Shown here: piece after piece, positions 1 to 64,000 of the stretch
How positions within the stretch are numbered: the stretch's first letter is position 1
Layout of the letters: each line of letters starts with the position of its first letter
Origin: a virus
Taxonomy: Duplodnaviria; Caudoviricetes
Direction: 5' to 3' (one strand)
IMG/VR virus record: IMGVR_UViG_2974703250_000001
Location: 13,567-77,566 of that record
Length of the DNA stretch: 64,000 nt
Notes under the pieces: model-generated
What the model saw: the letters and a program-made list of their open reading frames with translations, nothing else
The model's database searches: none
What the model was told of the DNA's origin: nothing
Position numbers and translations under genes: made by a program

Positions 1-2252
1 TCCACATGCGCAAGGACCGCGCGTCTCAGTATGTGACGCCGGGTGCGTATGCGGGTGGCGGTCTGCTCAGCGGGCCGGGCACGGGTCGTAGCGATTCGAT
101 GTTGGCGCGGGTGTCGAACGGTGAGTTCATCATTCGGGCTGATTCGGTGGCTAAGTACGGTCGTGACTTCTTCTCGTTGCTGAACGAAGGTCAGCTACCG
201 AGGTTCGATGGTGGCGGTTTGGTGGACTTGATTCTGCCGCCGGGTGGTTCGAGTGTGCCGCCTCCTGCGCCTTCGCAGAGCCTTAACCCTGTTGACCTTG
301 CACGTGGTTTTCCGCGTTTCCCTGCCCAGAGTTCAGCTCCGGCCAATCGTTTCGATTCCCCGACGCCTCTGGACATGCTGCCTAAGCCGGTTATTCCGAT
401 GCCGGACCTTGCTAATCCGGGTCTCTACGATCCGGCGTCAGGCAAGTACGGTGCTGCGCCAGCGTCAGCGGTTCAGCAGCCGCTTAGGCCTGGTGTTGAT
501 GGAGACAAGGGTGAGGCGAGCGGGCCTAATGTGCCGCCGACCGATCCTCGTAGCCCTGGCTACAAGCAGCCAAATCACGGTTTGGGTGGGTCTCCTGGTC
601 CAGGTAATGGCACTCCGCATCTGACGGGTCCGGGTGGGACTCCGGTCAGCCCTGGGGTTGCTTCGGCGCTGCCATCTAACGGTGGTATTCCGGGGTTGAC
701 GCCTAGCGCTACTGATCCTTTGGGCCTAAGCGGTTTGCCTAAGGAAATTCAGCCGGTGACCATCTTGGAGCAGATCGGGGAGATTCTGCTTAGTGCGGTG
801 CTCGGGTTCTTCGGGCTTGATCCGACGTATTTCAATATCGGTAAGCGCATCTTTACTGGCCTTAAGGGTGATAAGCCTAATGAGGCTAATCCGGGTGTGC
901 AGTCGATTTTGGATGGATACAAGAATCCGCTGGCTGATGGGCAGAACCCCTATGTCGGTACGTCGATCTATGACACGCAGTTTGATCCGGCTTCGCAGCG
1001 GGCGTCGAACATGGCTGAGCTTATGCGCGGCAAGCCGTACACGTGGGGCGGTTCGACGCTAGACGGGACTGACTGTTCCGGCCTGGTGATGTACGTCGTC
1101 GATGCTTACGAGGGTAAGGAGTTCTCTGGCCGTACCGGCGGAACTGGCGGCTTCGCGTCGTCGCTTCCAGCCAAGGGCGGTGTGATCATTTCTGATCCGT
1201 CACAAGCGCCTCCGGGCACGTTGCGGGTGGGTTGGAATGCTTCACATACGGCAGGAACGCTGCCAGATGGCCGTAACTTTGAGTCAAGCACGTTTGGTAA
1301 GCCGATTGCGGTCGGCGGCGGCGCGTCGGGTTACAACGATCCACAGTTCACGAACTGGGCCTACTTCCCAGCTCCGGGGTACGCCAATGGCGGGTTCCTG
1401 AGCGGGGCCGGTACGGGCCGGTCGGATTCGATGCTGGCTCGGGTCAGTAACGGTGAGTTCATCACGCGGGCGTCGAGTGTCGCTAAGTACGGGCGCTCGC
1501 TGTTCGATGCGTTGAACGCCGGGACGATTGATCCGGGCATGTTGCCGGGGTTCGCGGACGGTACGCCTCCGATTCCGGGGCTGCCGGTGCCGGTTCCTCA
1601 GACGCCGCAGCAGGCCGGGCCGCTGCCTGATCCGAACGGACAGGACGCGCAGGCCGCGCAGCAGGTCACGGACACGGCAGCCAATGCGCTTGATGGCGTA
1701 GCTGGCGCGCTGAACGGCGTGAACATGGGCTCTAGTGGGGCCATTCCTGGCGCTGACGCTCCGGATGGTGCGCAGCAGGGTAAAGACCCACGGTCGATCC
1801 TTGGTGCGGCTCCGACGAATACCGACCACAACAACCCTGCTTTGTCTAAGGGCATTCAGGGCGCGTTTAGCACGGTTGGCTCTCTGGCGTCTATGGCGGC
1901 TTCGGCGGCGATGACGGCGGGGACGATGGGTGCTGGCGCGGCGGCTGGCCCGGCTGGCGGTGCTGCGGGTGCAGGCATTCAGGCTGGCGCGCAGATCGCG
2001 GGGCAGGTGGCAACGGGTGCGTTGAACATTCTGTCCAGCTTGCTTGTGGGTTCAGCTCCGGGTTCAACGGGGACGACGCAGAGCGCTTACGGCGCTCCGG
2101 TGTTGCCTCAGGGGCCTCCGCAGTCAAGCGGTGGTGGACCGGCTGTGGTTAACAACTACGGCGATATCCACACGGCTAACTACGACGAGTTCTACAAGGG
2201 ACAGCAGCGTAGGGAAGCGCAGCAGCAGGCACCAATCCTGCCGCAGCGATAG
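1..2252 (+). CDS. Tape measure protein, C-terminal part (5' truncated by window), with NlpC/P60-like peptidase domain
   Basis: Frame is open to the window edge and lies directly upstream of the minor tail genes. Two copies of the GG.LSG.GTGRSDSMLARVSNGEFI motif typical of actinophage TMP C-termini. GKPYTWGG...DCSG...HT resembles NlpC/P60. Confidence 0.85.
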   Translation, partial: HMRKDRASQYVTPGAYAGGGLLSGPGTGRSDSMLARVSNGEFIIRADSVAKYGRDFFSLLNEGQLPRFDGGGLVDLILPPGGSSVPPPAPSQSLNPVDLARGFPRFPAQSSAPANRFDSPTPLDMLPKPVIPMPDLANPGLYDPASGKYGAAPASAVQQPLRPGVDGDKGEASGPNVPPTDPRSPGYKQPNHGLGGSPGPGNGTPHLTGPGGTPVSPGVASALPSNGGIPGLTPSATDPLGLSGLPKEIQPVTILEQIGEILLSAVLGFFGLDPTYFNIGKRIFTGLKGDKPNEANPGVQSILDGYKNPLADGQNPYVGTSIYDTQFDPASQRASNMAELMRGKPYTWGGSTLDGTDCSGLVMYVVDAYEGKEFSGRTGGTGGFASSLPAKGGVIISDPSQAPPGTLRVGWNASHTAGTLPDGRNFESSTFGKPIAVGGGASGYNDPQFTNWAYFPAPGYANGGFLSGAGTGRSDSMLARVSNGEFITRASSVAKYGRSLFDALNAGTIDPGMLPGFADGTPPIPGLPVPVPQTPQQAGPLPDPNGQDAQAAQQVTDTAANALDGVAGALNGVNMGSSGAIPGADAPDGAQQGKDPRSILGAAPTNTDHNNPALSKGIQGAFSTVGSLASMAASAAMTAGTMGAGAAAGPAGGAAGAGIQAGAQIAGQVATGALNILSSLLVGSAPGSTGTTQSAYGAPVLPQGPPQSSGGGPAVVNNYGDIHTANYDEFYKGQQRREAQQQAPILPQR

Positions 2253-2271
2253 CTAAATACGGATAACGAGG

Positions 2272-2319
2272 TAAGGCCCGTGCGGGGGTGGTGTTAATCC
2301 ACCTACCGGCGGGCCTTAT
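2272..2319 (+). terminator. Long stem-loop between tape measure and first minor tail gene
   Basis: TAAGGCCCG...CGGGCCTTA outer stem with inner GGTGG/CCACC stem; no clear U-tract. Confidence 0.45.
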
Positions 2320-2342
2320 CCCGTTGGAAAGACAACTGAATA

Positions 2343-3230
2343 GTGACCGATTTTCTCAAGATCGAATTGATTGGTCGGGACGGTTCACACTGGGTGTTGT
2401 CCGGACCGGGCATGGGTCAGCAGGGCGTAACCCTGAATCCCAATTTGCAGCAGTTCTACGACGCACCGGTTAAGACGCTTTACGTTCCGGGGCCGTTTGG
2501 CGAGGAATACGCGGGTAAGCGCGTTCAGCGCCGCGAGATTGTGTTCTCAGTTCAGGCGTATGACGAAGACCCGGACACATGGAGCACCGTCGATTCCCTT
2601 TGGCGTTGGGCCTGGGATTACGACGAGGAGTCAGAGCTAAGGGTTACCACGAGTGACGGCACCCGCTTTCTAAAGGTGCGCCTCATGGAGGAACCCAAGC
2701 CGTATTACGAGAAAGACCCGCATATCACTGCGGATAACCCAATCGTGATGACGGTTACGGCGACGTTCCCGTATTGGCAGGACGAGCCGGAAGAACTTAT
2801 TTGGACGACGCTTAGCACCGAGGACATGACGCGCTTTCCAGTGCGGAATGACGGCGATGTTCCGGTGTGGCTTAAGTGGACGCTCACCGCGCCGGGTCTG
2901 TGGATTCTGCCGGACTTCTCGTGGGCGAACGACATGTACTCGCGCGGGCGTGAGGACTTGGGCCGGACTGTTGCGCTCCCGGAGCTGGTCTCTGGTGAAC
3001 ACGTCTCGGTCGATTCAGACCCGCGCGTTCAGACGCTTATCGCGGTCAACGGGATGCCGACGCAGAACCGGTGGAAGGGCAATGACCTGCTCTATCCGCT
3101 GATGCCGGGTAAGGGCGCGGAAATCCCTGTGCAGCTTAAGAAAGCGCCGGAGGGCGGGGCTTGCAAGTTGACGCGTCCGCGCTGGTATTCGCGTCCGTGG
3201 TCTCGGCCAGGGGTGCGTCTCAATGGCTAA
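2343..3230 (+). CDS. Minor tail protein (distal tail/Dit-like)
   Basis: First gene after the TMP; 295 aa; sequence resembles mycobacteriophage minor tail proteins. Confidence 0.8.
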   Translation: MTDFLKIELIGRDGSHWVLSGPGMGQQGVTLNPNLQQFYDAPVKTLYVPGPFGEEYAGKRVQRREIVFSVQAYDEDPDTWSTVDSLWRWAWDYDEESELRVTTSDGTRFLKVRLMEEPKPYYEKDPHITADNPIVMTVTATFPYWQDEPEELIWTTLSTEDMTRFPVRNDGDVPVWLKWTLTAPGLWILPDFSWANDMYSRGREDLGRTVALPELVSGEHVSVDSDPRVQTLIAVNGMPTQNRWKGNDLLYPLMPGKGAEIPVQLKKAPEGGACKLTRPRWYSRPWSRPGVRLNG

Positions 3231-4986
3231 CAACTGGACCGACATTCTCGCGGCTTCGGATGGCGATGAGTGGGCGGCATTCAAGACGATTGAGGCGCAG
3301 GCTGACGAGGTTCGGGCGGGGCACCAGGCGCTAAGGCGCGCTAAGCCGCTAATCCGACTTTGGATGAACAACCCGGACGGCTCGGAAGGGCTGGTGTACG
3401 TCGGACGTGTTGATTACGACGATACGATTCGCGGCTCATTCCCGTTTAAGAACAACACTCCGTCTCAGGGCGTGTTGGAACTGCGGGATGACAACTATCT
3501 AGCGGTCTGGCTTAAGCAGCTACCTAACAACCCTGAGCTTAAAAAGAACGTCGTTATCACGGTCGACTTCTACGGCGGTAAGAAGCGGTGGAGTGGACTT
3601 CTCGATAAGTGGACGATTAAGTCAAAGGAGCACGTTAAGTACCTAGAGGTCACTTTTAACGATGACCTCACTATGTTGCAGTATCTTTTGTGCCCGCCGA
3701 ATCCGGCATTGCCAATTCCGGTCCTACAATTTCCACGCATTTTCGGAATTGCTGGACCTGCAAAATGGGCCATTTCTACCCTAATTTTTATCAACCTATT
3801 TCGAGTTCAGGGTAACTTGTGGACTCTGCCGGATGACCCATTCAACTTGGAGTCTTGGGACGACATTCTGGATTGGTCGGATTGGCAGTGTTTCGTTAAG
3901 TCTGATTCGTTCCTGCTGGACGATTCTTCTGTTTGGACGTTCCTGTCCTCGCGGATGAATCCGGTGGACTCGATTATCGCTGACGCGTTGGATGATGCGC
4001 AGTTGACGATCACTTACCGGCGTGTGCTGACTGATGACGGTGAGACCGCAGAGGGATTCCCTGGCGCTCATGGCATTAAGAATGGCGCGCTTGTCTTTGA
4101 GATTGTCGATAACAGCAACGCTACGGCTCTTGAGGGCACGTTCTTCTCGGGCACGATTGTTGACGGTTTCGCGCGGTCGGTGCTGCTTTACGGCGGCGGG
4201 TTCGTCGAGGACACGCTAAGCGTCGTTAGCGACGACCAGACGTTGCAGCCTGACGAGTATTACCAGTCCGGGTGGCTGGCGACTATGGCGAAGATGCCGT
4301 GGCTCGTGGTCCGCGACAACGAATGGACGCCTATTGAGTCGTCTGATCTGTCGTGGGGACCGGCTAAGAACGTCAGCGTCATTGTGGGTGGCGATAACCC
4401 GGCTGCCGATGCCATTGCGAAGCTCATCATTGAGACGACCGGAAACCTGCTGGGGTATTTCCTGCTAGGTGGCTTTAGCTCTGCGGGCACGATTGCCGCA
4501 GACATCATTATGCCGTTCTTGGTCGGCACTATCGCGGCGTGGTTGCAGTGGAAGAACACGGGCCGGGCGACGGAGCTTGGTTGGGTTCATTACTGGGAGC
4601 TGTACCAGCAGGGCGCGGAAAGCAATAGCTGGTCGCTAGCTGCTTTGGCCGCTTTGCGTGGCGGGTTCCTGGTGGGACGCAGCGAGACGGTTCACCTAAT
4701 GGCGCTGCATGACTCTTGGATTATTCCGGGTCTGCATATCGACATTGGTCAGCGTATGGGTTCGACGGTCAATTCTAAGGGCGTCGAGAACATCGTTTGG
4801 GTTAACCAGCTAGAGGAAATGACCGCTGCCTGGGATAACACGGCGGGTCAGCCGATGCCTCTTTCTTGGGTGCTTAAGGCCGGTAAGTCGGAACGTGCCA
4901 TGTCTATTGGTGAACGGGTCGCGCGCTTGGCAAAGAAGATGAGCGAGGCGCTGAACAACGTGGGTGTCCACATTGTTCAGAGTTAA
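3223..4986 (+). CDS. Minor tail protein (baseplate hub-like)
   Basis: 587 aa; second gene after the TMP; RLWMNN...GRV and PLPIPVLQFPRIF segments resemble D29 gp28-like proteins. Confidence 0.8.
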   Translation: MANNWTDILAASDGDEWAAFKTIEAQADEVRAGHQALRRAKPLIRLWMNNPDGSEGLVYVGRVDYDDTIRGSFPFKNNTPSQGVLELRDDNYLAVWLKQLPNNPELKKNVVITVDFYGGKKRWSGLLDKWTIKSKEHVKYLEVTFNDDLTMLQYLLCPPNPALPIPVLQFPRIFGIAGPAKWAISTLIFINLFRVQGNLWTLPDDPFNLESWDDILDWSDWQCFVKSDSFLLDDSSVWTFLSSRMNPVDSIIADALDDAQLTITYRRVLTDDGETAEGFPGAHGIKNGALVFEIVDNSNATALEGTFFSGTIVDGFARSVLLYGGGFVEDTLSVVSDDQTLQPDEYYQSGWLATMAKMPWLVVRDNEWTPIESSDLSWGPAKNVSVIVGGDNPAADAIAKLIIETTGNLLGYFLLGGFSSAGTIAADIIMPFLVGTIAAWLQWKNTGRATELGWVHYWELYQQGAESNSWSLAALAALRGGFLVGRSETVHLMALHDSWIIPGLHIDIGQRMGSTVNSKGVENIVWVNQLEEMTAAWDNTAGQPMPLSWVLKAGKSERAMSIGERVARLAKKMSEALNNVGVHIVQS

Positions 4987-5009
4987 GAAGTTTAGGGGGT
5001 TTAGCCGAA

Positions 5010-5462
5010 ATGGCTAAAACGCAAGCAGAGTCCAATTTGGACGATCCAAAGGAAATGTTCGCGTGGATGTTCGCGGCGGGTGTTCCTGATCCTAGGAGCA
5101 ATGAGAAGGTTCAGTATCCGAATCAGCCGCTAATTCCGCCGCAGTGCTATCCGGCGCTTAGCGAGATGCTCTACAAGATGGGTGCTCGCTTTCACCCGGA
5201 TAAGCAAGAGCTGTGGGTTCAGGGCGCTACGGGCATTGAGCGCAACTTTGTTGTTGCGACGACGACGGACATTAAGCCGGAGGATATCGCGCCTGATGTG
5301 GCGGCGATGGTCGCTGATCAGTTCCCGGAGGTTGCCGCTCAGGTGGGGGCGGTTACTCCGGCCACTCACCAGGAGGCGCTACAGGCTCAGGCCGACAAGC
5401 TACTAGACAACCTTGCCCGCCTTAAGGCTGCGCGTGCGCAGATGGAGGGGGGTAAGAGCTAG
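5010..5462 (+). CDS. Minor tail protein (DUF2744-like)
   Basis: DDPKEMFAWMF...PLIPP...LSEMLYKMGARFHP pattern; position in the tail module. Confidence 0.7.
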   Translation: MAKTQAESNLDDPKEMFAWMFAAGVPDPRSNEKVQYPNQPLIPPQCYPALSEMLYKMGARFHPDKQELWVQGATGIERNFVVATTTDIKPEDIAPDVAAMVADQFPEVAAQVGAVTPATHQEALQAQADKLLDNLARLKAARAQMEGGKS

Positions 5463-8099
5463 ATGACGATGCCGAATGGCTCCGGGGGATTGGACCCCGG
5501 AGCCTGGCTCGCCCATTGGGTTAATCAGGCTGACCTTTCGTCGCTCGCTGGCCGTACCGAGACTGAGGTACGGGCGTACTTCGAGAACCTGGTTCAGGCC
5601 GACTCGGGTTGGGGCGATGCCTCTAACACGTTCTTCAACATGATCCTTGGCGGATTTCAGAACCTAAGCGAGTTCGTCACCCTCATTGTCCATGCGATCA
5701 CCGGTACGCCGGGCGGGCTTACCGACTTGCAGGCGTTCCTAACTGAACGCTGGGGCGATCTAGCAGACGCGTTTGAGTCCGTGGCTAACCTTATCGACGC
5801 TATCGCGGGTGAGGTTGGGTCAAGCCTGGCGGATGCTATCGCCAAGCTGGCTACGTTCCTTACGGAGCTGTCTCCGCTGAATGCCGGGATGCTGTTTGGC
5901 CTGATTGGCACGAACCACCTGCCGCTGTTGTCAGTCTCGCACATTGCGAATATCAACCCTGAGCTGCTTGTTAACGCCGGGTTCGACACGGACGTTTCGG
6001 TGGTCGATAACCCGTATTGGGATTGGGACGGCACGGTGGGCCGGACGGCTCCGCTGGGGTCGGTGAAGGTGGTCGCTGACGGCACGATTAAGGACTTGCT
6101 GTCTGGGCCTGACGCTATCCCGGTTGTTGAGGGCCAGAAGCTCAATGTGTCGGCGTGGTTTAAGTACGCGGGACTAGTCGCGGGCGCGGGTAGTGGTGCT
6201 ATCCGGTTGTCTGGCACTGCATATTCGGCTGACGGCGAGGTTGTGGCTTACCCGGACTTCGGGGGCGTTCCGGACGGGACAACGGGCACAGGCGATTGGG
6301 CGCAGATCACGGGTCAGTACGTGGTGCCAGCGGGTGTGACGCAGTTCAGGCTGCGGCTATCTGTGCGGGACAACGCGACCGCCGGAACGGTTTGGTTTGA
6401 CGACTGTTCGGTTAAGAAGGCTGGCCTGCTTCCGCAGGGGCTCGTGGATGGTCTGACGCAGGCGCTTAATGACCTGCTTACGTGGTTGGAATCGCTAGTA
6501 GACAACGTTCTGGCGGCGCTCGGTCTCGATCCCATCGGGACGATTGTGGACAAGATTCTGGACCTGGCCGACGAGTTCGGAGATTGGCTTGGGTCCACTG
6601 AGGACACGGCAGCGCACCTGACGAACCTTCTGTCCAACCTGCTGACCAATCCGGCTTCGGTGATTGGCCCGCTGGCGCAGTCGATGATTACGGGCCTTAC
6701 GGGCGCGCTAGGGAACCTAAACACTGCTATCAACCAGATCGGTGACGTTCTGGTCGGCACGGTGGTGACTCCGATTAACTCGGCAATCTCTAACGTGATC
6801 GACTGGTTTAACAGTCTGTTGAACTTTCAGGACACCACGGCGGCTAACCAGGTCAACCAGCAGAACTTTCAGATTGCCACCTTGGCAAGTGGCATTAAGA
6901 AGCAGCAGTGGGAGTGTCGTTATAGCACTGCTTTCGTCACGTTCCCTGAGATGTTTTGCGACTGGGGTTTCGCGCTAGGTGGTGTTACCGGCGCACAGTC
7001 GACGGGCACCGCACATACGCACATGCTGAACACTGACGGTCTTGCTGCGCTGCAACTTTCGATTTTGCCTGCGGGCTACGCGGTTGGTGGGTACATCGGC
7101 ATTTCGGACACGACCATCGTGGACACGCTTGCCATGAAGATGTACAAGGAGACCAGCTCGGCAATCAACAATGTTTACCTTGAGGTTTTCCGTGAAGATC
7201 CGACTGGGGCTCTAACGGTGGTTGGTTCCGTTGATGTATCGGGGCAGTTGACCACTACCAGTGACTATGTAGAAGCGGCTTTGCCTGCTGGCGTAATTGT
7301 TAATGCGGGTGAGCGGTATGTGGTTCGCATGCGGAACGCGTCGACTGTCGGTAACCGTGTCGGCATCTCGGTGATGAAGGAACTGGTTGGCGGGCGCGAA
7401 CTTAGCATTCGCACGGAAACCGCTGCCGACTCAAACAAGACCACTTATACGCCTTCGGAGGTTCTGGCCGCGCAGGGATTGTCGGTCATTATGCCGTGGG
7501 CGATGATGGCCGCTAAGAATCTCGCTACTACTGACCAGTCGTTTTCGGATGACTTTAACCGCTCTGCGATGGGTGGTTTGTGGTTCCTTAAGTCGGATAC
7601 CGGGACTAACCAAGTTGGTGTCTCTGGTGGTCGCGCGGCGTTTTCGGGCCTTACGGATGGAAACCAGAATGCGCTTTATATCCGGCCTACGGCGGGGGAT
7701 AAGCAATGGGTTGAAGCCAATCTCTATGAGACTGGTATTGCGGCTAGTGGCGCACGCGAAGGTCTGCTCATGCACGCTAATCGTGACCTTAGTCAGGTTG
7801 TGTACCTAGGCGTCAATCTGAATAGCGCGAAAATTTACACCGGTCCGTGGAACTCGTTGACTGAGCGTGCGTCTGTTAGCACTGCCGGTAATGACGTGCT
7901 GTGGCAGATGTATTTCGATCCTGCGACTGCGGCGTACACGGTGCTTAAGAACGGTCAGGCCAGCGGTCTTACGTGGACGGATAGCGGGTCAGTTGTTGCG
8001 CATGGACCGAACTACCGGTTCGGGGGTCTCCGTATTTCGCGTAGCACGTTCTTTAACGCGGGTCGGGTTGACAACTGGACGTTGAAGGACTGGACATAA
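5463..8099 (+). CDS. Large minor tail protein with carbohydrate-binding-like domains
   Basis: 878 aa; LLVNAGFD...VWFDDCSV galactose-binding-like segment; position in the tail module. Confidence 0.8.
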   Translation: MTMPNGSGGLDPGAWLAHWVNQADLSSLAGRTETEVRAYFENLVQADSGWGDASNTFFNMILGGFQNLSEFVTLIVHAITGTPGGLTDLQAFLTERWGDLADAFESVANLIDAIAGEVGSSLADAIAKLATFLTELSPLNAGMLFGLIGTNHLPLLSVSHIANINPELLVNAGFDTDVSVVDNPYWDWDGTVGRTAPLGSVKVVADGTIKDLLSGPDAIPVVEGQKLNVSAWFKYAGLVAGAGSGAIRLSGTAYSADGEVVAYPDFGGVPDGTTGTGDWAQITGQYVVPAGVTQFRLRLSVRDNATAGTVWFDDCSVKKAGLLPQGLVDGLTQALNDLLTWLESLVDNVLAALGLDPIGTIVDKILDLADEFGDWLGSTEDTAAHLTNLLSNLLTNPASVIGPLAQSMITGLTGALGNLNTAINQIGDVLVGTVVTPINSAISNVIDWFNSLLNFQDTTAANQVNQQNFQIATLASGIKKQQWECRYSTAFVTFPEMFCDWGFALGGVTGAQSTGTAHTHMLNTDGLAALQLSILPAGYAVGGYIGISDTTIVDTLAMKMYKETSSAINNVYLEVFREDPTGALTVVGSVDVSGQLTTTSDYVEAALPAGVIVNAGERYVVRMRNASTVGNRVGISVMKELVGGRELSIRTETAADSNKTTYTPSEVLAAQGLSVIMPWAMMAAKNLATTDQSFSDDFNRSAMGGLWFLKSDTGTNQVGVSGGRAAFSGLTDGNQNALYIRPTAGDKQWVEANLYETGIAASGAREGLLMHANRDLSQVVYLGVNLNSAKIYTGPWNSLTERASVSTAGNDVLWQMYFDPATAAYTVLKNGQASGLTWTDSGSVVAHGPNYRFGGLRISRSTFFNAGRVDNWTLKDWT

Positions 8100-8112
8100 A
8101 AGAGGGGGTTGT

Positions 8113-9195
8113 ATGTCATGGGGAGTATCCCCGCCAACCCTTATCGTCGCTCCCGTTAAAGGGTGGCTTACTGATCCTGTTAACACTCCGGCGGCTCCGG
8201 TTGCCGGTTGGTGGATTCAGTACAGCGCGTTAGCTGCCGCGATCATTACGATTATCGGCACGGCGGAAGCTACTGCCGTTGCGCAGGCTATCGCCACGCT
8301 TGGAATCACGAGCAGTGGCGACACCGAGCAGTTCCATTTTGTTGAGGCTAGCGCGCTTATCAACTTGGTTGCTTCGGCTTCCACGGTCGCTGTCGTTGAT
8401 GGCGTGCCGGGCTTGGTGGGCCTTACGGCTAGTGCCGGTGCGGTGCCGTCGTTGGCGGCGGATATTTCGTTCGCGTTGTCGACGGCAGCGGCCCAAGCGG
8501 TCGCTGTTGTCGACGCCTACGCGGCGCTGGTGGTGAATCCAAGCGGTACGGCGCTGGCGATTGCTGATGCAGTTGCCACGCTGAATGTGCTCGCGTCTGG
8601 AACGGCAGAGTTCCCGGCTAACGGGCCTACGTCTACGACGTACTCGGCTGTCGGCGCGTTCGCTTACCCGATTCCGTGGTGGAGCCGGTATGTCGACGAG
8701 GTTCTGTTGAGCGCTGGCGGCGGCGGGTCCGGTGGCGGCGTGGTGATTGGTGGCGCTGGCGGGCAGGGCGGCGAATGGCGCTGGCGGACTCTAGAGCGGG
8801 GTGTGGATATCCCGTGGGCGCAGACAGTCATTAACGGCTCCGTGGGCACTGGTGGTGTGCGTGGGGCTGGTGGCCCGTCTCCTGGCAATGGTTCGGCTGG
8901 CGGCGACACGGTAGGTACTCAGACCGCGCCGGGCGGGGCCGGAGGCGGTAGCTGGGGTGCTGGCGGCATGAATGGTGGGCCAGCTCGTAACGGCAACGCT
9001 ACTTCTGGCCGTGACGTGACGTTAAACGGCATCACCTACGTCGGTGGTGCGCAGGCATCGGTCAACGCTTCTGGCGTCGGACCGAACGGTAACCCTCCGG
9101 GTGGTGGCGCGTCGGGCGGTGGCGTCTTTTTTGGTATCGGGCAGAACGGTGGTACTGGCGCTAACGGTCAAGCGTGGTATCGGGCTTATCAATAA
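8113..9195 (+). CDS. Minor tail protein, Gly-rich C-terminus
   Basis: Ala-rich N-terminal half; YPIPWW...GGGGSGGG Gly-rich domain typical of mycobacteriophage tail proteins. Confidence 0.75.
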   Translation: MSWGVSPPTLIVAPVKGWLTDPVNTPAAPVAGWWIQYSALAAAIITIIGTAEATAVAQAIATLGITSSGDTEQFHFVEASALINLVASASTVAVVDGVPGLVGLTASAGAVPSLAADISFALSTAAAQAVAVVDAYAALVVNPSGTALAIADAVATLNVLASGTAEFPANGPTSTTYSAVGAFAYPIPWWSRYVDEVLLSAGGGGSGGGVVIGGAGGQGGEWRWRTLERGVDIPWAQTVINGSVGTGGVRGAGGPSPGNGSAGGDTVGTQTAPGGAGGGSWGAGGMNGGPARNGNATSGRDVTLNGITYVGGAQASVNASGVGPNGNPPGGGASGGGVFFGIGQNGGTGANGQAWYRAYQ

Positions 9196-9215
9196 TCGAA
9201 TAGGGAAAACTGAAT

Positions 9216-9557
9216 ATGGCTTTTACTACAGGCGCGAAGAACGACGCCGTTAATGCCACGGTCACTGGTTATACCTGGATCAGCCTGCATACGGGTGATC
9301 CAGGTACAACCGGCGCTAACGAGGCCAGTGGTGGCTCTTATGCGCGAAAGCAAACGACGTGGCCTACGTCTACGGTTGGCGTTTCGCTGGGCTCTAAGGT
9401 GTCATTTACCAACCTGATCGCCGCTGGTTACACACATTACGGCGTGTGGTCTGCGGCTAGCGGTGGAACGTTCCGGTTTGGGAACCCGCTGTCTCCCGGC
9501 GTGACGCTTAACGGTCCGGGTGGTATCGACGTGACTCCGAAGTGTGAGTTTCCGTAA
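9216..9557 (+). CDS. Small minor tail protein
   Basis: SLHTGDPGTTGANEASGGSYARK motif common in phage tail proteins. Confidence 0.7.
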   Translation: MAFTTGAKNDAVNATVTGYTWISLHTGDPGTTGANEASGGSYARKQTTWPTSTVGVSLGSKVSFTNLIAAGYTHYGVWSAASGGTFRFGNPLSPGVTLNGPGGIDVTPKCEFP

Positions 9558-10492
9558 TGCTTAGCGTCGGACCGATTATGGAGACGCTGACCCTAACGGT
9601 GGGCAGCGCATTTGAGATTCCGGGGTGGAAGCTCCGGGGTGAGTATCCGGCGGGAACTACGTCGCATCTGGTATTTACTGATGCGGCGGGCGGGACGCTG
9701 GGCGAGTTTGAGGGCACGGTCAGCGCTAAGGAAATTCACTACCTGCAAGCGCCGGACGATGTTAAGGACATTCCGCATGGGGCGAACTTTCAACTGTTCG
9801 TGACCTATCCGTCTATGCAGCCTCAGTGCTTGTATTACGGGACGGCGATCCGTAAGGAACCTAGGTATCCGCTTAGCACGGTGGTTAGTCCTGAGGACTC
9901 GGCTGTGCAGTACAAGGCGAACTTTATTGGTGAGTACATCGGGCCTATGTGGAAGCCGATGGGTAACGGCTGGGGCTCGCTTGGTATTCACACGCACGCG
10001 TTGATTTCGGAAGTCCCGTCTATGGGTCCGAATTACTCGCTGTTCTCGTCTGCGGCTGCGCGTTGGCTTTGGTCAATGAACATGGATTCGGTAACCATCG
10101 TGGTCCGGGTTCTTAACGTCGGCGCGGGCAAGTTCAACGTGATCGTTTGCGCCGATTATCAGATGCAAACCTATCTCGGCATTCAGTTCGAGACGGGCAT
10201 TAGTAACAACAAGGTTCATGTCATCACTGGTGATGGCCCGCTGGACTGGGATTACCAGGGCGCAGCGGTAGATAACACCACGGCTAACGGCGACGTTTAC
10301 ACGATCAAGTACAACGATCTGCTGGACACGATTTCGTGTTACAAGGGCACTTCGTTGACGCCACTCATTGAGGCTTCGGGGCTAGATGTTCCGCACGGTG
10401 AGGGCTTCCGCTATACGGGCTTGGCATGGAATACCGCGCTGCTTTCTCCGGGTGTTGAACCTACGGCTTGGGAAGCTAAGGACGGTGTTTAG
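9557..10492 (+). CDS. Minor tail protein with beta-sandwich (ConA-like) C-terminus
   Basis: Last large gene before the lysis cassette; beta-rich C-terminal domain. Confidence 0.65.
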   Translation: MLSVGPIMETLTLTVGSAFEIPGWKLRGEYPAGTTSHLVFTDAAGGTLGEFEGTVSAKEIHYLQAPDDVKDIPHGANFQLFVTYPSMQPQCLYYGTAIRKEPRYPLSTVVSPEDSAVQYKANFIGEYIGPMWKPMGNGWGSLGIHTHALISEVPSMGPNYSLFSSAAARWLWSMNMDSVTIVVRVLNVGAGKFNVIVCADYQMQTYLGIQFETGISNNKVHVITGDGPLDWDYQGAAVDNTTANGDVYTIKYNDLLDTISCYKGTSLTPLIEASGLDVPHGEGFRYTGLAWNTALLSPGVEPTAWEAKDGV

Positions 10493-10728
10493 TGGGATTC
10501 ATTGAGTCTCTAATTGAGAAGATCGCGGTTGAGGTTGCTAAGCAAGTGGCCGCTAAGTTGGCGGATGAACTTGGCGACCTAGCGGGGGATATCTCTAAGC
10601 AAGTTGTCGATGAGGTCGGCGAAGTAGCAGGCGAGATTTCTAAGTCGGTTATCTCGGAGATTTCCGATTCGGTGCAGGGCATTGCGGGTCAACTGATTAA
10701 GGCCGTCACTGGCGGCTTCTTTAAGTAG
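10492..10728 (+). CDS. Small acidic hypothetical protein before lysin A
   Basis: Overlaps the upstream stop by 1 nt; repetitive amphipathic helix. Confidence 0.55.
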   Translation: MGFIESLIEKIAVEVAKQVAAKLADELGDLAGDISKQVVDEVGEVAGEISKSVISEISDSVQGIAGQLIKAVTGGFFK

Positions 10729-10733
10729 GCCGC

Positions 10734-11906
10734 ATGGCTCCATTGGGACAGTTAACGGTTAATTCCAGTCCTGATGACGTAGCGGAAGCGATTATCAAGG
10801 AAACGATTGCGCGCGGGTACACGCGCGATGAGTCGATTGCTTGCGATTCGACGCTTAGGCAGGAATCCGGGCTGCGAATGGTCTGGGACTCAAGTAAGCG
10901 CTGGTTCGGCTACGCACAGCAGGACGCTAGTTATTCAGACCGGATGGACCCGAATGGGAACCTCCGGGGGTTCTTGAATCGGTTGGACGTTAAGCGCAAG
11001 AGCGCGGGGGCGTCACCGGATATCTGGAAGAACATCTTTTGGCTACAGCAGCGTCCGGGAGAACCGACTGCTGACATCGCTTACGCGAATGGACGCAAGG
11101 CGTATTTGACGGAGATTAAGCAGCACGTTGCGCAAGCGACTGCTGACTATGAGAAGTATTCGGGGGGTGGTGTTGTCGTGCCAGATAATCGGCCCGACTT
11201 CAACGAGTATTCGATTTGGAGTCCGAACTATTCATCGCGCGGTGGTGTTAAGCCGACGATGTTCCTTTTGCATACGCAGGAGGGTGATGGTAACGCGGAC
11301 TCGCTGGCGAAGTATTTCACTTCCGCTAGTCAGGTTAGTTATCACTACACGATCAGTAAGGGCGCTAACGACGACGGCGTGACGGTCGTGGATTGCGTGG
11401 ACACGGATTACGGGTCGTGGTCGGTTGGTAACGCCAACTCGGTTTCGATCAATCTGTGCTTCGCGGGCTCTAAGGCGAGCTGGTCGCGTGAGCAGTGGCT
11501 TGTTAAGGCTGGCCGCGCTATCGACGTGGCCGCGTATCTGGCGGTCCAGGACGCTAAGAAGTACGGCTTCTCGACGCTGGTTGTGCCGCCGCCGTACACG
11601 AACGGCAAGCCGGGAATCAGCGACCACCAGTGGGTCACGAAGGTGTTCGGCTGGGGGACGCACACGGACGTGGGTCCGAACTTCCCTTGGGACGCCCTGA
11701 CGGCCTCTGTGGCGAAGTATTTGGGCGCTGCGGTACCGGAGACCCCGGCGGGCTTCACGTACCCGTCTACGGACGTGATGATCCGCGAGATTTGGGAGCA
11801 GCTACGCGGGCCGCAGGGCAAGGGCTGGCCTCAGCTCGGGCAGAACGCCAACGGGCAGAACCTATCGCTGGTCGACGCTATCGCGGAGCTTAAGGCGGCG
11901 GCCTAA
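10734..11906 (+). CDS. lysA: Lysin A (N-acetylmuramoyl-L-alanine amidase endolysin)
   Basis: Amidase-2 residues LLHTQEG, SYHY, SINLCFAG and HTDVG; C-terminal IREIWEQLRGPQGKGWPQLG cell-wall-binding motif. Confidence 0.92.
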   Translation: MAPLGQLTVNSSPDDVAEAIIKETIARGYTRDESIACDSTLRQESGLRMVWDSSKRWFGYAQQDASYSDRMDPNGNLRGFLNRLDVKRKSAGASPDIWKNIFWLQQRPGEPTADIAYANGRKAYLTEIKQHVAQATADYEKYSGGGVVVPDNRPDFNEYSIWSPNYSSRGGVKPTMFLLHTQEGDGNADSLAKYFTSASQVSYHYTISKGANDDGVTVVDCVDTDYGSWSVGNANSVSINLCFAGSKASWSREQWLVKAGRAIDVAAYLAVQDAKKYGFSTLVVPPPYTNGKPGISDHQWVTKVFGWGTHTDVGPNFPWDALTASVAKYLGAAVPETPAGFTYPSTDVMIREIWEQLRGPQGKGWPQLGQNANGQNLSLVDAIAELKAAA

Positions 11907-12928
11907 TGGCTGCCGGGCCGGACGGCAAGTGGATTGGCTACGGGCTGGGGGACTCTGGTCTCCCAGTCCTTAACGCCATCCAGAAGCTAAAGGCGAAGTT
12001 CTCTTACGCGAAGCAGTTGGTGGAGACCACGCTCTACACCGACGAGCTAGTGCCGGTGCTCGTGGAGTATCAGCTCCGGAAGAACGTTGAGTTCTGGGCT
12101 GCCGGTAAGAAGCTGTTGCGGACGGACGGGATTCTCGACTACGCCACGCAGGTAGCGCTAGGGGTGGTCGCTCCGGCTCCGTTGGTCAAGCCGCTGTTGT
12201 TCACGGTTCACGGCACGGGGCAGCCGGTGTCAGATGGGCCGGGCCTGCCTGCTGACACTGCACGCGCGGTGCTCGACAAGTGGGACTGGCAGCCTATCGG
12301 TAACTATCCGGCGAATCCGTTCCCCATGTGGCCGTCGATTCAGGATGGGGTTGAGGAACTTAGGGTCCAGATTCGTAAGGCGCTGGCCGCTAACCCGAAC
12401 CGCAAGCTCGGTCTGGCGGGGTACTCGCAGGGTGCCATCGTGGTCTGCCTGGTGTTTAAGTACGACTTCCAGGCTGAGGACGGCGAGTTCCACCAGGCGT
12501 ATAAGAACGGGCAGCTTATCGCGGGCGTTACGTGGGGTAACCCGATGCGTGAGCGCGGCGTTCAGCACGCGGATAACTGGAAGGAAATTGCGCCCGCTGA
12601 CACGTGCGGAATCCTTGACGACCTTATGGTCGATACCCCGTCGTTCTGGCGTGAGTATGCCCATAAGAAGGACATGTACGCGGCGTGCGAGTTGAACCAG
12701 AACGGCGATAACAAGCGCGCTATCTGCAAGATCGTTATGTGGCATGACGTGCTTAAGGGGCAGAACAGCATTATTGCGCAGATCGCGGAGCTTCTACAGA
12801 AGCCGGTCCTGTATGTCATTCCGTTGTTCCAGTCGCTTATCGACGCGGGCATGTTCTTCGCGGCTGGGCTTAACTCGCCTCACGCTTACGCGATTGGCCC
12901 GGCCATTGATTATCTAAGGAGTATTTAG
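11906..12928 (+). CDS. lysB: Lysin B (cutinase-like mycolylarabinogalactan esterase)
   Basis: FTVHGTG, GYSQGA nucleophile elbow, GNPMR, D and H catalytic candidates; N-terminal peptidoglycan-binding-like segment. Confidence 0.92.
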   Translation: MAAGPDGKWIGYGLGDSGLPVLNAIQKLKAKFSYAKQLVETTLYTDELVPVLVEYQLRKNVEFWAAGKKLLRTDGILDYATQVALGVVAPAPLVKPLLFTVHGTGQPVSDGPGLPADTARAVLDKWDWQPIGNYPANPFPMWPSIQDGVEELRVQIRKALAANPNRKLGLAGYSQGAIVVCLVFKYDFQAEDGEFHQAYKNGQLIAGVTWGNPMRERGVQHADNWKEIAPADTCGILDDLMVDTPSFWREYAHKKDMYAACELNQNGDNKRAICKIVMWHDVLKGQNSIIAQIAELLQKPVLYVIPLFQSLIDAGMFFAAGLNSPHAYAIGPAIDYLRSI

Positions 12929-13378
12929 TTGTTGGTATATGACGAACAGTTGCCAGTTCTGGACGACTCATTCGAGGGGTCCGAGGTAGCTATTTTGGCG
13001 GTGCGCGGCGGCAAGGTCGATAAGAACTTCCGCCGCAATTACGCATGGGCGAAGCACGCGGTTGACCGGGGCGCGGTCCGCAAGGTTGTTGTCGTCGTGG
13101 GGCTGGGCCGGGAATCTTGGGTGCATACCGTTGGCGCGGTCACTTCGGCACTTTCCGGCGGCAAGCTGCACCAGGGCGCGCGGTTCAAGGTTGATTCGGA
13201 GATTAGCGATATCGGCGGGGAGAAGCTGACTCAGGTTCTCGCTGCACTGAAAGAGCTTGAGGGGCCTAAGAACGTATTTGTGCTTAGTGATCCGAAGGCG
13301 CTTGCAACGGTGCAGCAGAAAGCAGCCGCTCCGGCCAAGGCCAGTGCTCCCGCTAAGGATGTTAAGGACGGTGAGTAA
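12929..13378 (+). CDS. Hypothetical protein in lysis cassette
   Basis: 149-aa ORF abutting lysB and the putative holin. Confidence 0.55.
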   Translation: MLVYDEQLPVLDDSFEGSEVAILAVRGGKVDKNFRRNYAWAKHAVDRGAVRKVVVVVGLGRESWVHTVGAVTSALSGGKLHQGARFKVDSEISDIGGEKLTQVLAALKELEGPKNVFVLSDPKALATVQQKAAAPAKASAPAKDVKDGE

Positions 13379-13692
13379 TGAAGATTTTCGGGCACAAGCC
13401 CAGCGAGATTCGCAAGGCCCTGATGGGGTTTGCGTCGGCGCTACTGGTGCTGCTCATCGCGCTGCCGGTGGCCGGGCTGCCGGTGGCCGTATCTGCTGCG
13501 GTGGCAGGCGTGGTGTCGTTTCTTGTGGGCGTGAGTGTGTACCTGTCAAAGCCGAACGTAGCTGCCGTTATTGATGCTGCGGACAATCTGCCGGGGGACT
13601 ACCCCGACGATCTGGAAGCGCAGTTCGCGCCGCTTGTGGGCTGGCTAAAGAGCCTTCTGGGTCGCGTCGTCGGCCTAGTTAAGAAGCAGTAA
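13378..13692 (+). CDS. Holin
   Basis: Two hydrophobic helices, charged C-terminus, located in the lysis cassette. Confidence 0.7.
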   Translation: MKIFGHKPSEIRKALMGFASALLVLLIALPVAGLPVAVSAAVAGVVSFLVGVSVYLSKPNVAAVIDAADNLPGDYPDDLEAQFAPLVGWLKSLLGRVVGLVKKQ

Positions 13693-13698
13693 GCGCGT

Positions 13699-14118
13699 AT
13701 GGAAGCGGAGATTGTGAAGCTGATGACCGAGCAGTGGCCCGGTTGGGTAATGCTAGTCATCGCTGGTCTGTGCGCGCTTTATCTGGCGGTCCGCTTCCTG
13801 TCGTTAACTTTTGAGTCGGTGAGTAGGGCGCTGGGGCCGATTGGTAATTACTTTCGGCGTCGGCGCGCTATTACACATGCTGAGGCAGACGACATGCGGG
13901 AACGTATCGAATACCTGAATGGTCGGGTGGAACAGATGCTTTACCGCGATCAGTGTTATTTCGCGTACGTGTTAGCGGATACGGAGTGGCATCGTAGGCA
14001 TGAGCTAAAGGCAGCGGCGTTGGGTTGGGCGTTTGAACCGCACGTCTCATTCCTTGAGTTCCGCGACCGGTGGATGCGCGAGCGTGGACTAGATAAGGAT
14101 TTGGACATTTGGAAGTAA
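13699..14118 (+). CDS. Membrane protein (lysis accessory)
   Basis: N-terminal TM helix followed by a coiled segment; follows the holin. Confidence 0.6.
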
Positions 14119-14372
14119 CGGTTTACTCACCTTCGGCACCTTGTACCGGTTGCATGGCTACTAAGCTAGCGCTAAAGAAAGCGGGCATTCCGTTTCAGCC
14201 GGTAATCGCCAGCGAAGAACAGATCGAAAGGTTTAAGGCGGATGGTCATTCCGCGTTCCCGGTTGTTGTGGTCGATTGCGGCGACGGCGCTACATGGACG
14301 TGGAGTGGTTATCGACACGACGACATTAATCGACTAAAGGAACTGCGGCAGGATAAGCCACTTGCGGCTTAA
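14109..14372 (+). CDS. nrdH: NrdH-like glutaredoxin
   Basis: VTVYS...CTGC..TK..L...GI.F and FPVVVV...WSGYR motifs. Confidence 0.88.
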
Positions 14373-14380
14373 ATAGACTA

Positions 14381-14435
14381 CGGGCACTCGCGCTCCCCTC
14401 TTTCCCCTGGGGTTGAGCGCGGGTGCCCGTTTTTT
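14381..14435 (+). terminator. Intrinsic terminator ending the late operon
   Basis: CGGGCACTCGCGCTC...GAGCGCGGGTGCCCG hairpin followed by TTTTTT. Confidence 0.85.
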
Positions 14436-14559
14436 GACGTTTAGGTTAGTTTGCCGATGCTAGGGGAGAGGACCGCTTAGTGTCGGCCAACCGATCCCCT
14501 CCTAAGGATACGGTACCGACGATTCGCTAAGTGTCAAACCGCCATCGCATGTACCCTGG

Positions 14560-14970
14560 CTACGCGGGGACGGGTTTACGGCCTCTAACGACTGCTGCGC
14601 CGATGATGGTCAGCACCCCGACGCCCACAAGCCCGTAGAACACGAACCGGTACGGCGCTAGCTTCTCGATGCACTGCCCGGCCAGGCTCTCGCTGTAGGC
14701 CCCGTACCGCATCCGGTTCTGAATGTCGCGGTTAGCGACTTCATCGCTCACCGGGTGGACATAGTTGCCGCACTGGACGCTGCCGTAGTTGGTCGACACG
14801 GACGGGCTGTACTGGCTCACGTACAGGCCCGCCGCGACGAGGATCACACCGACGATGCCGACGAACCATCTAGGACTCATGCGGCGCATCCTAACTTCCG
14901 CCAAGCCTCCTGGTGGGTCTGAATTAGCCAGCGGTTGATCTTGGCGTAGTCCGGGTGGTCCGGCAGGCAC
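14560..14970 (-). CDS. Membrane protein, two TM helices flanking a Cys-pair loop
   Basis: Hydrophobic segments at both ends; true start probably the ATG near 14880-14890. Confidence 0.6.
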   Translation of the reverse strand: MPAGPPGLRQDQPLANSDPPGGLAEVRMRRMSPRWFVGIVGVILVAAGLYVSQYSPSVSTNYGSVQCGNYVHPVSDEVANRDIQNRMRYGAYSESLAGQCIEKLAPYRFVFYGLVGVGVLTIIGAAVVRGRKPVPA

Positions 14971-15614
14971 GTGGTGGCCTCTGCCGCTTGGATCAACCCG
15001 CGCCAGTCCGCGATGTCCTCTAGAGCCTGTTCCTTGGGCACCTGGCCGTTGCGGACGCTCAGCAGGTAGTCGCGGCGCAGCTCGTGCATGGGCATCTCCA
15101 TGTACCCGGTGGTCAGCATTTCGTGGCCCTGCATGAGCAGCCGGATAGCGTGGAACGCTGCCTTGGTGTCGTAGCCATGCTTGGCGATTAGCTCGGGCCG
15201 GTTGGTCCGGGGAGCCTTCTGGCCGGTGAGCCGGGCTGACATGTTGTCGGCGTAACCGATATGCCGGGCGACCAGCCGCTTAGATAGGAACATGTACCGG
15301 TTAGCTTGCAAACCGATGTGATCCGGCACGGTGAGGTTTGGCGTGTACAGCAACGTCAAAACGGTGGGGTTGCCCTGCGCGGCCAGCTTTGCGTATTTAC
15401 GCAACCCGTAATAAGTGGTCTCGCTGTCGCCCGCCTCAGACTTGACACCTTCGGGCTTGTCCCGGTCGCGCACCGCGCCTGTCTCAGCCGCGAGGCCGAT
15501 TAGCGATTCTGGCGGGTCGAGGTAGATGCCGATGTAGTCGTGGTCTGAGTCTTCGTTGTGCAAGCCGTGGGCAACCGATCCGATTTCACCCACTATCACT
15601 GGATTAATCTCCAT
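14877..15614 (-). CDS. Pol-beta superfamily nucleotidyltransferase (RlaP/PF10127-like)
   Basis: GSVAHGL...SDHDYIG NTase motif, GNPTVLTLL, GYDTKAAFHAIRLL, and LPDHPD..KIN C-terminus typical of this family. Confidence 0.85.
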   Translation of the reverse strand: MEINPVIVGEIGSVAHGLHNEDSDHDYIGIYLDPPESLIGLAAETGAVRDRDKPEGVKSEAGDSETTYYGLRKYAKLAAQGNPTVLTLLYTPNLTVPDHIGLQANRYMFLSKRLVARHIGYADNMSARLTGQKAPRTNRPELIAKHGYDTKAAFHAIRLLMQGHEMLTTGYMEMPMHELRRDYLLSVRNGQVPKEQALEDIADWRGLIQAAEATTCLPDHPDYAKINRWLIQTHQEAWRKLGCAA

Positions 15615-15692
15615 GTGCTTCCCCCTTAACGTAAGCTAGCCCTGGCGCGCCCCCTCCCAAGAGCGCCACCAGGGCCAGCATTCGGTTGGTCC

Positions 15693-16163
15693 TTAGGACG
15701 GACCGGCGGATGAAAACGCCGGTTCGTCTTTTTTGACGGTCGGTGCCTTCTTGGCCGGGGCCTTTTTCGGTTCCGGCTTTGAGGGTGTCTCGTCGATTTC
15801 GTCTCCCACGGGCGAGCCTGCCGCCTTCCAGGCCCGGACAATCTCTGCGGAGACGCGGCCCTTCGTGCTCACGTCGGGGAATCCGTTGCCCTTAGCCCAC
15901 TTACGGATATCCGCGAGAGGCAGGCCCGGTTCGCCACCGGAGGCCGTTGTGCCGCGTGCAGTGCGGCGACGTGCGCTACCCGCTTTGCCGACGCGCTCTG
16001 CAATCTCGATCCACTTGGACATGTCCTTGTCGAACTCGGCAGCGTTTTTGCTTGACAGGTCCATGCGGTAAGCCACGCCATCGACGGAAAATTCCTTCTC
16101 GGTGTCGGCTTCCAGGTCGGGGTCCAGGTCGTCAAAAACGGTGACGGTTACTCGCTTACCCAT
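15693..16163 (-). CDS. lsr2: Lsr2-like nucleoid-associated protein
   Basis: KRVTVTVFDDLD...EFSVDGVAYRMDLS dimerisation domain and IRKWAKGNG..VSTKGRV DNA-binding domain. Confidence 0.9.
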   Translation of the reverse strand: MGKRVTVTVFDDLDPDLEADTEKEFSVDGVAYRMDLSSKNAAEFDKDMSKWIEIAERVGKAGSARRRTARGTTASGGEPGLPLADIRKWAKGNGFPDVSTKGRVSAEIVRAWKAAGSPVGDEIDETPSKPEPKKAPAKKAPTVKKDEPAFSSAGPS

Positions 16164-16167
16164 GTCG

Positions 16168-16398
16168 CTAATCCTTTCGTATCGGGTACGTGCTGTGTAC
16201 GGACATTAATTCACGTAATTGCTTAATGTCAACAGGGATACCGTCTGCGGTCATTTTGCCGCGATACCTCATGCACTCGCATCGTTCCCCTTTGCGCTTA
16301 CGCCCGTGGTAGTGGCATCGCCAGCCGCCGCCGCGCTCGGGTGCGTGTGATGCGCGCCCGTGACCACAGCTTTCGCACAGCGGCCAGCGGATTCTCAC
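16168..16398 (-). CDS. Small Cys/His-rich (zinc-binding) protein
   Basis: CESCGH..SH...C.....CECMRY pattern; 4-bp GTGA overlap with the upstream small ORF. Confidence 0.55.
   Translation of the reverse strand: MRIRWPLCESCGHGRASHAPERGGGWRCHYHGRKRKGERCECMRYRGKMTADGIPVDIKQLRELMSVHSTYPIRKD
16203..16232 (-). promoter_or_regulatory. SigA-like promoter for lsr2
   Basis: Minus strand TTGACA-18 bp-TAATGT; a GTAC-N7-GTAC site lies just downstream at 16186-16200. Confidence 0.65.
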
Positions 16399-16523
16399 GT
16401 GCGTGCGTCCCGGTTAGGCGCGCAGTAAAGGTGCCATATTTTCGCCCAGCCGCGCCCGTATTCCTTGTAGAAGTGGCGCGCTGGCACTTCGTGTCCGCAC
16501 TTGACGCAGGTCGTGTCGCTCAT
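16395..16523 (-). CDS. 42-aa CxxC protein missing from the ORF track (MSDTTCVKCGHEVPARHFYKEYGRGWAKIWHLYCAPNRDART)
   Basis: Read by hand; GGAGA RBS upstream; stop overlaps the next start (GTGA). Confidence 0.55.
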   Translation of the reverse strand: MSDTTCVKCGHEVPARHFYKEYGRGWAKIWHLYCAPNRDART

Positions 16524-16638
16524 GCGCGCGTGTCTCCTACCGCACTTAGGTAACCACTAGTTCTCTGATCTGTTCGCTTACTCAACGTGAGTTGCGTTAG
16601 GGAGAGGATTAGGTTTTCGTTTCACAACCACATCTCAA

Positions 16639-17043
16639 GGTGACACTAGGTGGGTTGTTGTCGTCGCCTTAGTCGGGAACGGTACTAGCGACTCTCCTTG
16701 AAGAATCTTCTGCGGTTTTGCGATCTTCTGGAAATCTTAAGAAATTTCCTCATGGGAACCTCAGGCCCGGAAGTGGCCCCCGACATGTCCGCAGGTACAC
16801 GCCCTGTACAGCCCTGACCTGCGCCGACAGCGTTCTTAGTTGACACTTTTGGTGACACCTGACGAGAAAAAGCCTCTGACCTGCATGTTCTTAGCGGCAT
16901 CAGGGGATTAAAAGTCCGTAGAGGCAGGTGCTATCGTGCCAGGTGCGACATGTCAAACACGCAGCTAAGCGGGGTTTAGCACGCCTGTGCAGGCTTATGC
17001 AGGCACCGCGTAGTTGACACCTGTTGTTGACACTAGTTGACAC
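16639..17043. other. attP region with integrase arm-type repeats and candidate core at 16905-16921
   Basis: Non-coding gap before int. G(T/G)TGACAC repeats at 16639, 16839, 16851, 17013, 17026 and 17036. Core reverse complement CTACGGACTTTTAATCC is a tRNA-Lys(UUU) anticodon arm. Confidence 0.8.
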
Positions 17044-17057
17044 CTGGGAGGGTTCAG

Positions 17058-18365
17058 ATGGCCGAGACCGAGGAAAAAAATAAGAGGCGCAAGAGGGGTG
17101 ACGGAGGTCTCACTTACGACCCAAAGCGCGGCCTGTACATCGGCACCGTATGGGATAAGTGGCCGGACGGGAGGCCGCGCCAGCGCCGCGTCTCGTCAAA
17201 GAAAGAATCGGTGGCCGTAACGAAGCTGAACACGCTTCGCGCGGACGTTCTCAGCGGCAAGGCCGCGACGACGAACAAGACCATGACGGTTAGTGAGTGG
17301 CTGGACAAGTGGCTGGTGATCAAAAAGGCTGAGGTCCGGCCCAAGTCCTACGACAGCTACGAACTCGCGGTCCGGCTCTATATCAAGCCGCACATCGGGG
17401 ACAAGCGGTTGTCCAAGTTGACGGCGGCTGACGTGCGCGCCATGCAGACGGCGGTACAGAAAGGCACCAAGGGCATTAAGGGGTCTACCCGGAGCGCTCA
17501 GAAGGCCCACCAGACCCTCAACATGGCCCTCACGCAGGCCGTCCACGACGAGCACCTACACCGCAACCCATGCGTAGCCGTGAAGTTCCCCAAGCATGCA
17601 AAGAAGCAGCGTGGCGTGTTCGAGACGAGCGCGGCGGTTCACATTCTGCGGACGGCGGCGAAACGTGACGACGAGGACGACGCTAAGCGGCCTAAGCTCG
17701 CGTCCCGGTGGGTGGCCGCGTTTATGACCGGCGCGCGGCAAGCCGAGTGCATCGGTTTGGAGCTGGACCGTATCGACTTCAAGAACGACGTTATGGATAT
17801 CTCGTGGCAGTTGCAGCGGCTTTCGTATGACCACGGCTGCGGAGAGCCCGACGCTGACGGTAAGTACCCGTGCGGGCGGGTGCGAGTGGGGTACTGCCCG
17901 ACCCGCAAGTTCAACCCGCCACCCGGATTCGAGTACCGGCCCTGTCATCACTCGCTGTTCTGGACCCGGCCTAAGAGCTACGCCGGAGAACGGGTGGTTC
18001 CAATGGCACCGCTACTGAAAGAGTCGCTTAAGGTCCATATCCAGATGGATAAAGACCCGAACCCTTACGGGCTGGTGTGGCATCACCGAGACGGTAGGCC
18101 GATAAGCCAAGAGGACGATAACGAACAGTGGAACATGCTGATGGCTGCTGCTGGCGTCGATAAGAAGGCCGGAGAGGCTGTATTGCACGAGGCCCGGAAT
18201 ACGTCAGCGACGATGCTTCTAGAGTCGGGCGTTGACGTTAAGGTCATTCAGCAGATATTGGGGCACGCGTCGATCTTGCAGACGCGGGAATACCAGCGGG
18301 TGAGTTTGGAGCTGAGCAAGAGCGCCGTTAGTAATGCTTTCGACGCTCTGCTCCCGAACCTCTAG
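17058..18365 (+). CDS. int: Tyrosine integrase
   Basis: Catalytic R (TGARQAE), HEAR, LGH and Y (REYQ); N-terminal arm-binding and SAM-like domains; GGGAGG RBS before ATG 17058. Confidence 0.95.
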   Translation: MAETEEKNKRRKRGDGGLTYDPKRGLYIGTVWDKWPDGRPRQRRVSSKKESVAVTKLNTLRADVLSGKAATTNKTMTVSEWLDKWLVIKKAEVRPKSYDSYELAVRLYIKPHIGDKRLSKLTAADVRAMQTAVQKGTKGIKGSTRSAQKAHQTLNMALTQAVHDEHLHRNPCVAVKFPKHAKKQRGVFETSAAVHILRTAAKRDDEDDAKRPKLASRWVAAFMTGARQAECIGLELDRIDFKNDVMDISWQLQRLSYDHGCGEPDADGKYPCGRVRVGYCPTRKFNPPPGFEYRPCHHSLFWTRPKSYAGERVVPMAPLLKESLKVHIQMDKDPNPYGLVWHHRDGRPISQEDDNEQWNMLMAAAGVDKKAGEAVLHEARNTSATMLLESGVDVKVIQQILGHASILQTREYQRVSLELSKSAVSNAFDALLPNL

Positions 18366-19150
18366 ACTGCGCCGTCGAGCTGCTTAGGCGCAGTGGCCTT
18401 AGCGTTGCGCTTAAGCGGCTTCTGGCGGCGTACCGCCCGCCACATGTGAGCTTTCATGTAGCGCAGCTTCCGACGCCACGAAAGCGTTGAACCGACCATT
18501 AGCAGGATTGCGCCGACTGTGGCGAGCCGCCAACCCCAGTTCGTCGTGATGCTTAGCGAAACGATGTACCGGGATGACCAAGCGAGCCCACAGAGCGCGA
18601 AGGCAACCATGTACACATCAATGACCAGGTGTGAGCGTCGGTCGCTGGTGCGGATGCACCACAGGAGCCAGCAGATATGGCTTAGGAGCCACACGTAGCC
18701 GATCAGGACCATTGGGAAGACCAACCAGTGGCTACCGGTGATCCACGCGCCCACGGCGGTTGGCAGGGCGATAGTGGTAGGTAGGGAGATTCGTCGGGTG
18801 ATGTATCGGTGCTTCTGTGACTCGTCCCAGTCCATACGCCCGGCTAGATCGTAAAGAAACGTGCCGTAGGCGAGCATGAGCACGAGATATCCGGCCATGA
18901 CTTGCGGATAGACGCGGCCACTCTCAAGCGCGTCCGGAAGGAACGGGTTGAACGCAACGAGGTTCGGCGATAACAAGATCAGTGCGGCACACATGAGCGC
19001 GCCGGTAAGGGTGGTTCCCGTTTCCCATCGCACGTGCCACGTTCGTCGTCGGATCGCTTGGGTAATGACCGTCGTGACGACGAGTAGAAACATGAGTGCC
19101 CGATCTTCTACGGGTACGACGGCAGCGACATGCGCGAGCTGATGGATCAT
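18362..19150 (-). CDS. Multi-pass membrane protein downstream of repressor
   Basis: About 7 hydrophobic helices; own promoter candidate TTGACG-18-TACATT at about 19245-19274. Confidence 0.75.
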   Translation of the reverse strand: MIHQLAHVAAVVPVEDRALMFLLVVTTVITQAIRRRTWHVRWETGTTLTGALMCAALILLSPNLVAFNPFLPDALESGRVYPQVMAGYLVLMLAYGTFLYDLAGRMDWDESQKHRYITRRISLPTTIALPTAVGAWITGSHWLVFPMVLIGYVWLLSHICWLLWCIRTSDRRSHLVIDVYMVAFALCGLAWSSRYIVSLSITTNWGWRLATVGAILLMVGSTLSWRRKLRYMKAHMWRAVRRQKPLKRNAKATAPKQLDGAV

Positions 19151-19323
19151 GCGGCGGGGAGCCTTTACAAGAGTGGGCTTTTGTTCAGCCCGAAGGGAGG
19201 GAGGTAACGAGTTGATCGCGGTTGCGACTCAGCGCGTTACACGCAATGTACGCACACGCGAGCGCGTGCGTCAATATGCATTCGCAAGGATCTAGCAAAC
19301 TGGCCCGAAAGCCCGAAGGCGCG

Positions 19324-19704
19324 TCACAGAGGGGGTATGTCTGTGCGCGCCTTCGGCTTACTCATCCGGGGTTTCGGTCTTCGGACCACCCTCAAGATCG
19401 TTGCTTGTGGAGGGTTTGCCAGTTCTTCGTCAGCAATTACCTCTCCCTCGCGTTCTAGGTACGTGAGCAGGTCCGTTTTATCTAAGTGACCGAATCGGAC
19501 TAATAGGTCAACTTTGTCTAGGCCGAAGTGGTCGGCCAGCGCCATGAGGTTGGGGATGCTATTGAGCACCCCTTTGTCCCGCTGTTCGTAGTAGGTGGAG
19601 CGGGACATGCCCAGTGCGCCCAGCGCCTCCTGCATGCGTACCTGCCTCTTGAGTAGGTACGAGATGACCACTATCAGGTCGTTGTCTTCATCTTTGGCCG
19701 ACAT
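19324..19704 (-). CDS. Immunity repressor (HTH)
   Basis: Leftward HTH gene (ALGALGMSRSTYYEQR...LMALADHFGL) next to int and divergent from Cro-like and Xis genes. Confidence 0.75.
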   Translation of the reverse strand: MSAKDEDNDLIVVISYLLKRQVRMQEALGALGMSRSTYYEQRDKGVLNSIPNLMALADHFGLDKVDLLVRFGHLDKTDLLTYLEREGEVIADEELANPPQATILRVVRRPKPRMSKPKARTDIPPL

Positions 19705-19716
19705 GCGGACAAGTAT

Positions 19717-19799
19717 GTCCCGTTTTCCGGACCGGCACAACTACCCGCTACCTGCGAAAACAGAATGACATTCGTGTAATTTTGTCCGGAAAATCGGAC
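19717..19799. promoter_or_regulatory. Divergent immunity switch with two GTCC(G/C)-N6-CGGAC operators
   Basis: GTCCCGTTTTCCGGAC at 19717 and GTCCGGAAAATCGGAC at 19784. Confidence 0.65.
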
Positions 19800-20141
19800 A
19801 ACTTGAGACGACACCGGATTGTGATGTGTATGTTTCATCTCGTGCCGATCACAACCGCCTCACAGCCCAGCTACAAGATCGAGTGGATTCCCGAAGCCGT
19901 CGAGAACCTGCTCCACAACCACGACATTCTGAACCGCAACGAGCTAGCTAAAGAACTCAAAGTATCCAGGTCACGCGTCTACGAGACGTTTTCTGAGAAC
20001 TGGTCGGGCCGCGCCAGCATGAGGGTTCTGGAAGCCATGTGCGGACACTTCCGCGTACCGATCAGCCGCATCGTTACCGAGCCGGGTCGAGCGTCTGCCC
20101 AAGCTCGTGCCCGCCGACAGACTGTCCGGAAAACCGTATGA
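19782..20141 (+). CDS. Cro-like HTH protein
   Basis: RNELAKELKVSRSRVYETF HTH; divergent from the repressor; true start probably downstream of 19782. Confidence 0.75.
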   Translation: MSGKSDNLRRHRIVMCMFHLVPITTASQPSYKIEWIPEAVENLLHNHDILNRNELAKELKVSRSRVYETFSENWSGRASMRVLEAMCGHFRVPISRIVTEPGRASAQARARRQTVRKTV

Positions 20142-20353
20142 GCACGAACACAGTCGGACTGTCCGATGAACCGGACCGAGTTCTGGTGACCAGGCCCGAG
20201 GCCGCGCGCATCCTCTCCCTAAGCCTTCGGGAGGTGGACAACCTGCGCCGGAGCGGACGGCTGATGGCCAAGAAGCACGGAGCCAAGGTGCTGTTCCCGG
20301 TCGAAGAACTCGAACGCTTCGCCAACGACCTCCCGTGGGAGGTCGACCAGTGA
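20138..20353 (+). CDS. xis: Excisionase (HTH_17-like)
   Basis: LVTRPEAARILSLS..EV..LRRSGRL..KKHG.KVLFP..ELERF pattern; ATGA overlap with the Cro-like gene. Confidence 0.8.
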   Translation: MSTNTVGLSDEPDRVLVTRPEAARILSLSLREVDNLRRSGRLMAKKHGAKVLFPVEELERFANDLPWEVDQ

Positions 20354-20709
20354 CCGAACTGCTTAAACCGGACGCTGAGGCAGTTAACGAACTTAAGGCC
20401 GCGCTAGAGCGGCTACGAAAGGACGGATGGAACCGTGGAAAGTTTCACGATGTCATCACAGGCGAGTGCTGTGCTCTTGGGGCATTCGGCTACGCATTCC
20501 CCACAGACTCGCCCGGAGTCGCTTACCTCGCGTATGCAATCCGAAACCGCAAGGGTGGGCACCCATACCCACCGGACATGCCGGATATGTCCGTCGTCAT
20601 TCGTTTCAACGATGCACACGGACGTAAGTGGGCCGAAGTGGAAGCCGTCTTTCTCGCTGCAATCCGTTACGCAGAGGGTAAAGGCGTGCATGTCCGATCA
20701 AGCGCTTAG
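20350..20709 (+). CDS. Hypothetical protein
   Basis: GW.RG....GECCALGA...FNDAHGR.WAEV..VF pattern seen in actinophage small proteins. Confidence 0.6.
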   Translation: MTELLKPDAEAVNELKAALERLRKDGWNRGKFHDVITGECCALGAFGYAFPTDSPGVAYLAYAIRNRKGGHPYPPDMPDMSVVIRFNDAHGRKWAEVEAVFLAAIRYAEGKGVHVRSSA

Positions 20710-20880
20710 GGACAACGTTCTGGCGGTGCTGTCCCTGCTGGTCCTCATCGCGTTCATGGCCGTCATCTTGAATGCGTGGTTCACGGGATGGTGACCTTAG
20801 ATGCAGCCGATGTACTCGTTTCTTGTTTAACTTCCGAAACGCCAGCCTCAGCCCTAAGCTGGTTTACAGAGGGGGAGGGG

Positions 20881-21210
20881 ATGAGAAAGTTTCGAGGCGT
20901 GATCAACGAAACGCGAAGGGTAGCGATGACTAACCCGCTTGGCCGGAATGAAGCTCCGGAATACAGGCGGAACGGAAAGCCTTGCTGCATCTTTGGTCAC
21001 GTCTTGGAACGGCTCGGAATCCCAGTCGCCAAATGGGAGCTTGAGCTTCTTCTCAACAACCACACACTTGCAGACTTGCCCTGGGAAGACTGGGGCTTTG
21101 AGAAGCCTAACGAATACCAACTGCTCTGGATCACTAAGGTTCAGGCTAACGCAGATAACCGGGATGCGTGGATCATAGCTATTGCTATGGCTGACGCAAC
21201 CCTGATCTAA
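20881..21210 (+). CDS. Hypothetical protein
   Basis: GGAGGG RBS; P.Y..NGKPCCIFGHVL pattern. Confidence 0.6.
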   Translation: MRKFRGVINETRRVAMTNPLGRNEAPEYRRNGKPCCIFGHVLERLGIPVAKWELELLLNNHTLADLPWEDWGFEKPNEYQLLWITKVQANADNRDAWIIAIAMADATLI

Positions 21211-21394
21211 CGCTTAAAAATCTTATAGCTGTCACTTACGAAGTAACTCCGTAGTCGGAGGGTCCGTGTTTAGCGTCCGGGCCGCAGAGTGGTTCGCCTG
21301 CAAGTAAGCCAGCATTGAATACGTGTGTATTTCCGCACTACGAACTGGTCCCTGATGGGTTTATGTCCTATCGGCAGCCGGAGACGTGCGGGGT

Positions 21395-21505
21395 AGCGAT
21401 ACGCGGTTGGTACCTGAGGGTGACCGCATGAAAACGCTCTGGCGGGGTCCGTGGCCGAATCTACGGGTCAGAGCATCCCCGGTTCGATTCCGGGGTATCG
21501 CACCA
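21395..21505 (+). ncRNA. tRNA-like structured RNA (acceptor stem, T-arm and CCA, with non-tRNA interior)
   Basis: GCGATAC/GTATCGC 7-bp stem, A discriminator, CCA; CCCGG-TTCGATT-CCGGG T-arm; two long internal hairpins. Confidence 0.6.
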
Positions 21506-21652
21506 AGCCGGAGCGGTTGAGACGCACAGCGCTAACGGGCATTAGCGCTTATAGGTGCGCGACGTAAGGGTGTGGCGTCCGCTGCCACCTGTTGCGCTCC
21601 CGCTCCGGCCTTTCACTTTCCACCTTCACCACAACCACGAAAGGGCAGTCAG

Positions 21653-22069
21653 ATGACGGTTATTTACTTGGGTGAACCAACCGGCCCACGACTCCGCGAC
21701 CTCAGCCGGTCGCAGGAGAAAGCCCTTAACGACTGGCTCACGATGGCACTGGTTGTGCCACCGACGAGGCGCGAAGAAATCCCCGTCGACTTTACGCGAG
21801 CGCTTAGTGCCCTGGCTAAGCGTAGGGGTATCCGGTTCCACTTCAACAGTGACCGGATGCGGGTACGCGGCGAAGCTGTGCTCGGTAAGAACATGCCCGG
21901 CTGCGTTGGCGGCACCAAACGAAAGGTCACGGTTACCGATGAAAGGCAAGTGGCTACGAAAGCTCAATCCTCTATCCGGGTCAAAGCCCGGTCCGGAGGT
22001 TTCGTCTCCGGCGGTGGAGAAGGTATCGCCCCTTACCACGACCGGGACTGGCGCGACGACTACCTATAG
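21653..22069 (+). CDS. Hypothetical protein
   Basis: GAAAGGG RBS preceded by the CACCACAACCAC leader motif. Confidence 0.6.
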   Translation: MTVIYLGEPTGPRLRDLSRSQEKALNDWLTMALVVPPTRREEIPVDFTRALSALAKRRGIRFHFNSDRMRVRGEAVLGKNMPGCVGGTKRKVTVTDERQVATKAQSSIRVKARSGGFVSGGGEGIAPYHDRDWRDDYL

Positions 22070-22310
22070 CTATAGGCGGTGTGCGCGCTGCAACGCCCTA
22101 TTGACGTTCAAGTACAGGAGATGTACGGTATGCAACATGGAACCGGAACTGGCCGCGTGGAAGAAGGAACTGCTGTGGCGTGCGACCTGGGATGCGGAGC
22201 GGTTTACCCCGCCGGGCGTGCATGGCAGCGCGACCTTCACCACTACGCCTCCGAAAAGGGCATCCTTCCCACCTGCGGGCGGGGTGCAGAGCGAAAGGCG
22301 CGAGCCGCTA

Positions 22311-23108
22311 ATGCTGAGGCAGCCTGAAAAGTTGATGCTGGCCGGTGACTGGCACGGTAACTTGCCGTGGGCATTCAAGGCCATTAACTACGCCAAGTTC
22401 AACCGTGCAGACACGATTCTGCACGTTGGCGACTTCGGCTGGTGGAAGGCTGGTCCAGCCACCTACCAGTTCCTCGAAGAGGTCAACAAAGAGTGCGAGC
22501 ACCACGGCATCGACTTGCTGTGGGTTGACGGTAACCACGAGGACCACGCGTTCTTAGGTTCGTTCAACGTCCCCGGCGCTCAGCCGCTCACTACTAAGTC
22601 CTATCCGCGCATTACGCACCTACCGCGCGGGTACCGGTGGGTGTGGTGGGGCGATACGTGGATGGCGCTTGGCGGCGCTCATTCGGTCGACCGCTCATTC
22701 GCTGTTGAGGGTGAGTCCTGGTGGCCGGGCGAGTGGCTGGATGACAAGCAGATGGATTACGCGATGCGACCTGGCAAGGTCGACATCATCGTGGCCCATG
22801 ACGCGCCTACCAACGTCGAGATTCCCGGCATTGAGCCTGGTAAGGACATTTGGCTTCGTATCGACGGTAAGCCGCGCAAGGTTCCTCAGGTCGACAAGCT
22901 TAAGGCCGAGGAACACCGCGCCCGTATCCAGCAAGTGTGCGATGCGGTTAAGCCGGTCGAGTTCTATCACGGCCACTATCACCGCGACTACAACGCGTTG
23001 TGCCGGATTGAGGGCGGCGGCTACATGAACGTCCGGGGCCTCGATAAGGACGAAACCACGATTGCCAAAAACACGTATTTCATCACGGAAGGGCTAGACG
23101 AGGAATGA
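22311..23108 (+). CDS. Calcineurin-like metallophosphoesterase
   Basis: GDWHG, VGDFG, GNHE, AHDAP and GHYH motifs; true start near 22311, not 21672. Confidence 0.9.
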   Translation: MLRQPEKLMLAGDWHGNLPWAFKAINYAKFNRADTILHVGDFGWWKAGPATYQFLEEVNKECEHHGIDLLWVDGNHEDHAFLGSFNVPGAQPLTTKSYPRITHLPRGYRWVWWGDTWMALGGAHSVDRSFAVEGESWWPGEWLDDKQMDYAMRPGKVDIIVAHDAPTNVEIPGIEPGKDIWLRIDGKPRKVPQVDKLKAEEHRARIQQVCDAVKPVEFYHGHYHRDYNALCRIEGGGYMNVRGLDKDETTIAKNTYFITEGLDEE

Positions 23109-23178
23109 ACGTCGAGCTGATGGCGGCGGCGCGCTCTGATCGGCGCGTGCATGGGTCTATGTGGTGGAGGTCGCGGCG

Positions 23179-23496
23179 ATGAAGGCTAGTGAGCGTTTAG
23201 CGGAGCGTAACGAGCTGCTGGAAGTGATCGCAGAAATCGACTCCGACCTAAGCGGCCTTATTGAGGATAAGAGTTTCCGGGCTGCCCAACAGTGCCGGGA
23301 AATGTTGGACGCGCGGCGTGAGACGGCGCGCGAGCTGAACGCGCTTGGGTTTAGCGCACCTGAGCTTGACGAAAGGTTGAGGCGGCGTGAAAGTGTTCCT
23401 GCTGCTGGTAGTGGTGATCGCGCTGGTGTTCGTGATAGCGGCGGTGATTGTGTCGTTGCAAAGCGCCGTATCGGCCCGTCGCAAGAGGCGGGCTAA
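23179..23496 (+). CDS. Hypothetical coiled-coil protein
   Basis: GGAGG RBS; helical composition. Confidence 0.5.
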   Translation: MKASERLAERNELLEVIAEIDSDLSGLIEDKSFRAAQQCREMLDARRETARELNALGFSAPELDERLRRRESVPAAGSGDRAGVRDSGGDCVVAKRRIGPSQEAG

Positions 23497-23620
23497 CGAT
23501 CCACTGTTCTACCTCACGCGTCGTGAACGGCGCGAGTATTCACGAGCTATCGCTAAGCGAAAGCTATCCGAAGCTGATGAGGCTTACTATCAGCGGCTTA
23601 ACGACATGCTCACCCGGTAG
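23387..23620 (+). CDS. Small membrane protein
   Basis: N-terminal TM helix followed by a basic patch. Confidence 0.55.
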   Translation: MKVFLLLVVVIALVFVIAAVIVSLQSAVSARRKRRANDPLFYLTRRERREYSRAIAKRKLSEADEAYYQRLNDMLTR

Positions 23621-23645
23621 TACCCACAACTAAATACCCACACAC

Positions 23646-23680
23646 AAAACCCCTGTTAGCTGCGGCTAGCGGGGGTTTTC
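23646..23680. terminator. Bidirectional-type intrinsic terminator
   Basis: AAAACCCCTGTTAGC-TGCG-GCTAGCGGGGGTTTT. Confidence 0.75.
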
Positions 23681-23698
23681 CTATGGAAGGAAACTTCT

Positions 23699-24658
23699 TT
23701 GAACCGTAAGAAGATCGCGGCGTTGGTGTTGGCGGCTGCGGCCACCCTGCCGATTGTCGCGTGTTCGACTTCGGTCCCGGCTGGCATTACCGCCGTCAAG
23801 GTGGACGACTACGCGTTCGTCCCCACTGACCCGACCGTGGAGGGCTGCATTAAGCCTGAGACGAATGAGTTCAACCCAATTGGCGGGTTCAAGGCGTACA
23901 TGTACCCGGCCCGGCAGATCAGCTACGACGCGCTGGACCAGCAGGGCGCGGAGGCTCCGGCCACCGTCGTCGTGTCGAACCGCGAGGCTCCGGCTGAGCT
24001 TAAGGTGCCGGTGACGGTCACGTTCGACCTCACGCAGGATTGCGAGCTGCTTAAGCAGTTCCATCGGGACTTCGGCACGAAGTACCAGGGCTGGCTTAAC
24101 GATGACGGCACGGTGTCTCAGGGCTGGAAAGACCTGCTGAACTACGTGGTCGGCCAGCCGTTGCAGAACACGTTGGTGTCGATCGCGCAGAAGTACGAGT
24201 GGCGCAAGATTTGGAACGACGAGGCCGTGCGCGTCGAGTTCCAGAACGCGCTGCGTGAGACGCTGCCTAAGGTGTCGCGGGACCGTACTAACGGTGTCGA
24301 CTACTTCACCAACTTTCAGGTGACGGTGATGAAGCCGGACCCGGTAGACGCGACTCTCAAGCAGGCGATCATTGCGGAGCAGCAGGCCATCGCTCAGGCT
24401 AACGCCACTAAGGCGAAGGGTGTTGCCGATGCAGAGGCGGCGCAGGCGAAGGCTGACGCGGACGTTAAGGCTGCGGAGGCTCAGACCAAGGTGGCTGAGC
24501 AGGAGGCGCTTAAGCGTCAGGCTGAGGTGCGCGGTTATCCGAGCATTGAGGCTTACCTTGACGCGCAGGAAATCGCCGCCAAGCGTGAGGCTATCTCGCG
24601 GGGTATCAATCCGTACCCGTCGCCCATCGTCGCTGGCGTTGGTGCCACCGGGCGCTAA
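23699..24658 (+). CDS. SPFH/band-7-like lipoprotein
   Basis: Lipobox-like IVAC; VPAG..AVKV; C-terminal AEA/AQA coiled coil. Confidence 0.75.
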   Translation: MNRKKIAALVLAAAATLPIVACSTSVPAGITAVKVDDYAFVPTDPTVEGCIKPETNEFNPIGGFKAYMYPARQISYDALDQQGAEAPATVVVSNREAPAELKVPVTVTFDLTQDCELLKQFHRDFGTKYQGWLNDDGTVSQGWKDLLNYVVGQPLQNTLVSIAQKYEWRKIWNDEAVRVEFQNALRETLPKVSRDRTNGVDYFTNFQVTVMKPDPVDATLKQAIIAEQQAIAQANATKAKGVADAEAAQAKADADVKAAEAQTKVAEQEALKRQAEVRGYPSIEAYLDAQEIAAKREAISRGINPYPSPIVAGVGATGR

Positions 24659-24837
24659 TGCTTAGCCGCATCACGCCGGGTGACATTCGCTTTCTGGCCG
24701 TGTGCGTCACCGTGATAGCGGTGTGCGTTATCGGCCTGGCGATCTTCGCCTAACTAACTCTCCCTAGATGGGGCGCGCATATCTAGGGGTGATTAGCGCA
24801 CGCGCACCCTAAACCCTCTTTAGTAAAGGAAATACCC

Positions 24838-25266
24838 ATGTCGAAAAAGAGCCTGTTCAAGCAACCAGGTGTCGAGCAACTGATTCCCGGCCACGAGCTG
24901 CCGGTAGGCGTCAAGGTGACCGGGCGAAACATGCACGCGGTTACCCTGCTGGTCTCAGTGTCCGGGGAGGCGAACGGTAGTCGCTCTACCGCTACCGCCT
25001 TCTTTGAGAGCGACGGTTCGCTGTCGCACGTCAAGCTGGCCGACAACACCGGCAACGTTGACGTTAAGGCCGGTGAGTACCTGATCCTTAGCGACGACCT
25101 CAAGACCGTGGTAGTTGCGTCGGCTGAGGACTACGAGTTCTTCAAGACCCTGTTCCCGCTGCTGAGCGCGGTGGGTGACGCGTTCGACTCGCTGGCCGCG
25201 AGCTTGGCGAGTAGCGATGTGGACTTGGCCGGTCTGCTCGGGGGCCTGCTGGTTGGGGACTTGTGA
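24838..25266 (+). CDS. Hypothetical protein
   Basis: AAAGGA RBS; in frame with operon. Confidence 0.6.
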   Translation: MSKKSLFKQPGVEQLIPGHELPVGVKVTGRNMHAVTLLVSVSGEANGSRSTATAFFESDGSLSHVKLADNTGNVDVKAGEYLILSDDLKTVVVASAEDYEFFKTLFPLLSAVGDAFDSLAASLASSDVDLAGLLGGLLVGDL

Positions 25267-25502
25267 TGAGTCTCTTCAAAAAGAGCGCGCCCGTCTTCGC
25301 TCCTAAGTCCGTCGCGTCTATTACGGCGGGGCTGAGCGACACTCTCGCGGAGCTTGAGGCTCACGCCGAGGACCAGACCTCGCAGGCCGCTTTCCAGAAA
25401 GCGATGGCCGACCAGGCGTTGACCGCTGCCGCTGAGCACGCGGCAGAGTCCGAGTTGGCGCTAAAGGTCGCGGGGAATGTTAGGGCGCTGCTCGGCGCGT
25501 GA
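25263..25502 (+). CDS. Hypothetical protein
   Basis: Overlaps the upstream stop; helical. Confidence 0.55.
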   Translation: MMSLFKKSAPVFAPKSVASITAGLSDTLAELEAHAEDQTSQAAFQKAMADQALTAAAEHAAESELALKVAGNVRALLGA

Positions 25503-25615
25503 TCAATTACGTATGGCGGCACCTGTCCGCGCTCTACTACTTCGGTAGGGAGCGCGGCAGGTTGCCCACCCTTAAAGAGCTACGCGATGACACTAAGACT
25601 TAAGAGGCTGAACGC

Positions 25616-25840
25616 ATGAGCGTTAAGAAGCGCACACCCGAACAAGGGCGCATCGTGATCACACTCGAATACACGATGCCCCGTACGTACTGGTCTGAGT
25701 ACGCCGACGACGGAAAGCGAATCATTACGGATGCTGTCGATTGCCTTCGGCAGAACGTCCAAGACTGGAAAGACGGTGCTCTTTCCCTAGGAGACCTAAT
25801 TCAAGGTGCCGACGAAATCCACGTCGAAGCCACTAAGTAA
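25616..25840 (+). CDS. Hypothetical protein upstream of TROVE-like gene
   Basis: GAGG RBS; 74 aa. Confidence 0.55.
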   Translation: MSVKKRTPEQGRIVITLEYTMPRTYWSEYADDGKRIITDAVDCLRQNVQDWKDGALSLGDLIQGADEIHVEATK

Positions 25841-25854
25841 AGAGAGGGTAAGCA

Positions 25855-27273
25855 ATGGCTACCTTTTTGCAGAGCTTGCAGTCCCAGTTCAACACCACTC
25901 GCACGGAGAACGGCGATAAGGCGCACAAGTCGTCGCTTGATCCGGTGGTGGATTACTTCGGCCTAGCGGGCGCTATGCGTGACCGCGCCGAGGCGTCGGC
26001 TGACCTGTTCGAGAAGGCGTTCCGATTCGACCCACAGGCGGCGGTCCGGACCCTGTTCTATCTGCGTGACGTGCGCGGGGGCCAGGGCGAGCGTGACGTG
26101 TTCCGTGCGGGCCTCAAGCGGCTTCTGGCGAAGTGGCCGGGCGCTGACTACTCGGTGCTCAAGCATGTGCCGTTCTACGGGCGCTGGGACGACCTGTTCT
26201 ACGACGGCGCGAACGTCACGCCCGCCGTGGCCCGGATTCTCCACTATCAGTGGGCCTCCGACGTTGCGGCGTACGAGCGTGGCGATCAGGTGTCGCTCAT
26301 GGCTAAGTGGCTGCCGTCCGACAAGGCCGCTAACAAGGAGCTGGCTATCGCGGTGCGTCAGGCGCTCGGTCTGACTCAGCGTGAGTACCGGCAGACCCTT
26401 ACGGCTCTTAGGGGCCGGATTGGTCTCGTCGAGCACGATATGTCGGAGCGCACTTACGAGCACATCGACTACTCGCGGCTCCCGGCTCAGGCGCACCGTA
26501 AGCACGTTAAGGCGTTCCGGCGCAACGACGGTGAGCGGTACCAGGCGTTCCTTGACGCGGTGCAGCGTGGCGAGGCGAAGGTGAACACGTCGACCCTGTA
26601 TCCGTACGAACTGTTCGACCTGTGCCGGTCGGACCCTTCGGCGGCTGACGCGTTGTGGAAGAACCTGCCGGACTACACGCAGCCGGGCCAGGATGCGCTA
26701 GTCCTGCCGGACGTTTCCGGTTCGATGGCGGGGCGTCCTATCTCGGTGTCGGTGTCGCTGGCGCTGTACTTCGCTGAGCGCAACACGGGTCCGTACAAGG
26801 GCTATTTCCTGTCGTTCGACACCACGCCCAAGCTGGTTCAGGTGCCGGAGTCGGGAGACTTGCAGAGCAAGTTACGGGCGATCAGTAGCCATACCAACAA
26901 CTGGGGTTCGACCAACTTGCGGGCCGCGTTTACCGCGATCCTCAGGGCGGGGTTGCAGTCGGGCACCGTCCCGGCCACGCTCTACGTCGTGTCGGACATG
27001 CAGTTCGATCAGGCGCTTAACAACGCCGATCTGAGCGTGTTCGAGTCGGCCAAGCTCTCGTTCCAGCAGGCGGGCCTTGAGCTGCCGCACGTCGTGTTCT
27101 GGAACGTGAACGCGCGGCATGATCAGTTGCCCGCGACGGCTATGGACGGAAACGTGACTCTCGTTTCCGGGCTGGCTGCTACGACGTTTGCGCTGGCTGT
27201 GCAGGGTAAGTCCCCGCGTGAGCTGGTGGACGACGTAATCAATTCGGAGCGATACGAGAAAATCGTTCTGTAA
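25855..27273 (+). CDS. TROVE-like plus vWA protein (Ro60-like, DUF2828-type)
   Basis: TENG...SS.DP.VD.F start; LFYLRDVRGGQGER; GRWDDL; AKWLPS; MIDAS motif DVSGSM; GSTNL..AF; VVSDMQFD; VFWNVNA. Confidence 0.85.
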   Translation: MATFLQSLQSQFNTTRTENGDKAHKSSLDPVVDYFGLAGAMRDRAEASADLFEKAFRFDPQAAVRTLFYLRDVRGGQGERDVFRAGLKRLLAKWPGADYSVLKHVPFYGRWDDLFYDGANVTPAVARILHYQWASDVAAYERGDQVSLMAKWLPSDKAANKELAIAVRQALGLTQREYRQTLTALRGRIGLVEHDMSERTYEHIDYSRLPAQAHRKHVKAFRRNDGERYQAFLDAVQRGEAKVNTSTLYPYELFDLCRSDPSAADALWKNLPDYTQPGQDALVLPDVSGSMAGRPISVSVSLALYFAERNTGPYKGYFLSFDTTPKLVQVPESGDLQSKLRAISSHTNNWGSTNLRAAFTAILRAGLQSGTVPATLYVVSDMQFDQALNNADLSVFESAKLSFQQAGLELPHVVFWNVNARHDQLPATAMDGNVTLVSGLAATTFALAVQGKSPRELVDDVINSERYEKIVL

Positions 27274-27316
27274 AACTTCCATCTTGCCGGGATGGCTCGG
27301 TAAGGTTGGAAACAGG

Positions 27317-27371
27317 TGGACGCGAACAGCAATCAAAACTTCTTCTGCTAAAAGAAACCAAGTGCGTCCAG
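27317..27371 (+). ncRNA. Y-RNA-like unit 1 (short)
   Basis: TGGACGC/GCGTCCA closing stem with ACAGCAAT motif. Confidence 0.6.
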
Positions 27372-27382
27372 TTTAAAACCTG

Positions 27383-27513
27383 TGGACCCCCACAGCAATA
27401 AAACTACTTCCATGATAAGGACGAGGCGCGGGTTCAAATCCCGCAGCTCTTACGGTTTTCACCGTAAGGGTTTAGCTCAGGGGCAGAGCGCGTAAGTAAA
27501 AACAGGGGTCCAG
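27383..27513 (+). ncRNA. YrlA-like Y RNA with circularly permuted tRNA mimic
   Basis: TGGACCCC/GGGGTCCA stem enclosing a T-arm (GCGGG-TTCAAAT-CCCGC), a loop-closed acceptor-like stem (CTCTTACGG/CCGTAAGGG) and a D-arm (TAGCTCAGGGGCAGAGCG). Confidence 0.85.
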
Positions 27514-27526
27514 TACATAGCGGCTG

Positions 27527-27581
27527 TGGACACTAACAGCGATTCTAACTCTTTCAAATGGTGAAAATAGAATGTGTCCAG
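27527..27581 (+). ncRNA. Y-RNA-like unit 3 (short)
   Basis: TGGACAC/GTGTCCA stem with ACAGCGAT motif and inner ATTCTA/TAGAAT stem. Confidence 0.6.
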
Positions 27582-27596
27582 TTCCACCGCGTTTGA

Positions 27597-27636
27597 TCCG
27601 CCCCGCGCCTAAATGACTGCGGGGCGGATTTTTTTA
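27597..27636 (+). terminator. Intrinsic terminator after the Y-RNA array
   Basis: TCCGCCCCGC...GCGGGGCGGA followed by a T7 run. Confidence 0.85.
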
Positions 27637-27775
27637 TGCCTAACGGAGGAAACATGCCAGGACCGATGTCCGCACCTAACGGAAACAAGCTGATCACGGT
27701 GAGCGCAGAGGCCCGTAAGAAAGCCGGTCGGACCGGCAAGACGGAGCTGGTGCGCGAGCGGAAAGGTAACAAGCA

Positions 27776-28123
27776 ATGAAGGCTCTGGTTATCGCGGCTG
27801 CGGTCGCGGTTGGCCTGTCTATGTCTGCGTGCGCTACGCAGGACCAGCACTGGGAGACCGGCTGCAAGGTCACGGATAAGCAAATCCTGACCGACGTGAG
27901 CGGGTCCAACGGCAGCACGAGCACTACCCGCACTAAGCGTCTGAGCACGTCGTGCGGCGCTTTCAACGTCGAGGACGCATGGGAAGCGGGTTCGTTCAAC
28001 TCGTATGACCTGTGGTCAAAGCTAGAGGTTGGTAAGACCTACGACCTCAAGGTGGGCGGCATTCGGAACGGGTTCTTTTCGATGTTCCAGACCGTCTTGG
28101 AGGTAAAGGAATCGAATGGCTAG
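27776..28123 (+). CDS. Lipoprotein
   Basis: Signal peptide with lipobox MSAC; OB-like C-terminus. Confidence 0.65.
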   Translation: MKALVIAAAVAVGLSMSACATQDQHWETGCKVTDKQILTDVSGSNGSTSTTRTKRLSTSCGAFNVEDAWEAGSFNSYDLWSKLEVGKTYDLKVGGIRNGFFSMFQTVLEVKESNG

Positions 28124-28436
28124 CAAGCTGGTCGCAGAGGCCATCGCCAAGTACCTAGAAGGCAGGGGCGACGCGTCGAACGCGGACCGGTTCTATCCGG
28201 TGCCTAACCGGGTGATGCGCCGCGCTATGCGCTTCGGCGGTTCCCGCCAGTTGATTCCCGGCGCGAACGGTAAGCCTGCCACTTTCTATCAGCCTCAGCG
28301 GTCGCGGATTCAGAGGGGTATTTCGCGGCCCGGCGTGCGCGGCAAGGTGCTTACCGAGGGCCTTACGCCGATCTTCGTTAGTGAGGATGGCGACCGCATG
28401 GATATGCGCGAGTTCTACGACAAGGCGGCTGCCTGA
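28116..28436 (+). CDS. Hypothetical protein
   Basis: AAGGA RBS; operonic. Confidence 0.55.
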   Translation: MASKLVAEAIAKYLEGRGDASNADRFYPVPNRVMRRAMRFGGSRQLIPGANGKPATFYQPQRSRIQRGISRPGVRGKVLTEGLTPIFVSEDGDRMDMREFYDKAAA

Positions 28437-28852
28437 TGTACATGGTGGATATCCGCCTAGCTACAGGCGAGGTTAAGCACGCGCGCACCAATGAGCTACC
28501 GGTGCATGACGATCACAACAACCTGGCTATTGCCTTGGCGGTTGGCGGCGCTCTTGTCTACGCGGCTGGGCATTACGCCGGATACGCGGTTAGGGAAATT
28601 AAGGAGAGCAACGATGGCTAAGCCTGTTGGCACCGTGCTGCACAAGACATACCCGAACGGAAAGTTTGACGTTGCCGTTCACACCCTAAAGGGCTGGGTG
28701 ATTGTCGATCAGCACGGCTCTTACAGCATTCCAGGCGAGCCCGCGACCGCTAACGGCAGTTCATGGATCGAGCTTGAGCCTGCCCCTTTGAAGGTTAGCG
28801 GGGCGGCATAACTGACTATCAGGTAAAGCGCGACTACTGGGACCGCCCAATC

Positions 28853-29785
28853 GTGTATCCGGATGGCTACACGGCAGGCGACCCTAACGGCGTATGGCGC
28901 GAAGGTAGGGGGCGCGATGGAAAGCAAAAGCGCTGGTGGTACACCAAAGACGGCAAAGGCTACAGCCGCGCGTCCGGTGCTGGCAAAGGGCTCGACACTA
29001 AAGACGGGCTCATTGACTGGGCGGCGTGTCAGGCAGCCGTTGGAATCCTCTTGGACGCCTCCGCGCGCTCAGAGGTCGCAACGCTTATCAATGAGTACGA
29101 CGCCGATCCTTGGTACAAAGGCGACGACGGCGGAACCCGCTCAGGCAAAGAGCGGCTTAAAGCTGCTGTTGAGAAAGCGCGTAACGTTGCCGGTCAGCAC
29201 ACTGCTGCTTCTGCTGGCACTGAGTTCCATAAGCTCGGCGAACTTCGCAATAAAGGCGAGAGCCCGCGCATCGTCCAGGACCACCTAAAGGAACCGCTGG
29301 CGCAGTATGACCGCGCCGTGGAACCTATCGAGTTCCTAGAGCAGGAAATGTTAGTGGTCAATGACCATCTGGAACTCTGCGGGTCGGTCGATTACCTAAT
29401 GGGCTTGCCGCCGGGCATTACCACGCCGGACGGCGAATACCACGAAGATTCTCTAGTCGTGGTGGGCGACCTTAAGACGGGTCGCTGGGACGCTAAGCGT
29501 CCAATGAGCGTGACCTGCCAGTTGACCGCTTACGGGACTGGCGTCCGCTACGACCAGGAGACGAATACACGTACTCCGCTGCATCCCCGCATTAACAACA
29601 AATGGGGCGTCATGGTCCATTTCCCGATTATGACTAAGAACCCTAAGGTCCGCTTCTATTGGGTGGATTTGACGCTGGGGTTGAAGGCTTCGCTTCTCGC
29701 TAAAGAGGTTGAGGCTATGCGGCGAGTTTTCAGTTCTAAGGATTCTGAGCTAAAGGAGTTGAACCTTGACCATTACCAGTGGTGA
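28853..29785 (+). CDS. PD-(D/E)XK exonuclease (Cas4-like/RecE-like)
   Basis: GTEFH, GSVD, GDLKTG and QL.AY motifs; upstream of the ERF gene. Confidence 0.85.
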   Translation: MYPDGYTAGDPNGVWREGRGRDGKQKRWWYTKDGKGYSRASGAGKGLDTKDGLIDWAACQAAVGILLDASARSEVATLINEYDADPWYKGDDGGTRSGKERLKAAVEKARNVAGQHTAASAGTEFHKLGELRNKGESPRIVQDHLKEPLAQYDRAVEPIEFLEQEMLVVNDHLELCGSVDYLMGLPPGITTPDGEYHEDSLVVVGDLKTGRWDAKRPMSVTCQLTAYGTGVRYDQETNTRTPLHPRINNKWGVMVHFPIMTKNPKVRFYWVDLTLGLKASLLAKEVEAMRRVFSSKDSELKELNLDHYQW

Positions 29786-30074
29786 TACGAGCTTGGCTGC
29801 ATGGCAGTCGTTGGATAAGGACTATCTGCGCGAGTCGCAGCGGGCGGTCCTTAAGGCGCTCGGGCGTCTCCGCAAGGGTGGCACCGATACGGATATCGCT
29901 CGGGTCTACAACCGGTCGAAGTGGGGCGCGGTGCTGCCGCAGTCACCTTCGGGTCTGCGTACGCGTCGGGCTGAGCTGGTGAAGCAAGGCTTTGTGGTCG
30001 ATTCCGGCGCGCGTAAGCGTCTGCCGTCTGGCCGCTTGTCGGTCGTGTGGACCAAGGCAAAGAGCGGGGCCTAG
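29766..30074 (+). CDS. Small winged-HTH-like protein
   Basis: GTDTDI...SPSGLRTRRAELV..G.V.DSG..K..PSGR..VVW pattern. Confidence 0.6.
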   Translation: MTITSGDTSLAAWQSLDKDYLRESQRAVLKALGRLRKGGTDTDIARVYNRSKWGAVLPQSPSGLRTRRAELVKQGFVVDSGARKRLPSGRLSVVWTKAKSGA

Positions 30075-30833
30075 TTGACGGCAACTAAGGCTGATCTAGA
30101 GGCGGCGTTGGCTGAGGCTGACGCCAAGATTGAGCATCTTGAGGAAGAACTCAAGAATGCTCCGCAGTGGGACAAGTCGGAGACGCCCACGGTTTACGAG
30201 GCGTGGAACCGCGTTATGCGCGATGTGCAGTTCATTAGTAAGAACTCGCGCAACGAACAGCAGAAGTTCAACTTCCGTGGCATTGACGCGGTGATGAACG
30301 CGGTTGGTCCGGTGCTGCGCCAGCACGGCGTAATCGTCGTGCCGACCGGGGCGGCTCACGAGGCAGAGCGGTACCTGTCAAAGAACGGCGGGCAGATGTG
30401 CAACCGCACCGCCGAGATGAGCTACCGCGTCTATGGCCCGGCTGGCGACTTCTTTGACGGGGTAGCGGTCGGTGAGGCCGCAGACTCCGGCGACAAGTCG
30501 ATGACTAAGGCCGAGTCCGTGGCGCTGCGTACGTTCCTGCTGCAATCCCTGATGCTGCCGACCGACGATCCAGACCCGGATGCCAGCTCACATGAGCGCG
30601 CGGTTCCGGTCCGTACTCAGGCTCAGCAGATGCCAGCCGCTCCGGACGATAACCCGGAGTCCCGCGAGGCGCGGGGAAAGCTCCGCTCTATGGCGGATGA
30701 AAAGGGCTGGAACCTGGGCGCTATTGCCGACAAGTTCTCTAAGGACAACAAGGGTAAGGCGCTTAAGGATGCCACGGCTGCCGAAGTCGAGGCTTATACG
30801 AACCTTCTAGCGACAGGGGCGGTTACCGTCTGA
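30075..30833 (+). CDS. erf: ERF-family ssDNA annealing protein
   Basis: FNFRGIDAVMNAVGPVLRQHG and DKSMTKAES.ALRTFL...L.LPT.DPDPD motifs. Confidence 0.85.
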   Translation: MTATKADLEAALAEADAKIEHLEEELKNAPQWDKSETPTVYEAWNRVMRDVQFISKNSRNEQQKFNFRGIDAVMNAVGPVLRQHGVIVVPTGAAHEAERYLSKNGGQMCNRTAEMSYRVYGPAGDFFDGVAVGEAADSGDKSMTKAESVALRTFLLQSLMLPTDDPDPDASSHERAVPVRTQAQQMPAAPDDNPESREARGKLRSMADEKGWNLGAIADKFSKDNKGKALKDATAAEVEAYTNLLATGAVTV

Positions 30834-31256
30834 TGTTCAACAACACGATTGCGGGTATCCCCGTGGAGCTGGTCGACGCTCCACGGGGCATTATGGTTCC
30901 GTGCGAATTGTGCTTCGTTAAAGAAGCTGAGTTCGCGGTCGGCTCGCACGATCACAAGCTGGTCTGCGAAGGCTGCCTTGATTACGGGGATAGCCGCCGG
31001 TTCTGGAACCTGGAACCGAGGCAGGCGCTTTGATCGAGTTCTTTACCGTCGTTGACACGACGCCTGGTGATCAGTCCGCGCGGGGCCGGTTAGCCCGGCA
31101 GTGGAAGCCTTCACGCGTCCATTCCTTGGCAGATGTCGGCCAAGCGCGCGCCCGTCGCACTCGCCTAACGAATGAGAACAAGGGGCGGCGCTACGACATT
31201 CTGCACACTGTGGTGCATGAGGGCGGCATTCCGCAGACGACATGGCTGGGTGACGA

Positions 31257-31529
31257 GTGAGCGATGTCAAATCTCAAGTGTTCGATGCGGACACATTCAT
31301 TAGCATTTTCCAGCCCGGAGACAGCGATAACGGCTGGCCTAACGAGCTGCAATACCTCTGGACTTCGGACCAGGCTCGTACCTTGGCGTTGCTCGACGAG
31401 GTTGTCTCGGCGGGCGGTATCAATAAGCCGGTTTGGGTCGGCCCGGATAAGCGGGTTTGGGATGGGCATCACCGCGTAGCCATCGCACTGGCGTTGCGGA
31501 TTCCTTTGCCTGTCGAGTTTCGCAAGTAA
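31257..31529 (+). CDS. ParB/Srx-like domain protein
   Basis: GGINKPVWV...VWDGHHRV.IA..L motif. Confidence 0.7.
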   Translation: MSDVKSQVFDADTFISIFQPGDSDNGWPNELQYLWTSDQARTLALLDEVVSAGGINKPVWVGPDKRVWDGHHRVAIALALRIPLPVEFRK

Positions 31530-31539
31530 AGGGGGAACT

Positions 31540-31899
31540 TTGAGTGAATACAATCCGGTCTCCATAGAGCAGGATATCTTAGCGACTGTTAACGAAATCT
31601 CGCAGGGTGTTATCACTGCGCGAGATGCCCACGAGAAGCAGTTAGAGTCCGAACGCGAGTACAAGCGCGCTTATGCGCGTGCGTTCATGGCCCATAAGGG
31701 TCCGCAGACTGAGAAGAAAGTCGCCGCGAACATTGTCCCAGAGGTCATGGAAGCCGAGGACATGCGGGACGCGTGGGACGTGGCTTACACGTACGCGAAG
31801 GAAAACAACAAGGCGCTTAGCTCAAAGCTAGACGCTATTCGTTCGGTGGGCGCTTCGGTGCGCCAGGCATACGCGAACGCGGGTAGGGGTGAGTGGTGA
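31540..31899 (+). CDS. Hypothetical helical protein
   Basis: GGGGGAA RBS; common actinophage pattern. Confidence 0.55.
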   Translation: MSEYNPVSIEQDILATVNEISQGVITARDAHEKQLESEREYKRAYARAFMAHKGPQTEKKVAANIVPEVMEAEDMRDAWDVAYTYAKENNKALSSKLDAIRSVGASVRQAYANAGRGEW

Positions 31900-31962
31900 T
31901 GGACGACGCTCAAGTGTGGGCCGTGGTGTGGGTCGTCGTGTTCATCCTGTTCGCCCTGGCCC

Positions 31963-32343
31963 TTGTCTGAGGCGAAATGCCGCCGTCTGATCAAGCCGCG
32001 CTCTGAGGGCTTCTGTGAAAGGTGTACCCGCTGGGGCGGGCTAACACTCCATCACCGACAGAAACGCTCTCAGGGCGGCTTGTGGACGGCTGAAAACTGC
32101 GTCCTGGTGTGCGGCCACGGTACGACCGGCTGCCACGGGTGGATTGAGCATCACCCCGACGCGGCAGAGGTCCAGGGCTGGCATATCCGGCCTTGGCTAA
32201 ACCCGGCTGACGTTCCGCTGCTTTGGCGCGGCTCGGACTGGGTTCTGTTAACGAGTGACGGAGGAATGAAGCATGTCGAGAAACCTCAAGGCGCTCCTAG
32301 TAGCTGGCGGGATAGTGTTGGCGCTGACCGCCTGCCAACCTAG
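31963..32343 (+). CDS. HNH endonuclease
   Basis: CERC...HHRQKRSQGG...NCVLVCG..TTGCHGWIEHH. Confidence 0.8.
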   Translation: MSEAKCRRLIKPRSEGFCERCTRWGGLTLHHRQKRSQGGLWTAENCVLVCGHGTTGCHGWIEHHPDAAEVQGWHIRPWLNPADVPLLWRGSDWVLLTSDGGMKHVEKPQGAPSSWRDSVGADRLPT

Positions 32344-32499
32344 CGCGGCTAACGGGGTTAGCACTGACCCTGGCACGGACGATTCGGGCGGCTCCGGCTT
32401 CGTGATCACCCCGAAGGGTGGGGTGGGTATTGACCTTGGCGGCGGTATCCACATTGACCCGTCGACCGGTGGCATCGGCTTCGGGGGCCTCCCGCTGGG

Positions 32500-33180
32500 A
32501 TGAACGACTTTGGGAAAATCCATCGCAAGTTCCACGAGCACCGGAAAGTCAAGCAGTGCAGTAACGGCGCTATCGGACTATGGGCCAAAGCTAACGCTTG
32601 GTGCCGCGATACTCGCTCAGCCGGATATATCCCGCGAGATATCGCGGAGACTTTCGGAACTCAGGGCGAAATCGGAGAGCTTATCGCGGCCCGGCTCTGG
32701 CTCAAAGATATGTCGGGTAGTGCGTGTGTGGGATTCCGGTTTAACGACTATCAGCACTGGAACGATGACGTTGAACCTGACACCGAGGCGGGGAACCTTG
32801 TTCGGAAGGTGGTTCCGGAAGCGCATCCTGCGGCGATCCGTAAGCAACTCGCTGCACAGTCTGCAAAGCTCCTGGCAGAGGGAATCGACTCCGAGATTGT
32901 TGAGCGAGCGCTTAATTTGTGGCTATCCAAAAGCTTGCCCGTCTCATTCCTTCCGAACCTTACTTCGGAGGCAATGAAAGAGGCGCAGCGCGCGGCCACG
33001 CTTAGGAACACTATTGGTGAGTGCCTTAAGTCGGGTCAGGTGTCACCGCTTAAGGCATATGGGTTCATCTTCACGCCTCCTAATCCGCCTGATGGGCTGA
33101 ACGTCGAGCAGCGGCGGCAGTTCATGGACTTAGAGAAGCGGAAGTGGCTCAGGGAACTTTGGGGAAGGGTTGCCGCGTGA
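32500..33180 (+). CDS. Putative replication initiator/helicase loader
   Basis: N-terminal K.H.KF.EH.KV....AIGLW.KA..WC pattern; upstream of DnaB. Confidence 0.55.
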   Translation: MNDFGKIHRKFHEHRKVKQCSNGAIGLWAKANAWCRDTRSAGYIPRDIAETFGTQGEIGELIAARLWLKDMSGSACVGFRFNDYQHWNDDVEPDTEAGNLVRKVVPEAHPAAIRKQLAAQSAKLLAEGIDSEIVERALNLWLSKSLPVSFLPNLTSEAMKEAQRAATLRNTIGECLKSGQVSPLKAYGFIFTPPNPPDGLNVEQRRQFMDLEKRKWLRELWGRVAA

Positions 33181-33463
33181 CCAGTGGCATTGCTTATCCA
33201 CGCCGTGATGACGCGGTGCGGTACGAGAAGTTCGATGGGACTCTTGAGTCGGCGCAAAGGATTGCGAATCTCACTGGATTAGTCCTGCATATCAAGGTTG
33301 CTCCTAATCGGAGCTTTCTACCCGGCGATGTGTTGAGCCTGGCCGAAATCAACGTAAATGCCGACCGGCTGAGGTTGGGTGATTACGTCGTTAAGAGTCG
33401 GACCGGGCAAGGCGTGATTGTTCCTGCGGATGACTTTCACGACAAGTACAGCAAGGACGGTAA

Positions 33464-34765
33464 TTGACAGGGGTTGACGAGCACTGGCCTGACGAGGAAT
33501 CGTACGGCGCACAGCCGCCAAGCGACCTGGGCGCGGAGCAGTGCGTTATTGGATCGGCCCTTCTGTCAAAGAAGGCCCTTAACACGCTAACGACGCTAAT
33601 CACGCCAGCCGACTTTTACCGGCCAATCCACGGCGACATTTTCTCAGCCGCTACAGCCCTAGCGTCAGCCGGTGAGCCGGTCGACGCGATGACGGTTGCC
33701 CGCGAGCTTGAGACGCGCGGCCAGCTCAAAAAGATCGGCGGGGCACCGTACCTGCTGACCTGTATGGAGAACACGCCGACCGCTACTAACGCTGAGGCGT
33801 ACGCGCGGATGGTCCTCGACAAGGCGAAGCTCCGGCGGCTCGACGAGCTGGGCACCCGCCTTAAAGCCCTGGCGTATTCCGAGGCCACGACGAGTGACGA
33901 CGTTAACGCCCTGATGGGCCAGGGTGAGAAGTTCTTCCGGTCTCAGCATGAGCCTGACGACACAGCGGTGTCGTTCGACGGCATGGTTGCCTCGTGGGAG
34001 GAATGGCAGGCCACCGACGTTGGTTCGATTCAGACGCCTTGGGAGGCTCTGAACGCACGTCTGAACGGCGGGCTACAGCGCGGGCGGCTCTACACCATAG
34101 CGGCCAGGCCGGGTGTCGGTAAGAGTGTCGCAGCATTGCAAATGGCGGCGTTTGCGGCCCACTGGGGTTTCCCGGCGGCGTATTTCACCTTGGAGATGTC
34201 CAAGGATGAGGTTACGTCGCGGCTTATCTCTGCCGGGTCGAACACTGACTTTAGCAAGATCATGCAAAAGCGGCTGGACCTACAAGACCGCGAGAAGATC
34301 GACCGGTACCTAAAGGACAGTCGCAATCAGCCTTTGCAGACTGTCGACCGGTCAAGGGTCACGGTTGAGCAGATCGTGGCGCACTGCCGGTCACTCGGAA
34401 AGCTCGACGTGCTCGTGGTCGATTACTTGCAGCTCATGTCAGCGAGCGACACTAAGGCGTCTCGTGAGCAGCAGGTAGCTCACATGTCGCGTTCGTTGAA
34501 GATTGCCGCTAAGGAACTGGACGTAGCGGTTATCGCGTGTTCGCAGTTGAACCGTGGCCCCGTTAAGGACGGTAAGCCGCGCGCTCCGACGATTGGCGAT
34601 CTGCGCGAGTCGGGAGCGATTGAACAGGATAGCGATGTGGTCCTGTTGCTGCATACCGACGAGGACGATCCAGGGATTATCCAGATGATTATCGGTAAGA
34701 ACCGAAATGGCCGGATGGGGGACTTGATGTTCAACTTTGAGGGCCACTATCAGCGGATCACATGA
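33464..34765 (+). CDS. dnaB: DnaB-like replicative helicase
   Basis: AARPGVGKS Walker A, LEMS, VVDYLQL, SQLNR, LRESG.IEQDSD, KNRNG. Confidence 0.95.
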   Translation: MTGVDEHWPDEESYGAQPPSDLGAEQCVIGSALLSKKALNTLTTLITPADFYRPIHGDIFSAATALASAGEPVDAMTVARELETRGQLKKIGGAPYLLTCMENTPTATNAEAYARMVLDKAKLRRLDELGTRLKALAYSEATTSDDVNALMGQGEKFFRSQHEPDDTAVSFDGMVASWEEWQATDVGSIQTPWEALNARLNGGLQRGRLYTIAARPGVGKSVAALQMAAFAAHWGFPAAYFTLEMSKDEVTSRLISAGSNTDFSKIMQKRLDLQDREKIDRYLKDSRNQPLQTVDRSRVTVEQIVAHCRSLGKLDVLVVDYLQLMSASDTKASREQQVAHMSRSLKIAAKELDVAVIACSQLNRGPVKDGKPRAPTIGDLRESGAIEQDSDVVLLLHTDEDDPGIIQMIIGKNRNGRMGDLMFNFEGHYQRIT

Positions 34766-35016
34766 GCGCTGAGATTAAGGCGCTTATGTCGCCTAAGCCC
34801 TTGCATTGGACCGAAGAGGCGGTGTGTCACGACGACCGGCGCTTTACCGGTCGCTACTCCGATCTAAGCACGGCTGACATTTCCCAGATGATTAGCAAGT
34901 GCTCTCGCTGCCCGGTTTACGAGCAGTGCGGAGACTGGGCCGTCCGTGAGCAAGTAATTGAAGTATTCGCAGCAGGCTATTGGAGGTCTGATGGACGCGT
35001 TACTGAACCGGATTAA
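34762..35016 (+). CDS. whiB: Divergent WhiB-family protein
   Basis: W...AVC...C..CPV..QC..WA with variant GVWGG (AAGYW). Confidence 0.65.
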   Translation: MSAEIKALMSPKPLHWTEEAVCHDDRRFTGRYSDLSTADISQMISKCSRCPVYEQCGDWAVREQVIEVFAAGYWRSDGRVTEPD

Positions 35017-35239
35017 TCGGCACGGTTGTGCTGGCTGCGGCCAGTCCGTGTATTTCACCCGTCACGGCGCTTGCGAGCGATGCGAGGGCGGCTACGACGA
35101 CGAGGAATACCCCCGTGACTGAACCAGACGAGGACTACGAGAACCCGGTAGGGGAAGTGCTGGACGACGAGACCGTGGACGAACTTGCTAAGTCGCACCT
35201 GGTCTACAGCATTTCCAAGTTCTTAGGGGTGGGGAACAA

Positions 35240-36100
35240 ATGGCCGTTCATCTGAGGGCTTACAACGAGGAACTGGGCACCGTCCGTGATGTGGCGGTGC
35301 CCTTTCAGTTTCCGGGTGGCGAATGGGACTTGAAGCAGGTCCATGAGTTCGACCAACGGGTGACATGGGTTGCGGACGTTCGCGGTGCTGACCTTAACGA
35401 CCTAATGGCGGCAGCTCTGCTGTCTAACGTCGCTGTGCAGCGTGGCGAGGACTTCGTTCTGATGATTCCGTACTTGCCAGCGGCCCGTGCGGACCGGGGC
35501 CACCCGACCGGGTGTGTCCCGTACGGCAACTTCATCTCGTCAATGGGCGCGTCGGGGATCATTACCGTTGATCCACACTCGCGCCGCATGCCGGACTACC
35601 TGGGATTCCAGGCTTCTACCGTCACGGCGCTGGACCCACTGCCGCTGCTGGACAGGGCTTTGGAGAGCCAGGGCCACTGGCGGTACGACGCAATCATTGC
35701 GCCAGATAAGGGCGCTGTGGATCGCGCTGGGGTCATCGCTAAGCATTACGGGCTAGACCTGGTTGTTTGCGACAAGGAACGCGATTTCGACACGGGCAGG
35801 ATCACCAAGTACAAGGTGCCGATCCTGCCTCGTAGCGGTAAGTACCTGGTGGTCGATGACATCTGCGACGGAGGCGGGACTTTCGCGCTGCTGGCTAGTG
35901 AGGCGCTTATCTCTAAGCCCAACCTAGACCTTTGGGTTACGCACGGCATTTTCTCCGGTAAAGCAACCATGCTGCCGAGTTACTACGGGCGCATTATGAC
36001 GAGTGATTCACACCCCGGCCATAACCGGGTCGGTGTCGCTACGTCGATTGTTCCCACTTTCACCTATATGCACGAAACGATGGTTAAGGGGCTTAAGTGA
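35240..36100 (+). CDS. PRPP-synthetase-like protein; candidate ADPR-PP synthetase (Adps) of NARP1
   Basis: [55 protein letters not shown]. Confidence 0.88.
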
Positions 36101-36513
36101 GCACGAACTATTCGCCTATCCAGTGGCCGGTGGCCGAGACGCTGCTAGAGCGGCAGGCGATCTTCATTTATGAGGGTGCCCGGTTGCAGGCGGCAGCCGT
36201 TAACGCGCCGATCATTCCTGAGCCGTGGGACAAGCGCGATGAAGCTTTCAAGACGCAGTTCCTTGGTATCACGCAGAAGATGATGGGTCCGGACCGCTTC
36301 ACTGATCCGGAAGCCGCCCACGATTCGTGGTGGCGCGCATACGAAGCCTTGGGGTGGAGCTATGGCCCCGTTCGGGATACGGAAGCTAAGACGCACCCGG
36401 ACATGGTTCCTTTCGCTGACCTGGGCTGGGAGGAACGCATGAAAGACGCGGTGTGGATAGCGCTGTGTGAAATCGCCCGGCAGTGGATCGTGGAGGAAAA
36501 TCCTTATGAGTAA
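36097..36513 (+). CDS. Stand-alone RyR-domain protein
   Basis: AHDSW...[23 protein letters not shown]...ERMKD matches the RyR repeat consensus (H..W....GW.YG..RD...K.HP.L.P...L...K..D). Confidence 0.82.
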
Positions 36514-37990
36514 GTTTGCACCCGTTGCGGCGCTCTTTCAGACAGACGCGTACAAGCTGGGCCATATCGACCAGTACGCGCTTAGCGGGGAAGTGACCCG
36601 CGTCTATTCCAACTGGACTAACCGGAAGTCGCGCCTGCCCGGCGTGGATAAGGTGGTCCACTTCGGATTGCAGGCGTATATCCAGGCCCACTTGGTGGAC
36701 GCGTTCGAGCCGTTCTTTAAGACGCTCGACGAGGACCAGGTAGCGGAGCTTTACGAGGAACGGGTAGCGCAGATTCTCGGGCCGGACGCGGCTAAGAGTA
36801 TCGGCAGCGACCACATTCGGAAGCTGCACCGTCTGGGGTATCTGCCGCTGCGGTTTAACGCGGTGCCGGAGGGTACGGCGGTGCCTATCGGGGTGCCGTC
36901 GTTCACGGTGGAGAACACGCACCCGGACTTCTACTGGCTGACGAACTACGTGGAGACCGGCCTGAGTGCCGGGGTGTGGCAGGCCAGCACGTCCGCGACC
37001 ATTGCCCGCGAGTACCGCAAGGTGCTTGACGCGGCTGCCAAGCGGACTGGCGCTGATCCGGCGGGCGTCGACTGGCAGTGCCACGACTTCTCTTACCGGG
37101 GCATGTCGTCGCACGAGTCGGCGGCGTCGTCGGGGGCCGCGCACCTGTTGAGCTTCACGGGTACGGATTCGCTGGTGGCGCTCGACTGGATTGACCGCTA
37201 CTACGGCGGCGAGTTCGTCGCGGGCTCGGTCCCGGCTACGGAGCACTCGGTGATGTGTACCGGCATTGAGACGGTCGGGGAGCTTGAGACGTTCAAGCGG
37301 CTGCTGGACCTGTACCCGACCGGCATCGTTAGCGTCGTCAGCGACACGTTCGACCTTTGGGCCGTGCTGACTCGGTATTTGCCGACGCTCTACGGCCAGA
37401 TCGTGGGCCGGGACGGCAAGCTGGTTATCCGGCCCGACTCGGGCGATCCGGAGAAGATCATTTGCGGTGATCCCAACGCGCCCAAGGGTTCTAACGAGTG
37501 GTGGGGCGCTCTTAACCTGCTTTACGACACGTTCGGCGGGGTTAAGAACGACGCGGGCTACATCGAACTGGACTCGCATGTCGGCCTGATCTATGGCGAC
37601 TCGATCACGTTGGATCGCGCTAAGAGCATCACTGATCGCATGGAGAAGCTGGGCTTCGCGTCGTCAAACGTGGTGTTCGGCGTCGGGTCGTTCACGTATC
37701 AGCACAACACGCGTGACACGTTCGGGTCCGCGATGAAGGCGACGTGGGCCGAGGTCGACGGCAGGGGCTACAACCTGCTCAAGAACCCGGTGACCGACGA
37801 CGGCACCAAGAAGTCCGCGACCGGGCGTCTGGCAGTGCTGCGCGACCTGCAAGGGGAGCTGGTGCTTGTCCAGAACGCAGACCAGTACGACGAGTTCGCA
37901 TCGGAACTGCGTCCGGTTTGGGAGAACGGAAAGTTCGTCCTGAGGCAGTCATTCGCCGGGGTCAGGGGCACTTTAGCCCAGCAGAGCTAG
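36506..37990 (+). CDS. NAMPT-like protein; candidate nicotinamide ADPR-transferase (Namat) of NARP1
   Basis: [68 protein letters not shown]. Confidence 0.9.
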
Positions 37991-38090
37991 ACGGTTAAGT
38001 CCGGGTTTCCGGACGTTTTCGTGGGCATTGGGTACATGCGACGTACTGTTGTGTGTACCCAACAGCCCGACGAAAGAAAGGGGGTTGAAA

Positions 38091-39029
38091 ATGACTCTGA
38101 CTCTTACCGCAATGCGCGGTTATCCCGGCTCGGGGAAGTCGACTACGGCGCGCACTGTTGCTAATAACACGGGCGCGGTGGTGGTTTGTCGTGACGAGCT
38201 GCGGAACATGCTGCACGGCGTGTACTTCAACGATGGTTCTAACCATCCTAAGTCGCCTAAGGACTTTGAGGATGAGGTAACCATTGCGGAGCGTGCGCAG
38301 GTCGCAGCCTTTCTCAAGGCTGGCGTTTCGGTAGTTGTCGACGCTACGCATTTGGAGCCGTCTTACTTGCGTAAGTGGGCGAAGATGGCCTCAATGTACG
38401 GCGCTGACTTCGTGCGGGTCGATCACATCACGCCGGTTGACGAGTGTCGTAAGCGGGACCACGCCCGGATGCTCGCTGGTGGCCGGTACGTGGGTGACAA
38501 GGTTATCGAGAAGATGGCTAAGCGTCACCCGGTGAAGAACTGGCCGGATATTCAAGCGCCACCGACGTTCACGCCGGAGCCGGTTGAGTGGGAGCCGGGC
38601 CTGCCTACGGCAATCATTGTCGATATCGACGGCACGGTGGCGCACATGACGGGGCGTTCACCTTACGACTACAGCCAGGTCCATACCGACGTGGTTGATG
38701 AGCAGATTCGATGGCTGGTCAACACGGTTGAGTCCGAAGGCGTGTTCGTCCTGTTCGTGTCGGGCCGGGATGACGAGTGCCGGGAGGCTACTGAGAAGTG
38801 GCTTGCGGAAAACGGCATCGTCTACGACGAGCTGTACATGCGGCCTACCGGCGCTAAGGACAACCACGGGAACAAGCTGCCCGACTACCTGGTGAAGTCC
38901 GACCTGTTCGATAAGCATATTCGCGGCAAGTACAACGTGCGGTTTGTGCTCGACGACCGGGACCAGGTTGTGAACCTGTGGCGTGCGCTGGGCCTTAAGT
39001 GCCTGCAAGTTCAGCCGGGCGACTTCTGA
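38091..39029 (+). CDS. pnk: Polynucleotide 5'-kinase/3'-phosphatase (T4 PseT-like)
   Basis: GYPGSGKS P-loop, RDELR, VVVDAT; HAD motif DIDGT, SGRD, LDDR. Confidence 0.92.
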   Translation: MTLTLTAMRGYPGSGKSTTARTVANNTGAVVVCRDELRNMLHGVYFNDGSNHPKSPKDFEDEVTIAERAQVAAFLKAGVSVVVDATHLEPSYLRKWAKMASMYGADFVRVDHITPVDECRKRDHARMLAGGRYVGDKVIEKMAKRHPVKNWPDIQAPPTFTPEPVEWEPGLPTAIIVDIDGTVAHMTGRSPYDYSQVHTDVVDEQIRWLVNTVESEGVFVLFVSGRDDECREATEKWLAENGIVYDELYMRPTGAKDNHGNKLPDYLVKSDLFDKHIRGKYNVRFVLDDRDQVVNLWRALGLKCLQVQPGDF

Positions 39030-39267
39030 TGGGCGTCACGATCACGACCAGCAAGGGTGGCGTGGCTATCTCGGATAGGCGGGTGCAGATTAGCTTGCCG
39101 GATACCGACGTGGTGTTTAAGTACGACGCGGACACGCACACAATCGTGCTTGAGGGCGCAGACGTTGCCCTGTCGCGCGAGGACAACACGGTTTATCTCC
39201 GGCAACGTGATGGGTTGAGGACAGAGCTTGTCCTCTTGCATCCGGATTGGCCCGGCTTTAAGGGTTA

Positions 39268-39654
39268 GTGCAGCACGTTCTAACCGTGCCTATGCCACGA
39301 CCGCCAATGAGCGCTAATGATCAGCGGAGAATGCACTGGGCGGCGCAGGCTAAGGCAAAGAAGCAAGTCGGAGAAGCAGCAAGAAAGCTGGCACAGCAGG
39401 CGGGTCTACAAGACCTAGGCCCGTCTGTTGTGTCGGTTACCTGGTACGCGCCAGATAAACGGCGGCGCGATACCGACTCACTAGGGCCGTTTCTTAAAGC
39501 AGCGCTGGACGGATTAGTTCAGGCTGGCGTGTGGCCCGACGACCATTCCGATTACGTCGTAGAGACACGCATGGCGATTAACAAATCGCAGGTACGAAAC
39601 CCGCGAATCGAGATAAAGGTTATAGAGGCGAATGCAGGATCAGGCTTGGCGTGA
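39268..39654 (+). CDS. rusA: RusA-like Holliday junction resolvase
   Basis: RRRDTDSL...KAALDGL...VWPDDH motif. Confidence 0.85.
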   Translation: MQHVLTVPMPRPPMSANDQRRMHWAAQAKAKKQVGEAARKLAQQAGLQDLGPSVVSVTWYAPDKRRRDTDSLGPFLKAALDGLVQAGVWPDDHSDYVVETRMAINKSQVRNPRIEIKVIEANAGSGLA

Positions 39655-39922
39655 GCTGGCGGTGTGCCAGTTCATTGACCCGGAAATGTTCTTCCCGCTT
39701 AAGGGCGGTGCAACAGAGGCACCTAAGCGTGTTTGCAACACGATGTGCTCGGTGCGTGAGGACTGCTTAGAGGCCGCGATGCAAGAGGAATACGGCTTAA
39801 GCAAAGGCATGCGCTTCGGAATCCGGGGCGGGTTAGTGCCGGATAGCCGTCATCGGCTAGCCCGTGAACGCGGCGAACGCGTCATTTGGGACGACGAACT
39901 AGACCTAGGAGAGGTTGCGTGA
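39632..39922 (+). CDS. whiB: WhiB-family transcription factor
   Basis: C...DPEMFFP...K.VC..C.VREDC...FGIRGG. Confidence 0.9.
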   Translation: MQDQAWRELAVCQFIDPEMFFPLKGGATEAPKRVCNTMCSVREDCLEAAMQEEYGLSKGMRFGIRGGLVPDSRHRLARERGERVIWDDELDLGEVA

Positions 39923-40305
39923 GGGCACGAAGCAGCGGAGCAAGCCGGGGGCCGGGGTCGTATGGATCGCGCACCCGGACGCCGCAAATCGCCGGGGTCA
40001 ACGTCGGCGGGGTGCGTCACCGCGAGATTCCCGAACTCGCCATTCCAGACCTGCCAGGGGCTCTCTGCAAGGGCATTGATGACCCGGAGATGTTCTTTCC
40101 CTCGCAACGCAAGGGAGGCCGTAAGGCTGCCGCTGAGGCCCGCAAGATGTGCCAGCGCTGCCCGATCCAAAAGCGCTGCTTGGAATGGGCGCTCGACTGG
40201 GACCGCGAGCACCCCGACTTCTACGACCGGTTGGAAGGCATCTGGGGCGGGACTAACGAAGCTGAGCGCCGGGAAATCCTTAAGGAGGAAAGCAATGCGG
40301 CTTAA
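39919..40305 (+). CDS. whiB: WhiB-family transcription factor
   Basis: LC...DPEMFFP...ARKMCQRCPIQKRC...GIWGG..E.ERR. Confidence 0.9.
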   Translation: MRARSSGASRGPGSYGSRTRTPQIAGVNVGGVRHREIPELAIPDLPGALCKGIDDPEMFFPSQRKGGRKAAAEARKMCQRCPIQKRCLEWALDWDREHPDFYDRLEGIWGGTNEAERREILKEESNAA

Positions 40306-40606
40306 GGCCAGTATCAAGCTCAAGTGCGGCGTGTTGGACTACGCGTTCACCTTCGCTAATGGCAGCGAGTACCACTCGGTAAGGATCGCTCAGGGCTGTT
40401 CAAACTCGGTCCGGCATTCGGTGCATGGGACGCCGGGCGAAGCAATTAACGAGCTGGTTCCTTACCGGGACGATAACCCGGAGGTCGCAGACCTGATCCG
40501 GTGGTTGTCCCGCTTTCCGCACGATGCGTAGGCGGCGTAAGCGCCGGAACTGGCGGCGCTTTCTAAGCGACATGTTCGACGCGCTGCTAGAAGGGTTAAT
40601 CGACGC

Positions 40607-41173
40607 ATGGGACTAGAGCCACGCTGCCGGTCGGGGAAGAAGTGCGTTTCCCGTACACCTGACGGTCCGGCGATAGTAGCGCTACGCCCGCTCTGCGACG
40701 GCTGCGTTAAGGACATTCAAAAGTGCCTTGACGACCTGCCGACATACGCGGCCCTGCTTGAGCAGTACAAGGGCTACGTGCCCGGCTCGGTGGGGCAGTC
40801 AAAGGTCAGCTCATCGGCTGAACCTAAGTCACCGCTAAACCTGACGGTCATTGACCTTATCGGCCAGATCGGCGCGGTAATCCATCGCACGCAGGGCTAC
40901 CAGGTACGTGACCTGATCACGCTAAGCGGCGGCTTGGAAGTAGCGCTAGATATCCGGTCGGTCTATTCAAAGTCAGACGGGATTATCGGCCTGCAAAGGG
41001 TGTGGGAGCGGCGGCGCGTCCCATGCCCGGAATGCAACTTGCCCACTCTCGGGGGATGGGTAGGCGAAGGCACCATTTACTGCACTAACAGTGAGTGCCG
41101 GAATGCGCTTAGCAAGGCGCAGTACGAAGAATATTGCGAAATGAAATCAAGGGAGAAGGTTAAGCGTGCCTAA
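40607..41173 (+). CDS. Cys-rich (zinc-binding) hypothetical protein
   Basis: CRSGKKC, CDGC, CPEC and C...C motifs. Confidence 0.65.
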   Translation: MGLEPRCRSGKKCVSRTPDGPAIVALRPLCDGCVKDIQKCLDDLPTYAALLEQYKGYVPGSVGQSKVSSSAEPKSPLNLTVIDLIGQIGAVIHRTQGYQVRDLITLSGGLEVALDIRSVYSKSDGIIGLQRVWERRRVPCPECNLPTLGGWVGEGTIYCTNSECRNALSKAQYEEYCEMKSREKVKRA

Positions 41174-41573
41174 CGCTGAAATTCAGATTCAGGGCAACCT
41201 CACTGCTGATCCGGAGCTGCGGTTCCTTGACTCGGGCGTGGCTACAGCTCAGTTCTCCGTGGCGTCGACTCCCCGTATCAAGCGGGGCGACGAGTGGGTA
41301 GACGGCGAGACAGTGTTTCTCCGTACCACGGTATGGCGCGAGCTGGCCGAGGGCGCGGCTGATGCGCTTAAGAAGGGCGATTCGGTCGTGGTGATTGGGA
41401 AGCTCAAGCAGCGGAGCTTTGAGGATAAGAAGACCGGCGAGAAGCGGACGGTCTTTGAGATTGACGGCGAGTTCGTCGGTAAGAGCGTTCGTAAGCGTCG
41501 TGAGCGCAACGGCGGCGGCTATTCGGGCGGTGGCAATTCCAACAACTGGGTCGGGGATGAACCTCCGTTCTAA
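41166..41573 (+). CDS. ssb: Single-stranded DNA-binding protein
   Basis: IQGNLTADPELRF...VW..LAE...KGDSVVV.G.L..R; acidic DEPPF tail. Confidence 0.95.
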   Translation: MPNAEIQIQGNLTADPELRFLDSGVATAQFSVASTPRIKRGDEWVDGETVFLRTTVWRELAEGAADALKKGDSVVVIGKLKQRSFEDKKTGEKRTVFEIDGEFVGKSVRKRRERNGGGYSGGGNSNNWVGDEPPF

Positions 41574-41601
41574 GGCTTACTAACCGCTACGAAAGGTTCG
41601 C

Positions 41602-41823
41602 ATGTCTCACGAAAAAACTTCCGTGGTGCTGCGGAAGATTGATAAAGCGGCTCGGGTCCGGGGGATGACTTTTGTCCTCCGGCGTCCGGGCGGCAATCAC
41701 AGCATTTACGACCTCGACGGCCACATGGTGACGATTCCTAACGGGTCCAAGGTGACGCGGGTTGAGGCGACTTATCGGCAGTTGCAGGACAAGCTTGGGA
41801 GAGGTTGGTGGCGTGACGTTTGA
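41602..41823 (+). CDS. HicA-like dsRBD-fold RNase, no adjacent HicB
   Basis: LRRPGGNHSIY...VTIP motif with the catalytic His position. Confidence 0.65.
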   Translation: MSHEKTSVVLRKIDKAARVRGMTFVLRRPGGNHSIYDLDGHMVTIPNGSKVTRVEATYRQLQDKLGRGWWRDV

Positions 41824-42236
41824 CGCGTCGAATCTTAGTTACCGGTTCCCGCGATTGGGCTGACCGGAATCATGTTTTCTTAACGCTGTCTATCCATATG
41901 GTCGGGGTGGATTCGGCAGTGATCGTTCACGGGGATTGCCCTACGGGTGCTGATCTGTTCGCGGACGACTTTGGTACGCGCCACCCGCGTTGCACGGTGG
42001 AACCGTACCCGGCTGATTGGTTCAAGGCTTGCACTGACAAGTGCTATCACAAGCCGCGCCTTAAGGATGGAAAGCCGTATTGCCCGGTTCAGGGCTTTAT
42101 CCGTAATCAGAAGATGGTTGACCTGGGCGCGGACGTTTGTCTGGCATTCCCGCTTGGTAAGTCGCCGGGCACTCGTGACTGTATGCGCCGCGCTAAGAAG
42201 GCGGGCATTCACGTAATCAACTGTGGAGACGAATAG
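41820..42236 (+). CDS. SLOG-family protein (YspA/DUF2493-like)
   Basis: RILVTGSRDW, IVHGDCPTGAD, RNQKMVD.GAD.CLAF..G.SPGT.DC..RA.KAGI. Confidence 0.85.
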   Translation: MTRRILVTGSRDWADRNHVFLTLSIHMVGVDSAVIVHGDCPTGADLFADDFGTRHPRCTVEPYPADWFKACTDKCYHKPRLKDGKPYCPVQGFIRNQKMVDLGADVCLAFPLGKSPGTRDCMRRAKKAGIHVINCGDE

Positions 42237-42325
42237 ATGAAGAAGTTTCTTAAGAGCATTGACCGCCGGAAAGTGCTCAAGGTCATTGACCGGATTCTGT
42301 GGGGTGTGGAAGGGCGGTGGGTTAA

Positions 42326-43603
42326 GTGAGCTTTGATACGCCGGAGAACGTTAACTACGCGGCGACAATCGTCAAGCTGCCGCAGGGCCTTCTCCTAGAA
42401 GGTCTCGACAACCTGGTGGGCGTGCCCATGTTCGGCTACCAGGCGCTCACCCAAAAAGAAGGCTACGAGCTGGGCGCTCTGCGGGTGCTGTTCATGGCCG
42501 AAACGCAGCTCGACGCGGACTACGCGCGGGAGAACAACCTGTTCCGCGAGGCCACGTTGAACCGGGACGCCAGCGAGACCGGCTACCTAGAGCCGAACGC
42601 CCGTGTGAAGGCGATCCGGCTGCGCAAGCACCAGTCAGACGCACTGCTGATGCCGTTGTCGTCGCTGGCCTACACCGGCTACGACGTGTCCACGCTCAAG
42701 CCGGGCGACACGTTCGACAAGCTGAACGGCCACACGATCTGCCGCAAGTACATCCCGAAGGGTAAGAAGCAGGCCACGCAGGGCCAGCCCAAGGTGCGTA
42801 AGCAGGTCGACGAGCGTCTGTTCCCGAAGCATCTGGACACGGAGCACTTCTTCCGGAACCTGCACTACTTCCGTACGGAGCGGCGCGTTGTGGTGACGCA
42901 GAAGCTCCACGGCACGAGCTGGCGGGGCGGCAATATCCCAGTTAACCGGACTAAGGGCTGGTTTGAGCGGTTCATTAACTGGCTGGGCTGGTTCACCCAT
43001 GACACCGAGTACAAGCACGTCTACGGCTCTCGGAACGTCGTTAAGGGCCGCTCGGAGAATAACCACTACTACGCGTCTGATCTGTGGGCCGAGTACGGAA
43101 AGAAGCTTGAGGGGAAGATTCCCGAGAACTTCATCATTTACGGCGAGCTGATCGGATGGGTTGATAACGACACCCCGATTCAGAAGGGCTACACGTACAA
43201 CCTGCCTCCGGGCCAGTGTGAGCTTTACGTGTACCGGGTGGCGACGGTTAACAACCAGGGTGTGATTGCGGACCTGTCGTGGGAGGGCGTTAAGGACTTC
43301 TGCGCGAGCTTGGACCTTAAGACGGTGCCGGAGTTTTACCTGGGCGTCGATCATTACCCGTTCGCGGACAATGACGATGCCGTTGTCAAGATTGCCTCTG
43401 AGGCGTACCTGGACAAGCGGTATGCCGACGAGGGGTTCCCGAACGCGGTTCCGCTGAGTGACCGCAAGACGGTTGACGAGGGTGTCTGCGTCCGTGTTGA
43501 GGGCCAGATTCCGCACGTCTTTAAGGCGAAGTCTCCGAAGTTCCTTGAGCACGAGACTAAGCAGTTTGATAAGGGAGAGGTTGACCTTGAAGCGGTGGCA
43601 TAA
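42326..43603 (+). CDS. ATP-dependent RNA ligase (Rnl2/DRB0094-like with N-terminal extension)
   Basis: Motif I TQKLHGT, motif III IYGELIG, motif IV EGVCVR, motif V FKAKS. Confidence 0.88.
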   Translation: MSFDTPENVNYAATIVKLPQGLLLEGLDNLVGVPMFGYQALTQKEGYELGALRVLFMAETQLDADYARENNLFREATLNRDASETGYLEPNARVKAIRLRKHQSDALLMPLSSLAYTGYDVSTLKPGDTFDKLNGHTICRKYIPKGKKQATQGQPKVRKQVDERLFPKHLDTEHFFRNLHYFRTERRVVVTQKLHGTSWRGGNIPVNRTKGWFERFINWLGWFTHDTEYKHVYGSRNVVKGRSENNHYYASDLWAEYGKKLEGKIPENFIIYGELIGWVDNDTPIQKGYTYNLPPGQCELYVYRVATVNNQGVIADLSWEGVKDFCASLDLKTVPEFYLGVDHYPFADNDDAVVKIASEAYLDKRYADEGFPNAVPLSDRKTVDEGVCVRVEGQIPHVFKAKSPKFLEHETKQFDKGEVDLEAVA

Positions 43604-43795
43604 AGCCGCAGCGGTGGTGGCAGCCGGGGCAGTGATCCTGTCCGGCTGCGCCTCCAATATCCAAGATAAGCAGACGTACGGCGGTGACACCGAGTCTGGT
43701 GCCCAGTATTGGGACGGCTACCTAAAGACGCGCAAGGGTGAGGTTTTCTGCGTGTTCTATGACCGTGGCCTGAGTTGCGATTGGAGCAGCACTAA

Positions 43796-44485
43796 GTGAG
43801 CGTTAGCACAGACGAGAATCTGTCGGTCAGCAAGATTGACCCGTGGAAAGCTCAGTTCAAGGCAGAGAAGCTGCGTCAGGTTAAGGCTGAGCGCGAGCTT
43901 GCAGAGCTGCGTACCGCGCAGGCATTGCGCGAGGAACGTCATTTCAACGCGACCGACGACATGATGCGTCAGCACTATTTCATCGGCGGCGTGGATAGCG
44001 TCAACGTGAACTCTGCTGCGCAGCACTTGGCGTTCTGGCACCGGGTGGACCCGACGTGCGACATGAACATTGAGATTCACTCCGGCGGCGGTTCCGCTCT
44101 GGCGGGAATCAACCTGTTCGACACGCTTACGCGTTACTCGCTGCGTGGCGGCGGGCAGCACAAGCTCACTATCACCGTGCGTGGCTTGGCCGCGTCTATG
44201 GCGACGGTGCTTGTGCAGGCGGCAGACGAGCGGGTTATTGGCCCTGAGTCGTTCTTCATGGTTCACGAATTGTCCGGCCAGACGGCGGGCAAGATCGGCG
44301 AAATGGAAGACACGATGAAGTTCTACGCGAAGCTGAACACTCGCATTGGCGAGATTTACGCGGAGCGGTCGGGCGGTAAGTGCTCCGTTGAGCAGTTTAG
44401 GGCGCTGTGGTCGCGTCAGGACGTTTGGCTGAATGCCCGCGAGGCATTCGAGCTTGGATTTGTGGATCGGATTGAGGGGGACTAA
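43796..44485 (+). CDS. clpP: ClpP-like serine protease
   Basis: IHSGGGS, GLAASM (Ser), FMVHE (His), DVWLNAREA..LGFVD (Asp). Confidence 0.9.
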   Translation: MSVSTDENLSVSKIDPWKAQFKAEKLRQVKAERELAELRTAQALREERHFNATDDMMRQHYFIGGVDSVNVNSAAQHLAFWHRVDPTCDMNIEIHSGGGSALAGINLFDTLTRYSLRGGGQHKLTITVRGLAASMATVLVQAADERVIGPESFFMVHELSGQTAGKIGEMEDTMKFYAKLNTRIGEIYAERSGGKCSVEQFRALWSRQDVWLNAREAFELGFVDRIEGD

Positions 44486-45009
44486 TGACTGTTAACAACT
44501 TTTTCGTGGATACCGCTAAGGCTCCCACCTTGAGCGAGCCACGCGCCTATACGCGGCCCGTCAACCTCGACTCAGACCGGGTTATCCCGGCTGAGCCGGC
44601 TGGGGTCAATCGGGTTAAGGCGGTTAAGGCGCTGCGGGAGGAATTTCCCGGCATGGGCCTGAAAGAGGCTGTGGACATCGTTGATGGCAAGGCAGCGCGT
44701 CCGGCGAAGCCGGAGAACCTGGTCGAGCTGACCGACGAAGAGGCCGAGGCGGCGGCTCGGGCGATCCGTGAGAACACGGGCCGGGTGTTCGGCTTGCAGG
44801 TCAATGCTGTCGTCGCGGCGATCAACAAGGTTCGTGCGAGCGATCCGGTCGGGACGTTGCGTAAGTCGGTGGCCGGGCAGTACGCGTTCGCGGTGGCGGC
44901 GGGTCAGTACCTCGTGATCGAGACGGGTGACCGTCCCCGGTTCCGGGCTGCGACCGAGCAGGAGGCCCGCGACATTAAGCGCGCGTGGTCGCTGGTCACT
45001 AACGCCTAG
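44485..45009 (+). CDS. Protein with ribosomal bL12 CTD-like motif
   Basis: NRVKAVKALREEFPGMGLKEAVDIVD resembles the L7/L12 K..VIK.VR..TGLGLKEAK.LVE motif. Confidence 0.55.
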   Translation: MTVNNFFVDTAKAPTLSEPRAYTRPVNLDSDRVIPAEPAGVNRVKAVKALREEFPGMGLKEAVDIVDGKAARPAKPENLVELTDEEAEAAARAIRENTGRVFGLQVNAVVAAINKVRASDPVGTLRKSVAGQYAFAVAAGQYLVIETGDRPRFRAATEQEARDIKRAWSLVTNA

Positions 45010-45407
45010 TGGCTGATCGTTTTGCGTGGTGGTTCGTGGGCGCGGTCAGTGGGGCCGCGCTCACGTTCTACCTGTTTGGACGCGGATGGATTGCTGTAGC
45101 TGAGGGGGATGAGTGACGTACACGCTTCTAGCTGGGGCTAAGGACTTGGCCCTGATCATGCACGACAACGGCTCAGTGTTCCGTTACAACCTTGGTCGGC
45201 GGGACGGGATTGTCTTCTACCAGGACGCGGACCATGCGGCGGCGCTGAATCCGGGCGAGAACCTGTCATGGACGTACTACGGCAAGACGTTCGAGGGTAT
45301 GCCCGCGCTGCGGGCCTGGTGGGACTATGTTCGCCTGCCGGGCGATCTTGGCGAGACTGACTTCGCTAAGCGTCGGGTGGACAAGGCCCTGGCCGACCTG
45401 CTGACTA

Positions 45408-45761
45408 ATGCCGCCTAAGTGGCCCTGGCCTGGCGACACTAAGGACGACCGATACCGCCGGATTATTGACCATTACCGGACAGCGCTGGCGGATATCGAC
45501 CTTGAGGCGTGCTTAGTGGTCGATAAGAAGATGGCCGAGTATGGGCAGCCGTGGGTGTCGGATAACTCGATTATCGACGTAAACGAAATGCTGAGCGCTA
45601 AGCAATTGGCTGAGAGGTTCGGCCTTTCGGAGTGGAATGTGCGCGATTGGGCGCGGCGTCACCCGGAGCGGATTCGCAAGCATAAGGCTGCTAACGGTCG
45701 GACACTATTCCGCGTTGGGGACGTGCTCACGTACCACGCGACTAAGGGGAGTAATGGCTAA
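45408..45761 (+). CDS. HTH DNA-binding protein
   Basis: LSAKQLAERFGLSEWNVRDWARR HTH. Confidence 0.75.
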   Translation: MPPKWPWPGDTKDDRYRRIIDHYRTALADIDLEACLVVDKKMAEYGQPWVSDNSIIDVNEMLSAKQLAERFGLSEWNVRDWARRHPERIRKHKAANGRTLFRVGDVLTYHATKGSNG

Positions 45762-45964
45762 CCTAGAGCTTAAGGGGCAGAGCAAAGAGTTCCTGGCGAA
45801 CACGAAGGCGATCAGTGGGCTCCGGGATGATGTAGAGAGCCAGAAGGTTTTTGCGCTGATCGAAATTAGCCGGTCGTTGGATCGCATCGCCACCTTTCTA
45901 GAGAAGCCGCTCTAAAGGGAACTCGTGAGCGTGCTTTAATAAATGAGGGGAGAATTTTACCCAA

Positions 45965-46372
45965 ATGTGGATTGATAGCCCGATTGTGCCTGGTATTCAG
46001 GTGTCCGATCAGGGCAAAGTTAGGGGTCCACGAAAGGAACTCTCCCAGTGGACTGACGACCGGGGCTGTAGGCGCGTCAAAGCGAACGGGAGGCCCTGGG
46101 CGGTACATATCCTCGTCTTGACTGCGTTCGTCGGCCCTAGGCCCGATGGGGCGGTGCCAAAGTGGCTTAATGGCGATCCAACGGATAACCGGCTGGTCAA
46201 TCTCAAGTGGCAGTTGCCGGATGACCCTGAGGTTCAGACTCGGGTCAATCGTTGCCGTAACGGTCACGTGTATTCACGAGAGAACACAAAGGTATGGGGG
46301 TCGGGTCACCGGATTTGTTTGGACTGCGAGAAAGGTAGTCCTCCGGTGTATCGGCTGCCAGAAGTGATTTAG
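45965..46372 (+). CDS. NUMOD4/HNH homing-type endonuclease
   Basis: QVSDQGKVRG...VHILVLTAFVGPRP...NGDPTDNRLVNL; C-terminal CRNGH...CLDC. Confidence 0.8.
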   Translation: MWIDSPIVPGIQVSDQGKVRGPRKELSQWTDDRGCRRVKANGRPWAVHILVLTAFVGPRPDGAVPKWLNGDPTDNRLVNLKWQLPDDPEVQTRVNRCRNGHVYSRENTKVWGSGHRICLDCEKGSPPVYRLPEVI

Positions 46373-46472
46373 CGCGCCCGCTTGTAAGCGGTTCTGGCTG
46401 CGCTAGGCGGATGCCGCGTAAGTCCCGTGGGGGAAACCTTAGGGGCGGCGGCGTCCGTTTTCTCGTAGGGGG

Positions 46473-46718
46473 GTGACTGTGAAGCCGTCAGACTTTGCAT
46501 GGTTAGCGCTCGCTATCGGCATTATCTCGTATGAGGTTGCGGCTCCACCTGGTGAGCTTATGAGTGAGGGCTGGGACCGCTATTTGCAGAGATTTCCGGT
46601 TACGGCGCGGGTGTTCCCGCTGCTGCTGACTCTGCATGTAATTAACGCGTTGCCTGACCGCTATGACCCGGTTCATCGCCTGGCTGTGTGGTTGGGAACG
46701 CTTGGGGGAAAGAATTGA
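46473..46718 (+). CDS. Small membrane protein
   Basis: AWLALAIGIISYE...GELMSEG.DRY pattern. Confidence 0.6.
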   Translation: MTVKPSDFAWLALAIGIISYEVAAPPGELMSEGWDRYLQRFPVTARVFPLLLTLHVINALPDRYDPVHRLAVWLGTLGGKN

Positions 46719-47083
46719 CCGATCCAAAGGAAGTGCTTGAGCATCTAGCAGCCGAGAAGGCCGCTAAGGCGGTTAAGCGTGACGCTATCAACCCGCAGCA
46801 TTACAAAGACGGCTGGTCAGACGGCGCAGAGCTGATCAGCATTACAGAGAACTTGACTAGCTCAGGCGGGCAGGCTGTGCAGTACATTGCACGGTCGACG
46901 CGGCTGGATTCCAGTAAGAACAAGGGCAAGAACACACTTGAGTGGATTCAAGACCTAGAGAAGGCTAAGTGGTTCCTTGACCGGGAGATTAAGCGTCTCC
47001 GGGGCAAGACCGCGATGCCGGTTAAGCCGTACTTGGTCAATGAGTTCGTGTACCCGATGAACGTTTACGGCGGCTTTCGTTGA
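46715..47083 (+). CDS. DUF3310-like protein
   Basis: DAINPQHYK...GQAVQYI.R...QDLEKAKWFLDREI. Confidence 0.75.
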   Translation: MTDPKEVLEHLAAEKAAKAVKRDAINPQHYKDGWSDGAELISITENLTSSGGQAVQYIARSTRLDSSKNKGKNTLEWIQDLEKAKWFLDREIKRLRGKTAMPVKPYLVNEFVYPMNVYGGFR

Positions 47084-47862
47084 GCGCCCGCGTCCTGATC
47101 CTCGACATTGAGACGCAGCGCGCCATTGTCGAGACATTCGGACTGTTTAAGCAGTTCGTCGGCATTGATCAGGTGCAGGTACCTACACGGGTGCTGTGTT
47201 TCGCGGCCAAGTGGCGCAATGAAGACAAGGTGATCTTCAAAGCTGCCTGGGCCGACAACGACGAGGACGCTTACCTGCGCATGATGCAGGCTGCGTGGGA
47301 GTTGCTTAACGAAGCCGATATCGTGGTCACTTGGAACGGTGACCGCTTCGACCTGCAATGGTTCGAGTCCGAGTTTCTACGCGTGGGCCTGAGTCGCCCC
47401 TTGCCATACAAGTCTGTTGACCTGATTAAGACGGTCCGGCGGTGGTTCAGGGGCGGGCTGATGAGCATGAAGCTCGATTGGTCGTCTCGCATGATCCTTA
47501 AGGACCGCAAGGTTCACCACGGCGGCACTGACCTTTGGTGGGATATCCGGCACGGTACGCGTGCTGAGCAGCGCGCGGCGCAGAAGCTCATGCGTGAGTA
47601 CAACGAGCACGACGTTGTTTTGACGGGTCGGCTATTTGAGAAGCATCTGCCGCATATCAACGTGAACTTGGCTTTGTACGAGGAAACGGTGGATGACGGC
47701 GAAATGCACTGCACTAAGTGCAACTCTACGGAACTTAAGAAAGACGGCGTGAAGGCTTACGTCACTGCTGCGGGTGTCTATCAGATGTACCGCTGCAAGG
47801 ACTGTGGGGCGACTTCGCGCGGTAAGCGTATTAGCGGAACTACTGAATTGAGGCCAGTGTGA
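47080..47862 (+). CDS. DnaQ/RNase H-like 3'-5' exonuclease with C-terminal zinc ribbon
   Basis: LDIET, WNGDRFD, KLD, YNEHDV; CTKC...CKDC. Confidence 0.85.
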   Translation: MSARVLILDIETQRAIVETFGLFKQFVGIDQVQVPTRVLCFAAKWRNEDKVIFKAAWADNDEDAYLRMMQAAWELLNEADIVVTWNGDRFDLQWFESEFLRVGLSRPLPYKSVDLIKTVRRWFRGGLMSMKLDWSSRMILKDRKVHHGGTDLWWDIRHGTRAEQRAAQKLMREYNEHDVVLTGRLFEKHLPHINVNLALYEETVDDGEMHCTKCNSTELKKDGVKAYVTAAGVYQMYRCKDCGATSRGKRISGTTELRPV

Positions 47863-48525
47863 GTTACCTTGCCGGGTTTTTGGCCCTGGGCTTGGTGTTG
47901 TGGTTGTCCTGGTTTGTTGTTGACCTTACCCAGAGGGGGTTGTGGTGAAGCCGGTTGCGCAGCCTAACTTGCTGCATCAGATGATCTTGGGTTCCTTGGT
48001 GGATAACAAGCAGGTGTTTGTTCCTGTCAAGGATGGTCAGGGTTATTGGCGTGGCACGTTGGCTAACAACGTTTCGGCACAGAATGTGGACCTCGCGGCT
48101 CGTCGCTGGATCAAGTGATGTCCGGCCCGAAGTTTGGTGTCCTGGCTGGGACGCGGGAGCGCGCTAAGGCGATCTTCCGTCAGCTCGGCTGGGAGCAAGG
48201 CCACGACCGGACGTTCGCGCTGAGCAAGTGGGGCGAGGACGCGCGTGGCGTCCAGCTCGACGTGCTCCTGGTCGACGAGACGGCGTTGCCGATTGATCGG
48301 ACCACCTGGGAGAGCTACAAGCCATGCCTGGCGACACGTAATGGTGTCGCGTACGCGTTGCAGTCGCTCGGGCCTGAGCACATTAGGCCGTCCTGGTGAG
48401 TAAGAGGGCAGCCACGGCGCGGCAGGAATTGCGCCGGTCGAACGCGGCGGTGCCACATCGCAACCGATACCGAGAGCGTAAGTCCGGTCAGGACGACGTT
48501 CGCATTCACATGATGGCCGGTTGGG

Positions 48526-48969
48526 GTGCTCCAAGGGAAGGGGGTTCTTATCCCTGGGAACCTTCGGAAGAAGGGCGGGACTGGGAAGACTGAGCGGGAC
48601 TACCTAAGGGCACGTAAGCGTGTTCTCAGGCAGTCGCAGATTTGCGCTCACCCGCATTGCCGAAAGGCAATCGACCTGAACCTTAAGCCGATCTGTCAGT
48701 TTGTCGACACGGCGAAGTACACGGTAGAGACGGCGCACCTGATCCCGCTTGTCTGTGGCCCTGACTGCCGCGAGTTGAAACATGCGCGCAAGGCTAACCC
48801 TTGGTCAGCTTCGGCTAACCATAAAATCCCGGTCTCGCAGTTGATGCCGGATTCAAACATGCTCGCCAGCGTTAAAAACTTGGAGCCTATGCACCTTAAG
48901 TGCAACCAGTCTCTTGGGGATGGCGACCTTAAGCCTCGAAATAAGACTTCGAGAGATTGGTTCGCATAG
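48526..48969 (+). CDS. HNH endonuclease
   Basis: Y.RARK.VL...CAHPHC...NHKIPVS...NLEPMHLKCN. Confidence 0.75.
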   Translation: MLQGKGVLIPGNLRKKGGTGKTERDYLRARKRVLRQSQICAHPHCRKAIDLNLKPICQFVDTAKYTVETAHLIPLVCGPDCRELKHARKANPWSASANHKIPVSQLMPDSNMLASVKNLEPMHLKCNQSLGDGDLKPRNKTSRDWFA

Positions 48970-50237
48970 TGTCGGAATACGATCCTGATGACGACCAGGG
49001 TAAGAACATTCTGGTTCGTGAGCTTCGCGTCATTCAGTACATCGACGAGGATGGTTCGCTTAATACGGTGGACTTCTCGCAGGGTGCTAATGGCGCTGAG
49101 CTTGACGATGATGGTTACGCGGTGCTGACGGATTGGGCACAGGCGTTTTCGTTGTCGTCTAAGGTCGCGGCGATTCTTTCTGATGAGTGAGGTTTATCGC
49201 TCGGACGTTGAGTGTCGTTGCATGGATTGTGACGACATGATTCGGCTTGGTGACGAGGTTGTCGAGTATGCGGGGGAGATGTTTCATGCCGAGTGCGTCT
49301 AAGCACTTCTTTTACCATGCCTGCTTGTCTGACATTACGCACACCGCGATTAAGCGTTCGCTTGATGCGGTGCAAGCGGTGGCTGACGATAACGGGGTCG
49401 ATATCTCGAATGAGAATCTTGAGCTGTGGGTTAAGCCTGACTGGTACCTGGTGGGTGTAGCTATCGGCTATGACGACGCTGACGAGCGTTCCCATCGTGC
49501 TCAGATGGAAGCTGATGGGTGGACGCGCCGTGTCTAACCCGTGGGGTCCATTGCCGACCGTCCAAGAGGCTGAGCGCGCGGTGCAGTTCACCGGCTGGGC
49601 CTACGAGGGCGGCTATGACACTGCGTTGGAGATTTACCGCGAGAAGTATGGGGATGAACCGAACTTCGCGGTGGACTCGCCGGACGGCGGCTTGCTGAAT
49701 GCGTTGGCGTTCCTTAAGCGCGCTCTGGCGCTGCTGCCGAACACACGTGAGGGGCAGGCAACCGTTGACGTGCTTGGCTACTGACTGTGACTGTCACGAG
49801 CGGCTGAGGCCGGGTCGGCACTGTTCCTGGTGCGATCCGGAGGACGTGTTCGATGACGGCTGCCGCGAGGCGGATTGCAGTGTGTGTGAGTGCTGTGAGG
49901 GGGAGTGATGGCGTGGGATGAAGCTAAGGCCGCGCAGTACGAGCAGGCGTTGCATGACTTCGCTGATCAGAACGGGTACCTGCCGGTGCTGACGGCAATC
50001 AATGCGATTAACGCGTTCGGTGCGCAGTGGATCGCTGACCATGTAAACGACTAATGAAGTACCTAGCCGAGTGTTGTGTTCCGGAGCACGGGCTATGTGA
50101 TCCGTGTTGTGTGTGTGGTGAGCCTGAGGGTTTGAATGACCGTGAGGATTGGGTTGTGACTAACCCGTTGCCGTCTCGGATTAAGAAGCCTAAGAGGGTG
50201 ATCAATAACCCTTGGCCGCAGGAGAAACGCGGCTGAT

Positions 50238-50310
50238 GCCACCTTAGCTCAGTTGGTAGAGCAGCCCCTTCGTAACGGGCAGGTCAGCGGTTCGACTCCG
50301 CTAGGTGGCT
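50238..50310 (+). tRNA. tRNA-Thr(CGT)
   Basis: Cloverleaf; anticodon loop TT-CGT-AA. Confidence 0.88.
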
Positions 50311-50311
50311 C

Positions 50312-50542
50312 GTGAGTGATAGATACCAGGCGACGGTTGGTCGCATAGTGCATTACCAGTCGTACGGCACGCCTAACGGCGAGTATTTACCCGAACCGCG
50401 CGCAGCCATTGTGACGACGGTGGGGCACGATGGAAATGTGGGGTTGGCAGTCCTTAACCCTACGGGCATGTTCTTTAACGAGTATGTGCCTTATGCGGAT
50501 AAGCCGACGCCGGGGCATTGGAATTGGCCTCCGCGCGTATAA
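50312..50542 (+). CDS. Conserved hypothetical protein
   Basis: TVGRIVHY...PRAAIVT.V...GLAVLNPTGMFF...GHWNWPPRV, a widespread phage pattern. Confidence 0.7.
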   Translation: MSDRYQATVGRIVHYQSYGTPNGEYLPEPRAAIVTTVGHDGNVGLAVLNPTGMFFNEYVPYADKPTPGHWNWPPRV

Positions 50543-50759
50543 CTGAATAGGGAGTAGATATGACTGATTTTGAGGGTAGAGACCCAATCAAGGTGGCTAA
50601 GGACGCGCTTGGCGTCGTGCAGGAACTTCGGGACCGCGCAGAGTGGCCTAAGGGTGAGATTCCCGAGCAGGCTAAGAAGCCTGCCAAGGTTGGGAACGCG
50701 TAAGTTTCAACAGTCATTGCCAAGGCTATGCGTAAGCATCCTCAAACCGGCAATGCAAT

Positions 50760-50833
50760 CTGGCTGTAGCTCAACTTGGTAGAGCGCTGGCTTTGGGTGC
50801 CAGGGGTTCGGGGTTCAAATCCTCGCAGTCAGA
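50760..50833 (+). tRNA. tRNA-Pro(TGG)
   Basis: Cloverleaf; CTGGC-TTTGGGT-GCCAG. Confidence 0.9.
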
Positions 50834-51182
50834 CCTAGGGAATCATCGGACCCGTACAATCCGGTGTTGTGGTGACAGAGTGTGCAGTTCGTAGCCGGGC
50901 TGCAATGTGGCGTGAAGCCCCTAAGCGGGGGCGGATGGAATCGGTTAGCTACCGTAGCGTGCTGGACTGAGCTTGATGGGGTACACATAGCCTACGGCTA
51001 CCCCTGTTTTGCTTGGACTCGGAGGCTGGAATACCTCCCCACTATCCCGTTTTTCTTTAGGGGAGCACCCTTGCCTTGTGGGCTTGTGGCCCCTTCGGTT
51101 GGTCCACCGACTGGACGGCCCGCGCTCGACGCGCGTTATAAGAAGCGGCCAGGGCGGGAGCCGTACCCAATCCCGCCGTCTA

Positions 51183-51259
51183 AGCTCGGTAGCTCAGTCT
51201 GGTAGAGCGGCGGTCTCCAAAGCCGCATGTCGCAGGTTCAAATCCTGTCCGGGTTGCCA
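51183..51259 (+). tRNA. tRNA-Trp(CCA)
   Basis: GCGGT-CTCCAAA-GCCGC; encoded CCA. Confidence 0.9.
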
Positions 51260-51282
51260 TTGGCGTACAAGCCGTGTACTAT
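51254..51282 (+). promoter_or_regulatory. Promoter for the main tRNA block with GTAC-N7-GTAC operator
   Basis: TTGCCA-17 bp-TACTAT; ATG 7 nt downstream (leaderless). Confidence 0.7.
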
Positions 51283-51622
51283 GTGTGACATGAAAGCTGA
51301 ACTGTTGAACGCAGCAGGTATCTTGGCGCGACGGCTGGGTGATCAGTTCTCCCGGTTGCACCTGTGGCTGTATGGGTTGTCGGGCACGTTGGATGGCATG
51401 GCTGACAGCGCCGGGTACTGGGATCGCCACGATGCCTAAGACGCCCGACTTTCGTCACTTGGTGGTCGAGGACACGGCTGGGTTTCTGCGTCGTCGCTTC
51501 GGCATGTCTGAGGTCGACGCGAAAGCTGAGGCTGAGCGCCAGGTGGACGCTCTGGCTGAGCGGTCCGAGCAGGGCTACTCAGACTCTTTGGGGCTGTGGT
51601 GACATAAAGGCCGATTTTTTCA

Positions 51623-51696
51623 GGGACCGTAGCCCAATTGGCAGAGGCAATAGGCTTAGACCCTATCCAGTGTGCGTTCGAGTCGCACCGGTTCTA
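51623..51696 (+). tRNA. tRNA-Leu(TAG), short variable loop
   Basis: ATAGG-CTTAGAC-CCTAT; variable region about 5 nt. Confidence 0.8.
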
Positions 51697-51768
51697 CGCT
51701 AAGTAGCTTAATGGTAAAGCGCCCGGTTGTGGTCCGGGTGATTCCGGTTCGACTCCGGGCTTAAGCCA
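51697..51768 (+). tRNA. tRNA-His(GTG)
   Basis: CCCGG-TTGTGGT-CCGGG; irregular acceptor stem. Confidence 0.78.
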
Positions 51769-51769
51769 C

Positions 51770-51842
51770 GCGCGGGTAGCTCAGTGGTTAGAGCACTGCT
51801 CTGATAAGGCAGGGGTCCGTGGTTCAAATCCACGTTCGCGCA
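51770..51842 (+). tRNA. tRNA-Ile(GAT)
   Basis: CTGCT-CTGATAA-GGCAG. Confidence 0.88.
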
Positions 51843-51906
51843 CTTATCACACCTATGTTAGTTTTGTCAAACAACCAAAACGGCGAAATTGGCGGTTTGG
51901 TTGTAT

Positions 51907-51978
51907 TGCCTGGTCTTCTAATTGGCAGGATGCCGGAATCTGACTCCGGTGGTTGAGGTTCGAGTCCTTGCCGGGCAG
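51907..51978 (+). tRNA. tRNA-Gln(CTG)
   Basis: CCGGA-ATCTGAC-TCCGG. Confidence 0.85.
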
Positions 51979-51979
51979 C

Positions 51980-52053
51980 GTGCTAGTAACCCATGTTGGC
52001 TGGGTGCCTGCCTTCCAAGCAGGATTTCGCGGGTTCGATTCCTGTCTAGCACA
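51980..52053 (+). tRNA. tRNA-Gly(TCC)
   Basis: CCTGC-CTTCCAA-GCAGG. Confidence 0.85.
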
Positions 52054-52102
52054 CACTGCCCCCTTCTAAGCCTCTCAGCGATGCTCAAATAGGAGGGGCC
52101 TT

Positions 52103-52175
52103 GCCTCGTTAGCTCAGTTGGTAGAGCTGCCGACTCTTAATCGGTAGGTCACAGGTTCAAGTCCTGTACGGGGTA
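52103..52175 (+). tRNA. tRNA-Lys(CTT)
   Basis: GCCGA-CTCTTAA-TCGGT. Confidence 0.92.
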
Positions 52176-52207
52176 CTTACACACACGTATTCAATGCTGG
52201 CTTACTG

Positions 52208-52289
52208 GGAGAGTACCGCTCATGGGAGCAAGCCGCCTTGAAAGCGGTAGGCAGGCGAAAGCCTGGGAGTTCGATTCTTCTACTCTCCG
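52208..52289 (+). tRNA. tRNA-Ser(TGA)
   Basis: GCCGC-CTTGAAA-GCGGT; long variable arm CAGGC-GAAA-GCCTG. Confidence 0.85.
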
Positions 52290-52295
52290 CGTTTA

Positions 52296-52367
52296 GGGGT
52301 TATAGCTTAGTTGGTAAAGCACCGGTCTTGCACACCGGCGTCCGGGGTTCGATTCCCCGTTTCTCCA
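52296..52367 (+). tRNA. tRNA-Ala(TGC)
   Basis: CCGGT-CTTGCAC-ACCGG; G3:U70 present; two U-U mismatches in the acceptor stem. Confidence 0.82.
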
Positions 52368-52381
52368 CTTAAGGGGGTTCG

Positions 52382-53071
52382 GTGTCGGAGGTTAAGAGCC
52401 TTTATGGCACGCGAACGTCGAAATACTGGGAGGCCGCTCCGGCGAAGATGGACGCGCTGAATCTGCGCATGATCTTCCCGTCGAGCAACCGTTACGGGTT
52501 CCCTGATCTAGAGCTGTGTGATTGGCTGCCGGATTGCTTGGGTGCGTGGCATCTGCCGCGTCAGCGGGACCGGGCAGCGGCCAACAACGGCGCTGTGCAT
52601 TTCTTTTTGGATGACTACCGCTTTGAGACCGCGTTTACGAGCCCTGAGAGGACCGTGGGTCGAGTTTTGGCGGTGGGTGGGGCACTGACGCCTGATTTCA
52701 GTCTGTGGCGCGATATGCCGCGTGCTGGGCAGCTCTGGAATGTGTACCGGTCGCGCTGGTGTGGTGCGTACTGGCAGAGCCAGGGCGTGAGGGTCATTCC
52801 TACGGCCTGCTGGGCTCGCTCAGACACTTTTGACTTCTGTTTCGATGGACTACCGCAGGGCGGGCCGGTGGCGGTCTCAGCGCTTGGTGTGCGGGCGAAC
52901 GGTGAGGATCGCGGCGTGTTCCGCGACGGCCTGGCCGAGCTGGTCGCGCGTGTCCGGCCTTCGTGCATCTTGAGCTACGGACGCCTGGTGCATGTCGACG
53001 AGCTTGATCTGCCGCCGGTTCGTGAGTATCCGACCTTTTGGGATGAGCGTCGTAAGGCGGTTAAGGCTTAG
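52382..53071 (+). CDS. DUF4417-family protein
   Basis: HFFLDDYRFE, TPDFSLWRDMP, QLWNVYRSRW.G.YWQ..G..VIPT..W, CFDG.P. Confidence 0.82.
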   Translation: MSEVKSLYGTRTSKYWEAAPAKMDALNLRMIFPSSNRYGFPDLELCDWLPDCLGAWHLPRQRDRAAANNGAVHFFLDDYRFETAFTSPERTVGRVLAVGGALTPDFSLWRDMPRAGQLWNVYRSRWCGAYWQSQGVRVIPTACWARSDTFDFCFDGLPQGGPVAVSALGVRANGEDRGVFRDGLAELVARVRPSCILSYGRLVHVDELDLPPVREYPTFWDERRKAVKA

Positions 53072-53080
53072 GGGGTTCTG

Positions 53081-53431
53081 GTGGGCGGTCGCGGTGGTGG
53101 TGGCGGTGGCCCGGCTAGTTCCCGGTCGTCAACGGTGACGTTGTATCACCGGACGAGTGCGAGTGCTGCGCGGTCGATTGTGGATCGTGGGTTCAATCCG
53201 GAGTTTCGGCCTGGCACTAACAAGTCTTATCGTGATGAGAACTCGCAGTATGGGTTCTTTACTAAGACGGTTAAGGGTCAGGAGGGATACGGCCAGAATG
53301 TTGTGGCTGTGGAAGTCCCTAAGTCTGCTGTGCAGCGTGATCCGTGGTCGGGTCATGTTCGTGTGAAGGTGGAAGACCTTAGAAACGCAAACTTCCGGCA
53401 CTATGAGGGTAAGCGCCGGAAGAAGCGGTAG
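53081..53431 (+). CDS. MGGRG-leader protein with ADP-ribosyltransferase-like core
   Basis: LYHRT...SIVDRGF...YGFFT...YG..VVAVEVP resembles the H-Y-type ART fold. Confidence 0.55.
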   Translation: MGGRGGGGGGPASSRSSTVTLYHRTSASAARSIVDRGFNPEFRPGTNKSYRDENSQYGFFTKTVKGQEGYGQNVVAVEVPKSAVQRDPWSGHVRVKVEDLRNANFRHYEGKRRKKR

Positions 53432-53432
53432 T

Positions 53433-53507
53433 GCCGTCATGGCTGAGTGGTTAGGCGTCGGACTGCAAATCCGGCTTATCCCGGTTCGATTCCGGGTGGC
53501 GGCTCCA
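53433..53507 (+). tRNA. tRNA-Cys(GCA)
   Basis: TCGGA-CTGCAAA-TCCGG; U discriminator plus CCA. Confidence 0.9.
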
Positions 53508-54054
53508 TTCGCAGGTATGCCCTACGGGTAGCTCTACGTAGGTGCGTAGGCACTTGAGGCATAGCGTAAGGCCCCACACGGCTACTCTCCGTGAAGGCGC
53601 TTGTATTCGGCGATTTCAGCGTCCGTGGCTTCGCGGATGCCGACAACTTTCCACTTGCGCCTGATCAGACCCTTATCCATGAGCCAGCCTTTGATCTTGG
53701 CGTAGACGGCGATAGGCCACAGGAAACGGCCTAGGCCAGCCCAGCCGGGTTCGATATCGTCGGGGTCGTTCTTGCTCATTCTTCCTCCATCCAAACGTTA
53801 GCGTCGGGCAGGATGCCCAACAGGTTGTTTACGAGACGGTCGGCTTTCTCGTGGTCTATGTCGCTGAGCACGATCCGGTCGTCGTCTATGACGTCTTTCA
53901 TCCAGACTGTCCACATGGCCTATGCCTTCCGTGGCTCTTGTGGGGCGCGCTTGCAGCCGGGTTTGCATGGTTGCCCAAGTTTTGCGCCACAGCCGCCGTA
54001 TGCGCGAGGGCAAAGCTCGGTTAGCGCGAGTTGTTTCATGGTTGGCATGTTTAT

Positions 54055-54127
54055 TCCTCCGTAGCTCAATTGGCAGAGCGCGCGACTGTTAATCGCGTGG
54101 TTGGTGGTTCGAGTCCACCCGTTGGAG
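54055..54127 (+). tRNA. tRNA-Asn(GTT)
   Basis: CGCGA-CTGTTAA-TCGCG; two acceptor mismatches. Confidence 0.85.
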
Positions 54128-54323
54128 CTTATTGGCGCTTAATCGTCACACTGGCTATGTGGCCGTGTTTCTCGATTTCGTGCTGTACCGCTTCGGCTGC
54201 TAGTTCACGTATGAACGTCTTAGCGGTGAGCGGTCCGACTAACTTAAAGTCCTCTATCAACTTGTCTAGGTCCATTGTGCAGACGAGTGTGATGAGGAAT
54301 TGACCTTTAGGGCGTTGCATGGG

Positions 54324-54396
54324 TGCCCCCACTAGGGATCGAACCTAGGACCCGATGATTAAAAGTCACCTGCTCTGCCAACTGAGCTATAGGGGC
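54324..54396 (-). tRNA. tRNA-Lys(TTT), the only leftward tRNA
   Basis: Reverse complement GCCCCTATAGCTCAGTTGGCAGAGCAGGTGACTTTTAATCATCGGGTCCTAGGTTCGATCCCTAGTGGGGGCA. Confidence 0.92.
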
Positions 54397-54719
54397 GCGG
54401 CGCATAGTGTATCAGACCGCTTCGGCGTGAGCGCATCGGTGGGTAGCAGTTGCAAGATGTAATCGGCCATGTCCAGCGCCGACATTTCAGATATACCCTT
54501 AAGTGACTCAAGGTCGGGGTACCCGTACATGTCGAACGTGTCCAATATTGCCTTAATGAAGGCGTGTTCGTCGCTTACGTCGTAACCCCATAAGTCTCTG
54601 ATCACGTCGTAGGCCATTTCAGCGATGTCCTGCTGACTCTTCGCTGCGGTGCTTTCTTCGTCGCATCCGAAATGCAGAGATAGCGCAACTGAATTGAGTC
54701 GATCATAGAGCGGTGCCAT
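54387..54719 (-). CDS. Acidic hypothetical protein whose stop overlaps the tRNA-Lys 5' end
   Basis: Operonic with the upstream leftward genes. Confidence 0.55.
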   Translation of the reverse strand: MAPLYDRLNSVALSLHFGCDEESTAAKSQQDIAEMAYDVIRDLWGYDVSDEHAFIKAILDTFDMYGYPDLESLKGISEMSALDMADYILQLLPTDALTPKRSDTLCAAPL

Positions 54720-54721
54720 AG

Positions 54722-55156
54722 CTAGCCCATCCTTACGTCGTTGCGGCGCTTAACGATCTTGGCGATTGCTCGCTCTGCGTCCTCGTCTGGTGCGTCGATA
54801 TCACGCATTCCATGCTCTGCGGCTTCGTGCCCACTGGTGAAGAGTGGGACGGGGCTGGTGTAGTCGAATGTGTGGTCCAGTTCCTCGCGGGACATGGACC
54901 CGAACGCAGAGGCCAGCCTTAAAGCTAGGAGATGGTCGGGACCACGGTGGCCGACCCACCCGGAGCAGAGCCGCTGATGCTCGCTCCCAGCGTCGTGTTG
55001 GTGGCAGAGGAATAGACCTGTGGCTTGTGATGCCATGTCGTGGTCGTACTCTTTGAGCTTGGTGTATTCCTCGGCTGCCCATATGCCGCTGGGCACGTCG
55101 CGCCGGTATGGGCATGATCCGCAGGGGTTCGGCGCGGGGGCCTTAACGTCGCTCAC
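54722..55156 (-). CDS. Cys-rich protein (DUF6283-like)
   Basis: PCGSCPYRRDVPSGIW..EEY.KL..YD...F.CH...LCSGW. Confidence 0.7.
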   Translation of the reverse strand: MSDVKAPAPNPCGSCPYRRDVPSGIWAAEEYTKLKEYDHDMASQATGLFLCHQHDAGSEHQRLCSGWVGHRGPDHLLALRLASAFGSMSREELDHTFDYTSPVPLFTSGHEAAEHGMRDIDAPDEDAERAIAKIVKRRNDVRMG

Positions 55157-55361
55157 TGGTCTGCCTCCTTACGCTTAATCACTGCACCGTCAAGCACTGA
55201 GGCGAGTTCTTCAAGCTCGATCAGGTCAAGGGCTTCTTTGAAGGCGCGTGACCGTGCGGCTGCCGCAAACCCGTTTAAGGCTGTTGTGCTTGGGTTGTAG
55301 ATTATGGCGTCAGCTTCGGCGCGCAGTTCCTTGAGTCCGGCTTTGACGTTTTCAAGGGCGC

Positions 55362-55682
55362 TCATTGCTGCACCGTCCACATGAGGCGGGCCGCAACCAA
55401 CTCGGCCTCAACGAGGTTGACCGTGGTCAGGGTGGTGTGAAACGAGCGGGCGTCAGCCTCGGTGTTGCACCGGATGACCTCATGCTCATAGTTCGGCCCG
55501 TAGGGCTGATAACGAACACCCCAGATCGTTCCGCCTGAGTAGACACCAGAGACGCCGGTTGGCCGCTTCTCGCCGCAGTCCTTGCAGATGTGCCCTTTGA
55601 GCAGGCGCTTTCCGCCCGTGTTGCACCTGACGCAGATACCTACTCCGATGAACTTGGGAGGCTTTGGTTTCGTGGTGGACAT
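55362..55682 (-). CDS. Zinc-finger hypothetical protein, leaderless
   Basis: CVRC...CKDC; ATG 7 nt after the -10 box TACAGT. Confidence 0.6.
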   Translation of the reverse strand: MSTTKPKPPKFIGVGICVRCNTGGKRLLKGHICKDCGEKRPTGVSGVYSGGTIWGVRYQPYGPNYEHEVIRCNTEADARSFHTTLTTVNLVEAELVAARLMWTVQQ

Positions 55683-55735
55683 GTCTATCACTGTACAACC
55701 CGTGTACCGTGGTGTCAACTACCAATTTTGCCGTT

Positions 55736-56599
55736 TCAGGCGGCGATGAGGTTTAGCTCTTTAAGCACACCCTTAACGAACTGCCCAGCCTCACTGTCCC
55801 GTGAGATGACGGGAATGTAGATCGAGTAAGGCGGAAAGTCTTCCATGTCCTGAGCGTTGTGGATCGGGCTACCGTATCCACCCTCCGGGTAAATGCCGCA
55901 CTTCTTACGAACGTCGGCGGGGTGCGAGTGCATCGCGTTGAACAGGTGGCACCGCAGGAATGAGTTGTGCGTAAGCGAGTACATGAACATGCTTACGTCG
56001 AACGGCTCACCGGCCTTCTTGAGGCGCACAGCGGTGCGGGCGTACTTCTTAGTTTCGTCCCAGCCGCCGCTAACGTACATGTCGACCCAAATTTCGGCCT
56101 GCATGCCCGTGGTTTCGATGGCCTCGACGAGTGCCATCATGGCCTGACCATTCTTTTTGATCGCTTCTGCGCTGATCATGCAGTTGTAAGTAACGTTAAG
56201 GATCAGGGCAACGATCTTGGACTGGCCTGGTTCCTCGACGGGGTAATACTGCACCATGCACTCAGGCTCACCCTCGACGTAGCGGCCCATGTCCACGACA
56301 GCGCCGGACACGTCGTAGGTCTCATCGAACATTGGCCGGTGCAGCTCGCCAGCCATGAGCGCCACGTTCTGACTAGCCAGCTTGATTGCCTCGACACCTG
56401 ACCGGGGGAGGCCCTGGCGGGCCAGCTTGTCGGCTTCCTGCATGTTGTCACAGCCGTAGAAGCGCTTGCCGCCACCGTCGCCCATGTGTGCGGAACGGTA
56501 GTCGTGCTCGCGGTTGTGGTTGATCAGATCGTGGAACGACTCGAACGTGATAACGGACCGGTCGCGGCCTTCTTCGGAAGTCTCACGGATTTTGCGCAT
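55736..56599 (-). CDS. vWA-like partner of AAA ATPase (paralogue 2)
   Basis: YDVSGAVVDMGRYVEGEPECM; LILNVTYNC; paralogue of 59470-60300. Confidence 0.75.
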   Translation of the reverse strand: MRKIRETSEEGRDRSVITFESFHDLINHNREHDYRSAHMGDGGGKRFYGCDNMQEADKLARQGLPRSGVEAIKLASQNVALMAGELHRPMFDETYDVSGAVVDMGRYVEGEPECMVQYYPVEEPGQSKIVALILNVTYNCMISAEAIKKNGQAMMALVEAIETTGMQAEIWVDMYVSGGWDETKKYARTAVRLKKAGEPFDVSMFMYSLTHNSFLRCHLFNAMHSHPADVRKKCGIYPEGGYGSPIHNAQDMEDFPPYSIYIPVISRDSEAGQFVKGVLKELNLIAA

Positions 56600-56659
56600 G
56601 GTTAAGCCGCCTTAGAATTACTTGGATTTCAGAACTTAGAAGAATTAGAAAAGTGAAAG

Positions 56660-56695
56660 CAGGTGGGCGGTACTTACTCGCCGCCCACCTGCTCC
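56660..56695 (-). terminator. Leftward intrinsic terminator
   Basis: GCAGGTGGGCG...CGCCCACCTGC hairpin with an A-rich tract on its left. Confidence 0.65.
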
Positions 56696-57060
56696 ACTAC
56701 TTCGACCACCTGTGCCGGGACGGATAGGGTGTCTCCGTCCTCGTTCGCGCCACCGGTCACCACAACCACGCCGCGAAGGCAGTCGACGCCGCGAGCGTGC
56801 GGGTTCAGGCTCCACCATAGAGCCGTGGCCTGCACGTTCTCCGGCTGATTCAAGATTCTACCCATGTCGTTGCCGTAGAAGGTGACATCGAACGCGCCAT
56901 CGCCTGCGACGGCTGCGGGTGTCCACCCGTATACGGCCTCAATATCCCCGTTGACCAGGGCGCGAATCGTAGCCAGCTCGGTCCTACGGGGAACGGTGAT
57001 CACGTCGTGCGTGCCGTCCAGGTTCAGGACTAGTGCCGTGTACTGCGGTTCGCTGCTCAT
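56674..57060 (-). CDS. DUF3846-like protein, leaderless
   Basis: L.TIRALVNGDIEAV...YGND.G.....PEN..AT..W...L.GVVVVTG..E.GDT. Confidence 0.7.
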   Translation of the reverse strand: MSSEPQYTALVLNLDGTHDVITVPRRTELATIRALVNGDIEAVYGWTPAAVAGDGAFDVTFYGNDMGRILNQPENVQATALWWSLNPHARGVDCLRGVVVVTGGANEDGDTLSVPAQVVEVVEQVGGE

Positions 57061-57093
57061 GTCACTCAGCGTACATGCGGTGTACCGAGTCTG

Positions 57094-57327
57094 TCAACAC
57101 CTATCTTCAACTGAAAATCGGGGGTTCTTCCCTGCGGCGATGTTCTGCAAGGTGCCACGCGGAAAGCCGGTGACTACCTCTAGTTCGTTATAGGAATAGC
57201 CAGAGTCTTTAGCTTCGCGGATGGCATCATAGAGCGCCACAATGCCAGCGGTGACAGTGCGGGCCTGTTCCTCTATCCCAGCTAGGGTGGCGTCAGTTGC
57301 CATGCTCGGAGAGTACACGCTCTCCAT
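57094..57327 (-). CDS. Small HTH protein
   Basis: IREAKDSGYSYNELEVVTGFPRGTLQNI. Confidence 0.6.
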   Translation of the reverse strand: MESVYSPSMATDATLAGIEEQARTVTAGIVALYDAIREAKDSGYSYNELEVVTGFPRGTLQNIAAGKNPRFSVEDRC

Positions 57328-58847
57328 CGTTAACCTCTCTTAGGCGCGCGTCGATCCAGTCGATACGGGCTTGCCGTTGCTCTATCTCACGCACTAGTTC
57401 GGCACGCTCAGCACCTAGCTTGGCGCGCTCGTTTCGGAGCATTGACGCTGCAACACTGTCCGGAATGTTCTTTAGAACATTAGCCATAGTTAAACCGCCC
57501 TAGTTCAGCCTCAGTTCGTTAAACTCGATGGCTTTTATGTGTGGGTTCGATTCTTTCCAGTCGGCTATTGCGCCTAGCACGTAGGTGACGGGTCCGTCGA
57601 ACTCGCGTACCACTACGGGCTGTAGTCCGTGGCGTTCGTAGCGGGCGTTGTCGAACCCGCTGATTCTTACGTACATGCGTACGCCTCCGCTGCTTGTACT
57701 CGGTGCTCGAAGCTGGGACGCACCGCCTGGTCATATGAGTCTAGCTTGACCAGCATGTTTCCGATCCGACTCACGGGCTCATTCCTCTTGCTTGAGTGCT
57801 TCGTGGCGGCGCTGTATGTCGTCGTTGAGTAGGCCCTCTAGGAGGGCGACACGCGACTTTAGCTCTGTTACCTGGTGTACCCACGCGTCAGCGTTGGCCT
57901 TGACGATGCCCTGCCAAGACTCTGACCAGCGCTGGTTCACGTCGTGGAGTCGCTGGATTTCGGCGACCAGTTCGGCGCGTGTCGCGGTGTCGAGGTCAAC
58001 TCGAATGTCACCCATGTCAGTCCTGTCCAGGCAGTGTGAGGCCGACCCTTGGTGGCAGTGTGGGGTGTAGGGCGACGACTGGGGTACCTCCGAAGTAGAG
58101 GGACGCCAGGACGACACGCCAGATCGCCTGTGCTTGCTCGTGCCATGCCAGCATGTCAGTTGTCCTCATCGTTGGGGTTCCAGAGCACTACGGCAGGAAA
58201 GGCTTCTTCGGGGAACTGGTGGCTCCACATGTAGTCGTCGTCCCCGGCGGGGTACCACGCTTCGTCCAACTGCCAAACGATCCGGTTGTTCTCGCCTAAG
58301 GCTTCGCCTCGAAACTGCACCACGGAGAACTGTGGCAGTTCGTTGAGTTCATCAACGTTGTCTACGCGCTTCATGTCAGCTCGCCATCGCCAGCGCGTCG
58401 TCCAGGTCGTCATCAGCCACAGCCTCAACCGCGGCCTTGAGACCGAACTTGCCCCGGTTGGACGTGTCCTTGAACGGGAGCTGCGGGTGCGGCTCATCCG
58501 GGAACACGGTGGTCCCGTCCTCATAGATGACGGTCAGTCCGGTCGGGCTGACCCACTTGATTTTGGCTTCGGTCATGTCAACCACGATACACAGCGTGTA
58601 CTCAGTGGTCAACACCAATTGTTTGGAGGCATTAAGCGCAATTTAGTTTGCGGTTAGCGCAATTTAGTTGGGGGCCGGGCCGGTGGCCGCTGAGCCCTGG
58701 TTAGGGCCGGGGTGGTGCGAAACCAAGCAGCTCCCACGGCTGAGGCCGGACCGCACTAAGCGGCTAAGGCTGGTCAGCGCGTATGAGACCTAAGGACCGG
58801 GGCGGTTCAGAACCGAGCAGCTCCCACCGAGAGGGGATGAATTAGCT

Positions 58848-59318
58848 ATGGGTGGACGCGGCGGCGCAGGCGGCGGGCGTGGTACCGGCGGTAACAGTAA
58901 CCCCGATTTGGACTCTAAGGATTCCTTAGACAATACCGCTGAGCAAACCTCAAACCCTAATGCCGCTGCTGACGCGCTAGGTCTCACTGGCGCGGATAAA
59001 GAACACTTTGTGAACGGTGCCAATGCTGAGGGCAAGCGGATTCCGCGCATTGGCCGCGATGAGAGCCAAGTGATTAAGCCAGCGGACGTGTCTAAGTTGG
59101 TCGCGGCCCATAAGGCCGCTGTGGTTGCGTATGAGCGCAAGCATGGCCGCTATGCCGCGCATGCCTACGCACGCGGCGGTTACTGGTCACTGTTGCGGGT
59201 TATCCGTACGGCTATGGCTGTGGGTGCCATCGCTACGCAAGCGCCAGCCGCGCCAGCTCTGGCAGCCGCTAACACGGCTCTCATGGCCGCGTACTGGACA
59301 CACAGGGCAGGCCGCTAG
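58848..59318 (+). CDS. Isolated rightward MGGRG-leader protein
   Basis: Starts MGGRGGAGGGRG; GAGGGG RBS; the only rightward ORF of note among the leftward operons. Confidence 0.6.
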   Translation: MGGRGGAGGGRGTGGNSNPDLDSKDSLDNTAEQTSNPNAAADALGLTGADKEHFVNGANAEGKRIPRIGRDESQVIKPADVSKLVAAHKAAVVAYERKHGRYAAHAYARGGYWSLLRVIRTAMAVGAIATQAPAAPALAAANTALMAAYWTHRAGR

Positions 59319-59422
59319 CCGTAACGGTGCGCTAAAGGCCGCTAGGTTCGACGCTAAGCGACGAAACCGGGTCAACCGGATAGATGGCACTAGCCAGCCG
59401 CTAGGGATGGCTTAGAAACGAC

Positions 59423-59454
59423 AAAAGCGCCAGGGTAGTAACTCACCCTGGCGC
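59423..59454 (-). terminator. Leftward intrinsic terminator
   Basis: GCGCCAGGG/CCCTGGCGC hairpin followed by TTTT on the minus strand. Confidence 0.75.
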
Positions 59455-59469
59455 TGTGTCTGGTACGGG

Positions 59470-60300
59470 CTAGGCCGCAATACCCAAGTCTCGGAGAATC
59501 TTGGTAACGATGGCCTCCCCATTGTCACCCATGCGGATAGATGGCAGATAAACCGCGTCCGGCCCGTAGCTCTCGACTACGCCATTCTCACCCTTAGCGG
59601 GGTAACCGTACGTGCCACCTACGCCGTAGTTGCTGTGCAGGTTCTCAGGCATATGGTGCATAGCGTTCAGGCCAAGTACCCGCATCATTGATGCGTCGGT
59701 GTACGCGTACATGACTGCGCCCATGTCCAGCGGTGCGCTTGCTGGCTTGATTTTGACGCTGGCGCGCCAGTGGTGCTTAGGCTTAGTCCAGCTAGGCGCA
59801 ACCGTAAAGTCTGCCCATAGCTCAGTGCTCCGTCCGCTGGACTCGATAGCCTTGACCAGAGCGACAACCAAGCGGCCACGTGCGGCCATCTCAGCGGTAG
59901 AGATACCGCAGCTAGCCGCAATGTTGGACACCAGCGTAACCACGGGCCGCTGGACTGGCGCGGCCTGGATCACGTATTCCACCATGCACTCAGGCTCACC
60001 GGTCATGTAGCGGCCCATGTCTACGTACGAGCCGCCAACGTCATACGTGCCCTGCAAGTCCTGAGCGTCAATCTGACGCATGGCCGCGTCAGTGAGTGAC
60101 CGGCTAGCGTCAAGCGCTTTGATGCCATTCTCTGGAATGCCAGCCTTAGCGCGGTCTACCGCGTCACCAAAGCTGGACACTCCGTAAAAGCTAGCGTTAC
60201 CTACGTGCTTGTGTTGGTTGTCCGCTTGGTAATCGGCGAACGCTGCAAGCGACGGATACACGTGCTGCAAAATGCGCTTGGACTCATTAACGGTGAACAT
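59470..60300 (-). CDS. vWA-like partner of AAA ATPase (paralogue 1)
   Basis: YDVGGSYVDMGRYMTGEPECM; directly downstream of the AAA gene; AGGAGA RBS before ATG 60300. Confidence 0.75.
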   Translation of the reverse strand: MFTVNESKRILQHVYPSLAAFADYQADNQHKHVGNASFYGVSSFGDAVDRAKAGIPENGIKALDASRSLTDAAMRQIDAQDLQGTYDVGGSYVDMGRYMTGEPECMVEYVIQAAPVQRPVVTLVSNIAASCGISTAEMAARGRLVVALVKAIESSGRSTELWADFTVAPSWTKPKHHWRASVKIKPASAPLDMGAVMYAYTDASMMRVLGLNAMHHMPENLHSNYGVGGTYGYPAKGENGVVESYGPDAVYLPSIRMGDNGEAIVTKILRDLGIAA

Positions 60301-60427
60301 GATTCTCCTAGAGGGTCGCGGGGTAGGTGGTTGTGGTGTGAGTGCCACGTTACAGGCCATGTACCCCGAACGCAAGCGACCCGGCTAGCTGAGTGCTAAC
60401 CGGGCCGCTAAGCGCTTAGGTACCGCT

Positions 60428-61681
60428 TTACGCGGCGACCTTACGCCAAGTGTCCTTATCCATACCCTTTTGCAGGGTCCAAGCGACTGCCTTATCCCAA
60501 TCGACACCCTTAGCCAGCAGAGCGGCCATGTTCTGGGACGCACGCGGGCTAATGGTCACTCCGGCGATGGCCTCACGCTGAACGTTGGCACGAACCTTTT
60601 GCACGTAGGACACGGCACGCTGAGTCAAGTCCTTAGCGGCACCCTTAGCCATCGCTGCGGCCATCTCGATATCGGTATCAATCTCGATAGTCATAGCGAT
60701 GAACCGGTCCTTAAACTCAGCGCTGAATTTCTGAGCCGCTGGGAACTCCCACGTAGGCCCGTCACCGTAGGTGTTGGTAGCGGCCAGGATCACGTGCTTG
60801 TCGTTCAGGTAGACGGTTTCACGGTTGGGCAGCGAGATAAACCGGTTGCTCAGCAGTGAGTTAAGCGCGGCCTGGATACCGGGGTGTGACCGGTCAAGTT
60901 CGTCAGTCAACAGAATGCCGCCCTCAGGGTTGCTAGCCCAGTCATAGACGACCGTAGGCACGAACTCACCGTTAGCGCTCATGTAGCCACGCAGCTCTGA
61001 GGCTGTGCTCTGCAAGTGAAAGCCGATCACGTAGAAGTCGCGGCCCAGTGCCTCAGCCACTTGCTGGCACATGTGAGTCTTACCCACACCCGGAGCACCG
61101 ACAAGCTGCACATTGCAGCCCGCGTCAATCGCGGCCAGCACGTCAAGGAACTGCTTGTGCGTGACACCTTCAATCTCGCGGGTTTCAGTCTCGGTCTGAA
61201 CGTACGTGCGGGTAGGCATAACCACGCCCTCGATAACGTCCTTAGCGATGGCCCGAACTTCATCCGCGTCAATCTGCGGGGTGCCCATGATCTGCTGTAG
61301 CAGCTTGCGCAGCATGTCAGCCTCAGACCCGTCGCTAGCCGGAGCGCCAGCCGCCGGGGTAGCCGGAGCCGGGGCGGGAGTAGGCACAGCCTCAGCGTCA
61401 CCGCTGCCGTTGTCCTCAGAGCCGGAGCCGGAGCCGGAGCCGCCGAACGCGTCACCGCCGGGCCGCTCAGGATCACCAAAAGCCTTAACGCAGATGTGAA
61501 CAAAAGACGAACTCACAGCCTGGCCCTGATCGGCAGACTTGGTAGCCGCGTTCTTAACAACCAAGTGCTCTACCCCGGCCTCGTCAGTGGCCAGGTAGAA
61601 CGGACCCTCAGCTTTGCAGGTCGGGCAGCCGGTACGCAGCGTCCGGATGCTCTGCTTGGTAAGGGTGCCGGTAACGCTCAT
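60428..61681 (-). CDS. MoxR/CbbQ/NorQ-type AAA+ ATPase
   Basis: GAPGVGKT, LLTDELDRS, ATNTYG, DRF; N-terminal CPTC and Pro/Gly linker. Confidence 0.9.
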   Translation of the reverse strand: MSVTGTLTKQSIRTLRTGCPTCKAEGPFYLATDEAGVEHLVVKNAATKSADQGQAVSSSFVHICVKAFGDPERPGGDAFGGSGSGSGSEDNGSGDAEAVPTPAPAPATPAAGAPASDGSEADMLRKLLQQIMGTPQIDADEVRAIAKDVIEGVVMPTRTYVQTETETREIEGVTHKQFLDVLAAIDAGCNVQLVGAPGVGKTHMCQQVAEALGRDFYVIGFHLQSTASELRGYMSANGEFVPTVVYDWASNPEGGILLTDELDRSHPGIQAALNSLLSNRFISLPNRETVYLNDKHVILAATNTYGDGPTWEFPAAQKFSAEFKDRFIAMTIEIDTDIEMAAAMAKGAAKDLTQRAVSYVQKVRANVQREAIAGVTISPRASQNMAALLAKGVDWDKAVAWTLQKGMDKDTWRKVAA

Positions 61682-61887
61682 GGTGTCCTCCGTAGGTGGT
61701 AGGTCGTGGTTGTGGTGTGCCCATTACGTTACAGCACGCGTACCTTAACGCGCAACTCTTAACTACAGACTATGTACTTTGTGCAGGTGAGACGGTGTGT
61801 CGACTGTCGCTAGCTGTGGTTAGGCGCAACGCAAAGCGACCCGGCTACCGCTTGGGTAACCGGGCCGCTAGGTGGTTGGTTAGTGGG

Positions 61888-62157
61888 CTACACGCGCCAG
61901 GTGCGATAGGTCGCTGTGTCACCGCTGGCAGTCGTCACGTGTCGCACGTAGCGACCTCCGTACGGGCCATCTGTAACCGTGTCGCCAGCCGCAGCGTGTC
62001 GGTCTGCGATCACGCTTAAAGCGCGTGCCGTCTCGTCAGCTCCGACGTACACCGCGCTACGTGGCGCGTCGCTCAGCGGGTCTTGGACAATAGTCCCGTT
62101 CGTGTCGGCATCGTTCGCGTGTACGCGGATACTGTGCCGGTAGATAGGTGTGCTCAT
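61888..62157 (-). CDS. Hypothetical protein
   Basis: AAGGA RBS. Confidence 0.55.
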   Translation of the reverse strand: MSTPIYRHSIRVHANDADTNGTIVQDPLSDAPRSAVYVGADETARALSVIADRHAAAGDTVTDGPYGGRYVRHVTTASGDTATYRTWRV

Positions 62158-62388
62158 GGTGTCTGGGTGTCCTTAGGTGTTGGTTGGGTTAAGTAGACAG
62201 GATGGCTTGCGCCAGCTCTACCGCTTGCAGTTCCGACAGTCCAATAAACGCGGACTGCCCGAACGTGTCGACAGTGCTTGCCACGTAGGTAACGCGTCCG
62301 TTGTCCCATAGCGCACGTTCCAGCCTGAACGTGTCTCCGTCGTCGTCGGTTGACTCATAGACGAGACTGAGGACATGGCTGGCGCTCA

Positions 62389-62631
62389 TCAGTTCCAACC
62401 GTCCGCGTCGGTGTACAGGTCGCAATCGTTCAGGTACACGTGACCGTCAACATTGGTCACTGTGCAGCGCATGACCGGGCCGCTACCGGTATCGGCCTTA
62501 GCGTGGCCGCTGAGCGTCAAGCTAAGGGCAGCCAGGGCAGCGCCAAGGGTGACGAGTAGCGCCAGCCGGTTAAGGCCGCGTCGGGTCAAGCTGCGCTGTG
62601 TTGTGACGTTGATCTGAGGTGTGGTGCTCAT
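62389..62631 (-). CDS. Small secreted protein
   Basis: TRRGLN basic patch, hydrophobic helix, AKA cleavage site; mature part has a Cys pair. Confidence 0.6.
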   Translation of the reverse strand: MSTTPQINVTTQRSLTRRGLNRLALLVTLGAALAALSLTLSGHAKADTGSGPVMRCTVTNVDGHVYLNDCDLYTDADGWN

Positions 62632-62714
62632 GGTGGCTAGTCCTTAGGTGGTTGTGGTTGTGGGTGGTTGGGTTGCGGCCCGGCTAGCTGAGTGCCAACC
62701 GGGCCGCACGATGG

Positions 62715-63119
62715 CTAGTAGCGACCCTTAGCCGCCGCGTAAGAGTTGTTCAGCCGGTCAATCAACCGGGTTGCCTCAGCGATCAAGTGCTCAGCCTCAG
62801 CGGTAGCCCAATCGCCGGGCAGGATGGCCGCGTGCGGTAGTGCCCGCTGTGCCGTTGCAATGGCGCTCTGTGCGTATCCGACGCGGCTGGACATGTAAGC
62901 CCTATCCATGAGCCCGTGAGCCCGTGCCATGAGTCGGCTGTGTGCCGTATCGGCCTCAGCACGTGCGGCCCACTGGTGCATGTCCTCAATCTCATCAGCG
63001 GTAGGCATGGTGTCCGGGTCGCTGTGGTCCGCGTAGTGGTCAATCGTGCCCGCAACCATGCGCTTGGTCTCGATATCGGTAATGGTGTCCAGAAGCTGGT
63101 CAATGTAGGTGGTGCTCAT
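62715..63119 (-). CDS. Hypothetical protein (first gene of the right-end leftward operon)
   Basis: GGAGG RBS before MSTTYIDQ; promoter TTGCGC-18-TACGGT at 63160-63189. Confidence 0.65.
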   Translation of the reverse strand: MSTTYIDQLLDTITDIETKRMVAGTIDHYADHSDPDTMPTADEIEDMHQWAARAEADTAHSRLMARAHGLMDRAYMSSRVGYAQSAIATAQRALPHAAILPGDWATAEAEHLIAEATRLIDRLNNSYAAAKGRY

Positions 63120-63249
63120 GGTGTGTACCTCCGGTGAGTAGTGGTTGTGGTGTGCCATCACCGTACACCGCATGTACGTATACGCGCAAGCCTTAGCACT
63201 TAGGTCGCTTAGGGCAGTGGTCGCGGTACGAAACCAAGCAGCTTTTTAG

Positions 63250-63660
63250 AACGCTGCACACACACCCACACCACAAACCGGGCCATCACTCACACAGCCA
63301 TGCCACACCATGCGTCCACACAGCCCACAGCCCATACAGCGCCATATCCACGCGCCACACACAGCAGAGCGCACACAGGGCACACAGCGACCCGCTAGCA
63401 GCCACACACAGCCATCCATAGCGCTACGCCATGCCATCGCATAGGCACACCCAACACAGCCGCTCACGGAGCGCTACAGCCACACATCCACACACAGCCT
63501 CAGGGCAAGCACACACAGGGCACAGGGCAGCGCTACGCCATAGGGCACACACACCACACAGCACAGCCACCTAAGGCCATGCCTAAGCCATCGCTACCGC
63601 ACAGCCATAGGGCACACAGGGCACAGCGCTAAGGCACACACACAGAGCAACCTAAGGCCA
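63250..63660. repeat. CA-rich low-complexity tract (CACACAG-type units)
   Basis: Many CACACAG(C/G)/CACAGCC units with strong strand asymmetry; no credible ORF. Confidence 0.75.
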
Positions 63661-63990
63661 TCCCTCAAGGGTGCGACACACAGGGAACGCAACACACCGA
63701 CATAGTTGACACAGTGCGTACATGGTGTGTACCATGCCCCACCTTACGGTCGAGCTAACAGATCAAAGTGTTTGCTGGGCACACCCTAACGCATTGTTTC
63801 TAGCAAACACCCTTCACAACGCTCTGACCAGCACAAACGGTTATCGCTTAGGTGTCGAGAACTGTGACTAACCAGGCCGCTTAGACGTTGCCATGCCGCA
63901 GCAAACGCCCTCGAAAAGCGCTCTGACCTGGTGTTATGTCGTCACAATGACCCCCTGGGGGGTATCCCGCGAGCTTAGCCGGAGCCCTCC

Positions 63991-64000
63991 TCGATCAGCC
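63991..64000 (+). other. Genome right end, 10-nt 3' cohesive overhang TCGATCAGCC
   Basis: The window ends exactly on this decamer, which I recall as the Cluster L cos sequence. Confidence 0.7.

What the first reader, a model, noticed from the sequence alone, without database searches (positions are those of the whole stretch)
27383..27513. Circularly permuted tRNA mimic (YrlA-like)
Seen: the order is T-arm (GCGGG-TTCAAAT-CCCGC), then an acceptor-like helix capped by a TTTTCA loop (no free CCA end), then a D-arm with AGCTCAG-GG-CAGAGC; there is no anticodon arm. Established: this is the YrlA architecture, which is a substrate for tRNA-modifying enzymes. Inference: it could act as a decoy for host tRNA-targeting nucleases or recruit elbow-binding enzymes.
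Basis: partly seen in the sequence, partly recalled or inferred. Interest (0 to 1): 0.7.

Follow-up and report, generated by a model that had tools for sequence, protein, structure and literature searches.

The report
tRNA-shaped partner RNA of Ro-like protein
A mycobacterial virus encodes a small RNA shaped like a rearranged tRNA, the middle one of three small RNAs placed directly behind a gene for a Ro60-like ring protein; all three carry a shared "handle" that accompanies this protein family in many phages, which points to a little-described relative of the Ro/Y-RNA particle.

Summary
The described RNA is real. At 27381-27514 (+) a conserved stem encloses a T arm, an acceptor-like hairpin closed by a loop, and a D arm. 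All three helices covary across relatives. One detail is probably wrong: a short hairpin with a 7-nt loop (27407-27423) sits where an anticodon arm belongs, though support for it is modest.

The RNA is the middle of three tandem units (27315-27372, 27381-27514, 27525-27582) in a cluster L mycobacteriophage. They lie between a Ro60-fold gene (25855-27273, Pfam DUF2828) and a terminator.

Each unit has the same handle: a 7-8 bp covarying stem, ACAGC(A/G)A, and a trailing G. A model of that handle finds copies beside DUF2828 genes, always on the gene's strand, in unrelated Staphylococcus, Bacillus, Listeria and Campylobacter phages. It finds none in phage Bxz1, which has a canonical TROVE Ro and a CGAA-type YrlA.

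So the RNA works like YrlA but is not a YrlA family member: Rfam gives 20 bits against a cut-off of 69, and the defining motif is absent. Binding to the protein and any function are inferred, not shown.

I found no paper describing these RNAs. Earlier notes of this scan report the same class on other DNA in at least 96 genomes.

The parts
25855..27273 (+). Ro60-fold protein gene (472 aa; Pfam DUF2828 + DUF7788/vWA; PHROG 850 'RNA-binding protein')
   Evidence: Pfam E 1.7e-29 and 2e-28. PHROG E 2e-153. AlphaFold2 model has pLDDT 87 and pTM 0.86. The top 13 Foldseek PDB hits are all Ro60/Rsr/TROVE, including Thermus phage phiLo Ro60 (E 2e-7 to 3e-4, TM 0.4-0.6, 10-16% identity). HMMER against PDB sequences finds nothing.
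27277..27311 (+). Hairpin just after the stop codon, with no U tract
   Evidence: Predicted. Relatives keep a hairpin here with a different sequence (alignment A1). Its role was not tested.
27315..27372 (+). Unit 1: short handle RNA (stem UGGACGC/GCGUCCA, ACAGCAA, apical 4-5 bp hairpin with 7-nt loop CUGCUAA)
   Evidence: Model R1 gives 52.8 bits, E 5e-10 (it is a seed sequence). The stem covaries in cluster L: GGACGC/GCGUCC, GGACAC/GUGUCC, GAGCGC/GCGCUC.
27381..27514 (+). Unit 2, the finding: handle enclosing a circularly permuted tRNA-shaped body
27383..27398 (+). Unit 2 handle, 5' side: stem strand UGGACCCC (27383-27390), one base, then ACAGCAA (27392-27398)
   Evidence: The stem pairs with 27505-27512. 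Position 8:142 of alignment A2 is C-G in 8 sequences and U-A in 6. ACAGCAA is invariant in cluster L unit 2 except for GCAGCAA in the LeBron type.
27407..27423 (+). Anticodon-arm-like hairpin CUUCC-AUGAUAA-GGACG (one U.C mismatch)
   Evidence: Present in the minimum-energy and centroid folds. Two double changes against the Archie type. 5/5 pairs in L047, L048, L057 and L064. The ARAGORN control is weak.
27428..27444 (+). T arm GCGGG-UUCAAAU-CCCGC
   Evidence: Matched by Rfam YrlA and by a local tRNA hit. 97.9% paired in 29 relatives.
27445..27472 (+). Acceptor-like hairpin closed by a loop (11 bp here)
   Evidence: It is 7 bp in most relatives, with unrelated sequences (UAGCGGC/GUCGCUG, CACCGGG/CCCGGUG, CGCCACC/GGUGGUG).
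27473..27489 (+). U8/A9-like 'UA' plus D arm GCUC-AGGGGCA-GAGC (GG of the D loop present)
   Evidence: GCUC/GAGC is replaced by GUUC/GAAC in the LeBron type (compensatory).
27505..27514 (+). Unit 2 handle, 3' side: GGGGUCCA plus trailing G and U
27525..27582 (+). Unit 3: short handle RNA (ACAGCGA variant). Flanking GCGG (27520-27523) and CCGC (27587-27590) could lengthen its stem.
   Evidence: R1 gives 45.2 bits, E 3e-8 (it is a seed sequence). The stem covaries: GGACAC, GGUCAC, GGACGG with matching partners. The flanking bases are invariant, so the extension is unproven.
27595..27636 (+). Intrinsic terminator: 13-bp G+C-rich stem followed by U7
   Evidence: Fold. Present in all 15 aligned phages. 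The simple scan missed it because its loop is longer than 8 nt.

Best explanation
The finding is the tRNA-shaped member of a three-gene array of Y-RNA-like partner RNAs for the phage's Ro60-fold protein, which belongs to the DUF2828 family.

The array lies between that gene and a terminator on the same strand. It is probably transcribed with the gene and then cut into single RNAs.

Each RNA has the same handle: a 7-8 bp closing stem, two bases, ACAGCAA, and a G after the stem. I take the handle to be what the ring protein recognises, as Ro60 recognises the conserved stem of Y RNAs.

The part above the handle is exchangeable cargo. In units 1 and 3 it is a hairpin that looks like an anticodon arm. 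In unit 2 it is a whole tRNA body whose natural ends are joined by a loop and which is opened instead between the D arm and the anticodon arm. This body keeps the bases that build the tRNA elbow: U8, A14, GG in the D loop, and UUCAAAU in the T loop.

The particle would therefore display a tRNA look-alike. The likely purpose is to hold a tRNA-binding host factor at the ring, either an exoribonuclease as in Ro/Y-RNA/PNPase complexes or a defence nuclease that attacks tRNA. This would serve the phage's conflict with the host over tRNA and RNA integrity.

Shown here: the structure, its conservation and covariation, the Ro60-like predicted fold, and the co-occurrence of handle and DUF2828 gene across unrelated phages.

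Inferred: transcription, processing, protein binding, and every functional consequence.
For: Structure:
- T arm, closed acceptor and D arm in tRNA-like spacing.
- Fold z = -4.7.
- Covariation of the handle, T stem and acceptor-like stem.
- ARAGORN finds no tRNA in the native order (0 of 28) but of 26 after un-permuting. The window's RNA is called tRNA-Ile(GAU).

Partner protein:
- The adjacent same-strand gene folds like Ro60.

Shared handle and its link to DUF2828:
- Three units share the handle in all 15 cluster L phages aligned.
- In 80 IMG/VR loci chosen only for a DUF2828 homologue (37-91% identity), 68 carry at least one motif-plus-closing-stem unit anywhere in the locus (gene plus up to 2 kb each side). 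Most lie just beside the gene; a few hits fall inside coding sequence and are spurious.
- Handle model R1 finds copies directly beside the gene, all 18 on its strand, in phages that were not seeds: Staphylococcus CF9 (E 1e-9), Bacillus vB_BcoS-136 (4e-9), Listeria AG20 (2e-7) and Campylobacter CP30A (2e-3). Hits are weaker in Ralstonia RSP15 and Salmonella FO1a.
- The handle occurs only at this locus in the 77.6-kb genome.
- It is absent from Bxz1, which has a TROVE Ro.

Context:
- The same genome encodes Pnkp and an RNA ligase and 14 tRNAs.

Literature:
- Ro/Y RNAs tether PNPase, and YrlA is handled by tRNA enzymes (PMC4201824).
- A phage Ro60 binds phage Y-like RNAs and host PNPase (PMC12135203).
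- Bas63 gp130, described as Ro60-like (Bas63 is the non-model phage of that study), counters the Ppl defence (bioRxiv 10.1101/2024.10.10.617714).
Against: - There is no direct evidence that the RNAs are made, cut out, or bound by the protein. No RNA run was listed.
- No promoter-like site was found.
- Rfam YrlA is far below its cut-off, and the Ro-binding motif known from YrlA is missing. Binding therefore rests on analogy plus co-occurrence.
- The units used to build R1 were picked by a rule that demanded a 7-bp complement, so their 100% pairing is by construction. Only the pair diversity and the hits in non-seed phages are independent.
- The anticodon arm is weakly supported. ARAGORN still% of constructs whose anticodon segment was shuffled, and 12 of 40 for the window.
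- Some cluster L phages lack the Ro-like region altogether (Underpass, PMC12714340), so the module is not essential.
Confidence: 0.75

Rival explanations
1. It is a canonical YrlA, a member of the published and Rfam family, that has simply diverged.
For: Same module order. A local RF02553 hit covers the T arm, acceptor and D arm. A YrlA-like RNA beside the TROVE Ro gene of Bxz1 also fails the Rfam cut-off at 32.5 bits, so the cut-off is harsh on phage RNAs.
Against: The GNCGAAN0-1G motif is absent from the conserved positions. The Bxz1 RNAs have GCCGAAGG/GCCGAGAG and no ACAGCAA. Handle model R1 gives 0 hits in Bxz1. The partner protein is a different Pfam family with no HMMER-detectable similarity to Ro60.
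Confidence: 0.08
2. It is a structured 3' untranslated element of the Ro-like mRNA. The tRNA-like fold would act as a processing or stability signal for RNase P or RNase Z, not as a partner RNA.
For: It lies between the stop codon and the terminator, on the same strand, with no promoter-like site of its own.
Against: In other phages the same handle units lie upstream of the gene or scattered in tRNA arrays, in arrays of 2-5. Units without any tRNA-like part keep the handle. The cargo is swapped between close relatives while the handle is kept.
Confidence: 0.08
3. It is a permuted tRNA gene that is matured into a working tRNA-Ile(GAU), perhaps with the phage's own Pnkp and RNA ligase.
For: Un-permuting gives a tRNA-Ile call. 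Pnkp and an RNA ligase are encoded in the same genome.
Against: The acceptor ends are joined by a 4-6 nt loop with no discriminator or CCA. The acceptor stem here is 11 bp. Sister phages at the same place carry bodies with no anticodon loop, where a long-range 5-bp stem replaces it (ACCGG/UUGGU, ACUGC/GCGGU). The genome already has a normal tRNA-Ile(GAU) at 51770-51843. The ARAGORN call is not specific.
Confidence: 0.03
4. It is a decaying tRNA remnant or a chance fold without function.
For: Two GenBank records annotate a tRNA under the matched region: tRNA-Thr in Zakai, which I checked overlaps the 5' part of unit 2, and tRNA-Asn in Gardann.
Against: Compensatory changes occur in four helices across phages with 40-90% protein identity. 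0 of 200 shuffles fold as well.
Confidence: 0.02

Closest known systems
YrlA-type bacterial and phage Y RNAs with Rsr/Ro60 (Chen et al. 2014, PMC4201824; Rfam RF02553). Example examined here: the RNA 190 nt upstream of Bxz1 gp220 (TROVE + vWA_Ro60).
   Same: The ends are locked in a stem. The tRNA-like domain has the order T arm, closed acceptor, D arm. It is encoded beside, and on the strand of, a Ro60-shaped protein gene. It is accompanied by shorter sibling RNAs, as YrlB accompanies YrlA.
   Different: The conserved motif is ACAGCAA plus a trailing G, not GNCGAAN0-1G. The partner protein is Pfam DUF2828 with no detectable sequence similarity to TROVE. The Rfam score is 20.1 against 69. The handle model finds nothing in Bxz1. 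Here a local anticodon-arm-like hairpin is probably present.
Thermus phage phiLo Ro60 with Yrl1/Yrl2 (Hu et al. 2025, PMC12135203; PDB 9kop, 9l5y)
   Same: A phage-encoded Ro60-fold protein with phage-encoded Y-like RNAs next to its gene. Its structure is among the best matches to the model of the window's protein.
   Different: The phiLo RNAs were found through the CGAA motif and lie upstream of the gene. Binding to the protein and to host PNPase was shown for phiLo. Nothing is shown for the cluster L system.
Bas63 gp130, a Ro60-like protein that counters the Ppl defence (bioRxiv 10.1101/2024.10.10.617714)
   Same: Felix O1-type phages encode homologues of the window's protein at about 33% identity. 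In one of them, Salmonella phage FO1a, R1 gives a weak handle hit downstream of the gene. My taking gp130 to be the Bas63 copy of this homologue is an inference from my own knowledge that Bas63 is Felix O1-like. The preprint suggests that nearby 'tRNAs' may be Y RNAs.
   Different: The preprint identifies no RNA and no motif. I did not align gp130 itself with the window's protein, so the equivalence is inferred, not tested.
Circularly permuted tRNA genes of the red alga Cyanidioschyzon merolae (recalled from my own knowledge; not checked here)
   Same: The 3' half of the tRNA precedes the 5' half, and the acceptor ends are joined.
   Different: Those genes are matured into working tRNAs. Here the ends are held by a handle shared with non-tRNA units, there is no discriminator or CCA, and sister phages carry bodies without an anticodon loop.

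Membership tests
YrlA (Rfam RF02553; Chen et al. 2014) | Covariance model score at or above the gathering score (69 bits) | tested here: not met
   20.1 bits, E 0.11, model positions 30-81 only. No hit at gathering threshold. The YrlA-like RNA of Bxz1 also reaches only 32.5 bits.
YrlA (Rfam RF02553; Chen et al. 2014) | GNCGAAN0-1G motif near the 5' end (proposed Rsr contact) | tested here: not met
   The conserved 5' element is N4-ACAGCAA. 'CGAA' occurs only in the window's unit 1 and is not kept in relatives. Bxz1 has GCCGAAGG.
YrlA (Rfam RF02553; Chen et al. 2014) | tRNA-like domain with T arm, D arm and an acceptor-like stem closed by a loop | tested here: met
YrlA (Rfam RF02553; Chen et al. 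2014) | Encoded within 4 kb of, and on the same strand as, a TROVE-domain Ro60 orthologue | tested here: inconclusive
   It is 108 nt downstream on the same strand. The protein is DUF2828/DUF7788 in Pfam, not TROVE. It resembles Ro60 only in predicted structure.
YrlA (Rfam RF02553; Chen et al. 2014) | Bound by Rsr; carries tRNA-type modifications | not testable with these tools
   Needs immunoprecipitation and modification mapping.
ACAGCAA-handle RNAs beside DUF2828 genes (a class defined by this scan; I found no publication) | 7-bp or longer covarying closing stem, about two bases, ACAGC(A/G)A, and a G after the 3' strand | tested here: met
   All three units. 74 short units show 7 of 7 stem positions with double changes, though pairing itself was a selection rule.
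ACAGCAA-handle RNAs beside DUF2828 genes (a class defined by this scan; I found no publication) | Lies beside a DUF2828 gene on the same strand, across unrelated phages | tested here: met
   (non-seed phages, 18 of 18 hits on the gene's strand). Absent from TROVE-type Bxz1.
tRNA (Rfam RF00005) | Contiguous cloverleaf with free, paired 5' and 3' acceptor ends | tested here: not met
   ARAGORN finds nothing here. The Rfam tRNA model matches the T arm only, 16.3 bits. The acceptor is closed by a loop.
Permuted tRNA genes that yield working tRNAs | Discriminator and CCA-competent acceptor end; a conserved anticodon arm | tested here: not met
   A 4-6 nt loop joins the acceptor strands. Sister phages lack an anticodon loop at this place.

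The most novel reading that the evidence does not exclude
DUF2828 proteins and ACAGCAA-handle RNAs form a second, mostly phage-borne lineage of Ro/Y-RNA particles. The handle docks on the ring. The swappable cargo, either a whole permuted tRNA or an anticodon-arm mimic, captures or misleads host factors that act on tRNA. The particle would then be a general counter-defence device, and cluster L mycobacteriophages in M. smegmatis would be a workable genetic system for testing it.
Probability: 0.5. Interest if true: 0.8.

Novelty: new variant of a known kind. Interest (0 to 1): 0.65.

Why it matters
Ro60 and Y RNAs are an old and only partly understood RNA-surveillance system. Outside animals it has rested on one protein family (TROVE) and one RNA signature (CGAA).

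Here a Ro60-shaped protein from a different sequence family comes with its own RNA signature. The RNAs display tRNA look-alikes, and the pairing recurs in phages of Actinobacteria, Firmicutes, Campylobacter and enterobacteria.

If the RNAs bind the protein, this would explain:
- hundreds of unannotated phage intergenic regions;
- some wrongly called phage 'tRNA' genes. The Zakai record annotates a tRNA-Thr that overlaps unit 2, and the Gardann record lists a tRNA-Asn under the matched region;
- an RNA cofactor for a protein already linked to escape from a bacterial defence system.

The cluster L phages can be engineered, form lysogens, and have natural variants that lack the module, so the idea can be tested directly.

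Tried and rejected
- **Rfam:** nothing at gathering threshold in 27274-27640. At E <= 10 there is only the sub-threshold YrlA hit, plus chance-level hits to Tymo_tRNA-like (20 bits), RsmY and others.
- **ARAGORN:** no tRNA at the locus.
- **HMMER against PDB sequences:** no Ro60 hit with the single protein or with a 42-sequence profile. The link to Ro60 is by predicted structure only.
- **MAFFT plus RNAalifold on unit 2:** this missed the acceptor-like stem because its length varies. I parsed the arms by anchoring on the T and D loops instead.
- **Three-way-junction reading:** I considered the handle entering the anticodon stem between positions 28 and 29. I prefer the simpler local 5-position hairpin seen in distant phages. 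The two cannot be told apart without probing.
- **Un-permuting test:** positive, but its control shows that ARAGORN is lenient. I use it only for the acceptor/D/T body.
- **Promoter scan:** no sigma-70-like site. This is not informative for mycobacterial promoters.
- **RNA evidence:** no RNA holder was listed.
- **The look-up of encoding contigs:** I used the search for related loci instead.
- **Chen et al. 2014 supplementary tables:** not held. I could not check whether any cluster L phage was among their 22 phages.
- **Literature:** a search for 'DUF2828' gave 5 unrelated papers. 'Ro-like RNA binding protein' gave genome announcements only.
- **attP remnant:** rejected, because the integrase lies about 9 kb upstream in the relative Chaser.
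- **Second tRNA-like RNA at 21211-21652,** noted earlier in this scan: Rfam finds nothing there. I did not study it further.

Full report
**Where the window comes from**

The window is part of a 77,566-base virus record. Its nearest cultivated relatives are cluster L mycobacteriophages of M. smegmatis, family Vilmaviridae. Chaser and Bromden are 88% identical over the region.

The finding lies in a 367-nt gap (27274-27640). Upstream is an ORF at 25855-27273 (+, 472 aa). Downstream is a small ORF starting at 27636.

**Checking the observation**

- T arm GCGGG-UUCAAAU-CCCGC at 27428-27444.
- Directly after it, a hairpin at 27445-27472 whose two strands occupy the places of the 3' and 5' acceptor strands and are joined by a U-rich loop.
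- Then 'UA' and the D arm GCUC-AGGGGCA-GAGC at 27473-27489.
- An 8-bp stem (27383-27390 with 27505-27512) closes the whole.

The fold energy is -49.1 kcal/mol, z = -4.7, and no shuffle of 200 folds as well.

ARAGORN calls no tRNA here. Rfam has no hit at gathering threshold. At a loose threshold, YrlA (RF02553) matches 27427-27489 with 20.1 bits against a cut-off of 69, covering exactly the T arm, acceptor and D arm.

**Conservation and covariation**

I fetched the same gap from 14 other cluster L phages and aligned them. MAFFT misaligns the acceptor-like stem because its length varies, so I anchored each sequence on its T and D loops.

- The acceptor-like stem is 7 bp in most phages and 11 bp in the window. 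Its sequences are unrelated: UAGCGGC/GUCGCUG, CACCGGG/CCCGGUG, CGCCACC/GGUGGUG, UCGCUCG/CGGGCGA.
- T stems change in step: GCGGG/CCCGC, CUGGG/CCCAG, GCGAG/CUCGC, ACAGG/CCUGU.
- The D stem changes from GCUC/GAGC to GUUC/GAAC.

Over 29 non-redundant long units from many phages:

| Helix | Paired | Partners shuffled (mean) | Shuffled (maximum) |
|---|---|---|---|
| T stem | 97.9% | 77% | 87% |
| Acceptor-like stem | 87% | 55% | 66.5% |

. G-U pairs in these stems fit the + strand.

**The anticodon arm**

Four bases before the T arm lies CUUCC-AUGAUAA-GGACG (27407-27423): a 7-nt loop on a 5-position stem with one U.C mismatch. It is present in both the minimum-energy and centroid folds.

- The Archie and Faith1 type has UUCCA-CUGUUAA-UGGCG, which differs by two double changes that keep pairing.
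- Distant phages have perfect versions: UUCUC-AUGAUAA-GAGAG, UUCCA-CUGAUAA-UGGAG, UUCCU-CUUGUAA-AGGAG.
- Other cluster L phages (Snenia, Krypton555, Douge, LeBron) have instead a long-range 5-bp stem between the bases after the D arm and those before the variable loop (ACCGG/UUGGU, ACUGC/GCGGU, ACCGA/UUGGU). That is the arrangement described for YrlA.

I tested the permuted-tRNA reading directly. In the native order ARAGORN of 28 long units. After cutting the acceptor loop and joining the D arm to the anticodon-like arm it of 26, and the window's RNA is called tRNA-Ile(GAU).

The control weakens part of this. With the anticodon segment shuffled, 51% of constructs are still called, and 12 of 40 for the window. 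The test therefore supports a permuted acceptor/D/T body, but only weakly supports the anticodon arm.

**Three units, one handle**

The alignment shows that the finding is the middle of three tandem units: 27315-27372, 27381-27514 and 27525-27582.

Each begins (U)GUGGAC-N4-ACAGC(A/G)A and ends GUCCAG(U). The inner stem bases covary:
- Unit 1: GGACGC/GCGUCC, GGACAC/GUGUCC, GAGCGC/GCGCUC.
- Unit 3: GGACAC, GGUCAC, GGACGG with matching partners.

Units 1 and 3 carry only a small hairpin with a 5-7 nt loop.

A hairpin (27277-27311) follows the stop codon. A 13-bp stem followed by U7 (27595-27636) ends the array. These features are present in all aligned phages.

In the whole window and in the whole genome, complete handles occur only here.

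**The neighbouring protein**

- Pfam assigns DUF2828 and DUF7788, with weak vWA hits.
- PHROGs calls it an RNA-binding protein.
- HMMER finds no solved relative, either with the sequence or with a 42-sequence profile.
- An AlphaFold2 model (pLDDT 87, pTM 0.86) has Ro60/Rsr/TROVE structures as its 13 best PDB matches, over the full length. These include Xenopus, human and Deinococcus proteins and the Ro60 of Thermus phage phiLo (E 2e-7 to 3e-4, TM about 0.4-0.6, 10-16% identity).

The Ro-like label therefore holds at the level of predicted fold.

**Is the handle tied to this protein family?**

tblastn finds homologues of the protein in 708 phage records from many hosts.

I fetched 80 IMG/VR loci chosen only for encoding a homologue, at 37-91% identity. 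In 68 of them at least one unit lies somewhere in the locus (the gene plus up to 2 kb on each side). A unit here means the motif [AG]CAGC[AG]A preceded by a stem strand whose 7-bp complement follows within 230 nt. Most are in arrays of 2-5 directly downstream or upstream of the gene, often among tRNA genes; a few hits fall inside coding sequence and are spurious. Outside mycobacteria the stem reads UAGAC or AAGAC rather than UGGAC.

In 74 non-redundant short units all seven stem positions show double changes. Their 100% pairing is by construction, because I selected on it.

I built covariance model R1 from these units and searched eight cultivated phages that were not seeds.

| Phage | Hits beside the gene | Best E-value |
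|---|---|---|
| Staphylococcus CF9 | three downstream | 1e-9 |
| Bacillus vB_BcoS-136 | several upstream | 4e-9 |
| Listeria AG20 | two upstream | 2e-7 |
| Campylobacter CP30A | one upstream | 2e-3 |
| Ralstonia RSP15 | weak | 0.016 |
| Salmonella FO1a | weak | 0.022 |
| Sinorhizobium phiM7 | weak | 0.28 |

Vibrio phage V09 gave no hit at E <= 1. All 18 hits are on the gene's strand.

Rfam finds only tRNAs in 20 of the IMG/VR loci.

**Contrast with canonical phage YrlA**

Bxz1 (cluster C) encodes gp220, a TROVE + vWA_Ro60 protein.

- The best Rfam YrlA hit in its 156-kb genome lies 190 nt upstream of gp220 on the same strand. It scores 32.5 bits, still below the cut-off.
- That region carries GCCGAAGG and GCCGAGAG, which is the published GNCGAA signature, and no ACAGCAA.
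- R1 finds nothing in Bxz1.

Phages of one host therefore carry two separate pairings: TROVE with CGAA-type RNAs, and DUF2828 with ACAGCAA-handle RNAs.

**Literature**

- Chen et al. 2014 (PMC4201824) found YrlA beside TROVE proteins in 254 bacteria and 22 phages. Their example was the mycobacteriophage ET08. Their supplementary tables are not held, so I could not check for cluster L phages.
- Hu et al. 2025 (PMC12135203) showed that phiLo Ro60 binds two CGAA-motif RNAs and host PNPase.
- A preprint (10.1101/2024.10.10.617714) reports that Bas63 gp130 is Ro60-like, counters the Ppl defence, and sits before tRNA genes 'possibly' including Y RNAs. It identifies no RNA.
- An announcement of phage Underpass notes that it lacks the 5-kb region holding the Ro-like gene, so the module is dispensable.
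- Searches for 'DUF2828' and 'Ro-like RNA binding protein' gave nothing on the RNAs.

**Earlier notes of this scan**

Earlier notes of this scan describe the same handle/DUF2828 pairing on other DNA: 107 findings hold the search words, in at least 96 genomes. They also describe the three-unit array in this genome.

I treat these as leads. The association, the fold and the structure were tested independently above.

One lead was that the genome also encodes RNA-repair enzymes. This holds: Pnkp at 38028-39029 and an RNA ligase at 42326-43603.

**Reading**

The RNA works like a YrlA-type Y RNA: a protein-docking stem plus a tRNA mimic. It fails two defining features of that family, so I do not file it there.

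The most likely mechanism is this. The handle binds the Ro-like ring. The permuted tRNA body, with an intact elbow and probably an anticodon-like loop, engages a tRNA-binding host factor. That factor could be an exoribonuclease as in Ro/Y-RNA/PNPase complexes, or a tRNA-directed defence nuclease.

Transcription, processing, binding and function are all inferred.

Rival readings are scored low for the reasons given in their sections: diverged YrlA, a 3' untranslated processing element, a permuted gene for a working tRNA, or a remnant.

Noticed in passing
window 27381-27514 compared with L002 405-535 (phage Douge): Douge's Ro-like protein is 92% identical and its units 1 and 3 are nearly the same. 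Its unit 2 nevertheless carries a different tRNA-like body: other T, acceptor and D sequences, and a long-range stem in place of the anticodon-like hairpin. The cargo seems to be exchanged as a cassette inside a fixed handle. In M. abscessus-type prophage loci (for example L025) the middle unit has no tRNA-like body at all.
   Followed up: partly
L005 470-540 (Zakai, annotated tRNA-Thr); Gardann record (annotated tRNA-Asn): The GenBank record of Zakai annotates a tRNA-Thr over the 5' part of unit 2 (checked against the locus). The Gardann record lists a tRNA-Asn under the matched region; I did not fetch it. These are probably miscalls driven by the anticodon-like hairpin and the T arm.
   Followed up: partly
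window 52062-52098 (+): Rfam abiF RNA (RF03085) scores 41.1 bits against a cut-off of 37, between tRNA-Gly and tRNA-Lys inside the phage's tRNA array. The stretch forms a hairpin, but its stability is not unusual (z = -1.7).
   Followed up: partly
window 50238-54396: An array of 14 tRNA genes. Thirteen are on the + strand and one, tRNA-Lys(UUU), is on the - strand. It lies 23 kb from the Ro-like module, whereas in many other phages the handle RNAs sit inside the tRNA array.
   Followed up: no
window 38028-39029 and 42326-43603: Genes for polynucleotide kinase-phosphatase (AAA_33 + HAD_PNKP) and an RNA ligase, the classic pair that heals and seals cut tRNA. A NAPRTase/NAMPT-like gene lies at 36467-37990.
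   Followed up: partly
window 21672-23108: A 478-aa ORF with a metallophosphoesterase C-terminal half (PHROG 1649, E 2e-81). Staphylococcus phage CF9 also has a metallophosphoesterase gene about 0.9 kb downstream of its DUF2828 gene, after an HNH endonuclease gene.
   Followed up: no
window 21211-21652: Earlier notes of this scan report a second tRNA-like structured RNA here. An Rfam search at E <= 1 found nothing. I did not examine it further.
   Followed up: partly
window 27519-27523 and 27587-27591: Invariant AGCGG and CCGCG flank unit 3 in all 15 cluster L phages and could add a 4-bp outer helix. With no variation, pairing cannot be judged.
   Followed up: no
L045, L047, L048 (IMG/VR loci): In these phages 5-8 handle units alternate with ordinary tRNA genes on both sides of the DUF2828 gene. 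Several units carry T-arm-only or whole tRNA-like bodies.
   Followed up: partly

Follow-up and report, generated by a model that had tools for sequence, protein, structure and literature searches.

A RyR-domain protein encoded between the Adps and Namat genes of a NARP1 operon is identical in sequence to RyDEP of mycobacteriophage DyoEdafos

RyDEP is a ryanodine receptor (RyR) domain protein encoded by gp78 of mycobacteriophage DyoEdafos, and its complex with 3'cADPR has been deposited as PDB entry 35TM (Lopez Rivera et al., bioRxiv 2026-05-29, PMC13232231). The 2'/3'cADPR immune signals are very stable, and RyDEP has been described as the first enzyme known to break them down. It works as an inverting glycosidase whose two catalytic residues are H75, which is the water-activating base, and D117, which is the acid, while the ligand is held by W78, which stacks on the adenine, and H100, which contacts the phosphates (PMC13232231). 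Lysates of M. smegmatis infected with DyoEdafos break down 2'cADPR, and this breakdown is not seen in lysates of a gp78 deletion mutant or of the related phage ChutneyChips, which is devoid of gp78. The purified protein converts 2'cADPR as well as 3'cADPR to linear ADPR, as judged by TLC, LC-MS and NMR, its multiple-turnover kinetics have already been reported, and mutants of H75 and D117 are inactive. The 1.7 Å crystal structure shows a homodimer with the product bound (PMC13232231). When expressed in B. subtilis, RyDEP allows SPO1 and SBSphiJ to plate again on type VI and type I Thoeris, an effect that is lost with H75A. The recombinant DyoEdafos Adps and Namat proteins make NAD+ from ADPR and nicotinamide, and together with RyDEP they make it from 2'cADPR (PMC13232231). 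Eight homologues of RyDEP have also been tested, none of which cleave the signals and six of which bind them (PMC13232231). All of this functional evidence comes from one preprint in its first version, which is not yet peer reviewed, and the anti-Thoeris activity was demonstrated in B. subtilis, not in mycobacteria. The available part of the preprint text does not report whether His-ADPR or NAD+ itself is turned over, nor how the deletion phage fares on mycobacteria that carry Thoeris (PMC13232231).

The ORF described here lies on the plus strand of the window, the 64,000-nucleotide stretch of viral DNA that was analysed, at positions 36097-36513. It starts with GTG and its translation of 138 aa is identical to chain A of PDB 35TM at 138 of 138 residues (E 3e-95 in a PDB sequence search), an entry of 139 aa that carries the title 'Ryanodine receptor Ryr domain-containing protein'. 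H75, W78, H100 and D117 occur in the translation at exactly the published positions, and the gene order Adps-RyR-Namat agrees with the description of gp78 as 'inserted within a NARP1 operon' (PMC13232231). With all 138 residues, the place between Adps and Namat and the residue numbering alike, no difference from DyoEdafos gp78 was detected. The ORF is therefore assigned, with a probability of about 0.95, to RyDEP, the homodimeric inverting glycosidase that cleaves 2'/3'cADPR and feeds NARP1, and nothing in the sequence speaks against this assignment. An earlier note, made from the letters alone, had proposed that the RyR protein turns the cADPR-type signals of TIR/Thoeris systems into ADPR, thereby silencing the signal and feeding Adps, and that the three genes form a counter-defence and salvage unit making NAD+ from such signals. 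Both proposals have been published for the identical protein, and the recent reports on phage RyR proteins that the note mentioned do exist (PMC13232231). The interpretation was thus correct yet already known, since the published function belongs to the identical protein, and beyond minor survey points there is no new discovery here.

At the level of protein families, the HMM search against Pfam RyR (PF02026) that the earlier note had suggested gave a match of 33.3 bits (E 5.8e-8) over residues 72-117, which is above the curated gathering cut-off of 27.4 bits. A six-frame search of the 77,566-bp genome with the same profile gave the same result at 33.5 bits and no second RyR match. The match spans profile positions 26-71 of 91, and because it is limited in this way the 'full RyR-repeat signature' claimed for the protein is slightly generous as to 'full' and right as to the RyR core. 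Homology nevertheless extends beyond the core, as phrog_5154 and two further PHROGs of unknown function jointly match residues 42-127 and the PDB match covers the whole length. The protein has the R12-like helical fold of the RyR domain (PF02026), and the PDB search also retrieved the Repeat12 chains of RyR1/2/3 (E 1e-9 to 1e-12) and a B. thetaiotaomicron protein (E about 3e-5).

The gene is flanked on both sides by the genes of NARP1, all on the same strand. Upstream lies Adps (35240-36100, +, 286 aa), the first NARP1 gene, which encodes a PRPP-synthetase-like ADPR pyrophosphokinase that matches Pfam Pribosyltran at 28.2 bits and phrog_619, ribose-phosphate pyrophosphokinase, at E 4.9e-72. 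Downstream lies Namat (36506-37990, +, 494 aa), the second NARP1 gene, which encodes a NAMPT-like nicotinamide ADP-ribose transferase that matches Pfam NAPRTase at 124.7 bits and phrog_448, nicotinamide phosphoribosyl transferase, at E 5e-191. The two are joined by overlaps through RyDEP: the TGA stop of Adps (36098-36100) lies across the RyDEP GTG start, the two genes sharing the four nucleotides GTGA, and the TAA stop of RyDEP (36511-36513) falls within the first codons of Namat. The Namat start is most likely the ATG at 36506 and not the GTG at 36467 given by the mechanical ORF list, as Namat is annotated from the homologous codon in phages Bromden and Aegeus; the RyDEP/Namat overlap is therefore eight nucleotides, ATGAGTAA. 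The 138-aa ORF between a PRPP-synthetase-like and a NAMPT-like gene, with stop and start codons overlapping on both sides (4 nt and 8 nt), is thus present as the earlier note had it. Two Shine-Dalgarno-like sequences can be read on the plus strand, AAGGGG at 36086-36091 within the 3' end of Adps, five nucleotides before the RyDEP GTG, and GGAGGA at 36492-36497 within the 3' end of RyDEP, eight nucleotides before the Namat ATG, and both are putative in function. The overlapping stop and start codons suggest that Adps, RyDEP and Namat may be co-translated from one mRNA by translational coupling. An Nmnat-type adenylyltransferase (PF01467) gave no match in the whole 77.6-kb genome, whereas 14 of 14 control genomes matched, and NARP1 therefore fits rather than NARP2. 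A search of the genome for a Tad2-like gene (PF11195) also found none.

RyDEP acts as a homodimer with a single RyR repeat of the R12 type, in which W78 and H100 line the pocket for the Thoeris second messengers 2'cADPR and 3'cADPR. Their cleavage to linear ADPR stops Thoeris signalling, and this product is in turn the substrate for NARP1, with Adps making ADPR-PP and Namat coupling ADPR-PP to nicotinamide. As the flanking Adps and Namat use the product, the alarm molecule is recycled to NAD+. RyDEP would presumably also benefit the phage in its native mycobacterial host; tools for studying Thoeris in mycobacteria are, according to the authors, lacking (PMC13232231).

The nearest records to the genome are mycobacteriophages of the Lclasvirinae (Vilmaviridae), Bromden, Douge and Chaser among them, with 88-91% nucleotide identity. 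These three phages are without a RyDEP gene, and the Bromden Adps runs with its stop straight into the start of Namat, the two overlapping, a situation that parallels the published contrast between DyoEdafos and ChutneyChips (PMC13232231). The 2751-bp locus aligns with that of Bromden in two pieces which cover 85% of it and, by this alignment, RyDEP forms a cassette that fits exactly between the stop of Adps and the start of Namat, either gained in the DyoEdafos line or lost in the Bromden-like phages. Namat shares 98.6% amino acid identity with Bromden gp75, as opposed to 89.5% for Adps with gp74, and similarity therefore shifts across the insertion point. Window positions 35240-37990 look mosaic around this point. 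A recent foreign origin was sought by composition, but the GC content (0.590) and GC3 (0.712) of RyDEP match those of the genome and the neighbouring genes, so that composition does not hint at a recent import. In a comparison with Aegeus, RyDEP is at 83% the most similar of the proteins compared, ahead of Namat (78%), polynucleotide kinase (PNK, 70%), DnaB (53%) and Adps (51%).

Two further genes lie in the vicinity of the operon. A polynucleotide kinase-phosphatase (AAA_33 and HAD_PNKP) is encoded at window positions 38088-39029 (+), about 100 nt after Namat, and is kept in Bromden and Aegeus; it differs from the macro-domain phosphatase Adpp of extended NARP1 operons. A stand-alone SLOG-type protein of 138 aa, with a match to YAcAr (PF10686) at 41.7 bits, is encoded at window positions 41820-42236 (+), downstream of the NARP1/RyDEP genes by about 5 kb. 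SLOG domains bind nucleotide-derived ligands, and a role of this protein in signal handling is therefore conceivable.

RyR-type genes were found by tblastn in 239 of 50,697 phage records, of which only two are close to RyDEP, namely Aegeus and Baudelaire, both phages of M. chelonae. Their orthologues share 81-83% identity with it and also lie between Adps and Namat; Aegeus gp81 (locus L002, positions 3001-3411) and Baudelaire gp81 both carry the label 'hypothetical protein' and keep the four key residues. In IMG/VR, 10 close relatives were collected, followed by 79 loci by profile, and flanks of 4-5 kb were searched with the Adps and Namat of the window. This survey of RyR genes in NARP1 loci, likewise an idea of the earlier note, found recurrent linkage that is confined to relatives of at least 67% identity. 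Besides those of Aegeus and Baudelaire, the NARP1-linked orthologues (67-83% identity) come from three IMG/VR contigs, one of which has a different gene order. The order Adps-RyR-Namat occurs at three loci, L003, L004 (the same as L017) and L008 (the same as L028). A second gene order is seen in contig IMGVR_UViG_3300012942_000036 (L018:682-5399), where Adps is followed by about 1.9 kb of small ORFs without a Pfam match, then by Namat and directly, with a 4-nt overlap, by a RyDEP relative of 67% identity. No Adps or Namat was found within the 4-5 kb flanks of relatives of 64% identity or less, a set comprising L005, L006/L007, L009-L012 and most of L019-L095 (30-64% identity). The neighbours of the 56-64% relatives are a lipase-like protein, an HNH endonuclease, a PDDEXK-like protein, a DNA methylase and proteins of unknown function, and a search for NAD-related neighbours beside these relatives found none.

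All 15 relatives that were aligned, 11 of them close, have H75, W78, H100 and D117 unchanged, down to 28% identity. A Ruegeria phage, a Kuttervirus and a Gordonia phage likewise keep them in their homologues, which share 28-32% identity. Since these residues are invariant and the eight homologues tested do not cleave, the residues alone cannot predict hydrolysis. This caution concerns the annotation of orthologues and does not apply to the ORF in the window, which is the characterised enzyme. For annotators it means that conserved catalytic residues are by themselves no guide to whether a protein is a hydrolase or a sponge.

The same evidence bears on whether RyDEP could act as a sponge only, sequestering 2'cADPR and 3'cADPR without turnover as its homologues from the Ruegeria and Pectobacterium phages do. 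Binding without cleavage is the behaviour of the majority of the homologues tested (PMC13232231), and as distant homologues, that of the Ruegeria phage among them, carry the same set of catalytic and ligand residues, enzyme and sponge cannot be told apart by sequence alone. This role is nevertheless very improbable for RyDEP itself, as it was the identical sequence that yielded linear ADPR by three methods, was inactivated by mutation of H75 or D117 and was crystallised with product (PMC13232231). Less probable still is a role as a regulatory subunit that senses ADPR or ATP and tunes Adps or Namat, with cleavage of cADPR as a side activity. The tight embedding of the gene, with overlaps on both sides, would suit such a subunit, as would the binding of adenine nucleotides as regulatory ligands by the R12 domains of animal RyR and the ADPR product that remains bound in the RyDEP crystal (PMC13232231). 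However, close relatives possess NARP1 without RyDEP, distant relatives with the same residues are found away from NARP1 genes, and RyDEP on its own saves unrelated Bacillus phages from Thoeris (PMC13232231). Both roles were rejected on the strength of the published experiments on the identical sequence (PMC13232231).

RyDEP converts an alarm molecule to NAD+ and ties phage counter-defence to the ligand-binding domain of animal calcium channels. What is added here is the confirmation of an inference made from sequence only, a list of unannotated orthologues and the confinement of the NARP1 linkage to the closest clade. A joint hypothesis that may be built on the survey, and which we regard as tentative and on balance doubtful, is that the NARP1-linked RyDEPs (at least 67% identity) form a distinct clade of glycosidases which became linked to NARP1 in two or more gene orders, that their catalysis depends on features other than the invariant H/W/H/D residues, and that they have wider substrates or hand ADPR over to Adps. 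An example of a determinant that decides between catalysis and sponging would be the N-terminal half, which is specific to the clade and contains a P-I-(I/V)-P-E-P-W segment. Other ADPR-based substrates of RyDEP might include His-ADPR, N7-cADPR and canonical cADPR, and RyDEP might form a complex with Adps and pass ADPR to it directly.

The closest described counterparts of RyDEP are the sponge-type homologues H4 and H7 of a Ruegeria phage and a Pectobacterium phage, each a single RyR/R12-like domain with nanomolar binding of 2'/3'cADPR and anti-Thoeris activity (PMC13232231). Domain, ligand and anti-Thoeris activity are common to these proteins and RyDEP, but the sponges do not hydrolyse the signals, prefer 3'cADPR, are only about 29% identical to RyDEP and do not lie beside NARP1. 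Orf53 of Ruegeria phage DSS3phi2, the putative H4 equivalent, is located between the N4-like DNA polymerase and gp42-like genes, and in the alignment it conserves the equivalents of H75, W78, H100 and D117. The Repeat12 domain (R12, PF02026) of animal RyR1/2/3 has the fold and the ligand residues in common with RyDEP but occurs as a tandem repeat pair within a calcium channel of roughly 5000 aa, and the available parts of the cited papers report no glycosidase activity for it. Tad1 and Tad2 are anti-Thoeris sponges that remove gcADPR signals. They share their target with RyDEP, but their folds are unrelated and they only sequester. Adpp is a macro-domain phosphatase that acts on ADPR-1''-phosphate, a product of aRES (Osterman et al., bioRxiv 10.64898/2026.01.28.702374). 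Like RyDEP it is the product of a third gene in a NARP1 operon and turns an ADPR derivative that is not itself a substrate into ADPR, from which Adps and Namat rebuild NAD+, but it does so as a macro-domain phosphatase, whereas RyDEP is a glycosidase with an RyR fold that acts on cyclic signalling molecules.

Follow-up and report, generated by a model that had tools for sequence, protein, structure and literature searches.

A published adps-rydep-namat operon, almost certainly serving counter-defense, in DNA assigned to Mycobacterium phage DyoEdafos

The window analyzed here is a stretch of viral DNA of 64,000 nucleotides. It corresponds to bases 13567–77566 of a complete virus record of 77,566 bp, which was used for all statements on the whole genome. 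According to the open reading frame listing of the 64-kb window, positions 33464–39029 are occupied by a run of tightly spaced genes on the plus strand. The features of this run are given below, with match values in brackets.

33464–34765, plus strand: dnaB-like replicative helicase (Pfam DnaB_C 8.8e-63 and DnaB 1.7e-29; phrog_19 3.1e-111)
34762–35016, plus strand: WhiB-like regulator, the start of which overlaps the dnaB stop (Pfam Whib 3.8e-5; phrog_1821 5e-29)
35028–35255, plus strand: open reading frame of 75 aa with no function assigned, its last 16 nt overlapping the adps start (phrog_6206 8.1e-21; without a match in Pfam)
35240–36100, plus strand: adps, PRPS-like, ADP-ribose pyrophosphokinase, first enzyme of NARP1 (286 aa; phrog_619 "ribose-phosphate pyrophosphokinase" 4.9e-72; Pfam Pribosyltran 1.3e-6)
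36097–36513, plus strand: rydep, RyR-domain glycosidase, gp78 of DyoEdafos (138 aa; Pfam RyR 5.8e-8)
36506–37990, plus strand: namat, NAMPT-like, nicotinamide ADP-ribose transferase, second enzyme of NARP1 (494 aa; phrog_448 2.1e-191; Pfam NAPRTase 6.8e-36 and NAMPT_N)
37999–38014, plus strand: G+C-rich hairpin with a T-rich tail, 9 nt 3' of the namat stop (terminator-like scan and direct reading; consensus match only)
38028–39029, plus strand: pnk, polynucleotide kinase/3'-phosphatase (Pfam HAD_PNKP 1.1e-50 and AAA_33 3e-24; phrog_505 1.1e-106)

An earlier note on this DNA, made from the sequence alone, had described a PRS-like and a NAMPT-like gene in one operon between dnaB and pnk. Both genes and both flanks are real and lie in one compact plus-strand string. 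The two genes are not adjacent, however: a RyR gene of 138 aa, which the note does not mention, lies between them. The adps stop and the namat start are separated by 406 bp, and rydep is the only gene in this interval. Its start overlaps the adps stop (GTGA), and at the other end it shares 8 nt with the start of namat. The longest open reading frame for namat spans 36467–37990; translation probably begins at the ATG at 36506, as in the relatives. The hairpin at 37999–38014 possibly marks the end of the operon. A promoter scan of positions 30000–40000 returned no sigma-70-type sites. Within the region 37999–38046, a GTAC-N7-GTAC palindrome is found at 38032, 3' of the hairpin and overlapping the annotated start of pnk.

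Judged by its sequence, the window is Mycobacterium phage DyoEdafos (MN234187). The window Adps is, by eye, letter-identical to the DyoEdafos MN234187 row of Supplementary Table 1 of Osterman et al. (2024, bioRxiv 10.1101/2024.02.11.579819), in which this protein is flagged "Namat within 10 genes: Yes". Likewise, RyDEP is identical to PDB 35tm_A at 137 of 137 aligned residues (2–138; E 7.4e-95). In comparison with the NARP1-RyDEP operon described for DyoEdafos (Lopez Rivera et al., 2026, bioRxiv 10.64898/2026.05.28.727677; PDB 35tm), the locus and the gene order are the same, the RyDEP sequences agree fully across the solved chain, Adps is the catalogued protein, and no difference was detectable. 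The reading of the locus as NARP1 is correct but not new: for the same phage, the locus was listed in 2024, and its biochemistry and structure were reported in 2026. The nearest records in the phage collection searched are the cluster-L-type phages Bromden (90%), Douge, and Chaser. The description of the phage as temperate agrees with a tyrosine integrase at window positions ~17685–18305 and with the occurrence of an adps-rydep-namat module inside the 4.36-Mb chromosome of a Mycobacterium MAG. The laboratory stock of DyoEdafos has lost positions 69,489–73,978 of MN234187 (Lopez Rivera et al., 2026); this stretch is present here, at window positions ~55923–60412.

The window proteins share their folds and their ribose- and phosphate-binding residues with cellular Prs and NadV. 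In contrast to cellular Prs, Adps, which matched 11 NCBIfam Prs models, stays below the cut-off of each. For TIGR01251 the score was 81.7 bits against a cut-off of 113, and for the equivalogs 24.8–63.4 bits against cut-offs of 296–536. The Pfam search yielded solely the generic Pribosyltran family and no match to Pribosyltran_N. In the Mycobacterium MAG that carries the three-gene module, the true Prs scored 397.5 bits vs. 90.3 bits for the prophage Adps.

A maximum-likelihood tree of 109 proteins separated 78 Adps from 31 Prs by a single branch with an SH-aLRT of 100. The Adps side comprised the window, Bromden, Aegeus, Bas63, SPbetaL1, the MAG, and IMG/VR loci, and the Prs side 30 Actinomycetota and E. 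coli. As the Adps rows were gathered by Adps similarity and the Prs rows were confined to these 31 sequences, the tree is not an unbiased sample. Two loci from unpublished genomes (L057 and L058, from G003 and G020, respectively) were excluded from the tree; in the tally that includes them, on which no conclusion is based, Prs was present in 31 of 31 genomes. The window protein is located deep within the Adps side. The phylogenetic check proposed in the earlier note thus groups it with Bas63 and SPbetaL1, apart from all cellular Prs. The identity to these two first characterized Adps proteins amounts to 27–30%, which is barely above the similarity to Prs, and the placement in the family therefore depends on the tree topology, on the motifs, and on the assay in the literature.

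With respect to motifs, Adps K179 aligns with the catalytic lysine K162 of SPbetaL1 Adps, the residue replaced in the K162A variant that served as inactive control in the NARP1 discovery study (Osterman et al., 2024). The ten-residue PP loop of the window Adps resembles that of Bas63 (DDICDGGRTF) and not that of E. coli Prs (DDMIDTGGTL). The loop and the hairpin are remodeled, reading DDICDGG..TF and K.R[DN].xTG in Adps vs. DDMIDTGGTL and KRRPRANV in E. coli Prs. Adps is also shorter (286 aa vs. 315 aa for E. coli Prs), and from the sequence its tail beyond the TxDS motif, in the region of the C-terminal α11–α12 module of PRPS, appears to lack ~14 residues. A sequence search of the PDB with Adps matched cellular PRPS only (best 5.8e-12), and the Adps entries named in PMC13586617 were not among the matches. 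The window Adps is 89.5% identical to that of Bromden and Namat 98.6% (adps 35240–36100 vs. L004:2744–3610). The differences from Bromden appear concentrated around residues 92–125, which suggests a mosaic joint inside adps.

Namat is matched far better by SPbetaL1 Namat (PDB 9W5X/9W5W, 1.3e-137) than by mammalian NAMPT (~5e-62). An 11-residue motif fits the Namat-specific consensus GSX-phi-X-phi-X-phi-TRD, the adenine or selectivity clamp. Position 7 of the clamp, the second stacking position, is occupied by His, where Tyr or Phe is usual. R43 aligns with R40 of SPbetaL1, the stacking residue in the β1–β2 loop, and R309 with the catalytic arginine R306. A Namat homologue was found within 3 kb of adps in all 79 viral Adps loci fetched. 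Standard annotation does mislabel these genes, as had been anticipated: GenBank relatives are named "phosphoribosyl pyrophosphate transferase" and "nicotinate ribosyltransferase", and with 500.6 bits Namat exceeds the cut-off of 405 set for the NCBIfam equivalog "nicotinate phosphoribosyltransferase".

No domain of the Nmnat fold (CTP_transf_like, PF01467) was found in the whole genome of 77,566 bp, while the same search was positive in 14 of 14 control genomes. The statement that an NMN adenylyltransferase is missing, made in the earlier note for the window, thus extends to the complete genome. NARP2, which combines Nampt with Nmnat, shares with this locus a NAMPT-fold enzyme using nicotinamide; it requires Nmnat and has no Adps, whereas this genome encodes Adps and no Nmnat-type domain, and NARP2 is therefore excluded. 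The Macro domain PF01661, one of three Macro Pfams used by the authors of NARP1-AP (Osterman et al., 2026, bioRxiv 10.64898/2026.01.28.702374), was not found in the genome either, so the locus is not a variant of that system. With the NARP1 of Bas63, SPbetaL1, and Fado (Osterman et al., 2024), the window has in common the pair of Adps and Namat, the phage-specific Adps clade, the catalytic Lys and Arg, the Namat clamp motif, and the lack of Nmnat. Unlike those loci, it has RyDEP between the pair, a mycobacterial host, and a temperate phage, and its Adps is distant from those of Bas63 and SPbetaL1. The assignment to NARP1 in the earlier note hence agrees with every feature that can be read from sequence, namely clade, clamp motif, catalytic residues, gene neighborhood, and missing Nmnat.

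The embedded third gene encodes a small stand-alone phage protein with a RyR domain (PF02026, R12-type) at residues 72–117. H75, W78, H100, and D117 are found at the published DyoEdafos numbering, in which H75 and D117 form the catalytic dyad and W78 and H100 are ligand residues. Because sponge-type homologues keep these residues too, they alone are no proof of catalysis. RyDEP was reported to act as an inverting glycosidase on 2'cADPR and 3'cADPR, both of which it opens to linear ADPR. The purified gp78 protein was sufficient to degrade 2'cADPR, and this activity was lost from lysates after infection with a gp78-deletion phage. Furthermore, RyDEP protected Bacillus phages against Thoeris of types I and VI; the host in these experiments was Bacillus subtilis and not a mycobacterium (Lopez Rivera et al., 2026). 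Compared with phage Bromden, the window carries rydep as a clean insert of ~410 bp, placed precisely at the site where adps and namat overlap. A parallel is NARP1-AP (Adps, the Macro-domain phosphatase Adpp, and Namat), with which the window shares the logic of an accessory in the operon that turns an ADPR derivative into ADPR for Adps. The accessory of NARP1-AP is a Macro-domain ADPR-1''-phosphate phosphatase acting against aRES (Osterman et al., 2026), whereas that of the window is a RyR-domain glycosidase acting against Thoeris signals.

Taken together, positions 35240–37990 almost certainly constitute a three-gene, translationally coupled counter-defense operon, adps-rydep-namat, of DyoEdafos. 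The genes, their families, the catalytic residues, and the arrangement are read from this DNA, and the enzyme activities are those reported in the papers. None of the present results contradicts this reading. In the proposed scheme, NADase effectors of the host would cleave NAD+ to ADPR and nicotinamide. Adps would then convert ADPR and ATP to ADPR-pyrophosphate, from which Namat would regenerate NAD+ with nicotinamide (NARP1). By opening 2'cADPR and 3'cADPR, RyDEP would both silence the alarm signal and supply linear ADPR to Adps. In vitro, recombinant DyoEdafos Adps and Namat made NAD+ when fed with RyDEP-treated 2'cADPR (Lopez Rivera et al., 2026, Fig. 2f). The NARP1 of Bas63, Fado, and SPbetaL1 gave in vivo rescue from NAD+-depleting defense, and deletion of NARP1 in Bas63 and Fado sensitized these phages specifically to NAD+-depleting systems (Osterman et al., 2024). 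We infer that adps-rydep-namat would protect the phage against NAD+-depleting defenses such as SIR2, TIR, and SEFIR in mycobacteria. In a sample of 61 species genomes from the host genus, TIR_2 proteins occurred in 34 and SIR2_2 proteins in 10, domain presence not being equivalent to a proven NADase defense. The authors of the RyDEP study point to a lack of mycobacterial tools for work on Thoeris (Lopez Rivera et al., 2026).

The same chemistry might serve mainly the NAD+ economy, by recycling ADPR in the lysogenic state or in a host that grows slowly with limited NAD+, rather than counter-defense. Limited mycobacterial NAD+ may indeed constrain phage replication (Lopez Rivera et al., 2026), no NADase system is known to restrict this phage in its host, and NARP1 loci are also present in non-prophage regions of bacterial chromosomes. 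Nevertheless, we regard this explanation as improbable in view of the specific sensitization of the Bas63 and Fado deletion phages, the presence of a glycosidase for Thoeris signals within the operon, and the frequency of TIR_2 and SIR2_2 in the host genus. Far less credible still is a pair of ordinary auxiliary metabolic genes, with Prs forming PRPP and NadV (Nampt) converting PRPP and nicotinamide to NMN for nucleotide and NAD+ salvage without ADPR: the Prs and NadV folds, the equivalog score of Namat, and the NMN-forming activity of SPbetaL1 Namat in vitro, about half that of human Nampt (PMC12774641), speak in its favor, but the genome has no Nmnat to complete the step from NMN to NAD+, Adps reaches no Prs cut-off and groups apart from the Prs clade, Namat carries the clamp motif, and the published reconstitution with the DyoEdafos enzymes leads from ADPR to NAD+.

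For the counter-defense operon, the value of the present analysis lies in labeling: genes that appear in databases as "prs" and "nadV"-like belong to a counter-defense pathway, and the unnamed gene in the middle is a published glycosidase of immune signals. Which mycobacterial defenses the operon may defeat bears on the strain-dependent success of therapeutic or temperate mycobacteriophages.

Additions to the published work are modest and concern the turnover of the RyDEP cassette among mycobacterial phages and prophages, and other genes at the adps-namat junction. The order adps-rydep-namat is also found in Aegeus and Baudelaire, which have M. chelonae as host and a RyDEP with 82% identity, in the Mycobacterium MAG, and in three IMG/VR contigs. 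The cassette occupies the same adps/namat junction in the window (36097–36513), in L003 (3501–3911), in L009 (5001–5393), and in L011, L012, and L016 (4001–4405 in each). On the Adps tree, the carriers are scattered, their closest Adps relatives are devoid of the cassette, and its distribution requires at least five gains or losses. The RyDEP cassette therefore moves or is lost repeatedly. An environmental phage contig (L110:1101–3810) shows the order RyR-namat-adps, with a RyR gene of 117 aa (PF02026, 1.5e-11) directly upstream of namat. This is a second gene order and probably an independent linkage of RyR and NARP1. Among RyDEP homologues of 56–64% identity, none adjoined NARP1 in the eight loci fetched, and Namat was absent from the five source contigs searched, one of which is complete. 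Based on these eight loci and five contigs, the link between RyDEP and NARP1 is facultative.

The other genes at the junction belong to several families. Myrna-like mycobacteriophages of 164 kb encode a 407-aa DUF5925 and AAA ATPase protein (phrog_33861) between adps and namat (L083:3894–5117, L084, and L108:3900–5132); no paper mentioning DUF5925 was found. In one sub-clade, to which the Aegeus lineage belongs, the gap holds a helical protein of 138 aa (phrog_17862) followed by a small membrane open reading frame (L085:3843–4259, also L087, L089, and L090). A beta-rich protein of ~100 aa (phrog_1810) was found at this site in environmental phages (L103:979–1272 and L104:2773–3075). For phrog_17862 and phrog_1810 alike, there was no match in Pfam and none of informative value at the level of the fold. 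The former was predicted as a helical model of low confidence (pLDDT 74, pTM 0.33). The model of the latter (pLDDT 77, pTM 0.63) gave no Foldseek match in the PDB at E ≤ 0.001, with a best VIA-align Z of 2.9.

It is conceivable, though on balance rather unlikely, that the junction is a general cargo slot for enzymes or sponges that feed or protect the rebuilding of NAD+. If so, RyDEP and the published Macro phosphatase would be two examples, and the uncharacterized inserts of the relatives, none of which occurs in this window, could be further countermeasures against ADPR signals or NAD+-based defense. The junction is also a target for selfish elements, as judged from genes for HNH-type homing endonucleases in the adps-namat gap of several unrelated phage lineages (L107, L113, L118, L130, and L136).

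The neighbor downstream, pnk, carries a HAD phosphatase domain and was considered as an Adpp-like accessory of NARP1. This candidate was rejected. Of 87 loci, 38 have the gene no more than 3 kb from NARP1, but these all belong to actinophage lineages with shared synteny, and an RNA ligase gene is present in this genome at 42326–43603, 3.3 kb downstream of pnk. For these two reasons, a T4-style RNA repair pair is the simpler explanation, and pnk is probably not part of the pathway that rebuilds NAD+. Together with 14 tRNA genes at 50238–54396, pnk and the RNA ligase look like a kit for tRNA repair and replacement.

Follow-up and report, generated by a model that had tools for sequence, protein, structure and literature searches.

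A DUF4417 gene and the tagged, interchangeable proteins behind it: a candidate effector cassette in a cluster L mycobacteriophage

Why does a phage keep, in the midst of its tRNA genes, a gene for a DUF4417 protein and, directly behind it, a gene for a small protein that begins with MGGRG? The pair is found in a 77,566-bp cluster L mycobacteriophage genome, the nearest relatives of which are Chaser and Douge. The window, i.e., the whole stretch of DNA that was analysed, is the right-hand 64 kb of this genome (genome positions 13567-77566), and all features are given below in window coordinates. We focused on the two genes, the short N-terminal peptide of the second one, and the occurrence of the same arrangement in other phages and in bacteria.

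The gene pair and its genomic setting

The DUF4417 gene (52382-53071, + strand; GTG start, 229 aa) would be the constant, enzyme-like partner of the pair. Its product matched the Pfam family PF14386 with an E value of 4.8e-60 (202.6 bits, cut-off 28.9) over profile positions 2-182 of 183, and phrog_940 over profile positions 139-366 of 388. The tagged ORF (hereafter, the cargo; 53081-53431, + strand; phrog_6170) follows after a 9-nt spacer, also starts with GTG and encodes 116 aa. ARAGORN placed a tRNA-Ala(tgc) gene upstream (52296-52368, + strand), 13 nt before the DUF4417 start, and a tRNA-Cys(gca) gene downstream (53433-53507, + strand), 1 nt past the cargo stop codon. A preliminary description of the locus had given this same arrangement, a DUF4417 gene and then a 116-aa protein starting MGGRGGGGGG between the two tRNAs, and both the profile match and the tRNA predictions agree with it. 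The pair sits inside the tRNA array and outside the head genes, at a distance of 11.6 kb from the right genome end. In all other lineages examined, the equivalent genes lie outside tRNA arrays, and in cluster A phages they are located at the left genome end, near the packaging genes. The window phage also encodes a NAPRTase/NAMPT-family protein and a PNKP. A scan of promoters and terminators returned counts not above those of shuffled sequence.

The DUF4417 and cargo ORFs of the window share a reading frame and are separated by a single TAG plus three codons. A read-through product or a fusion of the two was considered and rejected, as their frame relation is not kept among close relatives. 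The spacer in these relatives is 8-10 nt long (start offsets of 9, 10 and 11), and because its length differs the in-frame layout of the window is a coincidence.

The cargo N-terminus reads MGGRGGGGGGPASSRSSTVTLYHRT, with the motifs GF, YGFFT, GYG and VVAVEV further on. The first six codons (53081-53098, + strand) encode the tag, M-G-G-R-G-G, and the next stretch (53099-53131, + strand) encodes GGGGPASSRSS, a low-complexity Gly/Ser-rich linker between the tag and the first strand at residue 18. The GTG start is preceded by a GGGGG ribosome-binding stretch, and the identical start is annotated in the closest annotated phages (Chaser gp124 and Faith1 gp116). M1, G2, R4 and G5 were invariant across 8 close homologues with differing nucleotide sequences. 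Among 72 tagged genes the tag codons vary synonymously, with Gly encoded by GGC, GGT or GGA and Arg by CGN or AGA; the codons vary while the peptide is kept, indicating selection at the peptide level. Two other accounts of the tag were tried. Nucleotide-level selection was ruled out by the use of both CGN and AGA codons for Arg and by the variable third positions of the Gly codons, and a wrong start or a low-complexity artefact by the peptide conservation, the codon variation and the annotated starts of the relatives. In the AF2 model of the cargo, residues 1-10 had a mean pLDDT of ~51, which suggests that the tag stretch is flexible. Cluster A phages have much longer linkers at the equivalent place.

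The tag is rare in the genome. Six-frame translation of the whole 77.6-kb sequence yields 155,128 residues with 12 occurrences of GGRG, and only two ORFs start with MGGRG, the cargo gene (53081-53431) and a second gene at 58848-59318 (+ strand). The latter encodes a 156-aa protein of phrog_6176 that starts MGGRGGAGGGRG, stands alone on the + strand 5.8 kb from the DUF4417/cargo pair, and has a body unrelated to that of the cargo. It is conserved in cluster L. Its counterpart in Faith1 (gp134) retains the tag, and the one in Chaser (gp142) has a different N-terminus in which the tag is lost, the gene itself persisting. A search of the ESM Atlas with the second tagged protein gave sub-threshold leads only, the best of them a colicin-like cluster (0.76).

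Association of the tag with DUF4417 and exchange of the cargo

To profile the pairing in viruses, 80 IMG/VR DUF4417 loci and the window were scanned on both strands for ORFs with G-(G/K)?-R-G directly after the start codon. An ORF was taken as near DUF4417 if it had at least 50 aa, lay within 1.2 kb of the end of the DUF4417 gene and was on the same strand. Tagged ORFs were found 86 times near DUF4417 versus 7 times elsewhere (the other ~747 kb of strand length; 468 kb of DNA), and six of these seven were chance matches to the relaxed form, MGRG. A tagged neighbour was detected at 74 of the 81 viral DUF4417 loci, and in 13 of the 16 clusters obtained when the DUF4417 proteins were grouped at 70% identity. 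The tag occurred in the variants MGGRG, MGKRG and MGRG. An independent bacterial set of 80 loci, from actinomycetes, Chloroflexota and gut bacteria, showed the same pairing, with a tagged ORF nearby at 56 of the 65 DUF4417 loci over which it was counted. Most tagged ORFs of these bacterial loci share 1 nt with the DUF4417 stop codon, and tandem arrays of 2-4 tagged genes occur at some loci. DUF4417 itself is present in L5, D29, streptococcal prophages and many gut phages.

The association was also profiled in reverse, from homologues of the domain carried by the window cargo (hereafter, the mini-ART domain). All stand-alone versions of this domain that were read start with MGGRG. DUF4417 was directly upstream of the tagged homologues on seven of seven contigs (4 homologues) and was encoded on none of the four contigs bearing untagged homologues with a different leader (2 homologues).

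The bodies behind the tag are diverse. The tagged proteins of the viral set fall into 18 unrelated body families. We used a definition of our own, not one from the literature, for a cassette: a same-strand neighbour of DUF4417 that starts with M-G-(G/K)-R-G, continues with a Gly/Ser linker and has an unrelated body. The window pair shows the 9-nt spacer, MGGRGGGGGG followed by PASSRSS, and a phrog_6170 body unlike the 17 other families. Four kinds of gene follow DUF4417 in cluster A mycobacteriophages, encoding a VIP2/C3-type ART (ADPrib_exo_Tox, PF03496; E 4e-22; the VIP2-like Bugsy gp3 is an example), a glutamine deamidase toxin of the papain fold (Gln_amidase, PF15644; E 1e-13), a peptidase-like protein and a DUF3626-like protein. 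In 118 pairs of phages, the DUF4417 proteins are at least 85% identical and the cargo proteins are unrelated. Searches against Pfam and PHROGs were also run with ten tagged proteins of 234-966 aa from Chloroflexota and actinomycetes: the eight of 629-966 aa, all of them from Chloroflexota, had no match, and a 421-aa actinomycete protein had sub-threshold matches only.

The preliminary description had stated that MGGRG proteins with unrelated bodies often stand behind DUF4417, and the viral counts, the bacterial counts and the 18 families bear this out. It had further taken the tag for a recognition element. The tag does behave as a portable one, in that the peptide persists despite codon variation and goes with DUF4417, not with the cargo. 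We found no description of the tag or of a partner in the published literature on DUF4417 or "MGGRG", and no prior paper on the pairing, which is re-derived here from the present data.

Mapped onto the DUF4417 tree, the cargo family shows 11 changes, compared with 2 for the tag variant (G3 or K3). Since the tag lies against the DUF4417 gene or overlaps it, linkage alone could account for its tracking DUF4417 on the tree. The adjacency of the two genes could also reflect a common insertion hot spot or a common timing of expression.

In a profile search of 1.8 billion representatives, the mini-ART domain was also detected as part of larger phage proteins. It is the C-terminal module of the head-protease/MuF-like protein P0131 (phrog_1522, E 2e-59), and is likewise C-terminal in the connector-like proteins P0130, P0135 and P0137 and in a ParB-C protein. 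The bodies of the cluster A cargo proteins, similarly, match the C-terminal ends of PHROGs annotated as head maturation protease. Head packaging and injection are common among phage ARTs (PMC9503650; PMC7302621), and the fusions of the mini-ART domain to head and connector proteins fit this published view.

Predicted folds of DUF4417 and its cargo

AF2 modelled the DUF4417 protein as a beta-alpha barrel (pLDDT 86). Sequences sharing 38-83% identity with the window protein all keep the residues H73, D77, D78, Y79, R80, E82, S107, Y122, R123 and R125. The first seven of these, together with the nearly invariant D105, are located just after barrel strands in the model, and Y122, R123 and R125 in the helix that comes next. 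These polar invariant residues look catalytic, suggesting an enzyme-like protein.

The top four VIA matches of the model all belong to the TGT family, namely ArcTGT (1iq8, Z 9.2), DpdA (7ui4, Z 9.2), QTRT2 (Z 9.0) and bacterial TGT (Z 7.7), the first three matches spanning 157-170 residues. Generic TIM barrels reached a Z of at most 7.5, less than 2 below the top match. Foldseek against the PDB returned nothing at E ≤0.001, and TGT entries recurred at E of about 0.03-0.08. A PF01702 (TGT) search of the phage genome gave no match, and all 14 control genomes matched; the comparison by hhalign of DUF4417 with a TGT profile made from five bacterial tgt genes gave a probability of 0.05% and no usable residue alignment, and the DUF4417 family profile had no match among PDB sequences even at E 10. 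The model aligned to DpdA up to residue 217, corresponding to DpdA residue 257, just past the nucleophile Asp256. No conserved acidic residue was found around residue 217 (E215 and D221 vary), and a Zn site or Zn subdomain is absent. The preliminary description had suggested a TGT-like barrel. As judged from the model this would hold at the level of fold only, DUF4417 being probably a TIM-type barrel nearest TGT/DpdA, and a relationship in sequence was not borne out. DUF4417 is often fused to ParB-fold NTPase domains, for example in P0187 and in SpGS-1 gp29. DpdA, a DNA preQ0 insertase, acts on DNA and needs the ParB-like protein DpdB (PMC10164549).

The cargo matched phrog_6170 (function unassigned) with an E value of 5e-60. 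In its AF2 model (pLDDT 81) the N-terminus is flexible and a compact domain begins at residue 18. According to the PHROG match, AF2, Foldseek and VIA, this part of the gene (53132-53431, + strand) would encode a minimal ADP-ribosyltransferase-fold body (residues 18-110) and a basic tail, KRRKKR. The Foldseek matches were to Tpt1/KptA (the best), TreTu, PARP10 and ExoA, with probabilities of 0.9-0.99. The exhaustive VIA comparison gave diphtheria toxin at Z 8.2 (21% identity), TreTu at Z 7.0 (over 85 of 113 residues), KptA at Z 6.7 and ExoA at Z 6.5; only 100 chains were matched at Z ≥2, and the top 50 consist almost entirely of ART-superfamily members. The UniRef name of the homologues in LeBron and JoeDirt is "ADP-ribosyltransferase", and the relative P0140 barely passes the PARP model (26.9 bits versus 26.7). 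Pfam had no match to the window cargo, ART models included, and the cargo family profile had none among PDB sequences even at E 10. An ADP-ribosyltransferase fold of the cargo, as proposed for its core in the preliminary description, is supported by these structural comparisons of the model.

At least 90% of the members of the cargo family have His23 and Tyr70, and all have T25. Of the acidic residues Asp87 is the best conserved and E78 varies; measured against the ADP-ribosyltransferase catalytic motif, H-Y-E (or R-S-E), no conserved catalytic Glu was found. His23 was matched to His21 of diphtheria toxin by range offset only, in the VIA alignment of the model. His23, Tyr70 and Asp87 are candidate active-site residues, and from its fold the cargo may use NAD+. 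For the earlier proposal of a link to the NAD salvage of the phage the evidence is circumstantial: the NAPRTase/NAMPT-family gene is present, but cassettes elsewhere carry deamidase-like, peptidase-like and unknown-family bodies. With such non-NAD cargo in other phages, the cassette as a whole is not tied to NAD.

A candidate two-part cassette and its relation to known systems

How might these genes work together? We propose that DUF4417 and the tagged gene are one copy of a widespread two-part cassette, in which the constant part would be the enzyme-like barrel of DUF4417 and the variable part, directly behind it, a swappable effector bearing the tag and a Gly-rich linker. The effector of the window phage would be a minimal ART-fold domain of ~95 residues with its basic tail. 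The tag would be a common handle by which DUF4417 binds, processes or modifies the cargo, and the purpose would be to route effectors, together with the virion or its DNA, into the next host. Elsewhere among phages, these effector domains would make the same journey through direct fusion to head or connector proteins. That DUF4417 acts through the shared tag on swappable effectors, most likely routing them for virion delivery, is in our estimate somewhat probable. Counting against this are the location of the cassette in a tRNA array and not among head genes, the Chaser counterpart of the second tagged gene, which persists without the tag, and the cargo having neither a conserved catalytic Glu nor a Pfam ART match.

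The main rival to a tag read by DUF4417 is a tag read by the capsid, scaffold or portal as a T4-like address, with DUF4417 an independent, ParB-assisted, TGT/DpdA-like DNA enzyme near an effector hot spot. The frequent fusion of DUF4417 to ParB-type NTPase domains would suit such an enzyme, as would DpdA, one of the best fold matches, in its action on DNA and its need for a ParB-like partner (PMC10164549). The head packaging of many phage ARTs (PMC9503650), the cluster A cassettes near the packaging genes and the 5.8 kb between the second tagged gene and DUF4417 would suit a capsid address. Such an address would not, however, require an adjacent DUF4417, and the link between the two is very tight across phyla and in non-viral records, down to overlaps of 1 nt; within one cargo family, moreover, the tagged members adjoin DUF4417 and the untagged ones do not. 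We regard a capsid-read tag as rather doubtful.

It is improbable, in our view, that DUF4417 is a general chaperone or holding factor that, by binding the tag, keeps toxic cargo soluble or prevents it from harming the producing cell. The 1-nt overlaps, a sign of translational coupling, suggest similar amounts of both proteins, and variable toxins have DUF4417 as their constant upstream neighbour, much as DUF1795, DUF4123 and DUF2169 adaptors mark T6SS effectors. On the other hand, a catalytic role is suggested by the invariant His, Asp, Asp, Tyr, Arg and Glu that follow the barrel strands, and a single DUF4417 gene serves up to four tandem cargo genes and, in the window phage, a cargo gene 5.8 kb away.

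A more specific activity, of the kind suggested in the preliminary description, would be that of a transglycosylase joining the tag, through the Arg4 guanidinium or through the Gly2 alpha-amine after Met removal, to the C1' of a DNA or RNA sugar. We think this quite unlikely, and hold out equally little prospect for its corollary, that the protein acts as the incoming nucleophile replacing a base and that toxins are packaged and injected as passengers of nucleic acid. The four best structural matches of DUF4417 are base-exchange enzymes of the TGT family, the ParB-DUF4417 fusions mirror the DpdB-DpdA pair, and the tag is found strictly at the N-terminus, with a flexible linker behind it. In Fpg/Nei and T4 endonuclease V, C1' is attacked by an N-terminal amine. 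Against this stand the missing sequence relation to TGT (no Pfam TGT match in the genome and the 0.05% hhalign probability), the Z margin of less than 2 over generic TIM barrels, the variable E215 and D221 where the region of the DpdA nucleophile Asp256 aligns, the absence of a Zn site, and the fact that no adduct has been reported.

Lastly, the small ORF is very improbable as a stand-alone RNA repair enzyme of the Tpt1/KptA type serving the nearby tRNA genes, with a functionless Gly-rich start: KptA is the best Foldseek match, the gene is within a tRNA array and the phage encodes a PNKP, yet the tag is conserved as a peptide, the cassette lies outside tRNA arrays in all other lineages, and only KptA residues 91-180, the C-terminal NAD lobe, align. 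The N-terminal RNA lobe of KptA carries part of the catalytic Arg-His-Arg-Arg tetrad. Because the NAD lobe alone aligns and the RNA lobe is missing from the 116-aa protein, the cargo is, as far as the model tells, not a Tpt1.

If DUF4417 does read the tag, one domain family and a five-residue peptide would provide phages with a general route for interchangeable effectors. New phage toxins and host-takeover proteins could then be found by a simple rule, i.e., to search behind DUF4417 for the tag; a widespread DUF would gain a testable function, and phage particles might be loaded with chosen proteins by means of a portable tag. In the window phage, the mini-ART protein and the second tagged protein would be flagged as likely host-directed effectors.

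The proposed cassette resembles several known systems in part. For DUF4417 the best fold matches are TGT, ArcTGT and DpdA, and a ParB-fold partner is a common theme (DpdB for DpdA, fusions for DUF4417; PMC10164549). DUF4417 is unlike TGT and DpdA in showing no sequence similarity to them, in lacking a Zn subdomain and, at the position of the nucleophile, a conserved Asp, and in being much smaller (229 aa versus 370-580). The cargo, for its part, appears to have the same fold and a similarly small size as TreTu (7zhl, an Rhs toxin), the catalytic domain of diphtheria toxin and Arr, although unlike these it passes no Pfam ART model and its third catalytic residue is not a conserved Glu. As in the T6SS adaptor genes (DUF1795, DUF4123 and DUF2169), a conserved DUF gene immediately upstream marks diverse effectors. 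The T6SS adaptors bind larger N-terminal domains and are part of the secretion machine; DUF4417, in contrast, looks enzymatic and occurs in phages.

The tag itself can be compared with the capsid targeting sequence of T4, also a short N-terminal peptide common to unrelated proteins, one of them an ADP-ribosyltransferase. The T4 internal proteins and Alt share this sequence, and are packed in the head and injected. The T4 signal is removed by the prohead protease and has no dedicated neighbour enzyme, whereas the GGRG tag is accompanied by a DUF4417 gene. Among effectors, there is a likeness to the MuF polymorphic toxins and the head-effector fusions of actinobacteriophages (PMC9503650; PMC7302621), in which interchangeable VIP2-type ART, deamidase and peptidase domains stand behind a constant phage part; the mini-ART domain itself is fused in relatives to the MuF-like P0131 and to connector-like proteins. 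Unlike in the MuF toxins, the cargo of the window stands alone, and the constant part consists of a five-residue tag, a linker and a separate, adjacent DUF4417 gene.

Tagged proteins beside DUF4417 and elsewhere

Chloroflexota genomes encode MGGRG-tagged proteins of 600-970 aa immediately 3' of the gene for DUF4417, the enzyme-like barrel protein. The genes for these large proteins occupy positions 3670-6279 of locus L096, 3672-6425 of L121, 3727-6624 of L129 and 3687-6050 of L149, and a search of the 600-970-aa proteins against Pfam and PHROG returned zero matches.

In Streptococcus phage SpGS-1, the gene 3' of a ParB-DUF4417 fusion is gp30 (L086:3057-3803). Its ORF as annotated has the motif internally, 64 codons from the start, within ...TLGGGRGAN...; this may reflect a mis-called start or a lineage-specific variant of the tag.

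The window carries a second tagged gene at 58848-59318 (+), a lone plus-strand gene amid leftward genes. Its counterpart in Chaser, a close cluster L relative (L084:9184-9585), keeps the C-terminal 98 residues and has a different N-terminus without the tag.

Mini-ART relatives without the tag

Some homologs of the mini-ART, the 116-aa ADP-ribosyltransferase-fold cargo of the window, do not have the GGRG tag (proteins P0138, P0142, P0144 and P0158; loci L178-L181). In its place, the protein either opens with MPKRR... or has GNPxHDxxGKF close to its N-terminal end; these motifs may represent a second type of leader. DUF4417 was absent from the contigs fetched for these relatives.

Variation in the DUF4417 ORF

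In cluster A loci (L013:653-2250 and others, including Bugsy gp2/gp3), the DUF4417 ORF continues for 30-60 codons after the tagged gene's ATG, in a different frame, and spans that gene's glycine-rich linker; the gp2/gp3 overlap in Bugsy is 94 nt. Some DUF4417 proteins, P0183 and P0185 among them, are 413-457 aa long with additional C-terminal domains of ~200 residues, one of which contains a CxxC...CxxC zinc-ribbon-like stretch.

Genomic surroundings in the window

The region at 35240-39029 of the window encodes PRTase-domain, RyR-domain and NAPRTase/NAMPT-family proteins, together with a T4-type polynucleotide kinase-phosphatase (HAD_PNKP and AAA_33). Carried by the cassette-bearing phage, these are genes for NAD salvage and RNA repair. 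The DUF4417 gene (52382-53071, +) and the cargo gene (53081-53431, +) are squeezed between tRNAs, with gaps of only 13 nt (52369-52381) and 1 nt (53432), and given these tight flanks the ends of their mRNA would be set by tRNA processing.
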